A stretch of DNA of 63,715 bases, filler included, from Diploschistes diacapsis (GCA_023645945.1; 21 parts of 21 records of this genome joined end to end with filler, not necessarily neighbours in it); one strand, 5' to 3'. Positions 1 to 63,715 are shown, numbered from the whole stretch's first letter. Notes: generated by a model from the sequence alone, not told the origin. Translations and numbers: made by a program.

Positions 1-290
1 TTACGTTTATTTTTTACGTTTTTATTTTTTTACCGCGGTGTTTTAATAGATTTACGGTAGTATTTCGGTAAATTTATTATAATATAATATCCGTGATAAT
101 ATCGTGTTTTAAAAATTTTTGCGGTAATGTTCGTAAAAGTATTCGTGTTTTAAAAATTTTAATCGTAATATCCGTGTTCGTGCTTTTATCATAATATAAT
201 GTCCGTGAAAATATCCGTGTTTTAAAATTTTAGCGGTAATATCCGTGGTAGTATCGTGTTTTAAAAATTTTCTCAGTAGTGTCCGTGGAA
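1..290 (-). mobile_element. RIP-degraded subterminal repeat array of the hAT-like element
   Basis: Repeated (A/G)TCCGTG and CGTGTTTTAAAAATTTT units, the reverse complement of the ACACGGAC array at 8169-8928. Confidence 0.6.
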
Positions 291-292
291 GT

Positions 293-746
293 TGTTATGA
301 TCTCTATCTATACAAGGTATACACGAGTAGGATCAAGGTGGGTTTGGTCTCTGTTAGAAGAGGAGTGTGGCAGGAGAAGAAGATAGAGCAGTTATAGATC
401 TTGGACTGTTTCTAGAAAGAAGGTTTTAAAATGATAAAAGTAACGAATATAGATTGATCCCGAATAATAATTAAGGATATCTATAAAAGTGAACACGTTC
501 TAGACTTACGGAGGTTATAACGACGTTCTTATATAATTAATAGCTCTTTTAGTGGAGTAAATGAATAAATGAGTAGAATTATCGTTCTTCCTTTCTATTT
601 ATAACTGGATAGAATGATCTTTTAAACCTTTTACTCGTCACGTGACCCGTGTCACCCTGATTAGGCTATATACAAGGAATGGTTAGGAAGTGCCCGACTA
701 GCTGTTGCGTGCCAAGTACTACCGCCTAGTACCTTGGATCGTAACA
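293..746. mobile_element. LTR, family A (TGTTATGATC...GATCGTAACA)
   Basis: TG...CA ends with short inverted termini. Homologous pieces at ~34576, 35155-35826, ~37260 and 42386-42768. No clean TSD seen. Confidence 0.7.
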
Positions 747-1191
747 GTTAGTAATTGACTTACGTAGATTCAGCTTTTCGGTTTCGAAATACGATATGTC
801 TTAAGAAGATATTATGTTATAATAGATACGCTCTCACGACGACCGCCTACAGAGTTAGATTTAATGGATGAAGAAGATATAGACGATTTTATAAAGTAAT
901 TCTTCGGGATTTATTATTGAATTTACGCTTAGAATCATACGGATTATGCCGGATCTTTATCCCGGAACGATCCGGACGGATTTAAGTAGGAGACTTTAGA
1001 GGCCAATAATATTAATATAGAAAGAATTTTATTTATGATTTTAAATCTTGATTCTCGTTATATTAATAAGCATTAGAGGATAATAGAATATTTAACTTCT
1101 TTATAAAAACTAATTAAAATATCTAATACCTACTTTAAGAATTTAAAACGTTAGGCCACCCAATATCTGGTTCAGTATAAAGAACTTTTCA

Positions 1192-1291
1192 NNNNNNNNN
1201 NNNNNNNNNNNNNNNNNNNNNNNNNNNNNNNNNNNTTAATTAATTAANNNNNNNNNNNNNNNNNNNNNNNNNNNNNNNNNNNNNNNNNNNN
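1192..1291. other. Artificial contig linker N-TTAATTAATTAA-N (100 nt), first of 20 copies (last at 44054-44153)
   Basis: Identical spacer with stop codons in all six frames, flanked by N runs, recurring at every contig boundary. Confidence 0.98.
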
Positions 1292-1721
1292 CTTATATAA
1301 AGTTCGTTATAGGGCAACGAATTATTGAGGGAGGGGTCGTATATAAATATAAAAATAGATTATGGATTTAGTGGGGGGCGAGTCCCTTAAAGTAGTTTTA
1401 TATAAGGAGGTCTGTTAGGTAGCTCTAGACAATCAATGCATCCTATATCTTATAAATGTCCTATCTAGGTATGTTATTGACTACGAAATCACACTACATT
1501 CCTCTACTACACCACCTACGACTACCTACCTACTACAGCAAGGGAAGTCTCCCTAGACAGCGCGCCTTGTGTTTATATTACTAATAATGATTTTTTAAAA
1601 AGGATTAATTCGTTTTTAATAACTGATATAGAGATTGGGCGATAACGATAAAATCCCTAATTTAGATACGATAATAGATATACATTCTTAAAAGCTCTTA
1701 ACTTGCGTGATATTTCTAAGA

Positions 1722-1891
1722 TGTAACAGCGGGGGTAGTACCTAATAGGGTAGCGCTATCCCACTGAGCCAAAAGACTAACACAATGCTTTCAGGAACCC
1801 CGAAGCATTGTTTCCCTATTACAATATATGTAGGTGCGTGGCTGTGGCAGCAGGGGGACCTGAACCCCAGGGCGCACCTTTGGGCGTTACA
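1722..1891. mobile_element. Solo LTR, family B (170 bp) with 5-bp TSD TAAGA
   Basis: TGTAAC...GTTACA termini, TAAGA at 1717-1721 and 1892-1896. Other copies at 31642-31804, ~32990-33163 and ~33445-33620. Confidence 0.85.
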
Positions 1892-2234
1892 TAAGAATAG
1901 GCTAATTTATTATTTTTAAGACCTTTGATTCTAGAGAGCGTCCTTCCGGGATATAAAGATAACTTATTATCTTTAACTTTTCAACATATTACTATAACTT
2001 CCCTCTTAAGGTAATTGTATCGGCTATTTTTATCGCATATAAGGCTTAATCGATATTTTAAATATATTCAAGTATATATTTCCGTATATTAAATAAAGTT
2101 TCTTTTTTATTATATGTATGTTTAGGGCCCTTAATTCTAAAGTCGTCAAAAAAGAGTTAAACTATATAAAAAAGACCGACAAAGATAATTATAATTATTC
2201 GTATAAACTATCTAATCGAATTAATACTTCTTTA

Positions 2235-2481
2235 ACGTGTTTGACGGTGAGTCCGGCCACCCCCAGAGTCCGGCCACCTCAAATCACTACCGCCAACATT
2301 CTACGGTTTTTAGATACAACTTATTCGTCGCAATCAGAATTTAATCGATCTAAATCGAAAATTTTTTTTTTATCCTTCTCGATTTCAGAAATGCGACGAT
2401 ATTTTTTGCGCGTTATAAATCGTTTTAAAATTATCCGATTCGATTTAGCGCGAATTATTATTTTAAGAACTTCGTTTATAC
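2235..2481 (-). mobile_element. Fot1/pogo (Tc1/mariner) transposon 3' end with TIR
   Basis: TA|ACGTGTTTGACGGTGAGTCCGGCCACCCCCAGAGTCCGGCCACC: TA target, ACGT terminus and an internal direct-repeat pair, followed by a RIP-mutated transposase tail. Confidence 0.8.
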
Positions 2482-3100
2482 NNNNNNNNNNNNNNNNNNN
2501 NNNNNNNNNNNNNNNNNNNNNNNNNTTAATTAATTAANNNNNNNNNNNNNNNNNNNNNNNNNNNNNNNNNNNNNNNNNNNNGGTTAAAGGTTTTAATGTC
2601 GATAACGACACGATTTTTTTTGATATTATTAGTCACTTTCTATACCACAAACACGGGGAAGTTAAATAACGTAGGTTTTTTAGTTTATTTCATTCGTTTT
2701 TTATTCTGTAATTTATCGAAAGTTTCGTTAATTATAATTTTATTCCGGTTATTAATAAGATATATTTTTATTATATTGGCGCTGTATTTCTTTCGTTAAT
2801 CGCTAATTCGTAGTATTTCTAGTCGTTTTGGTATATTGATATTATCGGTGTCAATAAATAGGTTAGGATAGCTATTAATCAACCTTTATAGCTCTATTAT
2901 TTCATACTCGTGTCTGTATGTTGTAATTCCGTTGTTTAATTTCGATTTAAGCTTCTTCGGATCGGTCGAGATGGCTTTAGGTTCGAATTGTATGGAAGGA
3001 CATCTCGCTAGGTCCTTGAGGTTAGTATCGGCGTTATAAGCACTGTTACCGTTGTAGTCGATGATTAGATCTAGTTGAACATGATTCGGTACGGTATGTA

Positions 3101-3545
3101 TGTTTGGCAACGTAATGGATATATTGAAGTCTAGAGGTCTATCTAGGAGGTTATCCTACTTTGCAGACTTTTATCCTTATGGGATACGCTAAGCCCTACT
3201 ACCTACATTATTCCTAAACCGGTCTAGTTAGGATTCCAAAAGGTTCAGCTAAACTGAACCTCTTTCTAAAACTTAGTTAAATTCCTAGCCATACCTTCTA
3301 CCTATCTGCTCAACATTCCCCCACAGACGGAATCGTCCGGCATAACTACATAATTCAACTAAATATCTTTTAGACTAGACCGAGTTCCTTAATAAAGGCG
3401 TCGTGCTTCGAGTAATTTAATAACTTCGTAAATCTATTAATAATCATTTTATCGATAAAGATATAAAACATCTTAATACGTTTTTATTTAACTAAATCTC
3501 GTACGTAATAATAAATAATATCGATATATTTTAAACGATCGTTGA
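3101..3545 (-). mobile_element. Ty1/copia 3' end: RNase H tail, polypurine tract and 3' LTR (family C, 3101-3315)
   Basis: Minus strand reads RIP-altered 'KYIDIYYYYVRDLVK...MIINRFTK' (copia KHIDIxYHxVRD...MIADGLTK), then TGGGGGAA|TGTTGAGC...GCCAAACA. Confidence 0.8.
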
Positions 3546-5161
3546 TCCTTACGTGTTTTATTAAATTTAAAGAATTAATATTATTAATCACTTTCCATAC
3601 CACAAACACGGGGAAACTAAATGACGTAAGCTCTTTAATCTACTCCATTCGTCTTTTATTTTGTAATTTATCGAAAGTTTCGTTAATTATAATTTTATCC
3701 CGGTTATTAATAAAATATATTTTTGTTATATTGGCGCTATATTTCTTTCGTTAGTCGCTAATTAGTGGTATNNNNNNNNNNNNNNNNNNNNNNNNNNNNN
3801 NNNNNNNNNNNNNNNTTAATTAATTAANNNNNNNNNNNNNNNNNNNNNNNNNNNNNNNNNNNNNNNNNNNNATATTAATATTAAGATAAAAGATATCGAT
3901 ATCGTGGATACTATTTTTCTTATAAATTAATTCTTACGGTTATTTTTTACGATTTTATCTTTTAATAGCTGTCCATCGGTTAAAAGAAAATTAAAAATAT
4001 TATTAATCGAGATCGCGGGGTCCTAAAAGAGTAAAATAGAAATACGAAATTTAATACTTAATTATTAAATAATCCCGTAACTGTCGTAGCCCGCAAGCGA
4101 CGTCGCGAACTCTCCCCGGATATCGATATTATCTAAATAACTCGTAACGTAAATCGTTAAGCGACACGATACGTTCGCAAGAAAACTTTCTGAGACAGCC
4201 CAGACCAGGGGCCTGCCAAGCCACGGCAGGGTCAATGCCCAGGTGCTTGCCAAGACACGGCAGGGTCAGGGGGTGGCTGTGTAGATGGGTAGTCCCCGAA
4301 CCCCGGTAGGCTGGCACCCACATTACTTAACGGTGCCCTCCTCCCACCTAGATAGTTTCTTCTTCAGCTTTTCGAATCGAGACCTTTTACCTGCAGATGC
4401 CCAGCTACATCTAATCCTTCCGGATCAGGCCCAGCCCCCGGTAGAGTAGCATCCTTTCCTGCGCTGGCGTTTCACTTTCGTATATAAAAAAGATAATAAG
4501 ACTTTTTATTATCCCGAAATTATATATAAAGATAACGAGGGATATCGAGATCGACTTATTCAAGCTTTAGAAAATCGAAAAATAATAGAACGATATAAAA
4601 CTAAATTATTTAATAATTATTTCTTACGTTCATTTTTCACGATTAATAAACGAGATAAGAGATATAATTAAAAACGTATTTATCGATAACGGAAATAATA
4701 AAAACAAAATTTCAAAATTAAGGTCACGTCAGAAGCTTTAAACGAATAGATTATGAAAATCGATTATTTAAAAAATTTCTTAAACTCTTTACTTATCTTA
4801 TTTTTCAGTAAAAAGAAGGCCGTGAATCATAAATCCCTTCGAAAACTAACGATAAACGAGATAACGGACAGGATACTTTAGCGTTTTATAAGAAAGGCGG
4901 GTATATAGTAGTTAGAAACAATCTATAAAGAATAAAAAACCCATAATATAATAACCAAAACTTAAAAAAAAATCGCGGATATAATTTAAAGCGATTATTA
5001 TTATAAGAAAGATATTTTACAAGATCGTGATCCGGAATATATTGATTTCTCACGCTTATTTNNNNNNNNNNNNNNNNNNNNNNNNNNNNNNNNNNNNNNN
5101 NNNNNTTAATTAATTAANNNNNNNNNNNNNNNNNNNNNNNNNNNNNNNNNNNNNNNNNNNN

Positions 5162-5849
5162 TTAATAACTCGGAATCGAGCTATTACGAATCGAAACGCT
5201 TAAATAAACTTTACAAATATTTAATTATAATTTATTAATCTTATAACCGTATTTAACAAGCTTTTTTCGACTTATCGAACCCCTTTACTTCCATTTTACA
5301 ACCCTCTTTTAACCTCGAATCAATTCGATTTGGATTTATTCTTATGATATAATTCTTTATCGAATACGACCGAACTGCGAAAGGTTAAGAAAGAATTTAA
5401 TTAAACGTTGCGAACCGTTTTAACATTAATTAATCCGATTCGACGTTATTCGAATCGAATAATTTATATATTTAAATCGACGTATATTAAGTTTATAACG
5501 CTTCATAAAGAAAACCGACAGCAAAAAACGCTTTTTAATAATTATAAAAAATATAAATTAAATAAACGAATCGGATTAAAAACCATTTTATATTAAATAT
5601 AAACGAAGTTCTTAAAATAATAATTCGGATTAAATCGAATCGGATAATTTTAAAACGAGTTATAACGCGTAGAAAACGTCGTCGCGTTTCTGAAATCGAG
5701 AAAGATAAAAAGGAAAAAGATAGATTCGATTTAGATAGAGTAGATTCTAATTACGACGAACAGGTTATATCTAAAAACCGTAAAATATTAACAGTAGTGA
5801 TTTGAAATGGCCGGAATCTAGGGGTGGCCGGAATCCCCGTGAAACGCGT
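5162..5849 (+). mobile_element. Fot1/pogo transposase 3' part and TIR (RIP-mutated)
   Basis: Homologous to 9029-9517 and 7150-7515. Ends GGTGGCCGGAATCCCCGTGAAACGCGT|TA. Confidence 0.75.
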
Positions 5850-7149
5850 TATAAAGATTTTAGATTTAAGGGTGGATATTATTAAAGGAATTACAGTTAT
5901 AATTAATACGATACGCGATTACGCGATATAATATTCGATAAAAATTTAATAATGCGGTCGATATTTCGAAAAACAAGATAATTATTATAATAAATAGGTG
6001 CATAATATGATGGTAAAAATATATTATAATAACACGAGATATTAAAAAAGGATATAAACGCGTATAATCGGATTTTTTATTTTTTATACGTTTCGAGTAA
6101 GCCGTATATACTTTATTTACAATATCGCTTTATTTTAAATTGGAAAATTTTTGACGTAAAATTCGGATTTAAACTACGTTATTTCGGAACGATCCGTTAT
6201 AAAATTCCCGGTTTTATTATAATAACGTTATTTTAACGTATTATTTTCTGGGGTCTAGTATTTTTTATAAATAATAAATTATTAGAAAAATATAATTAAA
6301 AATAGGATTTATACTCGGCTTGCCGTCGATATAGTAAACGAGTATAATTTNNNNNNNNNNNNNNNNNNNNNNNNNNNNNNNNNNNNNNNNNNNNTTAATT
6401 AATTAANNNNNNNNNNNNNNNNNNNNNNNNNNNNNNNNNNNNNNNNNNNNGAATAAAATAAGTAACTGACGAGAATGGGAATAAAGAAAGAAAAGAAAAG
6501 ATAAAGAAAATAAAACCTTTATATTAAACTTACGTTAATAATAAATTAATAATAATAATATATAAAAGTATTAATAACTCGCCGTTAACGCGCTAGCCAA
6601 GAATTAATAAACATTAATAAAATTATATATTAATAATTAATATCATTAAAAATAAAAGATTAACGACACGTTAAAGATTTATTATCGTATAATTAATAAC
6701 GAAGGCACGTTACGATGATTAAACGCTCTAAAAACAAAATTTAGAAAAAAAAAGATAATTATAATACGCAGAACCTAATAAGGGCTATTAAAGGGTATAT
6801 CAAGTATATATCAAGACCCGCTAGCGTGTTCTTATATAAGAGCAGAGTTTTCGCAGATAGAGATAATTCTTTAGAAGTTATTTCATAAATACACCTATCG
6901 TTTAGCAGAGATCTAGCTACCGAATAGCCACTTATCTGCCTTATTGTCACACTATAGTATTAGCCTTTACATTTTCGATCTTTATAGTCAATTATTATCG
7001 TCGTTTATTCTTATTTCTCGTTCGTTATTTATTTTTATGTTTTACTTTTTATATTCTTTTAATTAATATACTAAAACATATTTTTAATAAGCCCGAGTAA
7101 ACCTCTCATATATTTCTAACGATATCCACGATTAAGAATAATACGCTTA

Positions 7150-7639
7150 ACGTGTTTCACGGTCATCTAGGCCACCCCCCCATCTAAGCCACCTTAAATC
7201 ACTACCGCCAACATTCTACGGTTTTTAGATATAACCTATTCGTCGTAATTAGAATCTAATCGATCCGAATCGAATCTATTTTCCTTCTCTGCATCTTTCT
7301 CGATTTCAAAAACGCGACGACGTTTTTTATACGTTATAAATCGTTTCGAAATTATTCGACTCGATTTAGTTCGAATTATTATTTTAAGAACTTCGTTTAT
7401 ATTAAATATAAAACGATTTTCTAACTCGATTCGTTTATTTAATTTACGTTTTTTACGATTATTAAGAAGCGTTTTTTGCTCTCGGTTTTCTTTACGAAAC
7501 GTTATAAACTTAATAACGTGTTTCACGGGGATTCCGGCCACCTCCAGATTCCGGCCACCTCAAATCACTACCGCTAACATTCTACGGTTTTTAGATAACG
7601 TGTTTGACGGTGAGTCCGGCCACCCCCAGAGTCCGGCCA
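7150..7639 (-). mobile_element. Three nested Fot1/pogo ends (TIRs start at 7150, 7516, 7598)
   Basis: Each starts TA|ACGTGTTT(C/G)ACGG with paired GCCACC repeats, followed by the same internal sequence. Confidence 0.8.
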
Positions 7640-8168
7640 NNNNNNNNNNNNNNNNNNNNNNNNNNNNNNNNNNNNNNNNNNNNTTAATTAATTAANNNNN
7701 NNNNNNNNNNNNNNNNNNNNNNNNNNNNNNNNNNNNNNNATATTATAGATATATTCGGGCGCGTATTGTCCTTTATTATATTAAACTATTATTATATCGA
7801 ATTACCGTTATATAAACTCGTAATTTGTTATATTAAATTTATTCAACTCGATCTATCTCATCCAGACATTAATAATTTCGGGAAATCGTTTATGAAATCG
7901 TAATATCTAATGTTTATTAATAGGTTGAAGATTTGCGATCGTAATTTTTAAATTTAAACCGAATCGAATGCGTTCGCGTCGAATTTCTTCAATTATTTCT
8001 ATTATTAACGCAGGCGATGTAGGAAAGCCGGTTTATGTAAGACGTATAATCTATCGTACTAATATCTTTTCTTTAGGATTTGAAAGGATTTGATTCGATT
8101 CGTGATTATTAAAACGTGATTATACTTTAGTGAATCGACGCATAATGGTTGAACGAGGAACTTTAAAT

Positions 8169-8928
8169 TAGGCTGGCCGTTTCGTGCCACGGTCACTGAC
8201 ACGGACACTGCAGCAAAAATTTTCAAAACACGGACACTGACACGGACACGATAATTAAAATTTTAAAACACGAATACTGACACGGACATTATTTTTCCGC
8301 GAATTTACGGACACGGACATCGTAATTAAAAAATTTAAAACACGGATACTGACACGGATACTATAATTAAAAAATTTAAAACACGGACACTGACACGGAA
8401 ACTATATTTCCGTAAATAAAATAACACGGACACTACACTGCAGTAAAAGCACTGAAATACTTTTTTTTATTTTAAGAATACTTTTACCGGTTTTATTATT
8501 ATTTTTAAGATCGTTTTTTTTAGTTTCCGTAGTGTCCGTTATAACTATATCGGACTCTAGTATCTTTTAAAATGATACGGATTTAGTCTTTAACGATCGC
8601 CCGGTTGTATTTTCTGATATATTTATTTTAAAAGGTGTTTAAATATTATAATCTAGGCTGGCCGTTTCGTGCCACGGTCACTGACACGGACACTGCAGCA
8701 AAAATTTTCAAAACACGGACACTGACACGGACACGACAATTAAAATTTTAAAACACGGACACTGACACGGACACTACCTTTCCGTAAATCCACGGACACG
8801 GATACCGCAATTAAAAAATTTAAAACACGGACACTGACACGGACACTATAATTAAAAAATTTAAAACACGGACACTGACACGGACATTATATTTCCGTAA
8901 ATCCACTAACACGGACACTGCACTACAG
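8169..8928 (+). mobile_element. Two nested ends of a DNA transposon (hAT-like) with ACACGG subterminal arrays
   Basis: Identical terminus TAGGCTGGCCGTTTCGTGCCACGG at 8169 and 8654 (also 40997, and reversed ending at 36013), followed by many ACACGGACAC(TG) units. Confidence 0.65.
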
Positions 8929-9028
8929 NNNNNNNNNNNNNNNNNNNNNNNNNNNNNNNNNNNNNNNNNNNNTTAATTAATTAANNNNNNNNNNNNNNNN
9001 NNNNNNNNNNNNNNNNNNNNNNNNNNNN

Positions 9029-9517
9029 AAATACGACCGAACTACGAAAGATTAATAAAAAATTTAATTAGACGTTGCGAGCCGTTTTAGAACTGGTTAA
9101 TCCGATTCGACGTTATTCGAATCGAGTAACCCGTATACTTAAATCGACGCATATTGAGTTCATAACGCTTCGTAAAGAAAACCGAAAGTAAAAAACGCTT
9201 CTTAATAATCGTAAAAAACCTAAATTAAACAAACGAATCGAATTAAAAGGTCGTTTTATATTTAATATAAACGAAGTTCTTAAAATAATAACTCGGGTTA
9301 AATCGAGTTAAATAATTTCGAAACGACCTACAACGCGCAAAAAACGTTATCGCATTTCTGAAATCGAGAAAGATAAAAAGGAAGAGAATAGATTCGATTT
9401 AAATCGATTAGATTCTAATTACGACGAATAGGTTGTATTTAAAAACCGTAGAATGTTAGCGGTAGTAATTTGAGGTGGCCGGACTCTAGGGGTGGCCGGA
9501 CTCACCGTCAAACACGT
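9029..9517 (+). mobile_element. Fot1/pogo transposase C-terminal remnant and TIR
   Basis: Reads 'KLNKRIELKGRFIFNINEVLKII', resembling a RIP-altered fungal pogo C-terminus. Ends ...CGTCAAACACGT|TA. Confidence 0.75.
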
Positions 9518-9696
9518 TACAGTTATTGATAATATTCTTTAAAGATTTCTGAAAAATAGTCGTTTCCTTTCTTATTAATATTCTTATTAATACGAGTTTT
9601 TATTTCTCGAATCTGAATTTGTTAGTCAAGATCTTTCTTAATTCCGATTCGGGGAATATTATATAATACTTTCTTTTTCTTTGCCGTAATCACCAT

Positions 9697-10216
9697 AACT
9701 GCGCGTAGACGGGATGTGTTAATACACGTATATCCGTTTAACTTAAAAGTCCGTATCTTAAAATTAATCGTTAAATTATAAATATTTAATTAAAGATCTC
9801 CGAGGATAACTTCGTAAATAATTATATCTATTAGATCGAAAGCAAGTTCCTTAATATACCTTAAGATCCTAATTATCAGCGATATCGTACGTTTAATAAT
9901 TTATAAAGCGTTACGTGCTATTACGATTCCGAATGTGTATTTCTATATAAATTCGTAATTCTTCATTTTTAATCGTTATAACTGCGTCCGAACGGGATAT
10001 ATTAATATATACACATCCGTCTAACTTAAAAGCCCGTGTTTTAAAATTAATCGTTAAATTATAAATATTTAATTAAAAGTTTCTAAAAATAATTTCGTAA
10101 ATAATTATATTTATTAAATCGAAGACGAGTTTCTTAATATACTTTAAAATCTTAATTATCAGCGGCAACGTACGTTTAATAATTTATAAAGCGTTACGTG
10201 TTACCACGATTCCGAA
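9697..10216 (-). repeat. Tandem ~280-bp duplication, probably a retrotransposon aspartic protease remnant
   Basis: 9697-9935 aligns with 9978-10216. Minus strand reads 'FDLIDIIIYEVILGDL..NIYNLTINFK', resembling the gypsy protease ILGxPWL..HNP.INW motif. Confidence 0.5.
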
Positions 10217-10465
10217 NNNNNNNNNNNNNNNNNNNNNNNNNNNNNNNNNNNNNNNNNNNNTTAATTAATTAANNNNNNNNNNNNNNNNNNNNNNNNNNNN
10301 NNNNNNNNNNNNNNNNATGTGCACTTTTTACATGTGATAGATAATTGATTGAAAAATAATATTTTAAAAAAAAATAACGATTAATTTCGAAGAGTTATTA
10401 AAGATTTAATCTATTTCTTGGCAAAAGTGGCCGGAATCTGGGGGTGGCCGGAATCCCCGTGAAAC

Positions 10466-10681
10466 TAGAACGCCCCTACAGGAATAGGTGCTACACTACC
10501 GGGGGCTGAGCCTGATCCGGAAGGATTACGTGTAACTGGGCATCCGTAGGCTGAATGGTTCAGATTCGAAAAGGTAAAGAACTATCTAGGTGGGAGCAGG
10601 GCACAAATAAATAGTCTGGGTGCCAGCCCTACTGCCCTACGGGGTTCAACCCTTGAACCCATAAACGTTCAGGATGTTCCA
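10466..10681. mobile_element. Solo LTR (216 bp) with 5-bp TSD GAAAC inside a pogo TIR
   Basis: GAAAC at 10461-10465 and 10682-10686, termini TAGAAC...GTTCCA. Second copy at 42913-43127. Confidence 0.85.
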
Positions 10682-10692
10682 GAAACACGTTA

Positions 10693-11504
10693 TATATTTT
10701 ATATAAACCGACTTTCCTATATCGTTTACGTTAATAATAAAAATAACTAAGAAAATTCGACGCAAAAAGATCCGATTCGATTTAAATTTAGAAATCACGG
10801 TTATAAATCTTTAACCTATCGATAAAAATTAGATATCACGATTTCGCAAACGAGTTTCTAAAGTTATTAATATTTAGACGAGATAGATCGAGTTAAATAA
10901 ATTTAATACGATAAATTACGAGGTTATATAACGGTGGTTCGATATAATAATAATTTAATATAATAAGAAATAATACGCGTCCGAATATATTTACAATATA
11001 AACGAATTAAATTTTAATATTAATAATAATTCTTTTTTTAAAACCTTCGTTTCGAGTCGAATAAACTCGAATTAAAGAATTATTTAAAAAAATAAAAAAT
11101 AATAATTACAATCGAATATATTTCAATTATTAGCGGGGTATTACCGCCTATAATCATTTTTAAAATATTATATACCAATATTAGTTGAATTCTAATTAAA
11201 ACGTCTCGAAATTAACTGTTTAATATTAATAATAATAAATAAATAATAAATAAACACGGATATTAATGGCTTATATATATTTTTAAACTTTTAATTAAAC
11301 CGAATCGACCCGAAACGCGTCGTTTATTAATTATGAACGGTTATGATAACTACATTATTGCTAATATTATTCGCTTTTATATGTCTAATCGAATCGATTT
11401 AATAATATTATTATCGTATAATTTTTATCTTCTTTAATCATTTGATGTCGCAGTGTTTTCGTCGTTTAAAAACGCGTTGGCATAAAAGATAGATTATATT
11501 ACTC
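10693..11504 (+). pseudogene. RIP-mutated Fot1/pogo DDE transposase
   Basis: 11320-11480 reads 'RLLIMNGYDNYI...IDLIILLSYNFYLL*SFDVAVF', matching the DDE_1 pattern RLLIxDGHxSH...LPPHxSHLLQPLDVGVF with C>T/G>A changes. Confidence 0.8.
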
Positions 11505-12942
11505 NNNNNNNNNNNNNNNNNNNNNNNNNNNNNNNNNNNNNNNNNNNNTTAATTAATTAANNNNNNNNNNNNNNNNNNNNNNNNNNNNNNNNNNNNNNNN
11601 NNNNGGGATGTGGTGGGGAGCGAAGAAGGGAGAGGTGATGAGGATGGGCATGGTGAAGAGGAATGAAAATGGGAAATAGCGGTCGAAATGGCAACGGTGT
11701 TGGAGGTGGGTTGAAAACAGGAACACGAAAGGGGGGGGGACGGCCAATAATTACCGGAACACGGGGTGGAACATGGCACAGTCTACAAGAAGACAGCATT
11801 AGGGGTGGGGGTTGCCCCTCCTTCTGCAGCTTCACCGCTTCGCCCTCTCCTTCCGCTGGACCGCGCCGCGACACGGTGTGCTTGGCCGGGGCAGGGATTG
11901 GACCAAGGCGGCTGAGCTGCGCTTCGGCTTCCGAGTTTCACTTGTCTCGTAGGGATACGCCCGCCTCGCATTGCCTCGCATGCATAAGAAACGAACCCGC
12001 ACCGCGCTGGTTCTGGGTCGTGTGCAAGATACTGCTGCTGCTGCTAGCACCCGGCCCAGAAGAGCCTCACGAGCGTTCCCGTGAGCATCAACACGAGCAC
12101 GAGGTTGTCTTTCCATCCAGATATCCATCTATCCATCCACCGCCGCGCCCGCACTCTCCGCAGGCCGTGGGCTATGGAGAGAGAGTTAGAAGCACCGGCT
12201 TTTTTTTTTTTTTGGCACGCACCATAAATTTTCCAAAGAGGGACTGGGGCTCACGGCCTTGTGTACGTTTAAGGTAGGCTGTCTATCTACGGCCTGTGAG
12301 GGAAAGGTCTTGGAGTCGTGGTTGGGCTTTGAGTGAAGGCGAAGGCGGCAGAAGTCTAGGCTTGAGGCTTGTGCGAGTGTGAGAACGGATCCCGAGGGGT
12401 AGGTGGGGGGCATGCAGGACGGGGAAATATCTGGATTTAGAGAAGGTTCCCACGATATATAATAGGTCGAAAGCTGGTGGAGGAAGGAAGGAAGGGGGAT
12501 GGAAGGAGATCCGAATGGCTGCTGCAAGCAGCGGAAGGGTAAGGATAGATAGAAATGACGCTCGGGGCGATTAGGTGCGTAGAGAGGAGACATGGAAGAT
12601 GGGCGAACCGGGTTCGGGTACAGTACCTACTGGGTACTAAGTGTAGGTACGACGGTTGGGTAAGGAAGCTGGGGCTTGGAATGCCGCCGCTGTACAAAGT
12701 ACATAGGATAGGAAAGGGTGTGCTGGAGAGGGTTGGGCAACAGAGTGATACAGATAAACAAGTACATACATACAGACGGTATTTAATTTGAGAAGCCGGT
12801 ATCTCATCTCATTTAAAGCGCGATACTGACCAGCTCTGTTAGTTTTCGATTCTTAGTTCTTCGTTCTTAGCTATTAGTTTTTGTTCCATAGTAAACCATA
12901 GCACGCCATATCCCCTCTTGCTATGTTGGGAAGCGCTGCCAT

Positions 12943-15900
12943 CTACCGCCGATTGTACCCATATCCATCCGGCAACGGCCTATCTGGTCTCTCGTAGCCC
13001 CTACCAAACGCTTGTTGCTGCATCGGCGGCAGCGGATTTGCTTGCGGAGCGGGGTTCCAGCTTCCGGGGGGCGGCAGATTAGCCGGTGGGCCATAGTTAC
13101 TGTGACCGCCCTGCGGCGCGCGGTACGCCTGCTGCTGCTGCTGCTGCTGCTGCGTGTACGGATCCACATACCCGCCTTGGCGCGGATAGCCCTGCTGTTG
13201 CTGCTGTTGTTGCCGGCCATTGTATCCATCTCTATTGGCAATGTTCATCGGCGGCATGTATCCCGGCTGAATGTGCTGCGCAAAAGGGTTGGGTCTCGAG
13301 TCCTTCGAGTCCCCCGAGTTGGCGTAGTTGATTCTTCCGCCATCGCCTCCGTGGCCGCTTCTATAGCCGTTGCCGTTTCCATGGTTGCCTCGGAGAAAAC
13401 CGCCTTGGAAAGAACGCCCGGAGTTTCTGGCACGGCCTTTGGTGGCTTCGATGTCGCTGCGGTCGAGGGCCCAGGGGTCGAATTTGACGCCGGCGAGGAG
13501 CATGGATTTGTGGACGTTGGTGGATTTAGGGCATTGATAGTAGACGCTAGCAAAGAATGTTAGCAAGGCATGCGGAATGGAATAGAGTTTCAGCATTGAG
13601 CTCTAGGACGTGCGTACCTTAGCGAGTGGTCTTCGTCTAGATCCGGCATGCCACCGGTTTCTAATGGGAACACAAGCGCGCTCTGGGGGAGATAATCTGG
13701 GTTCTTTTCGATCTTGCCGGCTAAGCCACGACTAATCTTAGAGTCAATCTTGTACTTGGATGCGCCCTGCCGTTTGGAGTAGAAGTTGGACGTGACGTTA
13801 TGATATAGAGGGTTTTTGTCGGAAAATATCAAGACCTCGCGGCCAACGGCGTTTCGCTCAACCTCGTCAGCCGAGAGTTGTGGATAGCGCTTGCCCATCG
13901 CATCAAGCAACCGCTTCTCGTCGATAAAAGGTAGAAGAACGACGCCCTGCCAGGCCCACTTCTTCCCATTCAGATCGAGCGGAAAGTCCTCGGGGTAGAA
14001 ATCTATTATCTCACTGTCCTCGTCGGTCATGAGACTCTTGAAAACGTCCGGGATGGCGTGGTTTGAAGCCGCAGGCAACACACCCATAAGCTGTTCGTAC
14101 GGTCGAAATGGCTTGCCCTTTTCGAACTTGATCTCCATCTGATCAAGATCGACAAAGTCCGCCGCGAAAGGAGCATAGTGATAGGGGTAGTACCAAGTCC
14201 ACGAGGGGCAGCCTTGCATGTAGTAGAGCAAGACCCATGCTAAGCCTTCTACATAATGTCTAGCAACCTGATTTCTGAATGCGATATCCTTCGGATCCTT
14301 GCCAAACTTCTGTTCGTAATATCGATCGGCATACCCCGTCTCCCATAACTTCACTGTATCAGGCGCCGGCTCCGAATCGGTTTTTGGAGTCCCAGTATTG
14401 TCTGGCGTTTTGCGCCCTGGGGTGCTTGGGCTGTCTTCAACCAAAGCATCAGCTTTGCGTTTACCGAGTGCAGACGTAGGGGATTCTCCAGACTTTGGAC
14501 TGTTGTTATGGGTGCCGTTCGAAACTCCGTTCTCGGTAGACTTCTGCAGCAGCCTGCTCTTGAGCGCAGCGGCTGCGCTCTTGTTCGCCTGATCTGCTTG
14601 TTGTGTAAAATTTCGATTTACGACCATGTCATGAGTAAGAGCTCCTAGATCTTTGATGGTCTCTCCTTTCCCAGGAGCAAACATAGGCAAGTCCACAGGC
14701 ATGTTGTTGGCATTCCTCGTAGGCGTGAAATCCGAGTTTGAGCGTCCTGACTGCCTTCGGTTACGGTTTCCCTCGTCCACTTTTCTGCGCTTGAAAGCAG
14801 CCTCTTTCTTTTGATCGATTTCCCGGCGCTTCTTAAATATGGCATCCTCTTGCTTGGTAAGCCCATTCAGAATGAATTGAGCTCTTGCAAGATCAACCTG
14901 ACCGTCCTTGGTAACGTAGCCACCCATCAAAGGTAAATTGTCACGCCAGATGGCTATAAGCGTGTCAATACCGTTTTCCTTAATGTCCAAACTAGGCAGG
15001 TGAGGAAGGAAATCGTTTCCAACGAAGAAACACATGAAAACCCAGTCGTCCAACGCTCGCTCCAGGTCCCAATTAAACGAGACTGACACTTCAAGCTCTG
15101 CGGCAAGATATTCACGCAATACCGAAACATGGAGCCAAATGAAAGGTTTAAGTCCAACAGCATTGTCTTTCTCGTCATGTTCTCCCTGCTTCTCTTTGGC
15201 CTCTCCCCGACACTGCTCAGCCATGTGCCCCTTTTGCCCACATATGCGACATGTTCTAGCTTTGGCCTCTTGGAAGAAGACATCTTCACGAAGGACATGG
15301 AAATGTGGTTCGTGCGTGGCGAGACCCAACATGATTAAATCCGCATCCAGACCATAGATAACGTGACGGGTATTCGGGTCATGTAGAGGATCCGAACGTT
15401 GTGACCGTATGAATTCCATGATCTTGTGCTCTCCTTCGCCTGGTACGCTAGCATCAGAAATAATGACTTTCATATTCTCCCACCCTGGATCGGTGTTAAT
15501 CTTATAGGCACACCAGTATCGAAGACACGCGGCAAGCTTGAACATAAATGGTGTCCCAGGCGTAATTGCGTTGCTGTCCCAAGTCTTTTTTACGACTTCT
15601 TCCTCGGCACCTTCGCGGAGCACACCCTTATTCTGAACCTTTAGCATTTTCAAAAGCTCAGCTTTGTCTTCATCCTTTTCCTTTGCCTCTTGAGCTGATC
15701 GGAATCGTCGAGAACGTTGTTGGTTCATCTTCGCTCGCGGTGCAACGCCATCTGTACGGCTTTTTAGCTCAAAACTCGCGTAAGATGCTGGGGATGAAGG
15801 CTGCCAGTACCCCCCTAGACGACGAAAGAGCTTGTTCAAGATCAAGAAGCCATCCGAAGGGGAGCAATCCACAACAGGTCCCTGGATGATGGGCTGAACA

Positions 15901-16213
15901 ACATACCAACAGCAATCATGAGAACCTTTCTCGGCCGAACCATGTTCACGACTCTATCGGTGTATTTGAAGATTTCTAGCATCATGGCCTCTTCAGTGTC
16001 CGGGGCTGGCTTATCTTCCGGGTGCGAGCACGGATGTACAATACCGTTCATGTCAAGATAGAGGTTGTCGTACTCCATGCCGTTCGGATTTGGCTTCGAG
16101 GTATCGACCGGCACCTCCACGCCATCTATTTCCTGTGGCCGCTCCTCTATCACCTTCTCTATGATCTTGGGATACTTTGTTGACAGCCATCGAAAAAGCG
16201 CCGGAACACCCAT
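12943..16213 (-). CDS. XRN2: 5'-3' exoribonuclease 2 (Rat1/Dhp1/XRN2); exons 16213-15907, 15751-13618, 13546-12943
   Basis: [58 protein letters not shown] knuckle [24 protein letters not shown] introns restore the frame. Gly/Gln/Pro-rich tail. Confidence 0.95.
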
Positions 16214-16772
16214 TGTGAAGATAGCAGAGACGCTTAGGTCACTGGAATATACTTGTGCGCGTGCTTCTAAGACTTTTGGTTGAGCCTTAATCGAATCTCG
16301 AGCCGGCAACGAAGAGCGTCGCAGTGGGGAAGGACTGGCCGGGATTTTTAAAGGAGAAGAATTTGAGGCAGAGACTAAATTAGCAAGCCATATCCGCGGA
16401 TATGAACCTCCTCATAATCTAGAGAAGACAGTCGTAGGAAGGCGTCGATAGAGGAAGTGTGAGGCTTGATTCCGCATATGGAATCTATTCGGACACGATC
16501 TCCTACTTTTTGTCCGAGTAAAAGACCGGGGCACGTGCTGTGGCTTAAACCTAAGCTTTAATGCCAGCTGTGGCTGGTGCAAAAGGCTTTGCGCCTCAGT
16601 AGGCACGTACCTGAACGGAAAATAGTATAGTCCTCCTACAAGTTTGTGTACACCCACTGGTTTGGAAATGTGAGGAGAAATGAATCCCGAGTACGGAGTC
16701 GCAGAGGCATTTACTTTGCTCTTCCGCAGACGCTATGTGCGCGCTTGAGCTGCCAACGTCCGTCAGCACAGA
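16214..16772. promoter_or_regulatory. Divergent intergenic region (~560 bp) between XRN2 and USO1
   Basis: Head-to-head start codons at 16213 (-) and 16773 (+). Promoter function is inferred. Confidence 0.5.
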
Positions 16773-19700
16773 ATGTTCCGTATCCTCGAGTCCCAAGCTC
16801 CGGCGAAGCAGAATGCTGAGGATACGATTGCCACGTTAAGTGGAAGACTGCAAAGCGCTACGTTACTGGAGGACAGAAGAGCTGCTATACTAGGTCTACG
16901 GAGCTTTGCAAAGCTTTACCCAGCTTCAGTCGCATCAGGGGGCTTGCGGAACTTGATCAATAGTCTTAGCCATGATGTCGAGGATACAGATACCACAAAA
17001 GTGGTGCTGGAAACCCTGTTAATGCTCTTCAGTCCTGATGAATCCAGTGTGCGTGTCCAGATTCACCTACACATAGTGTTATGCTGACCTCGACCAGCCA
17101 GAAGCCTCTGATGACATAGCTCTATGGCTAGCCGATGAATTTACGCAGGTATGGCGCGTGGACGACCACAACCCCGAACCTACTGACCTGCCGTTGGAGT
17201 AGCGCCAGGAGAACATCACGGTCCTCCTTGACCTTCTCGACAGGAATGACTTCTTTTCTCGCCTCTACTCTCTTCAGCTGATTTCTGCAATATCAACAGC
17301 ACGGCCTGAAAGGACTCAAGAATGCGTCTACACCGCACCTTTGGGGGTTTCGAGACTCGTTGCCATACTGGATGATAAGAGAGAAGCGCTCCGTGGCGGT
17401 ACGACAACCTCTTGATCATTACATGAAGCTGCTGCTAACAGGCTCTTTGGGGTCTAGAGGCGCTTTTGCTTCTAATTGCCCTCACACCAGCTTCACCGGA
17501 CCTACAGAAGCTAGTGGCTTTCGAGAATGCTTTCGACCGGATTTTCGCGGTTCTTGATGCTGAAGGGTCACTGACAAATGGAGGCGTGGTTGTGCAGGAT
17601 TGCTTATCGCTGTTGGCCAACCTGTTACGGCTCAATGTTTCCAATCAATCTTTCTTTCGAGAGACCGGAGGGGTCTCAAAGGTCACAAAAATACTCGCGC
17701 AGGCCCTCAAAGATGAGTCCTCTCCAGAAAAAATTGATGAGCTCACGGCTACACAAAGAGACAAGAACCTGTGGGGTTTCATGTCTATCATTCGGCTTTT
17801 CTTGCTTGGGGGCACTGTGAATACTCAAATGAACCAATCCACATTTTGGCAGAACGGGATAGTATTCCAGATGCTAGAAATTGGGTTTCATCCAACATTA
17901 TCTGCCCCAATTAGAGCAGAAGTGAGCCTAAGTCCTGGAACCTCTGATGCGGCTTATCACTGACTCTATATCTGTGTAGGCTCTGCTCACGTGCGCAGAT
18001 CTTATTCGGGGAAACAGCACTCTTCAAGAAAAGCTTGCGCAACGGGACGTCACTTTCTACGTACCCATCCCTCCAACTCCATCCACTCCTTCGGCACAAA
18101 GACCCAATGGCCAGCACAAGAACCCAACGTCCGTAATCGTCAACGTAATTCAGGGGCTTCTCGATCTGGCTCTAGCGGTTTCATGCCCGCAAAACTTCGA
18201 TGTAAGATTAGCAGCGTGCGAATGCATCAAAGCCTATTTCTACAGTCACGCGCCTGTTCGATTGCATTTCCTTCGGCATGCTCGAAACGGCCACATCTCC
18301 AACCAAAACGAACCTGACAATATTTTTACGATTCTTCTTGAAGAACCAGATCCTGGACATACCCTCGATCCATACCGGCAGTGGATAGCCTCCGTTCTCC
18401 TTTTTCATCTAATTCAGGATGATTATGACGCCAAGAATATCGCGATGGATATTGCCGAGGGAGATGCGGAGAAGGGTGAAGAAGTTGTAACGTGCATCCA
18501 AGGCATGTCAGCCAATCTTATCTCAAAAGCTCAGAAAATTGACGGTGATCGTGTTGTGATCGGCTACCTGATGGTTTTGAGTGGATGGCTATACGAAGAT
18601 CCAGACGCAGTGAATGACTTCCTACAGGAAGGAAGCAGCGTACAGGGGCTCATTCAGATTGTGATGCAGCCTGGGAAAGGAAAAGTTTTGGAGGCAGGCC
18701 TGTGTGCATTTTTGCTTGGTATCGTCTATGAGTTCTCTACTAAAGACTCACCCATTCCTCGAGCCACCCTACATGAAATCCTCACCAGTCGATTGGGCCG
18801 CGAGCAGTTCAACAACAAAATGACCAAGCTCCGCGAGCACCCTTACGTTCGAGACTTTGAAGTTTTGCCACAAGGGAACTCAAGTGACGGCTTGCCCTCG
18901 GTTTACTTCGACAAAACATTCATTGACTTCCTCAAAGACAACTTTAGTCGCATATATCGAGCGATAGACCGAGACCCGGGAATCGAGGTCTCGGTTCTTG
19001 CGAACGGTGTGCAGAAAGGAATCTCAAGAGAGCTTGTAGATAGCCTCAAAGCCCAACTTGATGACAAGACCCAAGCGTTGCAGAAGGTTGAGTCTGAGAA
19101 ACTAACCTTGGAGCGTAAACTGGGCCAAGAGCAGGCAGAAGTGCGTAAAGCCCGAGATTCGGCAGTAGTTGAACTCTCTCGCATCAAGAGCATTAATGAG
19201 TCCCTGCAGCGTAACCATGAAGAAGAAATAAGCAAGCAGCGCGATGAACACCGACTTGCTCTCAACAACATAGAGCAACACATCCAAACTATGCGTAAAG
19301 CGCATGAAGAGGAGGTGCAGAACATGCGCAAAGCACACGAGAGCGAGCTACAGGAACTGCAGACAAATAGCACCCGCCAAATCACCGAAGCTACTACGCA
19401 TGTGCAGAATGTCGTTGCCAATGTGCAAGCTGAAGCCCGAAAATTCAAAGAGGATAACGAGAATCTTGCCACAAAGGTCCGAGAACGCCATGAAGCAGAA
19501 GTGGCAGACCTCAAAGCCCAGCTACACAAGCGGGAACGAGAAGTGGAGAAGGCCAGCAAAGACCACGCGCAAGACTTACGCACTGCCAATGAGGAGTATG
19601 AGTCGAACAGGTTTGCGCTTGAAGGTCGGGCCCAGAGGGCGGAAGAAAAAGCTGCAGAATCCGAATTGAGGATAAAGGATATAAGTAAGGCAGCAGATGA

Positions 19701-19970
19701 CGCGATGAAGGAGAGGCAGAAGGAATTTGAGGAGCTCGCGGAGGCGAAGCAGGCTGCTGAGACGGAGAGGGATGACTTATTGATTGTCTTGGGAGACTTA
19801 GAGGAAAAGAGGTCAAGAGATAAGGTAAGCCCTTGTTAACTTGAAGCCATTGGCGATGGGCTGGTCATGCTGATTACTTACAGAAACGACTGAAAGCCCT
19901 AGGCGAGGAAATCTCTGATGATGACGATGACGAGGGCGAAGACGAAGACAAAGACGGCGATGATGAGTAG
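16773..19970 (+). CDS. USO1: Uso1/p115 vesicle-tethering protein; exons 16773-17048, 17098-17148, 17203-17398, 17458-17921, 17980-19824, 19884-19970
   Basis: LSGRLQSATLLEDRRAAILGLRSF, QKLVAFENAFDRIF, VVQDCLSLLANLL head domain, long coiled coil and acidic C-tail. Five GT-AG introns keep the frame. Confidence 0.92.
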
Positions 19971-20958
19971 AGCATCGCTTAAACAAGAAGGGCTTGCAGT
20001 AGCCTTTGGTGCGTTCCTGAGGTCCTCGAAGTTCGGTCAGGGTGATGAAGAGAAAACGACTCTCTCTCTCTCTCTCTTTCTGTGCCTGGCAATATTAACC
20101 GAAACTGCAGCTGACTTCAGCCGTTCATGGTCCGAAGCCGACAATAACAATAACGCAGTACCATAGCTGTTGATAAGAGCTTTCAACTGGTCGTCTGCAT
20201 ATGTGCACACGGAGCAGTGCTATGGGACCTTTCGTCGAAGAGCGAAGAGCGGGCTTATCTCAATTAGGTGTCCCAATCAATGACAGACAACCTCAAAGCC
20301 TCTTGTGATTGCACAACGCAGATGAGAAGGGCAAGCAAAGAAGAGGAGAAGAACGCCGCAGGAACACCATATCTTGTGAAGGGCGGAGGCTCGATGCGAC
20401 ATTGAGAATTGGGTGACCCACTACAACGTTCTAGCATAGTTCATGGAATGTCTAAGGGTGTATAATGCTTGAGAGAATGATGCTATCTTACAGTATCTAC
20501 CTCGATCACCTCGATCACCTCGATCATCCTCAACACGCTCCTATGTCTCTGCACTTGTGGCGAGTTGTGATGGCCTCGGCAGCATCGTTATGATATATGC
20601 TATCTAGTACATGTATATGTTAGCGAGAGGCCTCTTCGGATGCTACTGAGCCCAACAACTCTGCCTCTTTCTACTGATACGATATTGAATCATGGCAAAT
20701 CCATGATAAGCATCTGCCTGAGGTTTGCTTCACGGCATTCAACGGGAAGTTGTCATTCAGGCCTGCCATTATCGGCATCGTCATCAACCAGCAATCGTGC
20801 GGGGCATCAATGGCAGTCTCTTAGCTGTTCTTTGCTACCATATTGTCTGATTTGTATGTTATTTCTTATCTTTCCAAGGTAGCTAATAAACTGTTCTCTG
20901 TTAGACTACTTTGTTGTATCCTTATGTCAATTCTATCTTTCCATTTCCGTTGTGCAGT

Positions 20959-22074
20959 ATGGCTACTGCCCAGGCTATAAACCCGAGTCCCTCTGCTCCA
21001 TGGAAGGATGCAGATACAGCAGATTCATCTTCAAGGCGGACCGTCATCGGTAGACCTCCAGATGACCATTGGATGCACAGTGCAGAACCACCCTTGTTCG
21101 ACTTGACCAGGCCAGCTCCGCCCGATTACCCCATTTCATCTCCGTCGTCGTCGATTACCTTGAGGACCAGCACAACGCCTATCGTAATATCCCCTTCACT
21201 CACCGCCCTCGTAATTATTGATATGCAAAACTTCTTTTTGTCCACCGCGCTAGGGAGACCTTCGGATGGCGCAGGAAACAAGGCCAAAAACCAGCTTCTT
21301 CGGTTTGCGATACCTGCCGCCCGTGCAGCAGGAATTCGAATCGTTTGGCTTAACTGGGGCCTGACAGAGGAGGACATTGCAACGATGCCGCCAGGCACCC
21401 GTCGAGCCTTCGGCTTCGAGACTTCATTGAATCGAGACGCTGTTAAAGACGCACACGGAGTGAATGTAGCTCGTGCCAAGCGTGCCTTGGACCCACCTCA
21501 GACTCGAGAAAACGCGTCGAGGACAACCGCATCCATGACCAAGATCGATGATCCATCGCAGCTTACTGAAAATGGTAAGCCAGTTCGTCTATACCGGGGT
21601 CTTGGAAGTGAGATTGGACTGGTCGAGCTTTCGGACGGCACTACAGTCGATGGAGGCCGTCTATTAATGCGAGATACTTGGAACGCGTCGCTACCGCCTT
21701 CTTTACTGGGCACTTACCAAAGCGGTGCTTCCTTGAACCAGATTCCAGACGTTTGGATCCACAAAAACCGCATGTCCGGTCTCTGGGGTGCTTCAACCCC
21801 CGCGACAGATTTCTTTGGAAAAGAAGGCATTCGAACGTTATTGTTTGCTGGTGTCAATACGGATCAATGCGTTTCGGGAAGCCTGCAAGACGCTTACAGC
21901 AAAGGGTTCGACTGTGTTCTATTAAAAGATGCTTGTGGAACGACGAGCCCGAACTTCGCTCAAGAGTGCATCGAGTACAACAGCGCCAAAACTTGGGGCT
22001 TCGTGACAGACTGTGAGGCACTTGAAGCTGGAATCGCAAACATGAAAGACAAAAGCAAGCTAGAGCAGGCCTAG
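20959..22074 (+). CDS. Isochorismatase-family cysteine hydrolase (intronless)
   Basis: LVIIDMQNFF (Asp), IHKNRMSG (Lys) and GVNTDQCV (Cys) catalytic triad. Confidence 0.85.
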   Translation: MATAQAINPSPSAPWKDADTADSSSRRTVIGRPPDDHWMHSAEPPLFDLTRPAPPDYPISSPSSSITLRTSTTPIVISPSLTALVIIDMQNFFLSTALGRPSDGAGNKAKNQLLRFAIPAARAAGIRIVWLNWGLTEEDIATMPPGTRRAFGFETSLNRDAVKDAHGVNVARAKRALDPPQTRENASRTTASMTKIDDPSQLTENGKPVRLYRGLGSEIGLVELSDGTTVDGGRLLMRDTWNASLPPSLLGTYQSGASLNQIPDVWIHKNRMSGLWGASTPATDFFGKEGIRTLLFAGVNTDQCVSGSLQDAYSKGFDCVLLKDACGTTSPNFAQECIEYNSAKTWGFVTDCEALEAGIANMKDKSKLEQA

Positions 22075-23088
22075 TCCAGGCTGCTGTTATGGCAAATCCA
22101 AACAAACAGTCCCAAGTCGGCATCCAACGGTGGACCCAGCTGCTCCCGCCCACTCCAGGAGTGCATTAGGGAAGGACTGTACATGTTTTCGGCCGTTCGA
22201 ACCTTGAGTTCCATCGTCTACACGGGTCATTTTAATGCAAGAGATGATTCAATGTTACCCCAAGTGGAAAGGCAGAACGGCAAGACGAGGATGGCAAGCG
22301 CGCTACAGTTGCAAAAGGTGATTGCGATTCGATCGCACGACGCGGCGACAAAAGCTGTGTCTATTCGAATGAGAACTACAGAAACAACAGATACAGACAA
22401 TATTCAAAATTGCTTAGTCGTTTACGAAGGAACAGTAGAGCAATTCATACCACCACCACGCATCGAAGAGCTCAACTCAGGGGTAGTTATAGCTAAGATA
22501 CATTGATTCCTAATTGGCCGCAGAACTGTTACTGTGCAGTTGCTGTACGGATAGTTACTACGTCCTTGTAGTAAGCTCTGTAGTAAACACCTGGACTTAC
22601 CGCATGCCAAGCTTTATAGAGCAGTTATCGTGACCGAAAACAAACATATATTTTACCATTAGCGGGTCCTTTTGGTATATCAAGCGCCGGTTTAGTACCC
22701 GCTAAGCCATATAGCCAAAAGACCAGCAATACTGCATTGTGACAAGTATTAATTAATCTAAACTGATATATATACATGCGAGACCACACTTTAAGTGATA
22801 CTTATTATTATCCCAATTAGAGTCATTCGTTTTGATTTATTAACCACTACTCTCGATGTTCATTGCTTCAAATAAATAGTAGATGTATATTGAGATGTAG
22901 TAGCGAGACATAAAATTTCAAACGGGTCGGAGGTGTCAAGCTCCGGTAATTTACTTATGTAATAGTCTTTATTTCGGTCAGAATAACGGCACCCCTTGCT
23001 TTAAGGAAGAAGATCACTCAATATACTTGTTCTGCATAGCATGCTCGATTGATAGTCGCTGTCTCTAGGTAGCCCCAAAGCAGAGATC

Positions 23089-26000
23089 ATGCGCTTCGAC
23101 GCGCTGTCTCTCGGCGGCTTCCTAGGCTTTCTACTCCCTGTTACCGTTTCGGCCCTTTTCCAAGACGAGGCCTACCAAATCGACTTTCACTATGCACTGC
23201 TAGGCGCACCAGTTGCGGAAAATACCTTCTTTCATCAGCCGTCTGCGAGTTCCAAAGCCAGCCTCCTCTACACCCTGTCAGAAAAGCTGGTGCTTGGCGC
23301 GATCAATCCCAGAGATGGCTCCTTGGTCTGGCGACAGGATCTTGCAGACGGTGCGGCAATCCGCAGCGCTGTGCGAGGCTTTTTGCGGGCTCCAAACTCT
23401 ACGAACGTTGTTGTCAGTGCTGTCGGCAGTAAAGTGAGAGGTTGGGATGCTTCGGAAGGAAGAATGATTTGGGAGAGGGAAGAGGCGGGAATTGTCCGAA
23501 GTCTATCACTTTTGGAAGTCGATCCCATGGTCGTCTCAGAGGACAATGGCAGAGTTCACATATCAAGGTTGAATGGTATGAACGGAAAGATGATATGGGA
23601 CGTTACGAACAGGTAGAGGCTTACCATAACCGAATTCGGGGTGCCTGTACTTACATGGCGCAGCGATGACCTCCCTCTTACCATGGCCTCTTCAGAAACG
23701 AGCATTTTCTACACATCTCTGACACCTACACTACTCAAAGGTTATCAGATTCATGTGACGGAAGTCGAGCCTAATACAGCTCAGTTAAAGTCCCAGAACA
23801 CGCTCGGCTCAGAAAATGAGGTTGTCTCCACAGACTCGATCATTCATATCAGCTCTCATTCCACGGCGCCCATAATTGCATGGGCGGATAAGAATTTCAA
23901 GACCTTGAAGGTCAATCTTCTGGGTAAGAAAGAGATTGCTACCATAAACATTGCGAAACATGGGGAGGACTCTATTCAAAGTGTTTCTATCCATGCTCCT
24001 ACGTCTGGACACGCCCTTCCTCACTTTCTTGTCCATTACCAGTCCAGGCGGGCGAGCTGGGCAGAGGTTTATCACATCGACCATCAGAAGGGGGCCATCT
24101 CAAAGGCATATGATTTGCCGAAACTGGATGGCCGTAGTGCATTCTCTGTTAGCACGGTAGACGCGGACGTGTTTTTCCTACGGCGTACAGATTCTGAATT
24201 TGTTCTCGTATCGTCTGCGTCCCATGGTGTTCTGGAGCGTTGGCCGGTTGGACACGCAAGATCCAACGGATCGGCATCGGATTATGTGGTAGATGCTGTT
24301 TCCGAAATCGTTCCCAAAGGTTCAACATATGCCATCAGGTCTGCCTGCACCACGAGTTCGGGTGATTTGGAGCTAGCGCGCAATGGGCAGCACGTGTGGA
24401 CGAGGCCAGAAAGTCTATCAGGCGTCAAGCATGCTGTCTGGGTTGAATTCCCTGATCAGAGTGAGCTGAAGAGTGAGCTAGAGCAAGAGAGGCACAAGAA
24501 CGTGGCTACGGCTTATATTAATCGTGTATCGCGCCATATACAGGACCTGAAGCATCTTCCTGTATGGCTTCAATCAATACCGGGAAGGCTGCTCAATAAC
24601 TTCGGGCTTAATATTTTGACCTCGGCTCAAGAACCGAGCTTGGATTCATTCGGATTTCGGAAGATGTTTATTGTAGCTACTGAAAAGGGACGTGTTGTCG
24701 CACTTGACTCCGGATCACAAGGAAGCATAATATGGAGCACTCAAGCTCTGCAGCTTCCACCAGGAGGCAGCTGGAACGTGACTGATATCCAGCTTGATAG
24801 CGCTGGCATCCTCAGAATCACCGACCCAGACCTTGGGCGTAGGATAGGCGTGTCTTTGAATGGTGATGAAGTCTACCTGCACGACGATGAGATTCAAGGA
24901 ATCGCAGAAGACGAGAAAGCGATCCCTATTCCCTCACCATCTGGAAACCCTGAAATGGTACTTATCTCGCAGGGTATTCCCAAGATCAAAGCGTCAAGCG
25001 CCCTCAGCGGTGCCAACACTCTAATCACTCAAAAGCCCGATGGGTCATTGATCGGCTGGAGATTCCAAGGTCCTGAACTGACCCAGGTGTGGGCTTTCGA
25101 GGCGTCGGCAGGAGACAGGATAGCTAGTGTTACGGCTCGACCGACTCATGATCCCGTTGCCTCGATCGGTAGACCACTAGGCGATCGCAATGTCCTTTAC
25201 AAATTCATTTCGCTCAATGTTTTGTTGGTTACAACGCTAAACTCGGAAGCCTCTAAGGCGAAAGTATACCTCCTAGACTCAATATCTGGTCAAGTCCTAT
25301 ACTCTACAAGTCATGAAGCGGTAGACACAACAGTTGGCATCGAGGCTACATTTTCCGAGAATTGGTTTGCATACACGCTGCACCTGGATCCTGCCTTGGC
25401 CAACGAAGAGAAAGCCGAGGGTACCCCCAAGTCAAGTCTGCTCGTTGTGTCTGAACTCTTCGAATCATCCATTCCGAATGATCGAGGTCCACTAGGAGCA
25501 TCAAGCAACGTATCGTCTCTTGTCTCAACCTCGTACTCGCCATACGTCGTAACGGCTGCATATGTTTTGCCCTCTTCCTTATCTCATCTGACGACAACCT
25601 CGACAAAACAAGGGATCACACCAAGGTCCATACTCGCATATTCATCGTCGCTCGCAGCGCTGCTAGCAATTCCGGTGTCGTTGTTGTCGCCACGTCGGCC
25701 CGTAGGCCGTGATCCTACGCCAGAGGAACGCGAAGAAGGGCTAATGCGCTACTCATCGTTCTTGGACTTCCACCCGCAATGGACACTGAGTCATCAGCGG
25801 GAGCTCCTTGGCATTAATGGTATTGTAACAGCCCCCTCAGATATGGAGAGTACCAGTTTGGTTTTCGCCTACGGAGATCTAGATGTTTTTGGCACCCGTG
25901 TCTCGCCGATCGGAACGTTCGATATGCTGAGCAAGGGGTTTGGAAAGATACAGCTCATTTTGACAGTACTGGCGTTGGCTATAGGAACGGGGGTTTTGGC

Positions 26001-26098
26001 CCCAATGGTATGTTTTCTCCTCACAAGGCAATTGCGGTAAACCTAACCTGTGATAGGCACGGAAAAAGCAGATAGATGGTCTTTGGCGTAACAATTGA
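23089..26098 (+). CDS. EMC1: ER membrane protein complex subunit 1; exons 23089-23612, 23664-26007, 26057-26098
   Basis: Signal peptide, ALFQDEAYQIDFHYALLG, PQQ-like repeats, LGDRNVLYKF, TSTKQGIT, MESTSLVFAYGDLDVFGTRVSP..FDMLSKGF and a C-terminal TM segment. Confidence 0.93.
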
Positions 26099-27305
26099 TT
26101 ATAAAGAGTCACGGTTACGTTTACTCTGAACTGCTCATCCTCGGTGATTCTGAATCATAAGGTGCAGCTCAGCTAAAGGCTTGAGATATATCCTCGATAT
26201 ATGAAGCCGACGAATAGACAGACGCACTGGGTGCCATGTACAGATTCCACAACATGATATTCTTTCCCATCCCACAATTTACCCAATTTGACATATCGAA
26301 AAGAGCTTAGAGGGAAGTTTGTTATGATGATTATATAACTTCAGTCAGCGTCAGTATTACTTAGACATGGGGGCTTTTTGGGCAGGCCAGAACTCCCTCT
26401 TAGCATCTCCAGGAAGCAAGCGCCAACCTCTCGCTGCAACATTGATAGTGTAGCTACTAGGTTCGTCCTTTGGACCTTGCGCAAGGTGAACAGCCTCCTT
26501 CCAAAACCTTGCTATCCAGATTGTCTATGGTCAACCACGGTCATCCAGACGCCCGGGTTCGACTTGATACGGCTCATGCTCTCTCACATGTGTAACCTTG
26601 GCGAGGTTCTGCAAGCCCTGCGCGCATTTAAATGTAGATTGTGGATTTGAACATCTGACACTGAATGGATGTCTAAATAGGCTTGTACCGTTACATATAA
26701 GTAAAAGCATATAGAATCAAGGATGCTTCCGCTTCTGTGTACATAGCATTGTATGTAGGGATCAACAAGGCTTGCAATGGGTCAGTCGCCAGAAGTCGTA
26801 AGTCGCTCAATTCTTTTCCCTATGAAACTTTTTACACTCCCACTTTAAGTCCTCCGCAGAGCAACTCTAGATTACTTCCTTATCCTTCTCTTGCAACCTC
26901 TCCATTTTGGACCTTCTTGTTAGCTTGCTTATCCTTGCTCGTTATTTGCTTACCGGTGCGCATTGAGTATCTGCTGGTTCAGTGTTTTCAGACCTTGGGC
27001 GCACACACTCACACCTAGGGTGCGTCAGCAACGGTCGACCGAGTCCTAGCAACTCTATCGCCTCAGAGGTCAAGGAAAGCTGTATCAATCTGCAGCAGTC
27101 CGTTATTCCGGAGCTTCGAATCGTTTGTGTAAGTCTGTTGCACTTGCAAATACTCATTAACCGACACGTCCCCAGGATAAGAGATTATTGCTGCAGCGCT
27201 TCAGCTCTGAGCTGAGGTTCAATACCTTAAGCCTTAAAGCAACCATAGCTTTGATCCTCCTTCGACCTACCCCGCCAATTGATCTTAAGCTGGGTTACCG
27301 TTGTG

Positions 27306-30154
27306 ATGGACCCACGATATACCGGCCGCCGTTCACCGCCTCCACGGTACGGGCAGCCAGGCAGAAGCTCGACGGGTCGACTCGACCCTTACCCTCCGGA
27401 TTATGATAACTATTATGGCCCCCCGAGATCAAGTCGAGAGTCAATCGTGCCCGGACCACGATCCAGTGCAGAACAAGTTGGGGTTCCTCGATCAGATCCG
27501 CGTCTACATCGGGACCCTTTGGTTCGTGCGCCGCCGCGAGAGGCGCCGCCCCGCGATGACTATTACGTTCCCCCTCGTCGTGACCCTCTTCCATCTGCTG
27601 CTTCCCGTCGACCGTTGAGCGTCATCGCTAGCGCGGAGTCGCCAGGCAGATACCGACCAATCATCTCAAGTGCTGTCGATATCGTACCGAGCCCCTACAA
27701 ATCTCGGTCTCGAGAGGATGAGCCTTACTATGTTCTACCGGCTTCTTCTTCCCAACAGCATCAACGCTACTTCAGCGCAGGAGGTGAAGGCAACGGTCGC
27801 TTCATTGATGCCGGCAGAGATCGAAGACCCGAAAAAGGCGGCTATCGAAGCTCGGGGCCTTCCAAGGGCTCGATGGATTACCCCAGGAATGTACCTCAAG
27901 TCCGTGAGCCTAGGGACGCTCAAGATCGAGATTATGGCTACGAGTACACAAACAAGGAGGAACAGGTTTATCGTGACACAGCGCCTCGACTAAGGACACG
28001 GAGGGGTAGCGATGTCGGTCCCCGTGAACGGCCCTACAGTGTTGCAGGTGGAGTTGATGAGTATAAGAGACAGCCTAGAGAAGCCGGGCCTCCGGTGACC
28101 ACAAGAGGCTTCTTCAAGATTGATCCGAGCGGAACAGTTCGACACGAGTACCGTGTGCCAAGAGAAAATGATCCTCCACGTGAAGACAGTCTCGTCAGAA
28201 GCAGCCGGGATGATCGGGACCCTAACCGCTTACGACCACCTCATGGAAGTGTTGCTGTGCATCAAGACAACAATGATAGCTCATCGAATGTCGAGGAACG
28301 TCGCCATGATAAGCATCACAGACACAAGCGTAATGATAGTTTGGACAGGGACAGCGATCGAGGTCCAGGGATCCGCCATTTCGATGAGCGAAGATTTGAC
28401 GAGAGGGCAAAGACCCACCAAAGAGCCGAGTCGGAAGATAGACATCATCGTTCCCACCGTCATCGTGATACCTCAGAGGATCGTTTCGGGCCGAAGGGCC
28501 AGAGTCAACGCCATGAGCGTGAAGACCAAAGGGACCGCAAACATCGTGATGAGCCTCGTAAGGAGAAGCGTGACAGAGAGGACAGGCGCGAGAGAGACGA
28601 GAAGCCAGAGAAACAGGAGAAGCATGATCATCGAAAGCTTGCCGAAGGACTGGGCCTCGGAGCTGCTGCCACTAGCTTGGTTGCTGAAGCTATGAAGCAT
28701 CGCAACGCCAAGGACTTGTCGGACTCTGATAGTAAAGATGGCAAAGATAGGCCTCGCCGCCAAAATCGACGTCGTGCAGATGCTAATCAAGAGACGAACA
28801 GCCGTGGTAGCGAGACCGAAGAGGATCGTCGTGATCGGCGCAGGAGGCGGCGGAGAGAACGAGAGGAGAAAGAAAGGAAAGCTCGTGAGGAACAGGAGCT
28901 TGGAGCATCCAACAATAGTCCAAGGCCCAAAGATCAAGACCGTGGCTCTCAACCCAAAGAAGATAATGAAGAAGGCGAAGAAGAGAGCAATCGCCGCAGC
29001 CGTCACCGACACAGGAAAGAGCGGGACGGTTCTGCAGATTCGTTAATGGATGAGGCTGCTCGCAAGGATAAAGAAAGATCTCGGGTACGGGTTGTAAGTC
29101 CTCCCAAAGAGCCTGAAAAGAAGCCTAAGGGTATCCTACGTCCTCCCACCCAGAAGTTTCCCGAGGACCCTGCTCCAATCCGGGAAGGAGTAGCGCCGTT
29201 AAAGGACGCTGGGAAAAAAGGAATACCACCGGGCGCTCGCTGGACCAAGATCGATCGGCGTCTGGTTAATCCCGAGGCTTTGGAAGCCGGCAATGAACGA
29301 TACGAAGAGCGTCCTGACTACGTAATCGTACTCAGAGTGCTCTCGAAGGACGAAATTGAAAAGTACGCAGAGGTAACGCAAGCGCTTCGAGGTAAGTGAT
29401 TCTTCCGCTACTTGGGACATCTCGGGGAGAGGAAGAAAACTAAAAATGATCCTCAGACCGCCGCTCCCGCGCCTCCACCTCCGAAGCTCCCCGTGCCATC
29501 GAGGCCCGCGCCCACAACAATGGATACTCCTCCGACGAAGACCGTCCTCCTCTCCAAATCGCCAGCGCACCCTACAATCCCTCCGAATCCCTGCCGGTGC
29601 GCGACCGCTTAGTCGCCCAGGATCTGCAACCATCTCTGTCCAGCAAGCCGCCCGAAATTGCAGAAACCGTCGTCAACGCGCACCAGCGCCGCGCCGCGCA
29701 GGACGCTGCAGAGGATTACTCCGACCGAGGAGGCGGCGAGCGTGACAGACCCAGATTGCCGACGGGGGGAAGCTATCATCGCATCGCACCCCCCGATGTC
29801 CGGCCCGCCAGCAGCATTCCCATGTACCCCGGTGTTCCGTCGCCGGTGAGTGCGCCTATTAGTCACGATCCGTACGCACCGCCGCCGCCGGGGGTCAACA
29901 GCATAGACCCGGCTGCGAGCTGGCATGGCGGTATGGTAGCGGGTGGGTATCCGGCGGTGCCGGGCCCGGGAAGCGTGCCGCATGCATATAGTCAGGGCCA
30001 CACGCCGCCACCGCCGCTGGCGCCGTTGCAGGGAGTGCCGACGGGTCAGGCTGGGCTGGGACAGGGGCAGAGCCAGGGACCGCCGATCCCGCCGAAGGAG
30101 TTGGATCCGTATCCGAGCGTGAGCGAGGGGTATCAGCCGCAGGGGGTGCAGTAG
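27306..30154 (+). CDS. Conserved fungal Arg/Asp/Glu-rich disordered protein; exons 27306-29391, 29457-30154
   Basis: Long ORF with the conserved-looking block ARWTKIDRRLVNPEALEAGNERYEERPDYVIVLRVL. A GTAAGT...CAG intron joins in frame to a Pro-rich exon. Confidence 0.8.
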
Positions 30155-30747
30155 GTTAGAAGAGCAGAAGGGCCTGTGCTGGGAGAATATGTCCAGATGG
30201 GAGGTGGGAGATGGAGGTGGATAAGGCGGAAGGAAGCAGTCCAGGGTATATATTCCAGTTGAGGCGATGAAATGGTGGCATGGATGAAGCAGACGGTGGT
30301 AAATTGTTAGTCGACAAGGAGGGGTTTGATGTTGGGGGGGGGGGGGGGTAATGTCTCGTGAGGTGTGTGGAACCGGATGGATAGACAGGATGGGACGAGA
30401 CAAGATAAGAGGAGAGGAGAGAGAAGATTGCGTATTCAGGAAAGTTAGCAAAAGCGCCGTCAAGCGAGCCAGGGGCGTCATGGCCATGGCCACGGTCGTC
30501 GGCAGAAACGTTTGCGCAGCCATGCCGTCTAGGGATTGGATGGCATCGAGATGCGTCAGGTCAGGTCAGGTCAGGTCGGGATCCAGCACGGAAGGGCATC
30601 CACCTACCACCTACGAAAGACAAGCAAGCAGACGGGGGTTTGTTTGCAAGACTGAAGATGAAAACCCAATCAAATCCCACTTTTTCTTGGTCCAAGCCAT
30701 CCCACGTCGTGTTGAAATCCGAGCCTTTTTTTTTCTCCGTAAATTCG

Positions 30748-30773
30748 GTATGTATGTATGTATGTATGTATGT
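30748..30773. repeat. (GTAT)n microsatellite
   Basis: gtatgtatgtatgtatgtatgtatgt. Confidence 0.9.
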
Positions 30774-31641
30774 CACATGTATGCTAGCCCTTTTACGGGA
30801 TAGGAGATGTGGGGGAATGGGGAACAGAAAGCCCCGTTGGCGCGGTTGCTGGTAGTGATTGTTGTCGTTATTGTTGTCGTTTTGTTTTTATTCAACGTAT
30901 AACGATAACGATAACGATGGCGATGGCGTAGAAGGATGGGGCCTCCTTACTTGGGTCGGGTCGGGCACGCCTTTTCAACTCGGAGTTTGCCTACGGCGTT
31001 GTTGTTGGCCGGCGTGAGAAGGCGGTCTAGTATATAGTTTAGAAGAAGCCAAGTATATAGTATAGTAACATAGTATACATCCCTTTCTTCCCCAACAACC
31101 CTTTTTTTTTTTTTTATGAAATTTAAAAATTCGGGTTCCAATGTGGATTGGAACGTGCGAGCAACCCCTCTCTCTCTCTCTCTTTCTTTTCCNNNNNNNN
31201 NNNNNNNNNNNNNNNNNNNNNNNNNNNNNNNNNNNNTTAATTAATTAANNNNNNNNNNNNNNNNNNNNNNNNNNNNNNNNNNNNNNNNNNNNATGTAGAA
31301 GGGTTTTTAGACAAGTCCTTAAATTAACCCTCATTATAAACACAAGACGCGCTATCTAGAGAAACTTCTCTTACTATAATAGGTAGATAGTCGTAAGTAA
31401 TATAATAAGGAAATATAATATGATTTCGTAATCAACAATATACCTAAATAGGACATTTATAAAATATAAAATGCATTGCTTGTCTAGAGCTACCTAGCAG
31501 GCCTCCTTAAATGGAGCTGCCCTGTAGGGACTACCCCCACCAAGTCTGCCGCCTACTTTTATGTTTACAATAGTAAAAGCACGGACACGGACACTGTAAT
31601 TAAAAAATCTATAATATTAACACTAACACGGATATTATACT

Positions 31642-31804
31642 TGTAAGGCCTGCGGGGTTACACATCTGCCGCCTGCTGCCACAGCCACGCACCTACATAT
31701 ATTGTAATAGGGAAACAGTGCTTCGGGGTTCCTGAAAGCATTGTGTTAGTCTTTTGGCTCAGTGGGATAGCGCTACCCTATTAGGCACTACCCCCGCTGT
31801 TACA
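31642..31804. mobile_element. Solo LTR family B (reverse orientation) with TSD ATACT/ATATT
   Basis: Largely the reverse complement of 1722-1891. The flanking 5-mers differ by one C>T. Confidence 0.75.
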
Positions 31805-32047
31805 ATATTGATCACGACAGTAGTTAATTTTTTAAAGCGAATTAAAAATAACGACTCGAAAAAGCGGATTTTTCAATTTATTAGAATCTGCGATAACGGA
31901 GTAAAAAATATTTCTTTTGAATATATAATTACGAGCGATTTTATCCGTAGATTTTAATAAACACAATAAAAAACGCTTTTTCGACGTTATACTGTCGTTG
32001 TGTGGCTTTAATTTTTAAAATCTGACAGATTTTAAATGATTTAGGTA

Positions 32048-32480
32048 ACGTGTTTCACGGGGATTCCGGCCACCCCTAGATTCCGGCCACCTCAAATCAT
32101 TACTACCAACATTCTACGGTTTTTAAATACAACCTATTCGTCGCAATCAGAATCTAATCGATCTAAAACGAATCTATTTTCCTTTTTTTTATCTTTCTCG
32201 ATTTTAAAAACGCGACGACGTTTTTTACGCGTTATAGATCGTTTTAAAATTATCCGACTCGATTTAATCCGAATTATTATTTTAAAAATTTCGTTTATAT
32301 TAAGTATAAAACGATCTTTTAATTCGATTCGCTTGCCTGATTTACGTTTTTTTTAATTATTAAGAAACTTTTTTGCTCTCGGTTTTCTTTACGGAGCGTT
32401 ATAAACTTCATATAACATGTTTCACGGTCAGCTCGGCCACCCCCCAAGCTCGGCCACTTTTGCCAAGAAATCCTTTAAAT
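32048..32480 (-). mobile_element. Fot1/pogo end with a second TIR inserted at 32415
   Basis: TA|ACGTGTTTCACGGGGATTCCGGCCACC at 32048 and TA|ACATGTTTCACGGTCAGCTCGGCCACC at 32415. Confidence 0.75.
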
Positions 32481-35400
32481 NNNNNNNNNNNNNNNNNNNN
32501 NNNNNNNNNNNNNNNNNNNNNNNNTTAATTAATTAANNNNNNNNNNNNNNNNNNNNNNNNNNNNNNNNNNNNNNNNNNNNAAATAGAAGTATTATACGAT
32601 ACTTCCCGAACCGGAATAAAAAAACCTTTATAATAAATTCGACATCGCGAAGTAAAAACGCGGGTTAAGACGAATACTAACAAAAAAGAAAATAATTATT
32701 TTCTAGAAATCCTTAAAGAATAGTATTAATAATTATACCTCTTTTAAAAAGAAATAGATTTACGAGATTTACTTAAATATAAACCTTAGAATCACATCAT
32801 CGAATTTATAGATAAAAAAACCCCAAAATCCGGACCATTTTATAAAATATTAATTATGAAGTTGAAATTCCTTAAGCAATGGACTATTTAAAAAAGATAT
32901 ATTCGAAAATCTAAATTATTTAAATTATTTCCAATCATTTTCGTTCCGAAACTTGACGGTAAAAAAAGATAAAATTTTCGACCTTATATTGTAACAGCGG
33001 GGGTAGTGCCAAATAGGTAGCAACTATCCCACTGAGCCACAAAAGACTGAACATAATGCTTTCAGGAACCCCGAAGCACTGTTTCCCTATTACACTATAT
33101 ATAGGTACGTGGCTGTGGCAGCAGAGGGACCTGAACCCCGGTGCGCACACTACGGGTATTATAGCTATCTCCCTTCCCCACAGTGCTGGTCCCCAGCACC
33201 TACCACGTCTCATATAACGCCCCGAGTATGTTAAATATCCTAAACCGTTTCTAACATTTACGTCATAGACTTAGTGGCGGGGTTACCCAACGGGGACCAA
33301 CCGCAAACGGGAACCACCGGGACTAACCGCATGTTCTTATATGACGATCCAGTAGGGTACGCTCAGCCGTAGCGTAACAAATTCGATTATAATATAGGTG
33401 ACCAACCTTATGCTCGAACCACCGACCTAAGGAATGAAGTATAACTATAACAGCGGGGTTAGTGTTTAATAAGTAACAACTATTCCACTAAGCCATAAAA
33501 AACTGAATATAATGTTTTTAGAAACCACGAAGCACTGTTTCCCTATTACACTATATATAAGTGCGTGGCTGTGGCAGCAGAGGGACCTGAACGCCGGTGC
33601 GCACACTGCGGGTATTACATATATTGATATCCGGAAGCTTAATGTTATTACCGTGAAGAACCAATATTTAATATTGAACATTCAGGAATTACGAAATCGA
33701 TTACACGATATAAAATAATACACGAAAGTAGATCAATAAGTAAGTTTTAATCTTATTGGGATGGGGANNNNNNNNNNNNNNNNNNNNNNNNNNNNNNNNN
33801 NNNNNNNNNNNTTAATTAATTAANNNNNNNNNNNNNNNNNNNNNNNNNNNNNNNNNNNNNNNNNNNNTATAAGAACCCTTAGAGAATCTAAGCAATTATA
33901 AGAACAAGATAAAAGAATACCGCAAATTCATTTAACTTAAAGGGATAAAAGCTTTATCCTTTAAAGACCAATTCAACTAAACCGGCGACGTCGCGGCTAA
34001 TTTTAATAATTCTAAATCGAATTCCGAGGGCACGTCTTCTTAAACGTTCGTATACGCCTTAAATGATTCTAAGTCTAATTTCTTCGTCAAACATCTCGCT
34101 TGCGCGTCCGTACGATTTTCCGCCAACTTAAAAACCTTTTAATTATAACGAATACGACGTTTGCGCTAAAAACGACGATCTTTAATCTTACGGAATTACT
34201 TTTCGAGCTCTTTCTCTTACTTATTATTCTCGTTAATAAGCTTTTTATCCTTTTCGATCTCGTCTTTCTTCGAAAGAATGATCCGTTCAACTACTTCTTA
34301 TATAATAGAAATACAATCCTTTCTACCGGATTCAACACAGCGAGCGTATTTTATTAAAATAAAAAACATCCTGATACAGTCGTGAAAAAATAAACAATAA
34401 TTATAAAATAATATATCTAAAAAACCTCGAAAACGAATAATAAAGCTTAAACGTTTCTTTTATATCGAAGATAAAGAAAACATCGCTGTTCTATAACTTG
34501 AGATTTTCTTTTATTTAATACTTATGTTTATCTTTCGGTGCTTATCGGGCCGATAAGGCTAAAGGTGGAAAATAGTGTTACGATCTAGGATACTAGGCGA
34601 GTCATTTGGTACGTTATAGCTAGTCGGGCACTTCCCAATCATTTTTTATATATAATCTAATCATAGTGACATCAGATTACGTAATAAGTAAAAAGCCTTA
34701 AAAACTATTCTACTCTTTTATAAATAAAATAAGAGAACGGTAATTTTATTTATCTATTAATTTACTTCGTTAAAGAATAGTTGGTGTTTGACAACGTAAT
34801 GGATATATTGAAGTCTAGAGGTCTTATCCTAGGAAGTATTTTATTGTATAGACTTTCATATTTTACGGAACTCGCTAAGCCTTATTGCCTATATTACACC
34901 TAATCGGTTTAATTACGATTCCACCGGATTTTATAAGGTTTAACTAAACTAAACTGAACTGAACCTCGGTAAGTTCACCTGAACTGAACTTCTCGGGTTC
35001 TCCCAGTGAACCTTTTAGAATAAGCCGAGCTCACAGCCATGCCTTCCGTCTGCCNNNNNNNNNNNNNNNNNNNNNNNNNNNNNNNNNNNNNNNNNNNNTT
35101 AATTAATTAANNNNNNNNNNNNNNNNNNNNNNNNNNNNNNNNNNNNNNNNNNNNAGATTAAAATGGGTTTAATCTCTATTAAAAAAAGAATATAATAAGA
35201 AAAGAAAATAGAACAATTATAGATCTTAAATTATTTTTAGAAAAAAGGTTCTTTAATAATAAAAATAACGAATATAAATTAATCCCGAATAATAACTAAA
35301 GATATTTATAAAAGTAAATACATTCTTTTTCACGAAGATAAAGTCGTGCTTATATATAATCAACTCGCTCGCCGTTTACTACAAATCCAGCGAGCGATGT

Positions 35401-35864
35401 CCTCGAAACTTGCCGCTTACAAAAATAAACGCGATTATCGAACGATAACGAAACCCGCTCGCCGCTCACGGGAATGAGCGCGAGCAGTAAGCGCATCACG
35501 TGACCCCTGGTCCCGTGACTGATCTATATACAAAGCTAAGACGTGCCAAGTCTGGTACTTGGATTGTAACAGGATTGTTGGCTATATAAGAACTTTTATT
35601 ATAACTTTTTTAAATTCTGATATATTTATTTTTATAAACATTCCTAATCATTACTCGGGATCAATTTATATTCGTTACCTTTATTATTAGAACCTTCTTT
35701 CTAAAGACAGTCCAAGATTTATAATTATTCTATCTTTTTTTCCTGTTTGCACTCTTCTTCTAAACGAGACCAAACCTACCTTAATCAATACCTCGTGTCT
35801 ATCTTGTAGAGATAGAGATCATAACACGTGTTAATCTTAATATTTTAAAAAATTTAATAATAGA

Positions 35865-36013
35865 ATGCGTGTCCGTGATTTTATTATAATATAATATCTT
35901 ATTAGTGTCCGTGTTTTAAAATTTTAGTTATAGTGTCCGTGTTAGTATCCGTGTTTTAAAAATTTTTGCTGCAGTGTCCGTGTCAGTGACCGTGGCACGA
36001 AACGGCCAGCCTA
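35865..36013 (-). mobile_element. hAT-like element end (reverse)
   Basis: ...GTGTCCGTGTCAGTGACCGTGGCACGAAACGGCCAGCCTA is the reverse complement of the 8169 terminus. Confidence 0.7.
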
Positions 36014-38414
36014 ATATAAAGATTTTAGATACGATTATTTAAAATATTAAAACGGGAAGTATGTCCTATACGACAAATTAGTTATTAACGTAACGTTCGA
36101 ACGATATTACGAATATGTTTTACACGATATTTGATATTAGGATTATAACTTCATATATGACTACACCGACAAGAACTATAAAACTTATTTATATAATATC
36201 GGTAGAACGGGAGAATTATCATTAATAGCATTAATAAAGGAAAGGATAATCATTTAAGAGTTTATTTCGCTTATTAGACGTGATTGTATGGAAAATATAA
36301 GCATCCGTTTTATTATATATATATAAATCTAAGGAATTGTCNNNNNNNNNNNNNNNNNNNNNNNNNNNNNNNNNNNNNNNNNNNNTTAATTAATTAANNN
36401 NNNNNNNNNNNNNNNNNNNNNNNNNNNNNNNNNNNNNNNNNTATTCCTTTCGTATATTTAAAAAGTTCGATATTAAGTACGATGTTTCGAAATACTTCAT
36501 TAATATAACATACAAAAAGATAAATCGAAAGGTACGCTTTAGCGATAAACTTAATTTAAATACTAATATTATTCTAAAAGGCTCGTCTGTATAGAAAGAA
36601 ACAAAATTATAAAGGATGATTTCAGCCGCAAGAATAGTACTAAACGACGAATATTTTAGTTTTATTATCTTAAAGTTTTTATAAATACCTAAAAAAGAAC
36701 GCCTCACGAAAGAACGGAAACAGGCCTTAAATATAAACAAACAATTTACGAAAAAAGAAAGAATTTTATTATTAAAAATACTATCAAATCGGGAAACGAC
36801 TTTAACCTAAGATTTCTCCCATATAAGACGCATACGCACAAAAGTTGCGCCGCTTTAAGAAATCGACACCATCGATCACGAAACTTAATAGGTAAAACCC
36901 TTTCGAATTCTAAAAACTTTAGAGCCGGTAGTGATCAAGATGCTTTAAAAAAGAATCGATGTTAGAATATTAAAATACTATTAAGGACCGTACCGGAATC
37001 TATAGTTTCTAATAACCAAAACTGATCCTAAGAAGTACAAAATAATAAATACGGCGATACATATTAATAAAATAATTCGTCGGGACGCGAACTTGTTTTT
37101 TAATACGAATGATTTTATAAAATCCTTCGTAACATAAGCCGTGGGTTCTTTAATAGACATATTCTTAGAATACGATTAATACATTTTTCATAAAAGGTCT
37201 CGTAATCTTACGGCTTTCGCCACTCCCTTAGATCTATTAAGAAATATTATCCTATTATATGTTACGATCCAAGTACCAGACTTGGCACGTCCCAGCTTTG
37301 TATATAGATCAGTCACGGGACCTGGGGTCACGTGACACGTTCACTACCCGCGCTTATTCTTATAAGCGGTAAGCGAGTTTCGTTATCGTTCGACGGTCGC
37401 GTTTATTTTCGTAAGCGACGAGTCTCGAGGGTATCGTTTATTAAGTTTATAATAAGCGGCGAGCGAATTAATTATATATAAACACGATTCTATTTTCGTA
37501 AAAAAAAACGTGTTTATTTTTATAAATATCTTAAGTTATTGCTCGGGATTAATTTATATTCGTTATTTCTATTATCTTAAAACCTTCTTTTTAGAGATAG
37601 TTTAAAATTTATAATTATTTTATTTTCNNNNNNNNNNNNNNNNNNNNNNNNNNNNNNNNNNNNNNNNNNNNTTAATTAATTAANNNNNNNNNNNNNNNNN
37701 NNNNNNNNNNNNNNNNNNNNNNNNNNNGTATTAAGTAAGTAGATAGAAAAATAAGTTTGTTATGAAGCCAACAAACAACCGAATAGTTATATAAACAAGT
37801 AGATTTTATTTTATTATAATTATAAACTTTTAGAGTTTTATGATACCCTTTCTTTCCATTATGCAACCCATTTATTCCCGTTTTCTTCTTCTTTCTTCTT
37901 CTTTTCTTCTTCTTCTTTCTCTTTCAATTTTTCTTCTTCCTCCTTCTCTTTTTCTTTTTCCTCGTCCTTTTCCTCTTTCTCGTCCGGAGAAGACGTAAAT
38001 TTTCTTATTTTCTAATAATTTATCCTTTCTTTTGTTATCGTGTCGAAGAAGCTTTTTCTTATAAGATTATAAAGCCCCTATTCCGCTGACCGAATGATAA
38101 GAAAGTATTACTTTAATACCAAAATTATCTTTACGATTTACTTTCGTAAGTAAATATTTCTGATTTTTAGGCGGAAAATCTTTATTTATTTTTCCATAAT
38201 TACCGGATCCGTTCATCTTTTTTTCCCTACCAATGCGTCCGAGATTGCTTCAAACTCGGTAACCTAAGTCGCTACTTTAAAAAAATACGGCACGCTTTTA
38301 TACATATTATGAAATCCGGAAGACGACGAAAATCCAAATATAAAATTTTTATACGTAATAAACAATTATTCTCACGTATCGGTACCGATAATGTTTAAAA
38401 CTTAATAATCTATT

Positions 38415-38913
38415 TTTTGGGCAACGCATGTATTGAAGTCTAGATATCTAGAGATCTAGTAGTCTAGCTAGAAGGAAGAGTCTACATACAAGCTTCTTAT
38501 ACCAATGGGATCCACTAAGCCCTACAGACTTGCACTACTCCCGATTAGGATTAGCAGGAACCCCAATAGGTTCAACTGAACTGAACCTAAACCTGAAGTT
38601 CAGCTGAACTTCCCAACCATACATTCTACCTGTCTATTCAATACTCCCCCACGGGCGAAACCATCGGCATGTTCATCTAGTTCAGCTGGATGCCTTCTAT
38701 ACTAATTCAAATTTTTTAATAAATATATCGTGTTTAGCGTAATTCAGTGGTTTCGTTAATCCGTCGGCAATTATCTTGTCTATAAATATATAAATAACAT
38801 TAATACGACCTCGTTTAACCAGATCCCGTACGTAATAATAAATAATATCGATATACTTTGACCTATCGTTGATCCTCGCGTGCTTTATTAAATCTAAAGA
38901 ATCAATATTATCT
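38415..38913 (-). mobile_element. Ty1/copia 3' end (RNase H tail plus family-C-like LTR)
   Basis: Minus strand reads 'DRSKYIDIIYYYVRDLVKRGRI...IIADGLTKPL', followed by a PPT and an LTR similar to 3101-3315. Confidence 0.8.
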
Positions 38914-39013
38914 NNNNNNNNNNNNNNNNNNNNNNNNNNNNNNNNNNNNNNNNNNNNTTAATTAATTAANNNNNNNNNNNNNNNNNNNNNNNNNNNNNNN
39001 NNNNNNNNNNNNN

Positions 39014-39445
39014 ATATAAGATATTCGTGATTCTGAATAAGAAGCTTTCGCCGTAATTCGTTAATTTTTTTAAAATTCTAAAACGACTGAGTAAGCTCGT
39101 TTATAATCAGAACTTTTTTAACATTATAGAATACACGATGTCATTAATATAACATATTTAGAACCTATCTTAGATCCCGTCGGCGATCTTTATTACTGCC
39201 GATTCGTGCTTTTACCGTTTATGACCGTCGATTTAGAGGAAGGTTATTATGAAATATATAAGTTATTGGTTAAGAAGAGATTCGGAAAGGGTAGAGGTTG
39301 AAAGATAGAATATTTGGTACGTTGAATAGGATATAACGCTAGCGATGATATGTAAATATTTAGTAAAGAGTTATTACGATATGTTAAGGATTTAGTCGCC
39401 GACTACGAACGGATATATGAAGAGTTAATAAAGGTTGGATAAGAT
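39014..39445 (+). mobile_element. Ty3/gypsy chromovirus integrase C-terminus with chromodomain (RIP-mutated)
   Basis: 'YYEIYKLLVKKRFGKGRG*KIEYLVR*IGYNASDDM*' matches chromodomain EYLVRWxGY..DDxW with TGG codons mutated to stops. Confidence 0.75.
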
Positions 39446-40298
39446 TAAAGATAAGATATAAATAAGGACATCGAGGGCGATTACGGGGGTTTTAATCTTT
39501 TAAAAGAGTTAAAGTTGTAATGTTATTTAAGAGTTTTTGGTAAGCTTTTGTCGGAGGGTTTTTTAGGATAAATGGTGAAAAGAAGGATTGTTTAGGATTA
39601 TTATTAACGAGGATATAAGCTAGTTATATACTTATGTGGGTATAAGTTTTTAATGGACGGGGAGATTATGGTAATCGTTGAATTAGCTGGTGGATTGTTT
39701 GGGATTATTGTTAAGGTAGGTAATGCCGATCTCGCTGCCGAGGCATCATCTATGACGACGGTGCTTGGCATCTACTGTATATAAGTAGATTTTGCTCCAG
39801 ATTAGCTACAAATCTACACTCACTTCTCTCACTAGATTTCTCTGCCAACTGTATACCTCATCTTTTAATTATTATTATTATTGCTGTTGTTATTGTTGTT
39901 GTTGTTATTATATAGAAAAATTTGATTAGGTAATTATTCGATTTTACTAATTATTATAAAAATAATAACATCATTCCGTTCTATATGTCTATTTATTTAT
40001 CGTACATTTTTTAACTTTTTAATATCGAATATTTTAAACCGTTTAAAACTGCGTACGATAAAGAAATCGAGTAAATAATACGTTCGTAAATTATATATAT
40101 TATTAAAGATAACTTCATTCTTATGTTTAAACGGGTTTTTTATGTAATTATAAATCTAAAAAACGTATAAATAAGATTTTAGACTATTAAGCTTATTCNN
40201 NNNNNNNNNNNNNNNNNNNNNNNNNNNNNNNNNNNNNNNNNNTTAATTAATTAANNNNNNNNNNNNNNNNNNNNNNNNNNNNNNNNNNNNNNNNNNNN

Positions 40299-40708
40299 AA
40301 AGACGTGTTAAGATGTCTGATATTTTTATTAATAAAATGGTTGTTGACGGGCTTACGAAGCTATTAAATTACTTAAAACACGACGCCTTTATTAAAAGAC
40401 TCGGTCTATTTTAAAAGATATTTAATTGGATTCTATAGATATATTAAACGATTCCGTTTGTGGGAGAATATTAAATAAATAAATAGAAAACATGGCTGAA
40501 AGTTCGATTAAGTTTTAGTCGGGGGTTTAGTTCTGCTGAATTCCGAGGTTTAGTTTAGTTGAACTTTTTGGGACTTTGATTAAACCGATCGGGAGTAATA
40601 TTGATAATAAGGTTTAGCGGATCCCGTAGGATATAAATGTTTGCGTAATAGGATATCTTCATAGGATAAGACTTCTAGACTTCAATATATCCATTACGTT
40701 GCCAAACA
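40299..40708 (+). mobile_element. Ty1/copia 3' end and family C LTR
   Basis: 'KMVVDGLTKLL' followed by a purine tract and an LTR ending TTGCCAAACA. Confidence 0.75.
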
Positions 40709-40996
40709 TTATTAACGTATATGCATAACGAGCGGACACTCATAGCGAACGGACATCCTTCTCGATTCGTACGAGTTGCAATTACATTTGCGTAATTAAT
40801 TCGTACGATAATTTATTATATTAATTATTAGTATCTTTTTTAGAAGTTATAGATTCTATTTCGTAAGTTCGCGTATTATGCCCGGATTGATTATATTTAT
40901 TATAACGTCGTACGCGTAATCCGATTTTCTTCGTACGATTTTTATTTTAGATATATTAGTCTTTTCTGTCCGAATTTCGATCTTTAAAGATTGTAA

Positions 40997-41483
40997 TAGG
41001 CTGGCCGTTTCGTGCCACGGACACTGGCACGGATACCGCAGCAAAAATTTTCTCGGCACGGACACTAACACGGATATTACACTGCAGTAAAAGCACGGAC
41101 ACGGGTACCGCAGCAAAACTTTTTAAAACACGGACACTAACACGGATATTACGCTTTAATAAAAGCACGGACACGTATATCGTTATAAAAAATTTTAAAA
41201 CATAGATACTGGCACGGATACTATAATTTATAATAATATTACCGATATACCGCAGTATAATTTTAAAAAAAAAATAAAAGCGTAAAAAATAAGCGTGATA
41301 ATTCTAAGATTATTAAAGTAAAAAAAATTATTTAAAAATGTTTCGATGAATACACGAACACGGATACCGTAATAAAAACATTTTCGGCACGGACACTAAC
41401 ACGGATATTATATTATATTAAAAGCACGGACACGGACACCGCAGTAAAAGTTTTTAAAACATAGACACTAACAATGACACTGC
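40997..41483 (+). mobile_element. hAT-like element end with (A/G)CACGG array
   Basis: TAGGCTGGCCGTTTCGTGCCACGG terminus followed by many (A/G)CACGGA(C/T)A units. Confidence 0.7.
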
Positions 41484-41583
41484 NNNNNNNNNNNNNNNNN
41501 NNNNNNNNNNNNNNNNNNNNNNNNNNNTTAATTAATTAANNNNNNNNNNNNNNNNNNNNNNNNNNNNNNNNNNNNNNNNNNNN

Positions 41584-42385
41584 ATAGTCTATTAAACCGA
41601 TATAAAATTTTAATTACGATAAAATTATTAAGAAGCTAAGTTCCGTAATTATCTTAAACTTATCCTTAAACGTAATTAATTTAAATCAGTTTACTTTCTA
41701 ATCTAATAATTTCACGGAAAGGAACGCCAGAAAAGACTTCTTTAAAGACAATATTAGATTAATGAAATCCAATCGAGCGAAAATTCTACATAAATAATCT
41801 ATATGTTCTTTAAACGTAGCTAAATAAACCACGATATTGTCCTAATAAACGCGATAAAAAGATCGCAGGTCTCTTAATAAATTATCTATTACACGTTACA
41901 CAAAAACAGACGTATTCTTATATCCCATAACCAGTACTTTGAATATCTCTTAACCCCGATGAAACACCACAGTTAATCTATATCGATATTCTTCTTTCGT
42001 CTAGAATTAATAAAAGAATTAAACAACATTTACCACCGATATGAAGGCCGATCCCTTGATGGCGTTTAGTATATCTATCTAATCTAATATCGGATAAATG
42101 TCTCGCTCGAATACCCGGTTCAAGATCCTGATATCAACAACGACACGACCCTTTTTAATATGGTCAGCCATTTTCCACACGACAAATACAAAAAAGCTGA
42201 ACGGCGTAAACTCTCTAATCCACTCCATTCGGCCTTTATCCTATAATTTATCGAAAGTCTCGTTAATTACGGCCTTATCTCGATTATTAATAAAATATAT
42301 CTTCGCCGTATTGACGCTATATTTCTCTCGTCAATCGTTAATTAATAGTATTTCTAGTTTTTTTAATATATTGATATTACCGATA
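41584..42385 (-). pseudogene. Ty3/gypsy reverse transcriptase remnant
   Basis: Minus strand has 'FVFVVWK...KGRVVVDIRILN' and 'YL(G/D)DNIVVY'-like (YxDD) segments. Similar pieces lie at 2582-2850 and 3580-3771. Confidence 0.65.
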
Positions 42386-43424
42386 TGTTATGATCTCTAT
42401 CTATACAAGGTATACACGAATATAGTCAAGGTAGGTTTGGTTTCTGTTAGAAGAGGAGTGTGGTAGGAAAAGAAGGTAGAGTAGTTATAGATCTTAGACT
42501 GTTTTTAAAAAGAAGGCTTTTTAAGAATAAAAATAACGAATATAAATTGATCCCGAGTAATAATTAAGGATATTTATAAAAATAAATACGTTCTTTTTTA
42601 CGAAAGTAAAATCGTGTTTATATATAATTAACTCGCTCGTCGTTTATTATAAATTTAGCGAGCGGTATTCTCGAGGTTCGTCGTTTACGAAAATAAACGC
42701 GATTATCGAGCGATAGCGAAACCTACTCGCCGCTTACGAACGTGAACGTGAATAATAAGTATATTACGNNNNNNNNNNNNNNNNNNNNNNNNNNNNNNNN
42801 NNNNNNNNNNNNTTAATTAATTAANNNNNNNNNNNNNNNNNNNNNNNNNNNNNNNNNNNNNNNNNNNNAGGTCCTGAGCCGAGCAGGTAGCCCTAAAGAA
42901 CCTTTTCGAATATAGAACGCCCCTACAGGAATACTACACAACCAGGGGCTGAGCCTAATCTGGAAGGATCACGTGTAGCTGCAATCTGTAGGCTGAATGG
43001 TTCAGATTCGAAAAGGTAAGGAAGGAACTATCTAGGTGGGAGTAAGGCACAAATAAATAGTCTGGGTGCCAGCCCTACTGCCCTACGGGGTTCAAACCTT
43101 GAACCCACAAACGATCATGATGTTCCACTTATTTAGGCTTACCCTAGGCCAGCGTAATAAGGTCCCGCGTTCTTTTAAAATAATATAATTTCTATCTTTG
43201 AATCCGCCTACCCTAAGGTTTTATAATTCAGATCCTAGGCTTTCGGATTTCTTCGATTTAAATCTTCTAAATAAGGCCAGCGTATTCGATCCCGCGTTCG
43301 TAACCGTTCCAACTATCGAGAAAACTTATCTTTAATAATCAAAAACGAAGTAATTCGAGTAAACTAACCCGTGCTTATAACCTATTTAGTAACGTAATAG
43401 ATATATTAAAATCTACAAATTTTA

Positions 43425-43973
43425 TTTTATAAAAATATCCTATTACGTAGACTTTTATATCTTACGGGATCCGTTAAGCCTTATTATTAATATTATTCCC
43501 GATCGGTCTAGTTATAGTCCGAGGAGATTTAGCTGAACTGAACCCCCGACTGGAACTCAGTCGAACTCCTAGCCATGCCTTCTGCCTGTCTGTTCAACAA
43601 AAATGGTTATTAACGGATTTACGAAGTTATTAAATTACTCGAAGCACGACGTCTTTATTAAAAGACTCGGTTTAATTTAAAAGATATTTAGTTGAATTAT
43701 ATAGACATGCCGGACGATTCCGCCTATAAAGGAATATTGAACAAATAGATAGAAGGCATAGTTGAAAGTTCGACTGAATTCTAGAAAAAGGTTTAATTTT
43801 GTTGAAGTCCGAGGTTCAGTTCAGCTGAATTTTCTGGAATTCCAATTAAACCGATTAAGGAATAGTGTAGGTAGTAGAGCTTAGCGTATCTCACGAGGAT
43901 AAAAGTCTATAAAGTAGGATAACCTCCTGGTGAAGACCTCTAGACTTCAATACATCCATTACGTTGCCAAACA
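43425..43973. mobile_element. Two inverted family C copia LTRs around an RNase H tail
   Basis: An LTR ending TGTTCAACA (~43599), then a plus-strand copia tail, PPT and an LTR ending GCCAAACA (43973). Confidence 0.65.
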
Positions 43974-44271
43974 AAAAATATATTATTCCGAATTATTTCG
44001 ATTTAATCGCGAATAACGAAATATCTATTATCGACGTGAATAAAATCAATATTNNNNNNNNNNNNNNNNNNNNNNNNNNNNNNNNNNNNNNNNNNNNTTA
44101 ATTAATTAANNNNNNNNNNNNNNNNNNNNNNNNNNNNNNNNNNNNNNNNNNNNTCTCTCTCTCTCTCTCTCTCTCTCTCCAGCACCACACAGGACAAACA
44201 ACAAGGTAGCACCCACCACCACCTCACGCCACGGCGGAAAACGCACGCACCTGAGAAAGACGGTCTCTCAC

Positions 44272-45149
44272 CTTGGAAATCCTCCCTCTCCCCCTCCCCG
44301 ACCCACCGCCCCAGCTTCTCCCGCGCAAACGCCTCGAAGTCCCACTCCCCGCTCTCCAGCCGCTGCGCGCCGGCCGTCCACACGTACGTCTCTGCATCCA
44401 CCCCGCCGTCGTTGTCGTCGTCGTCGTTCTTCTTCTTCTTCTTCTCACCCTCCGCCTCCGCACCGCCAGTGGAGGAGGAGGAGGAGGCTGAGGCTGGCAG
44501 CGGAAAGGCCGTGACGCGGCGCCTCTCGTACTCGTCGCCCTCGAAGACGTCGAGCCGGAACAGGTCGTGCGCCGCGAGGCCCGAGACCAGCGTGCCGCGG
44601 ACCGAGCCCGACGCGCCCTCCGAAACCCCCTCCCCCCTCCTCCCTCTCGCGCCGCAGTCCGCCGGCGCCGCCGGACCTTCTGCCCCGTCGTTGCGCTGGG
44701 TGGCCGTAGTCGTAGTTGTAGCGGTAGCGGCAGTGGTGGTGGTAGCTGTGGTCGCTGCTGCGGCAACGAGCGCCGGGTAGTCGGCGTGCCGCACCTTGTG
44801 CCGCGCGTAGCCGTGCAGCACGGCGGGCCGGATGGTCAGGCGCGCCTGCTGCCAGGGGTCCGGGGCCGTGGTGCCGTAGAGCACGCGGTGCAGGACTTGG
44901 CGCGACATCTTGGGGTGCAAGTCAGGCGGAAGCCGGTGGGAGGAGAACCAGGGGCGGGAGAGCGGAAGGCAAGTGCCGGAAGCGGTGCGAGAGTGAGGAT
45001 GGGGTGGGGGGTTTTATGGTGGGAACTTACGAGGGTGCCTGCCTCGCCCCGTCAGCTGCGCGGCCCCAATTGCTAGACGGGAGCTGACGGTGGTGCGGGG
45101 GAATACCGTAGAAGAAGGCGGCGCGGTCGCCGGCTGTGGGGGAGGCCAT
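44272..45149 (-). CDS. Gamma-glutamylcyclotransferase/AIG2-like protein, 3' end off contig; exons 45149-45107, 45038-45031, 44908-44272
   Basis: Splicing gives FFYGTLM, PAVLHGYARHKVRHADYPAL, RLDVFEGDEYER and AETYVW...WDFEAF. The donor at 44271 runs into a (CT)n contig end. Confidence 0.85.
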
Positions 45150-45937
45150 GGGATCGGGGCCGATAGGGAGGCCGTTTTTTTTTACGCAATGGTCTTTGAT
45201 GGCGTGTTGGATGGTCGAGCGTGAGATGAGAGGAGGGCTTTGGTTTGCTTCTTCTCGGCCCGGCTGCGAGCCTTGGGGGGCTACTATATAAGATAACTCC
45301 CGGATTAAGGGTACGCGGAATCGTATTCGAAGTGGGAAAAAGCAAGATAAAGGAGAGGCTTTAAAGACCTCGAGTAGGTTGGTTGGTGGGGGGTTGCACC
45401 CCAAATAGCCCAGTTTTCTGCATCCCACACCCCTTGCGTCTATATTGCGTACATTCGTAATTAGTCTTGCTCTTATCTACGGGTTTTATCAGAGCCCATA
45501 AACACTCTAAACACGCTATTTAGTCCCTCTCTTCGCTCAGGAGAAACTCAGAGGAAACAAAACATAGTCATATAAGCTCCAGCGTCGTTGAATTTTTTTA
45601 GTCTGTGGAAAAATATCCAGTAGATGCACCAAAGCATCGGACATCAAAAGATGGTGTGTGGGCAATGTGTCTACATCGTTGTCGTCATCTTCATCGTCGT
45701 CGTCGTCGTCGTCGTCGTCGAGATATAGTGGGTTGGATAGCGATAGGAAGCCATGTGTAATGCCTAGGCCTGAAGCATACAACGTGCACATCAACCCTGC
45801 TAAGTGCACAGAAAAGTCCGGTGTAGATTCTTTCTAGTAAAATCGATTGACGCATCGCTCGCCTAAAGGAAGCAAGGCTCACGGAAATTCATATAGGTGG
45901 CGAATCCTAATCGTTCTCGCAATACTCGCTGCCATCC

Positions 45938-48010
45938 TTACGTTCGTTCAGAAGTCAGGTACAGCGGACCAGGGCTTGTTGTGAAGAAACCACAAGCCTC
46001 GCTAAACATAAGTTCGCCCGGTGCAAAATCAATATCGAATCTTCTCAGTATGAGCGCCGCGGCAATGCGGATCTCCATAATACTTAGATTCTTACCGACA
46101 CAGGATGCTTTGCCTGTTAAAACCGGTCAATGAATCTAGATTGGACCATTTTTGCGACCATATGTGTGCATATATGGTACATAAGGGAGGTTTTTGGAGT
46201 GCTTACCCTCGCTCCAAGGTACGAAAGCGGATTTGTCTAGTGTTAACTCTGGGCTAGTGGAGAAACGCTCTGGGATCCATTCTAGAGCTTTGACGAAATT
46301 GCGCTCGTCTGTTATCCATTTAGCTAGACTGTTTCTCCTCGTGCATAAGGCATGCATGAAGGAAGAGCTCACCTCGCATCAGACTCTATTGAGGCACCAA
46401 AACGGTAGTGCCTTGTGGAATGTACGTGCCGTTGATGGTAGCTCCTCCCTTGGGTACCAGTCGTAGTCCAGCAGAAGGGACATGTGGATTCAATCGCAGT
46501 GTCTCGTAGATGCAAGCCGTCAAATGCTCGAGTTTCTGGAGCATCTTGTAATCATATAAATTAACGGATGCTAGTTCCTTGCGGATGCGAGCGAGATGCT
46601 CGGGTTTGTGAATAAGGTAATACATTATGTTGGAAAGAACTTGACGCACGGGATCACTGCTCAGAAGTCAGTATGCTCTATACATGCTTCGGCATCTGAA
46701 TTCAGAGTCAAGTGCTTACCTGCCAGCGATGATAACCAGCACGAAGTCTCCTAGTATATAGTTCCAGTTCTTCTCAATCCCGCCGTGCTCCAGGGCATCG
46801 GCAATAACACATCCGACAACATCGGTACGGTCTTTTTCGATTTCCTACAATCATCTAAGTTAATAGTGTATGTGAACCAGTCTCATTCCAGTCTTACCGT
46901 GATATTTCGGTGCAATTCATTGCTAGCCCAATCCATAAACATGCGGTAGTATTTCATTTTCTCGATATATGGAATGCCCATGAGTAGGTGCTTAACCCAG
47001 GGCGCGGCTCCCAGCGGACCGAGTCTTTTGTGCGCGAGATAGTAAATTTCGAGAATCGTATGTCGTCGGCCTCTTGAAAAGTTGTTTAAACGAAGTGTTA
47101 GACCAAATCGACCCATAAGGTCGAAAGTAAAGTACTCGAGCCAAGCCGTTATATCAAGGGATTCGTTTCCTATGCCTCAGTAATTGCTCTACAAGTCCGT
47201 TCGCCTCTTCATAGATGACCGACTCAGCCCTCTCGAGCGCTATATAATAAAAAGTTAGGAGCCGTTCACAGTCGGTTTTGATGGAACGGAAGCTGGAAGC
47301 TTTACCCTTTATGTTAAACGCACGATCCCATACTCTTCGGCGGTGGGCATGGACCTTTGGGTCGCGTACCGAATCAAGCGAGATCATTGGATGTAGCACG
47401 TCATAATAAGCCGCTTTTGTATAGACCGAGTCTATTCCATGTAACGCATGATAGGCTTCTGGTCCATAGAGTGTCACTTCACTCGGACCTAAGATACTCT
47501 AGTCAGCTTGATGTGCCCCATGAGGAGCGATATATGCGCTTTTTGATCTATATTTTGAATGGTCCCATAGCATCCGATATCGCAGTTCACGCGTCAAAAA
47601 AGAACCTTATGCTTACCGGTGCGAACCACATCGCCATACTTTTCATGCAATTCGTCAAGGAAGACACAATTCTGCACACGTGCCATACGCCAAGCGTGTG
47701 TCAACTTCGTTAAACGCATAGAAAGTGGCCCTGGGATATGCTTCAAGGGGGATAGAAAGAATCTGTATACGAGAACACTCGAGAATAAAGCCGCTGTAAA
47801 GGTAATGCCGATGGCAGCACTTTCTCTGACGGCCTGCCTGCCTGTCTCAATTTCAAATGTAGACTTTATTAAGGGGATAACAATGCAGGCAATAAGATAT
47901 AAACGACCCAATTTAGCAGCTGCCAGATCCCGTTCTCCATGGACAAAATAAGTCCAGTGGCAAATGAAGCCAGCTAGAGCTGCAAGTGATAGTTGAATAT
48001 GGAAATCCAT
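45938..48010 (-). pseudogene. Cytochrome P450 (7 exons) with a frameshift and a nonsense codon
   Basis: N-terminal TM helices, PLKHIPGP, YGDVVRTGPSEV, I-helix AGSDP, ETLR, PERF and heme motif WSEGKASCVG. Extra base at ~47167 and in-frame TAG at 46386-46388. Confidence 0.85.
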
Positions 48011-48446
48011 TGCTGGAAAGGCTCTGTCTAAGAATTGCTTGCAAACCGAGTTTAAAGAACGAAAGAGAGAAGTTTTGTATTAGAGCGATGGACTACCTGC
48101 AAGATGAAATAGTCAGCTGACATGTAGGAGCTTTTTGCAAGCGGGCACAGAGAACTCAGCACCAATTGGATTATACCTTGGGCTATTTCTTGCTTTTTCT
48201 GGAATGATCAGCCTGTCTGCGCCAGGTCTGTGGTCTTAAAACGAGATCCTGCTTGTGGTTGTATGCGTTGATAGAAAGCCTCGCTATTTGCAAGCCGCTT
48301 TAAGGCCTGAAGGGGAAGGATATAGAAGTCGACTGGTGCCAACCGCTTATGCGGCCCTACGCTTTGAAACAACCCACTCCAGACATAAGTTTGGACGTTG
48401 AACCCACCTGATAGCAGCGCTCTAGAGAATAAAAAATCTTTGCACA

Positions 48447-49450
48447 ATGGTGCTGACCGTGGACTATGTCTTTACTCGCGAATATCTCGACAATAACCGG
48501 TACGAATGCTACGCCCATCCATCTAGTGAGTTAACTGACCAAGTGCCGTTCACGTACAGAATTAATTTGCAACATTGTCTTTGGACCGAGCTCTTTGGAT
48601 ATCTTATGCACCCAAAGATTCCAACCACAGGTCAGGACATGAGAATCGCAGATGTCGGTACTGGCACAGGGTAAGCAAGTAGCATCCTACCTAGAGCCAT
48701 ATCTCTCTCATTATCAAGCAGTATATGGCTTACGGCGCTGGGAGCTCAACTTCCTGCATCGGTCCACTTGGATGGTCTAGACATCTCATTCGAGGCAATG
48801 CCACCATCTCCTTGGCTTCCCAGCAACGTGACTCCCCGATACTTCGATATTATAGCTGAGGTTCCAAAGGAGTTCGTTCACTGTTACGACATTGTTCATG
48901 TTCGAAACTTCGCCTTCGTCTTGCAGGACAATGACATACATTCTGTCCTTGAGAATCTCATCAAGCTATTAAGTAGGGTTGCTCGATCAAACAGCCAGGA
49001 TATGACCGTCAGATGTGCTAACGATGGTTATCAATTCAGAGCCAGGGGGCTACCTGCAGTGGGCCGAGCCTGACGTTACGTCGTTTCGGGTTGAGAAAAC
49101 CGAGCCAGAGAACGATGCTAATGGCTTGAGCGACTTGATGAAAATCTCTCAGAGGCAAGATGCGAGGCTGAGACCAACCTGGGTGCCTAAACTACCAGCA
49201 TTGTTCGCCGATTGCAAGCTGGAAGGCGTTGAACATGATGTCCGAGACGCGCCACCGTATCTTGCTTTGGCCATGCATGAGTGTAACCTTCCAATTCACG
49301 GATTGATCGCGCAAAAGACCGGAAACGAAGTGGTAGCTGAAGAGCTTGGCCGCACTCATGCCAAGAATTGCAAGAGAAACAAGAATGGGCTCGTGCTGGG
49401 CTTTTACCAGATGGGTGGTGATTGGCAAAAAACCCGCCAGGGTCGCCTAA
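48447..49450 (+). pseudogene. Class I SAM-dependent methyltransferase (4 exons) with a late frameshift
   Basis: IADVGTGTGIW, LDGLDIS, YDIVHVR, EPGGYLQW. Removing one T at ~49346 restores a typical end ...WAFTRWVVIGKKPARVA*. Confidence 0.8.
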
Positions 49451-50329
49451 TGCTAAACTAAGCGCGCCGCTGCCTGTATCATCCATGTTCATGAAAATTA
49501 GGCCATGAGAGGCACGCTACTGCGAATATAGAATGAACATGCACAGTCCAAGCTGTAAAGAGCCGATTGTGAGACACATCGATGATGCCATTGATGACCC
49601 GAGGTGCTAATGCAAAGTGAGAGGCACAGAGACAATCATCCACGTCTTTTTTGAAAAATCGCTTGCAGGCTTTTGAGGCAAAACATCCGGATCGATATTT
49701 GCTTATACCCCTTCAACCAATCATACAATTTCTGCGCGCTTAGTTCGTGGCTGGTTTAGGAATTGGGTTGCATATCCCAACTATTAGATCGTCCCATCTC
49801 GTTCGGCGCGTTAGTCATTGTCTCTATCCCACGAAAACTAAGTTGGGGGGGCCTACTAACAGTTGGGACACAGCTGGAGACTGTAGACTGTAGTCACCCC
49901 TCCTGCCCTGGAAACAAACTGTAGCTCTCTGGGCCGAGCTTCAAGTTCACAAGTAGTGCAACGGGGAGAGGAAGCACATGCATTGCGGTGTGTTCATGGA
50001 TCCATCCCCCTACTTTCTGTCCTTGCTCAGCTGATCTGGCAATACTCTAGAAAAGGGCAAATGATTTTCGTGTAAGCGCCGGGGAGGGTAGGAAGGCATA
50101 TCAGATTCGCAAACATGGGGATGCCGCAGGCTAACAGCTTGCATAGCTTGACTGCTGCTACGTTGACTGGACTACGGGCCCTAGGTACGGTTCCTAAAAT
50201 TCCACGAAATGTTTTACGCTTTTGATTGGCTCCAATGAATTTTCAACGGTGGAAGCGAAGCCATGAATTAATGACTGGATCTCTATAATCTTAGGGAACG
50301 AGCTGTTCCTGCCATTGCCTTGATTTTTC

Positions 50330-51106
50330 CTAGATAGTTGCAATGCCGTTGATCACCTCGATCACCTCCTGAGTCGCGGTCAGGTTGGGACAGTGACCCG
50401 TGTTCAGCTCCACTGTCTGCACCTTTTGCCCGTCTGCCCGCATCTGTGCTACCATTGACTTCTGATAATCTAGCGGCACGGTCATATCCTGGCTGGCGTG
50501 GATGTATGTAACGGGAATCTCACGCCAGGCGCTGTGGGTAATGTCTTGGTACATGCATTTTCCATTCCAGCGCACAAGTGTGGATAGATAATCCTTGGAC
50601 TCGGCCTCGTCATAATCTGCTCCGATCAGTATCATCTTCGGATCCCGGGCAAGACAGCTATCATCTTCGGCAAAGTCGAAGGCTATGGCCACGAGACTCT
50701 CATGATCGAATTCTCGGACCTTGCCTATCATGGAGCCGCCCTCGGGCATGGCAAAAGCGCACATGTAGATATGGTGAGTAACGCCTCCAGTCCGCTGTCC
50801 GAGACGTTAGATACGTTCGTCTAGACCCAGGCCTTTGAGGGTATTGGTGCCGACTTGGCCACCGTAGGAATGCACGACGGCAACGACATGGTGGCCGCCA
50901 TCGACGAGACTCTCCACATAGCTTCGGATGAGCTCCGTATCCGTAGCCAGATCATTATTCGGGGGACGAGCCTCGTTCATCGACGGCAAGCGAGGGAGAT
51001 GAACCTCGTAGCTGGCAGCCTTGAGAGGTTTCGTTAATTTGACGTAGGTCTTCGGCGTGTGCCAGCCGCCATGGATAATGACAATTGTGGGCTTGGTGGC
51101 AGCCAT
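50330..51106 (-). pseudogene. Alpha/beta hydrolase (Abhydrolase_6-like) with an in-frame TAA
   Basis: IVIIHGGWH, nucleophile elbow VHSYGG, QDMTVP, TGHCP. TAA at 50807-50809 splits two in-frame ORFs. Confidence 0.85.
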
Positions 51107-51739
51107 TCGTCTGTTGAGCTTAAGATACTTGGATAGAATATTTAAGAAGCTCATACCTCAGAAAAGAGAGAGACTTGAGATGGAAAGCTTGACATGAAGA
51201 TAAGACAGATATATATAGTTGCTAGCGCCAATGCAGCAAAAGCCTTGATTTGATATGCTAGAAAAGCAAAGTGGTAGTTACCGTAGAATTATGGCAAAGC
51301 AGTCCACGCACATTACCCCCATAGAAGAATCAAATAAGTGGTGCTTTAGCCTTGTCATGATAACTGAATTCTAGGCAATTATCGCTAATCATTCATAACG
51401 AAAGCACAAGCCGTCATAATACAGAATTGCATCTACGGTAGTGCCAAATCTGAAGAACATAGCTACTGACATCTGCACATGCAATTTTGTGGTATAGATC
51501 CAGCTTTACTAGCCTCGCGACTGGCTAATTTATTTATCAATGTTTGTATTGCTATTCCGAAGGTTGCTTTGCTTTGCCAGACCCGAGGCCATGATGTTCA
51601 GTAGACTTTACAGTCCATTCTCAACAGCTGATCCGGTCTTCGCCTGATAACTCACTCCGAACTCCGTTCGGACACAGACTGGGCCTAACGACGCCATATC
51701 ATGATTTTCACTGCCATCGAGTGTTGATTCAACGCTAGT

Positions 51740-52897
51740 TTATATACCTTGCGCATTTCGAATCCTACAAGGCTTGTATTTCCGTCCTGAGCGAAGCAGA
51801 TTGCGCTTTGAACCTTGTATTCCGAGCGTGCTTCTGTTGCTTTTGGGGCCATCGCCCCAGTATTTGAATAGACTTGGAAGCACCGGCAAACAGCAGCAGA
51901 TGACTGACATGTTCATCTCGACGAGAGTCCTAATCCCAGCAATCGTAAATGTATCTGCAGATTCAGCTTGTTTAACAAGCGACCAAAACTGTTTGAATAT
52001 AGCTAGCTCAAAACTTCAGGAGCCAATATTCGAGAAAATTGACAGTGCTTACAAGTAACGTCTGTCACATCCACGGAGAGGAGCTCGAAGATTCGCACTA
52101 TGCTAGTAATGCAAACGCTGTACGGTTAGCAGCAACTCTGTCGCAGATACAGAGGGACTTACAAGCCACCAAGCATGAAAAGCAAAGAAACCAAGAGCTT
52201 TCATTGTGTGGACAGATGGAGTTTCCATACTCGAGCTTGAGGTAAGCAAAGAATGATCAGGTCAAGCAGGATATTTGCAATTCCCATGCTAAGCCAAAAA
52301 GCTTTGTCATTGATGCTTGTGGAAGGAAGCCAGACCTCCCACTGAGCCTGCACCGGGCTATACCGGAAGATAAGACCAAACTCTGCAGCAAGAAAATATC
52401 CCAATAGAAGGCCGCCAACTACACGTGTCCAAAGACGAAGCGATCGGTCAATCGTAAAGATACGACAGTAGAAAAGCACGACCGACGCTTTCGATAGTAT
52501 AATGCTTGCGTTGTATATTACATTATTTGCGAGAGCGATCTGCAAGACCCCCTCAATTAGCCGAAACTTTGAAGGGCCTGGATATATGGCCGGTAAAACG
52601 ACTCGCCTGAAGATAAGTCTTAAGCTGTAGCAGACTGTATGTTGTGATATGGTAGCCAGCTCCTCCGAGAGTAGCTACCAAGGCTGTTGTTATCGGACAG
52701 CCATAGGCAAATAGAAGAGCGCCGAGCGCAGCAAAGTCATCCGAATATAGAAATAGAGTCAATCTCAGTGATATGAAACGTAGAGCAACACAAATAGTCG
52801 ACAGGAAGGTCATCATCCCGGCCAATCCGAGAAAGACAACATAACCGTCGCTAATGCGATTAGGATGTAAAGGTGATGCTTGTGCTGCAGTAGCCAT
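51740..52897 (-). pseudogene. PTH11-like fungal rhodopsin-domain membrane protein (no CFEM), nonsense-disrupted
   Basis: VALRF...DD, SKASVVLFYCRIF, NILLDLIILCLP...WKLHLS, FVCITSIVR and EMNMSVICCCLP. In-frame TGA at 52201-52203. The first intron is GC-AG. The 3' end is approximate. Confidence 0.8.
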
Positions 52898-53210
52898 GAC
52901 CAAGTGTTTGAGATAGCGGCTTTGCGTGAAAGTCAAAACTTGTGATGAGGAACTTGCGTGCCAGAATGAAATTGAAATTGGTATAGCAGCCAAATTTCGA
53001 GCGACATACGTAAGAGGTATCCTTTCAGTAGGTAAGAAAAACGAGATATGACCATAGATACTCTTATAACGAGTGGCCGCGGTATAAGACCCAAGTCTAC
53101 TAGCCGTCGTTTCCTTTCCTCTTATCCACGGGCATGGCCTGACGGACTGATAGTCATGGGTCAGCCCCAGTAATTAGTCCGCCTCATTTAAACGCCGTGA
53201 AGCTGCCGAG

Positions 53211-53775
53211 CTATATTCCGAGGCTGGTTAATGCATGGCTGACGGCAGAGGCGAGAGCTTCCACTTCATTTCCCCATGAAGGCACAGTGTGCCCACCACC
53301 GTGCACGACCTCAACGCACCTCGCGCGATCACACATCTGCACCAATTGGGCACTTTGTCTGGGATAGTCCACATCATCCAAGCTCCAGGCATGGATGGTC
53401 GGAATGCGAATCGTATCGCTAACGTCCTCGGCCTGGAATAACCGCATGACACCCTTGTCAAGCTCATGCCAATCACAGGGTAGCGTTGCACACAAGAAAA
53501 TGCCTCACTCCTCGCTCTTGGTTCTGAAGCAGGAGGGTTGCCGCGAGGGCAGCGCCAAGGGAAAAGCCCAGAATGGCATCGAAGGGGCCGTTCCCCGCCA
53601 GGTATTTAGCAAGATCGTCCAGGGCTTTGGCCACGTTTTGGGGGGTGCCATTGTGGTAGGAATAGCAAATCTGATGTTTGCCAAATACCTCCTTGATTCC
53701 GGCGGCGGATGGGCCAGGGATATTCGCCGTCTAGGAAGTCGTATTCGAACCCATCCCCTAAGGCATAGCGTAAGA
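53211..53775 (-). pseudogene. FSH1/LovG-like serine hydrolase (trans-thioesterase candidate), frameshifted
   Basis: LRYALGDGFEYDFLDG, GPFDAILGFSLGA (Ser), IPTIHAWSLDD (Asp) and HGGGHTVP (His). Frameshifts near 53710 and 53503. The usual N-terminal LCLHG exon was not found. Confidence 0.8.
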
Positions 53776-55005
53776 ATTAGGATTAGGATTAGTGGTGCCA
53801 AGACCGAGCGATGACATACCTCGCTATCAATATCTTCATCTTCATCTTCATTTTCGACGTCGGGAGCCAACTGCGGTGATCCATCATGACAGAGTCTATT
53901 TTGCGGCGTAAATGGCTCTCAGGCCCACATAAAATGGGTAGTAACGCCTTCTCAATCTATGTTGGGCGATACTGTAGCATTCATTGCGTACATCTCACGC
54001 GCCCTCCAAGAAGGTCATGCGATATGAAATGACTATTAACCTTGCTAATCCGGCGTATGGTCTTGCATGCTTAGGCTATTTGTTGATGTCTCGCACCGTC
54101 TCAGAACAACATCTATTCCAAACAGGTCCCTCAACACTCAGGACAATATGTGGTAATGCGGCACACAAGTTCATGTCGATCGCTCTCCTTCCGCTCTTGA
54201 AATCTATGGCAAGAGTTCGTTCTAATCTGATCAAGTAGATGATAATCCACCGCTCAGCCCGTATCCAGGCAGCCCACTCACTCTACCGGCCAATGATCCC
54301 CCCCAGTCAGACTCTCGACACTCCGATATGGAAGCACTATTGGAGCCTGGAACTCGCCGCAGCAGGTACCTTGACCCACAAAGCCCAGCATGGCGCCCCT
54401 AAGCTCTCTAGAAACGCTTTTCCCCTTCATTGTGTGATTCGGGTCGAGTGCTAGCTCTCTATGCATCTTTTTCATTGCTACCGCCTTCCTGTGTTCTTGA
54501 TCTTTGTTTGAGGCACCGCAATGCCTAGCAACTTTGTCACCTGTGGCTACGTTCTCTTCAAGTTCGGATGTCACCCTCTGCTCCTGCAACGACGCCGTTC
54601 CCCCCTACTTCTCCGAAGATTTCTCGGGCTTGTTCATTTAAGCCTATCATATGCATAATCACCAAGGGATGTACCGGTATAATCATCATTTGTTGGCGTT
54701 GTAAAAGTATTGGGCATAGACTCTGGGATTGCGCACTTCTCTTGACCCGTACACCAGGTTCTGCTGCAGACATTTTGAAACCGAGGTTGTTAGTCCTTGT
54801 ATCTCATCCATAAAGTGCATACTCTGTTTCTGCGAAAGCCTTTTGTAGATATACCAGCATTACCTGACATAAGGAACTCACACAAGTTGGGGTGGTATCT
54901 CTACACCTTTTGTCACTCTCAGGAATCACGATCCGTACAAAGAGCCTTTTCCGGTCAAGAGAACCCGCTGGATCCTGCTCACATCGCACTCGGAAAATAG
55001 CAATC

Positions 55006-58000
55006 ATGAGGTTTAATACATACGTTGATAGGAATGGTTCGGAAATACCTCTTGCCATTGTTGGTGTCGCTTTCGAATTCCCTCAAGAGGCCGTCACATT
55101 AGATTCGTTTTGGAAAATGATTCACGACGGAAGATCAGCAACTACGAATTTACCCAAGGACAGATTGAATGTTGATACTTTTTTTCATCCGGATAGCTCC
55201 CGCCCTAGCGCGTTGAGTTTTATCGTAAAATATAACCACGAGCTCCAGTGGCTCATCAGTTCAGATACCATTACGAGGGGGCAATTTTGTTCGGGAAAAT
55301 ATCGGTGCTTTCGACCCACCGTTCTTTTCTATCGCGCCCGCGGAAGCAGCATGTATGGATCCGCAACATCGACGAATGCTCGAGACCGCTTACCATGCTC
55401 TCGACGACTGTAAGTAACTTCGGCTGCCATATTGGGCTATGAGATATCAAGCCCATTAACGTCTATTAGCGGGCATTTCACTTGCCCAATGTTCTGGGTC
55501 GGACACATCTGTATTTACGGGCTGCTTCACGAATGATTATCTTAGCATCGTGCAGCAGGACTTCGAGACCGAGCATAAGCACGCAGCAATGGGGATTGCG
55601 CTATCTATGTTAGTAAACCTACTAAGCTGGTTTTTCAATTTCAAAGGGACATCCATGAATCTGGATTCAGCATGCTCAAGTAGTTTGATCGCATTACACC
55701 TTGCCTGTCAGGAACTCCGCGCAGGTACATCATCTATGGTAATCACGGGAACTATCGTCTTCAGCCCCTTCAGAATGCTTTGGCTAACAAGATAATCTAG
55801 GCACTCGTTGGGGGAGCCAACCTCGTTTACCATCCCGATTTCATGAAGATGATGGCAAATTTCAATTTCCTATCTCCAGATAGCAGGTGCTGGACGTTTG
55901 ATCAACGAGCAAACGGCTACTCTCGTGGCGAAGGAAGTGCAGTTTTAGTTGTAAGACGCCTCACAGATGCCTTGAGAGATAGCCATACAATTAGGGCCAT
56001 CATTCGAAATACCGGCTCCAATCAGGATGGCAGAACACCAGGAATAACACAGCCGAGCCAAGAAGCCCAGACTGCCCTTATAAAACGGACCTATGAGCAC
56101 GCAAATATTGATATGGCACCTACAAGGTTCTTTGAAGCTCACGGGACCGGCACCAAAATTGGCGATCCTACCGAAGCAAAAGCTATTGGGCTCGCCTTTC
56201 ATGACCATCGAGCTGAGCATGATCCGCTTTACATTGGCGCTGTTAAGGCTAGTATAGGACATCTTGAAGGCTGCAGTGGCATTGCTGGGGTGGTCAAGGC
56301 ACTTCTCGTGCTCGAGAAAGGCGTGATACCCTCAATTGCCGGCCTGGAAATACTTAATAGGCAGATAGAAGAGGACAAACTGAATTTGCATGTAAGTCGC
56401 CAATGCAGAAAAGAAGCCATCCACCATTAACAACAAATAGTTCCCTCGTAAGACTATACCCTGGCCAGAATGCAAGATTCGTCGGGCCTGCGTAAGTAAT
56501 CTGTTGTGACCAATGCCTTCTATGGCTAAGAATCACTAGGTCAACTCCTTCGGGTTTGGAGGTACTAATGCCGTTGCCATTCTCGATGACGCGAGGGGTT
56601 ACCTAGAGCTTCATGGTTTGCAGGGATACCATCGCACGCAGGGAGTTCCGCGAGCTCACAGTTCCACACCAATGGATGACACCTCTCATCCCCATGATCT
56701 GGCGCTGCCAGATCCGACGGCTGTCTCGAAAGCAACGTCTGATAGTTCCTCAGCATTTGAATCCCTATTCAAGCCGGCGAAGCTGCTGATCTGGTCAGCT
56801 TTCGACAAAGAGAGCACGCTGCAACTCTCTTATGCACTATATCGTTATATTCATGCTTGTGCCGATGAGATTGATGATCTGGCATACCCCTTAGCTGTTC
56901 GGAGAACCCATTTCGCTTGGAGATGTTTCACAGTGATGAATTGCGGCGAGAAATCGATGCAGATGCCGAGCCTCCAAAGAGAACCTATCAAGATTGCGGA
57001 TAACAGTGGACTAGTCTTCGTCTTTACCGGGCAAGGAGCTCAATACCTGGGCATGGGTCGACAGCTCCTTGCTTTTTCCGAGTTCCGGAGAAGTATGGCA
57101 ACTTCGGAATCCTGCATGAAACGGCTTGGTTGTTCATGGTCTATATACGAAGCCATTGACTCCTGGAATGAAGAATTGCCTATTGAAAGGCCCGAAATTA
57201 GTCAGCCTTTGACAACCTGTCTTCAATTGGCCCTTGTGGACCTACTAGAGAGCTTCGGGATCAAGCCAAAAGCTGTACTAGGTCACTCCTCCGGGGAAAT
57301 TGCCGCGGCCTACGCCGCCGGTGGTTTATCTCGGTTTTCGGCTATCAAGGTAGCTTATTTTCGAGGCAAGCTTTCATCCAGCATTGTAAGCAACCAGGAT
57401 AACGTGTCGATGATGGCAGTAGGCTTATCATATGATAATGTTCTGCCATATCTCAGCCGTATCCACGACCTTGAAGGAGTCCTTAACGTCTCCGTTGGCT
57501 GTGTCAATAGTCCTTTTAGTATTACTCTTACCGGAACTACAACGCAGCTCGAAAGACTTGCGGAGTGGCTTACAGAGGACTCGATTTTTGTACGCATGCT
57601 TCGCATTCCTATTGCCTATCATTCGTCTTTTATGCAAGCAATTGCTGGCCATTACCTGACCGCCATGGGAATACTTGAGAAAGGCTCCATACCAAGCTCT
57701 GTTGTTATGATCTCTTCTGTCACAGGCGATATCGTAACCACCGATGACTTAACCCGTGCCGACTATTGGGTGCGTAATTTGACCTCGACCGTTGAGTTCG
57801 CGGCTGCATTTACGAAACTTCTTGAGCAGTCGAGCAAAATGCCACGTAAGCAACTCGGAAAAGCCTCGCTACAGAACCTAAAGGTCACACACATCCTGGA
57901 GATTGGGCCGCATGGCGCCCTTCAGGGGCCAATTCACGATATTTTGAGGGCTTTCCCAGGCCCTGCTAAGCCGACTTATCTACCTTCTCTCATCCGCAAC

Positions 58001-61000
58001 CAAGATGCATCTGCTGCGCTTTTGGAAGCACTCGGAGCCCTCTATTGTGCCGGATATCCCGTTGACCTCTTGAGCGTCAATGATTTAGGCGATTCTGTCA
58101 GACCAACGTCAGTGGACATGCCCAAGTATCGTTTAAACACAACAAATTGTATTGGATAGAGATTCGTTTAAGCAGAAATTTTCGCTTTCGAGAAGTCGGT
58201 AGGCATGATCTGCTCGGAACCCGCAGTCTAGATTGGAACCCGCAAATGGCGCAATGGCGCAATGTCATGAGATTGAACCATATCCCATGGCTAGAACACC
58301 ACAAAGTAACGGCGAGATCATATTTCCAGCAGCGGGCATGGTAGTCATGGCCATGGACGCTGTTAAGCAATTGAACAACAATATAGCGAGCCCGCCTGAG
58401 ATTCAGATTAAAGATGTCACATTTACACATCCCATCAGATTTCCACAAGGAACCGATAAGGTTGAGACCCAACTCAATCTGTCCACGGGGTTAGGTACCG
58501 AATTTGCGACATCATGGTCCTACTTCCGCCTGTTTGTCATAGACAATGGGAGCTACCTAGAATGTTGCACTGGGTATATTCAAGGCGTCACGAATCGGCA
58601 GCAGCCAAACGGTGATATGTCGTATCCTACCTTAGACGGCAAACCAGTTTCAGACTGGAAAATTAGCATTGCGGACGTTTGTCAAGGGTCAGAACAGGAT
58701 CCTTATAGCATGTCCACGGGATCTCGGGTGCAGTATGGACTAACCTTTCAGAACCTTGAGAACATGCGGCTGAGCGGTCAAGGTGAAGCCGTTGCTTACC
58801 TCAAGACGCAGCAATGGAAAGAGGGCATGGTAGAAACATTCACACAACACTATGCCGTTCATCCTTCCGTCCTTGACGCATTGGCGCAATTAATCCCACC
58901 GGCGCTTGCGGAGAGAAATGGCAGGATGCCAACTATGCTTCCTACCCGAGTCTCGACAATTTGGATTGACTGCGTCGGTATGGAAGCCCTTTGGGAAGAC
59001 AAGTTTTTTGTCGCTGCCAGATGCAGATCACGAGACTACCGAGGAGCCTCAGCTAGTATTTTAGCAACTTCTGGCAGTCAAAACAGACCACTGCTCTGCC
59101 TTGAGGGTCTCAAAACAACCTTCATAAGTAGCACCGAGGATCTAGATACCAACGAAGCGTTACCTCGCAAGTTATGCACCAGAATAATCCAGAAGCCTGA
59201 TATAGATATGATGAGCCACGAGCAGATATTCCTGGAATGCACCCGGGATAGACCGATAGAGGCATTGGACGAAGTGTCAAAGTTTCGATCACTGATGTTG
59301 ATCATCATGGGGTTTATACAAGAGGCACTCGATTTTGTTGAGGGTCATCCTTTCTTGTCGCTCGAGAAACACTTAATGAATTATCTGGATTGGATGACAT
59401 ATCAAAAGCATCGACTAACCATTGGAGGATTTCCGGTTACTTTATCCGCCGTGCAAGATTTGCTCAAGGACCCTACAGCCCGCATGCAACTTGCTAACCA
59501 AGTCGAGAAATTCTGGAAGCGAAGGATTTCTCTTCGTGCATATCGGTCGAAACCTAATCAATATACTTCGCCATGAGGCGGATCCGCTTGACCTGATGTT
59601 CTGAAACGGTCTGGTCAATTACTACTATGAGCGAAAGCTTGCAAATGATTATCACGCATATCCTGCATCCATGTTCATCGATCTTCTCGCCTTCAAGAAC
59701 CCATCTTTGAATATTCTTGAAATCGGCGCCGGCACCGGAGGACAGACAGCAAGGCTACTAGAAAAGCTGTCCTTTGACGGTGTAAAGAAATGGGCTTGCT
59801 ACGATTATACTGATATATCTCCGGGATTCTTCGAACAAGCGCGAATGAATTTTCAAGCCTTCGCGGATAAGATGAGCTTCTGTGTGTGCGACATCTCCAA
59901 CGATCCAAAAGTGCAGTCGTTTGAACTAGGCAGCTATGATCTTATCGTCGCTTCACATGTTCTTCATGCAACGAATAATCTCCACAAGCCGCTGCGCAAT
60001 GGTCGCAAGCTTCTTAAGCCTTCCGGGAAATTGCTGCTCTTTGAAACCACTGAACCGAATGCTCTCCATGTCAGTTTCGCTTTTGGCCTTTTTAAAGGGC
60101 TGGTGGACTCCTTTGGAGCATGAGTCTCGTTGCAAACTGAGTCTCTGCATCAGAGTCGCCGAATGGGACCATCGACTGAAAGAGGCTGGCTTTTCAGGCG
60201 TGGACGTGGAAATCCCTGGTCAGCAAGACGTAGAATGCCAATATAGCAGTATCATGATCGCTAGTGCTATTGACGCCAGCGTAAGCCCTAATCATCCTCG
60301 AGAAATTGCTCTAGTAAGGGACGCAGAAGTGGAAGGACAGTGCGTAATAGCACAATCTTTGCAGAATTTGCTTTTGACGCAAGACATTGCATGCACATCA
60401 TACGCATTAGAACATCTTGTTGAAGCTGATATCCCTGGTACGACCATCATCATATTTCTCATAGAAGTGGATGCAGCATTCCTGGCCGAAATTTCGGCCC
60501 CAGACTACGCATGTCTAAAGGCAGTCAATATAAGGTTCAAGAACACTATCTGGGTGACGAGACCTTTTTTTAATGAATTCGAACCTCGACATCATCTCGC
60601 AGACGGTTTCGGTCGCACTCTCGCCTCAGGGGACTCTGCAGGTAGGTTTGTGACTCTTGAATTGGATAGCTCGAGACCCGACCCAGGGCAAGCGGTATCT
60701 ATGATCTTTAAGATGATCAGCACAATAGCCTCGTCATCAATAGAGAATTTGGAGAATAACTATGTCGTCAAAGATGGCATGCTTCACACATGCCGAATCT
60801 CAAAGAACGACGCCATGGACAAGATAGTCGCCCAGAGCACTCGATCACATTGTCGATAGGAACTTCAGCTTGCGCCGAGCACTGAGATTGCTCTTACCCT
60901 TGGTTCACCTGGGCACCTTAAGACGCTCGGGTGGGTATCTGACGAACCAGAGCCAAGAGACTCCTCCATTGGTGATGAAGATGTCATTGTTGAGGTTAAA

Positions 61001-63172
61001 GCATTTGGCTTAACTGCAAGAGACTATTATATTGCCAGTGGGAAAGTTAACGAGACAGGATTAGGAACAGAGTGTGCCGGAATCATTAAATCAGCCGGCC
61101 GTTGCTCGGGTTTCCAAAGTGGCGACCGAGTATGTCTTATTGGACTTTCCATGAGTCGCTCAGTTGCATGCTCGAAGAGTAGCGCAGCCTTTGGTATCCC
61201 TCCAGACATGAGCTTCGCAGAAGCTGCTTCACTGCCGACAGCACTTTGGCTTTCTTATCATGCCCTCATTGAAATAGAACGACTTCAAGAGGATGAGACT
61301 ATTCTTATTCTCCATGGATCCAGCAGCGTCAGTCAGATTGCCGTTCAAATGGCAAGAACCTTGGGTGCGAAAGTACTAGTGACAGCAAGCTCGCTGGTTC
61401 AAAGCGACTTTATATGCCAAGAGGTAGGGGTATCGAAAACTGAGATATTCTTGAGCGAAGATTGCGCCATGATCAGCAAGATTCTTCAAGCCACACAGGG
61501 CCACGGTGTCGATGTACTTTTTGGATCATTGAAACACGGAACTGACGCAGAACTATCAAGATGTCTCGCACCCTTTGGACGCCTAATCGACAAGAACCTG
61601 AAGCACAAAGCCGAGACGAACGTGAAGCCGTTAGGAGAGACGCCGGCGAATGTATTATTTACGCGCATTAACAGGGCGGATCTTCTACTTAAAAAGCCAG
61701 CTAGAGCCCATACAACCTTTCGGAATGCAATGAAGATGGGTTTAGATGCAAAGCTCAAACCGCTGCGTCCTCTGCACTTATTCCAGGCAAACGAGATTGA
61801 GAAAGCTTTCCGCCATTTCCAGAATGCCGGAGCATTGGGAAAAAGAATAATAGAGCTTATGTTCTGGAATGACCGTTTCTGTATGTTTTCCTAGATCCTT
61901 CCCTTTGAACCTTCTAACAAACTACTCTTCTAGGCAATAACCGAAACGAAGCCAAAATACGCCTTCTTGAGCGAGGCAACTTACATCATCGCGGGCGGCC
62001 TAGGTGGCCATGGAAGAGGCTTTGCACGATGGATGGTCAGTCGTGGTGCATGAAATTTGGTCCTCCTCTCCCGCTCCGGTATCAAGAGTGAAGTAGCAAA
62101 GACTCTCGTAAAAGAGTTAGAATTGCAGGGTGTTTGCGTTATGACACCCAAAGTCGACATTGGTAACCTTGATGATTTAATCAACGTACTAGACATGCTC
62201 AAAGAACGCATGCCACCAATACGGGGCTTGTATACAAGCCACCGTTGCTCTGAGAGTACGCATAATCATCCTAGAAATATTCAAAGCAACATGTGGCTAA
62301 CGAAATCATAGGATAACCTATTCGAGAACATGACCTACGAAGATTGGTCCCTCAGTACTCACTTTAAAGTCGCTGGCTCTTGGAACCTTCATGCCGCTCT
62401 CCCTTTAAGCCTCGATTTCTTCGTTCTTCTTTCATCGGTCAACTGTATTTTCGGAGGTAGAGCACAGGCGAACTACGCAGCAGGCAACACCTTCGAAGAT
62501 TCTCTCGCGCGCTACCGCATCGCACGTGGCCAGAAGGCAGTCTCTATAGATCTAGGCCTCATGGTGGGCGAAGGCGTTGTCGCCGAAAGCGAGTATCTGC
62601 TGACTTCGATGCGACGACGTATTGGGCATCTCATGGATATAAAGCAGGAAGAGCTCATTGCACTACTTGATCATTATTGTGATCCGGACCTGCCACTTTT
62701 TTCGGATGAGGAAGCGCAGGTACTTGTTGGTATTGAGATGCCTTCTGCTGTCCGCGCTAAGGGGATTGATTTGCATCACTCGATGTATCGGCCCCTTTTT
62801 CGTCACTTGTTTCAAACAGCGCCCGAGAAAGCAATCGCCGATCGTCCAAGTTCAGATGCCAGTGTCGTCGATCGAGCTGCGATGCTCAGACGAGCTACGT
62901 CTCAAGAAGAAGCTGCGGCTCTGGTTACGGGATGGTTTGCTAAGAAGGTAGCACAGATACTGGGATTGTCGGAGCAAGACATCGACCCGAGCAAGCCCAT
63001 GCACACATATGGCATCGACTCGCTAGTTGCGATGGACCTAAAGAACTGGATTGCGAGGGACATCGGCGCCGATGTCGAGATCTTTATGCTGCTAGGCAAT
63101 ATGCCGTTGGAGGCTGTTGGCGCGGCCGTGACTGTACAGAGCCGGTTCTGGCAAGAGGGGCCGGCACTTTGA
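55006..63172 (+). pseudogene. Highly reducing iterative type I PKS (KS-AT-DH-cMT-ER-KR-ACP), multiply disrupted
   Basis: KS: DSACSSSL, EAHGTGT, GHLEG, VNSFGFGGTN. AT: GHSSGE, AYHS. DH: HHKVNGEIIFP, HPSVLD. cMT: ILEIGAGTGG. KR: GGLGGHG, ANYAAGN. ACP: GIDSL. Six frameshifts, three in-frame stops and one broken splice donor. Confidence 0.92.
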
Positions 63173-63715
63173 AGGTTGAGAGCGCGCAGGCGCCGTCGAA
63201 GCCAATCAGAAAGCCAGACGAATGTATTTCTTTTTTTTTTTTCCTTTTTTCTTTTTTCGTGATACATGATAGTAGCTGTAAGCGCTCAAACACTCTGCAA
63301 GGCAGTTTGTCTTTGTCACGCTTCAAGGATAGAGAGTAAAGACTTACACTTCGTCCCTCTCGACGTTATCTCACTTGCACTAGGTTTAGTGTGTGCATTG
63401 GGGGCCTTAAACGAATAAGGATAGACGTGAAAGGGAGTATCAGAAACAGGTCTAGAATAGCTTCGAGCTTCGAACAGCTTTGTGTAACGTTTATTACTAC
63501 CAGTGTGCGAGCCACGCATCTTCCATCTATGTACGCACCCGGCGGCGGTGGCGGCGGGATGAGCCTGTCCTCTACCTAGAACGTTTGTTTGTATACATAA
63601 GCTCTCAAGCACTCCCGACGACGCAAAGTCCTCCACAGAAAATCAGACCAATAGCACGGGCGTTTATTATGGCACAAAGTCGCTTTTTTGTGAACCCCCC
63701 CCCCCCTTCAAACAC

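Follow-up and report, generated by a model that had tools for sequence, protein, structure and literature searches.

The window analysed here (the whole stretch of DNA, 63,715 nucleotides) includes a 19.6-kb contig (44154-63715) carrying genes for a cytochrome P450, a small SAM-dependent methyltransferase, an alpha/beta hydrolase, a PTH11-like membrane protein, an FSH1/LovG-type hydrolase and a reducing polyketide synthase (PKS). Families were assigned by a Pfam search of 109 stop-to-stop ORFs, by homologue alignments and with full-length homologue proxies, and the six lie where the preliminary description had placed them, on Pfam evidence, to which homologues add in the case of the P450, methyltransferase and FSH1 genes and read-through in that of the alpha/beta hydrolase and PTH11-like genes. 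All six are also broken, as had been claimed: protein-to-genome alignment and Pfam read-through with an X placed at the stop returned at least one disabling lesion in each gene and 17 in total (nine in the PKS, three in the FSH1 gene, two in the P450 and one each in the methyltransferase, the alpha/beta hydrolase and the PTH11-like gene), comprising 11 frameshifting indels and six nonsense codons, with all three stop codons represented. Start codons, stop codons, most introns and catalytic motifs are kept across the cluster, whose host is an ascomycete from the lichen sample, probably the lichen-forming fungus itself. At the contig end lies a GGACT/AIG2-like neighbour (44156-45300, minus strand), with Pfam GGACT on a 286-codon open exon and an FFYG exon upstream, beyond a putative intron; it had been described as free of lesions, and on the evidence of Pfam and the open exon none obvious was seen.

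The PKS pseudogene (55006-63172, plus strand) has the organization of a highly reducing synthase, KS-AT-DH-cMT-ER-KR-ACP, with seven introns. Its Pfam domains follow in order on consecutive plus-strand ORFs from 54868 to 63169, it is collinear with HR-PKSs of 2,417 to 2,596 amino acids, and it shares 61.5% identity with the proxy P0001 across 2571 matched codons; among the matches listed, the closest in the protein collection are 59-62% identical and unnamed. By the usual definitions of PKS catalytic motifs, 12 of 12 motif sites were found (KS Cys/His/His, AT Ser, DH His, cMT motif I, KR Tyr and ACP Ser among them), and 14 of the 15 DP-called introns of the cluster have a GT donor, a CTAAC-like branch site and a YAG acceptor; for the first PKS intron, whose limits are uncertain, a GC donor was called. 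The earlier view that introns and most catalytic motifs are intact is correct to this extent, but it does not extend to the DH HxxxGxxxxP motif, which is interrupted by a -1 frameshift, nor to the ER nucleotide motif, which reads GSSSVS here against an already atypical GSSSVG in the proxy, one change.

No continuous spliced PKS frame was recovered, as all three alignments (to homologues picked among the best 120 matches listed) contained the same six frameshifts and three in-frame stops, with high identity on either side of each. Along the plus strand, a Pro codon lacks one base at 58130-58131 (-1) and a second -1 frameshift falls in the DH His motif at 58306-58310, followed by a +1 frameshift in an AAA run (59508-59511), a TGA opposite T or R in the homologues (59602-59604), a +1 frameshift in a T5 run within the cMT domain (60091) and a TAG (60857-60859) at which ORFs of the same frame meet. 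The KR domain holds a TGA opposite R or G (62051-62053) and a +1 frameshift at 62228. The remaining +1 frameshift (61856-61862), just before the intron at 61881-61933, is the least certain lesion and could instead reflect an alternative 5' splice site that drops about six linker residues.

The FSH1/LovG-type serine hydrolase pseudogene (53211-53851, minus strand) was recognized from Pfam FSH1 (PF03959) on two ORFs in different frames. Its GFSLG nucleophile motif is kept, and it aligns at 43-53% identity to nine of nine homologues (chosen among at least 150 matches), which are full-length and cover FSH1 profile positions 4-209; a PDB search with the proxy P0145 gave no match at E<=0.001. Three lesions, all on the minus strand, interrupt the gene: a 40-nt deletion with its junction at 53821-53827, flanked by a 7-nt direct repeat, which removes the N-terminal ..CLHGIGT.. 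so that the ..LHG.. strand-loop motif is absent from the window's gene, a +1 frameshift in a CCC run (53711-53713) and a second frameshift at 53493-53502, the two frameshifts each appearing in nine of nine alignments.

The lesions of the alpha/beta hydrolase and PTH11-like genes, both on the minus strand, were established by Pfam read-through and not from close homologues. The intronless alpha/beta hydrolase pseudogene (50330-51106) shows Abhydrolase_6 on two abutting ORFs of the same frame, carries an HSYGG nucleophile motif and bears a weak likeness to hydroxynitrile-lyase/esterase-type hydrolases, its sole PDB match being 9dk4 (E 0.002). A TAA (50807-50809) separates the nucleophile from the C-terminal part; with an X at this stop, Abhydrolase_6 matched as a single stretch (profile 1-216, 90.9 bits vs. 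50.0 and 35.9 for the halves), and the flanks are too tight for an intron. The PTH11-like (Fung_rhodopsin, Pfam PF20684) pseudogene (51740-52897) comprises four exons separated by three hand-placed introns, of which the first (67 nt) has a GC donor and the others measure about 45 and about 98 nt, and is interrupted by a TGA at 52201-52203, read-through of which gave a single stretch (profile 59-184) and raised the score from 96.1 to 110.1 bits (cut-off 27).

The P450 pseudogene (45938-48010, minus strand; ATG at 48010, TAA at 45938-45940) has six introns, with Pfam p450 matched on its exon ORFs, and aligns at 53-60% identity to all five homologues used, of 11 matches. The hallmarks of the family are an ExxR motif and a heme-binding Cys loop, and ETLR and ..KASCVGKN.. 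were seen at these places in the homologue alignment. It carries a TAG (46386-46388) where all five homologues have Y, and a frameshift of one extra base at 47165-47177 in five of five alignments. The methyltransferase pseudogene (48447-49450, plus strand; introns 48671-48721 and 48973-49039) retains motif I as DVGTGTG; its ORFs in the window matched no Pfam family at E<=5, and its assignment comes from homologues 55-63% identical that carry Methyltransf_23/25/12, the 63%-identical P0132 matching Methyltransf_23/25/12/31. Five homologues, of seven matches, were aligned, and all of them reveal a +1 frameshift at 49342-49354, about 35 codons upstream of the stop. An in-frame TGA at 48672 was considered and rejected as a lesion, since it lies inside the canonical 51-nt intron.

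Sequencing or assembly errors in a cluster that is alive in the organism could in principle account for such a pattern, given that the window was stitched from metagenome contigs and that some of the frameshifts fall in short homopolymers (AAA at 59508, T5 at 60091, CCC at 53711). However, X1, which is the likely source run, has an independently built Logan contig that agrees with the window contig at every position over 19,532 nt, at a word depth of 101. This comparison was made with contigs, so that minor intact alleles lie below its resolution. Moreover, base substitutions account for six of the lesions and yield all three stop codons, another lesion is the 40-nt deletion, non-synonymous changes are in excess, and the long housekeeping ORFs of the sister contig are clean. 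On that other large contig (11605-31192), XRN, Uso1, EMC1 and other long ORFs are intact, with uninterrupted ORFs of 787, 619, 807 and 714 codons and canonical introns at the two exon junctions checked, in agreement with the earlier statement that its genes are free of lesions. We therefore hold the lesions to be real, as the identical contig had already indicated, and regard error as very improbable.

Real lesions might still be harmless if the genes were correctly expressed by recoding, through an alternative code, read-through, programmed frameshifting or A-to-I editing of stops. Some filamentous ascomycetes are known to edit premature stops in mRNA, and the good preservation of start and stop codons, of splice signals and of catalytic motifs would suit such a process. 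Against it, all three stop codons are used and face Y, R, T, E, A or G in the homologues, not W, the frameshifts run in both directions and are accompanied by the 40-nt deletion, the housekeeping genes of the same assembly show long ORFs in the standard code, and at several of these positions the relatives simply have the unbroken sequence, so that we give recoding practically no credence.

Repeat-induced point mutation (RIP) as the cause of inactivation deserves equally little. RIP-like AT-rich repeat contigs do occur in the same assembly, and C>T changes could yield some of the stops (TGA opposite R), but the composite RIP index is -0.4 to -1.2 in the cluster genes against +0.4 to +0.65 in the small AT-rich contigs, and all six genes have a GC content of 0.46-0.55, TpA/ApT of 0.5-0.84 and (CpA+TpG)/(ApC+GpT) of 1.2-1.7, values which speak against RIP and confirm the absence of an AT shift reported in the preliminary description. 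In addition, indels make up 11 of the 17 lesions, and comparison with two related samples (X2 and X3) shows the P450 stop to be a C>G transversion. Transitions between the window and X2 are balanced (C>T 92, G>A 75, T>C 76, A>G 67).

Fungal clusters do duplicate, and the contig could be a decayed duplicate with an intact functional paralogue elsewhere in the same genome. In the X1 run contigs, searched at >=90% likeness, one record only matched the cluster contig, which argues against a second intact copy, a paralogue less than 90% identical lying outside that search. The related samples, moreover, show one main allele per listed site together with lesions of their own, and we consider a decayed duplicate unlikely, if somewhat less so than sequencing error.

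The samples X2 and X3 are about 2.3% divergent from the window, X3 at a depth of 2-7, and their lesion states were read from the differences listed, beyond which there are 574 substitutions and 96 indels. An unbroken state was found in one or both of them at six sites. Both carry G at 46386, restoring TAC (Tyr) in the P450, and both lack one base at 59508 and again at 62228; X2 has one base fewer at 53711 and, at the FSH1 deletion (53821/27), an additional 33 letters along with the repeated 7 nt, which on hand translation give ..LILCLHGIGT.., agreeing with the homologues' KILCLHGIGTNSD. At 60091, a loose end of X3 at 60092 has one base fewer and gives G-L-L-K-G in frame (hand comparison, depth about 3-4). 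Among the differences listed, 6 of the 17 lesions are in this way shown to be absent from X2 and/or X3, and two more are likely to be so (58130 and 58309), as X2 record 7, which spans both across 57926-58719, exceeds the window by 2 nt in length and has two gaps.

X2 has disabling changes of its own, a TAT>TAG stop at 47897 and an 8-nt deletion at 59430, and across 56857-57362, where the window frame is open, its record is 1 nt shorter. The intact states in the relatives together with these changes indicate independent decay in several lineages. Of the 40 listed differences between the window and X2, 32 fall in P450 codons (22 non-synonymous, 10 synonymous), giving an omega of about 0.7-0.9 for the listed sites of this one gene (P<=0.023 if omega were <=0.3); judged from these codons, the P450 has diverged between lineages almost neutrally, which points to a relaxed selective constraint. 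The stop and frameshifts of X2 and the near-neutral P450 lead us to place the loss of constraint at or before the split of the lineages. The cluster had been described as recently abandoned, which holds only in part: the absence of six lesions (and of two more, likely) from relatives at about 2.3% divergence is in favor of this, while the lesions of X2 and the near-neutral P450 are not.

Taken together, the locus is very probably a genuinely pseudogenised biosynthetic gene cluster, decaying by ordinary small mutations after selection was lost. Small non-RIP mutations would have piled up once selection on the pathway ceased, and the loss of constraint would be at least as old as the divergence of the lineages (about 2%), each of which would then have decayed on its own. 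X3, a low-depth lineage from a rock sample, was free of every lesion that could be scored there, those of the window and of X2 alike. A tentative and rather doubtful extension is that the three co-occurring lineages form one lichen-fungus species complex with different, independently gained null alleles, in which X3 may hold a working copy, i.e., a functional polymorphism; if true, this would provide a natural allelic series by which lichens differing in chemotype could be connected with an as yet orphan reduced polyketide.

The ancestral pathway can be sketched by analogy with the families involved. The iterative HR-PKS would assemble on its ACP a reduced polyketide chain with methyl branches, as known for the family, and the FSH1/LovG-type hydrolase would free it in trans, a role suggested by adjacency and by the precedent of LovG and FSL2, trans-acting releasing thioesterases in the part of the source available (PMC6274466). 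The P450, the SAM methyltransferase and the esterase-like hydrolase would then tailor the product by oxidation, methylation and ester or lactone chemistry. The gene set had been called a standard reduced-polyketide architecture, and it is one, with every one of its six genes non-functional; since all six carry disabling lesions, the product cannot be made. Repair from this sequence, as was proposed, is possible in principle, but it would face 17 lesions plus damaging missense changes of uncounted number, and intact orthologues are the more sensible route.

In Squamulea squamosa, a Teloschistaceae lichen, Q9213_005662, which among named P450s is the closest, and Q9213_005665, a close PKS, are both listed on a contig sized 56431 with locus tags three apart; P450 and PKS homologues are listed on equal-sized contigs in Xylariaceae sp. 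FL0255, Xylaria telfairii and X. intraflava, as do methyltransferase and PKS homologues in Xylariomycetidae sp. FL0641. As these paired homologues apparently share contigs, the cluster type seems to be conserved across S. squamosa and several Xylariales, on the evidence of equal contig sizes and locus tags, not of coordinates. The preliminary description depended on the homologues being clustered elsewhere, and in S. squamosa and these four Xylariales they appear to be. Unlike the genes described here, the homologues of S. squamosa and the Xylariales are annotated as intact, at 52-67% identity. In 80 metagenome loci with distant PKSs, no syntenic neighbours were found.

A literature search gave no match to a characterised cluster, and names among the best 120 PKS matches are all generic or similarity-style labels on proteins of other species ('lovastatin nonaketide synthase', 'azaB'). 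The nearest known systems are of the lovastatin type (LovB/LovF with LovG; FSL1 with FSL2, fusarielin), in which an iterative reducing PKS likewise stands beside an FSH1-family hydrolase and a P450, and among solved structures LovB (7cpx) matches the PKS proxy P0001 best. The present cluster differs from them in having no LovC-type trans-ER, LovD-type acyltransferase or C-terminal condensation domain, in a PKS at most about 54% identical to any named protein, and in that all its genes are broken.

It is well known that secondary-metabolite clusters decay through point mutations, and the pseudogenised cluster described here is a clean but fairly ordinary case of decay once the need had ended. 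In the portions of the sources available, sister species in Ascochyta carry mutated and truncated orthologues of the ascochitine PKS (PMC6763771), and lichen fungi show correlated cluster loss, with usnic acid as an example (PMC7643366). In common with these losses, a lineage-specific nonsense or frameshift mutation kills a PKS pathway of which close relatives keep other alleles. Unlike them, the cluster presented here is hit in six of six genes by 17 lesions and is yet structurally complete, and at least two lineages carry different null mutations.

The window (63,715 bases) consists of 21 separate contigs joined by spacers of the form N44-TTAATTAATTAA-N44 (e.g., 1192-1291), and adjacency between blocks is therefore biologically meaningless. 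Two contigs are large, 11605-31192 (19,588 bp, GC 0.51) and 44154-63715 (19,562 bp, GC 0.49), and everything concerning the cluster lies on the second. The remaining 19 (1-11504 and 31293-44053), sorted by decreasing length, are AT-rich sequences of 1,185-1,191 bp (GC 0.27-0.38); many of them have 70-98% identical segments in common, which points to a few repeat families present as diverged copies, and RIP-like dinucleotide indices were found in all five small contigs tested (TpA/ApT 1.0-1.2, substrate index 0.4-0.75).

When the 109 stop-to-stop ORFs of contig 44154-63715 were compared with Pfam, the minus strand yielded a GGACT/AIG2-like exon (44156-45013), p450 pieces (45941-46667), Abhydrolase_6 over two abutting ORFs (50333-51157), a Fung_rhodopsin, i.e., PTH11-like, protein (51743-52674) and FSH1 over two ORFs in differing frames (53214-53730), and the plus strand a highly reducing PKS (54868-63169) with KS, AT, DH, methyltransferase, ER, KR and ACP in order. 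The methyltransferase ORFs and further unassigned ORFs gave nothing useful in Pfam even at E ≤ 5; DVGTGTG does occur in the methyltransferase translation, whose homologues, at 55-63% identity, belong to Methyltransf_23/25/12. All six families named in the preliminary description were thus recovered where it had placed them. The neighboring GGACT-like gene carries long low-complexity runs of poly-Thr/Ala and poly-Lys/Asp (44500-44800, minus strand), its putative intron has 62 nt replaced by 20 letters in the related rock metagenome X3 (45280>45343), and the contig terminus (44154-44200) is a GA/CT-type (TCTC) microsatellite that probably broke the assembly.

Lesions were mapped with a protein-to-genome dynamic-programming aligner allowing GT/GC-AG introns in three phases and 1-2 nt frameshifts, with stops penalized. 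For the PKS, three homologues picked from the best 120 matches listed, namely P0001, P0007 from Xanthoria and P0009 from Aspergillus, agreed in all three alignments on seven short introns and nine plus-strand lesions: −1 frameshifts near 58130 and near 58309 (the second of them within HxxxGxxxxP of the DH), +1 frameshifts near 59508, 60091, 61862 and 62228, and in-frame stops at 59602 (TGA), 60857 (TAG) and 62051 (TGA). P0001 shares 61.5% identity across 2,571 matched codons and aligns strongly on either side of every break. The lesion near 61862 is the least certain of all, because an alternative 5′ splice site dropping ~6 linker residues is possible; the boundaries of the first intron are also uncertain (55208-55259 with a GC donor, or 55210-55264). 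Catalytic motifs were found at all 12 sites checked, with the DH histidine motif split by the frameshift and one change in the ER motif. The usual ER nucleotide-binding motif is of the GGVG type; the window reads GSSSVS (61304-61340, plus strand) against GSSSVG in P0001, the closest homologue, and on this comparison intact PKSs of this group may also have an atypical or inactive ER.

Each of the other five genes is broken as well. Aligning five homologues (of 11 matches) to the P450 gave six introns and, with all five, two lesions: an additional base at ~47165-47177, and a TAG (46386-46388) where a Tyr is conserved; one of the five, P0121, is a shortened gene model that introduced a single artificial long intron in the alignment. 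The methyltransferase has two introns and a +1 frameshift at ~49342-49354 (5/5 homologues aligned, of seven matches), and its in-frame TGA at 48672, counted as a lesion in the preliminary description, was rejected as lying inside the first intron (donor GTAAGC). In FSH1, a +1 frameshift at ~53713 and a second frameshift at ~53493-53502 were supported by nine of nine homologues taken from the best 150 listed, and the family's N-terminal KILCLHGIGTNSD motif is absent from the window. No AG acceptor occurs in the window ahead of the LRYALGD exon of this gene, and its 5′ part may therefore hide another lesion, which was not tallied separately; a short (CTAATC)3-like tandem repeat (53775-53795, minus strand) sits in the expected first intron or second exon. 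For the alpha/beta hydrolase and the PTH11-like gene, lesions were assessed by replacing the single stop with X and re-running Pfam, rather than by homologue alignment. Abhydrolase_6 then matched as a single stretch (profile 1-216, 90.9 bits vs. 50.0 and 35.9 for the halves), and the TAA at 50807-50809 leaves no space for an intron; Fung_rhodopsin rose to 110.1 bits from 96.1 (profile 59-184), with the TGA at 52201-52203 falling within exon 2 as its introns were placed by hand. The first PTH11-like intron (52540-52606, minus strand) has a GC donor (GCGAGT) instead of GT. This could reflect a mutated splice site or an intron of the rare GC-AG type, and it was left out of the tally because GC-AG introns exist.

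Overall, the six genes carry 17 lesions, 11 indels and six nonsense codons, so that the earlier observation that every gene is disrupted holds with the intronic methyltransferase stop as its single correction. Start and stop codons are nevertheless kept in all six, and 14 of the 15 introns called by dynamic programming have canonical signals, the exception being the first PKS intron.

Whether such lesions are genuine was judged from related sequencing runs, compared as assembled contigs rather than raw reads. Sampled words of the region were all found in a lichen metagenome (X1), which is probably the source run, and in proportions of 0.45 and 0.28 in two related samples, “organism A” (X2) and the rock metagenome X3. 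In X1 the region is represented by one contig of 19,532 nt, which matches the window there without a difference at a mean word depth of 101, and no further X1 record lies on the region at ≥90% likeness; low-coverage error and a near-identical second copy are both disfavored by this. Another run of the same study (X4) had no contig placed on the region. The other large contig (11605-31192) served as internal control: its XRN, Uso1, isochorismatase, EMC1 and unassigned ORFs form uninterrupted exons of 787, 619, 389, 807 and 714 codons, and both junctions checked were canonical introns, one of them an in-frame 51-nt intron containing a stop. By our estimate, four clean control ORFs (8.8 kb in total) would be very unlikely at the cluster density of ~1.3 lesions per kb. 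The 714-codon ORF (27255-29396, plus strand) had no Pfam match at E ≤ 0.001.

Recoding or editing, by which apparent stops and frameshifts would be read through, was excluded, since the lesions include all three stop codons, where the aligned homologues have Y, R, T, E, A or G, the frameshifts are of either sign, and the housekeeping genes are read in the normal way. Inactivation by RIP was likewise excluded by the composite RIP index, which is negative in all six genes (−0.4 to −1.2) as compared to +0.4 to +0.65 in the AT-rich contigs, in agreement with the absence of a RIP-driven AT shift noted earlier.

The window differs from X2 at 447 listed substitution places (~2.3%), with symmetric transitions, and among the variants listed the unbroken state was present in X2 and/or X3 at six of the 17 lesions. 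Position 46386 is G in both samples, giving TAC (Tyr) against the TAG of the window, and one base is omitted at 53711 in X2 and at 59508 and 62228 in both X2 and X3. At 53821/53827, X2 has 33 extra letters and a 7-nt repeat, with the hand translation ..LILCLHGIGT.., indicating a 40-nt deletion in the window flanked by a 7-nt direct repeat. By hand comparison, an X3 loose end at 60092 (depth ~3-4) falls one base short of the window and gives G-L-L-K-G in frame. Record 7 of X2, spanning 58130 and 58309, exceeds the window by 2 nt and has two gaps, consistent with X2 having the missing base at each of the two −1 lesions.

X2 also has breaks of its own, namely a stop in the P450 (TAT>TAG at 47897) and an 8-nt deletion at 59430, where the window frame agrees with homologues on either side; an X2 record is moreover 1 nt shorter than the window over 56857-57362, where a 539-codon ORF of the window is open. 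Two X2 joints, near the limits of the tool's reliability, may represent additional null haplotypes in a mixed population: 51977>52522 skips 544 nt of the PTH11-like gene (side 29; depth 57.8 vs. 29.3 unskipped), and at 53496>53621, 13 letters stand in for 124 nt surrounding the FSH1 nucleophile motif (depth 28). P450 codons account for 32 of the 40 listed differences between window and X2, 22 of them non-synonymous and 10 synonymous, corresponding to an omega of ~0.7-0.9 (P ≤ 0.023 if omega ≤ 0.3; listed sites only), and several X2 changes affect residues at which the window matches the homologue P0122. The lesions private to X2 and this omega value lead us to place the loss of constraint no later than the split of the lineages, each of which now gathers its own disabling mutations.

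The reduced-polyketide cluster is therefore real, structurally complete and fully pseudogenized in a fungus from a lichen sample, and it decays via ordinary small mutations, with related lineages holding different null alleles. The preliminary description had proposed a pathway recently abandoned: the pseudogenized cluster stands, but constraint had already gone by the lineage split. There is precedent for pathways being lost through point mutations or the loss of genes: truncated PKS orthologues are reported in sister species (PMC6763771) and secondary-metabolite cluster loss in lichen fungi (PMC7643366), and the current view of cluster decay is unchanged. The locus illustrates how small mutations can disable every one of the six genes of a secondary-metabolite cluster and yet leave its structure in place. 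With the help of independent samples and an internal control, it also demonstrates that disrupted genes on a fungal contig assembled from a metagenome can be genuine pseudogenes and not assembly noise. In genome mining it should be counted as a dead cluster, which automatic tools may still report as a PKS cluster, and the differing null alleles could mark populations or chemotypes in this lichen group.

As regards relatives, the best PKS match among the 120 best listed was a 2,596-aa protein of ~60% identity, and none of these 120 was a close characterized relative, their source-given names all being generic or similarity-style labels. A literature search for a matching characterized cluster returned papers on fusarielin, rasfonin and fusapyrone with no evident match. 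A metagenome scan with a single PKS piece gave 42 pattern matches and no relatives, and one with a PKS alignment 80 loci, 28-44% identical and none syntenic, to which tblastn of the neighboring ORFs added scattered single matches for five ORFs. The closest named P450, Squamulea squamosa Q9213_005662, and a close PKS, Q9213_005665, each list a contig 56431 long; P450 and PKS pairs on equal-sized contigs occur in Xylariaceae sp. FL0255, Xylaria telfairii and X. intraflava, and a methyltransferase and PKS pair in Xylariomycetidae sp. FL0641. Judging from these equal contig sizes, Squamulea and Xylariales appear to have clusters of this type as well, and intact orthologues there are the ones worth expressing for the product. 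Among solved structures, the FSH1 proxy P0145 had no PDB match at E ≤ 0.001, the alpha/beta hydrolase had one weak match (9dk4, E 0.002), and the best match to P0001 as PKS proxy was LovB. A reducing PKS with a neighboring FSH1-family hydrolase, P450 and methyltransferase follows the logic of the lovastatin and fusarielin systems, in which, according to PMC6274466, the trans-acting thioesterases LovG and FSL2 release the chain.
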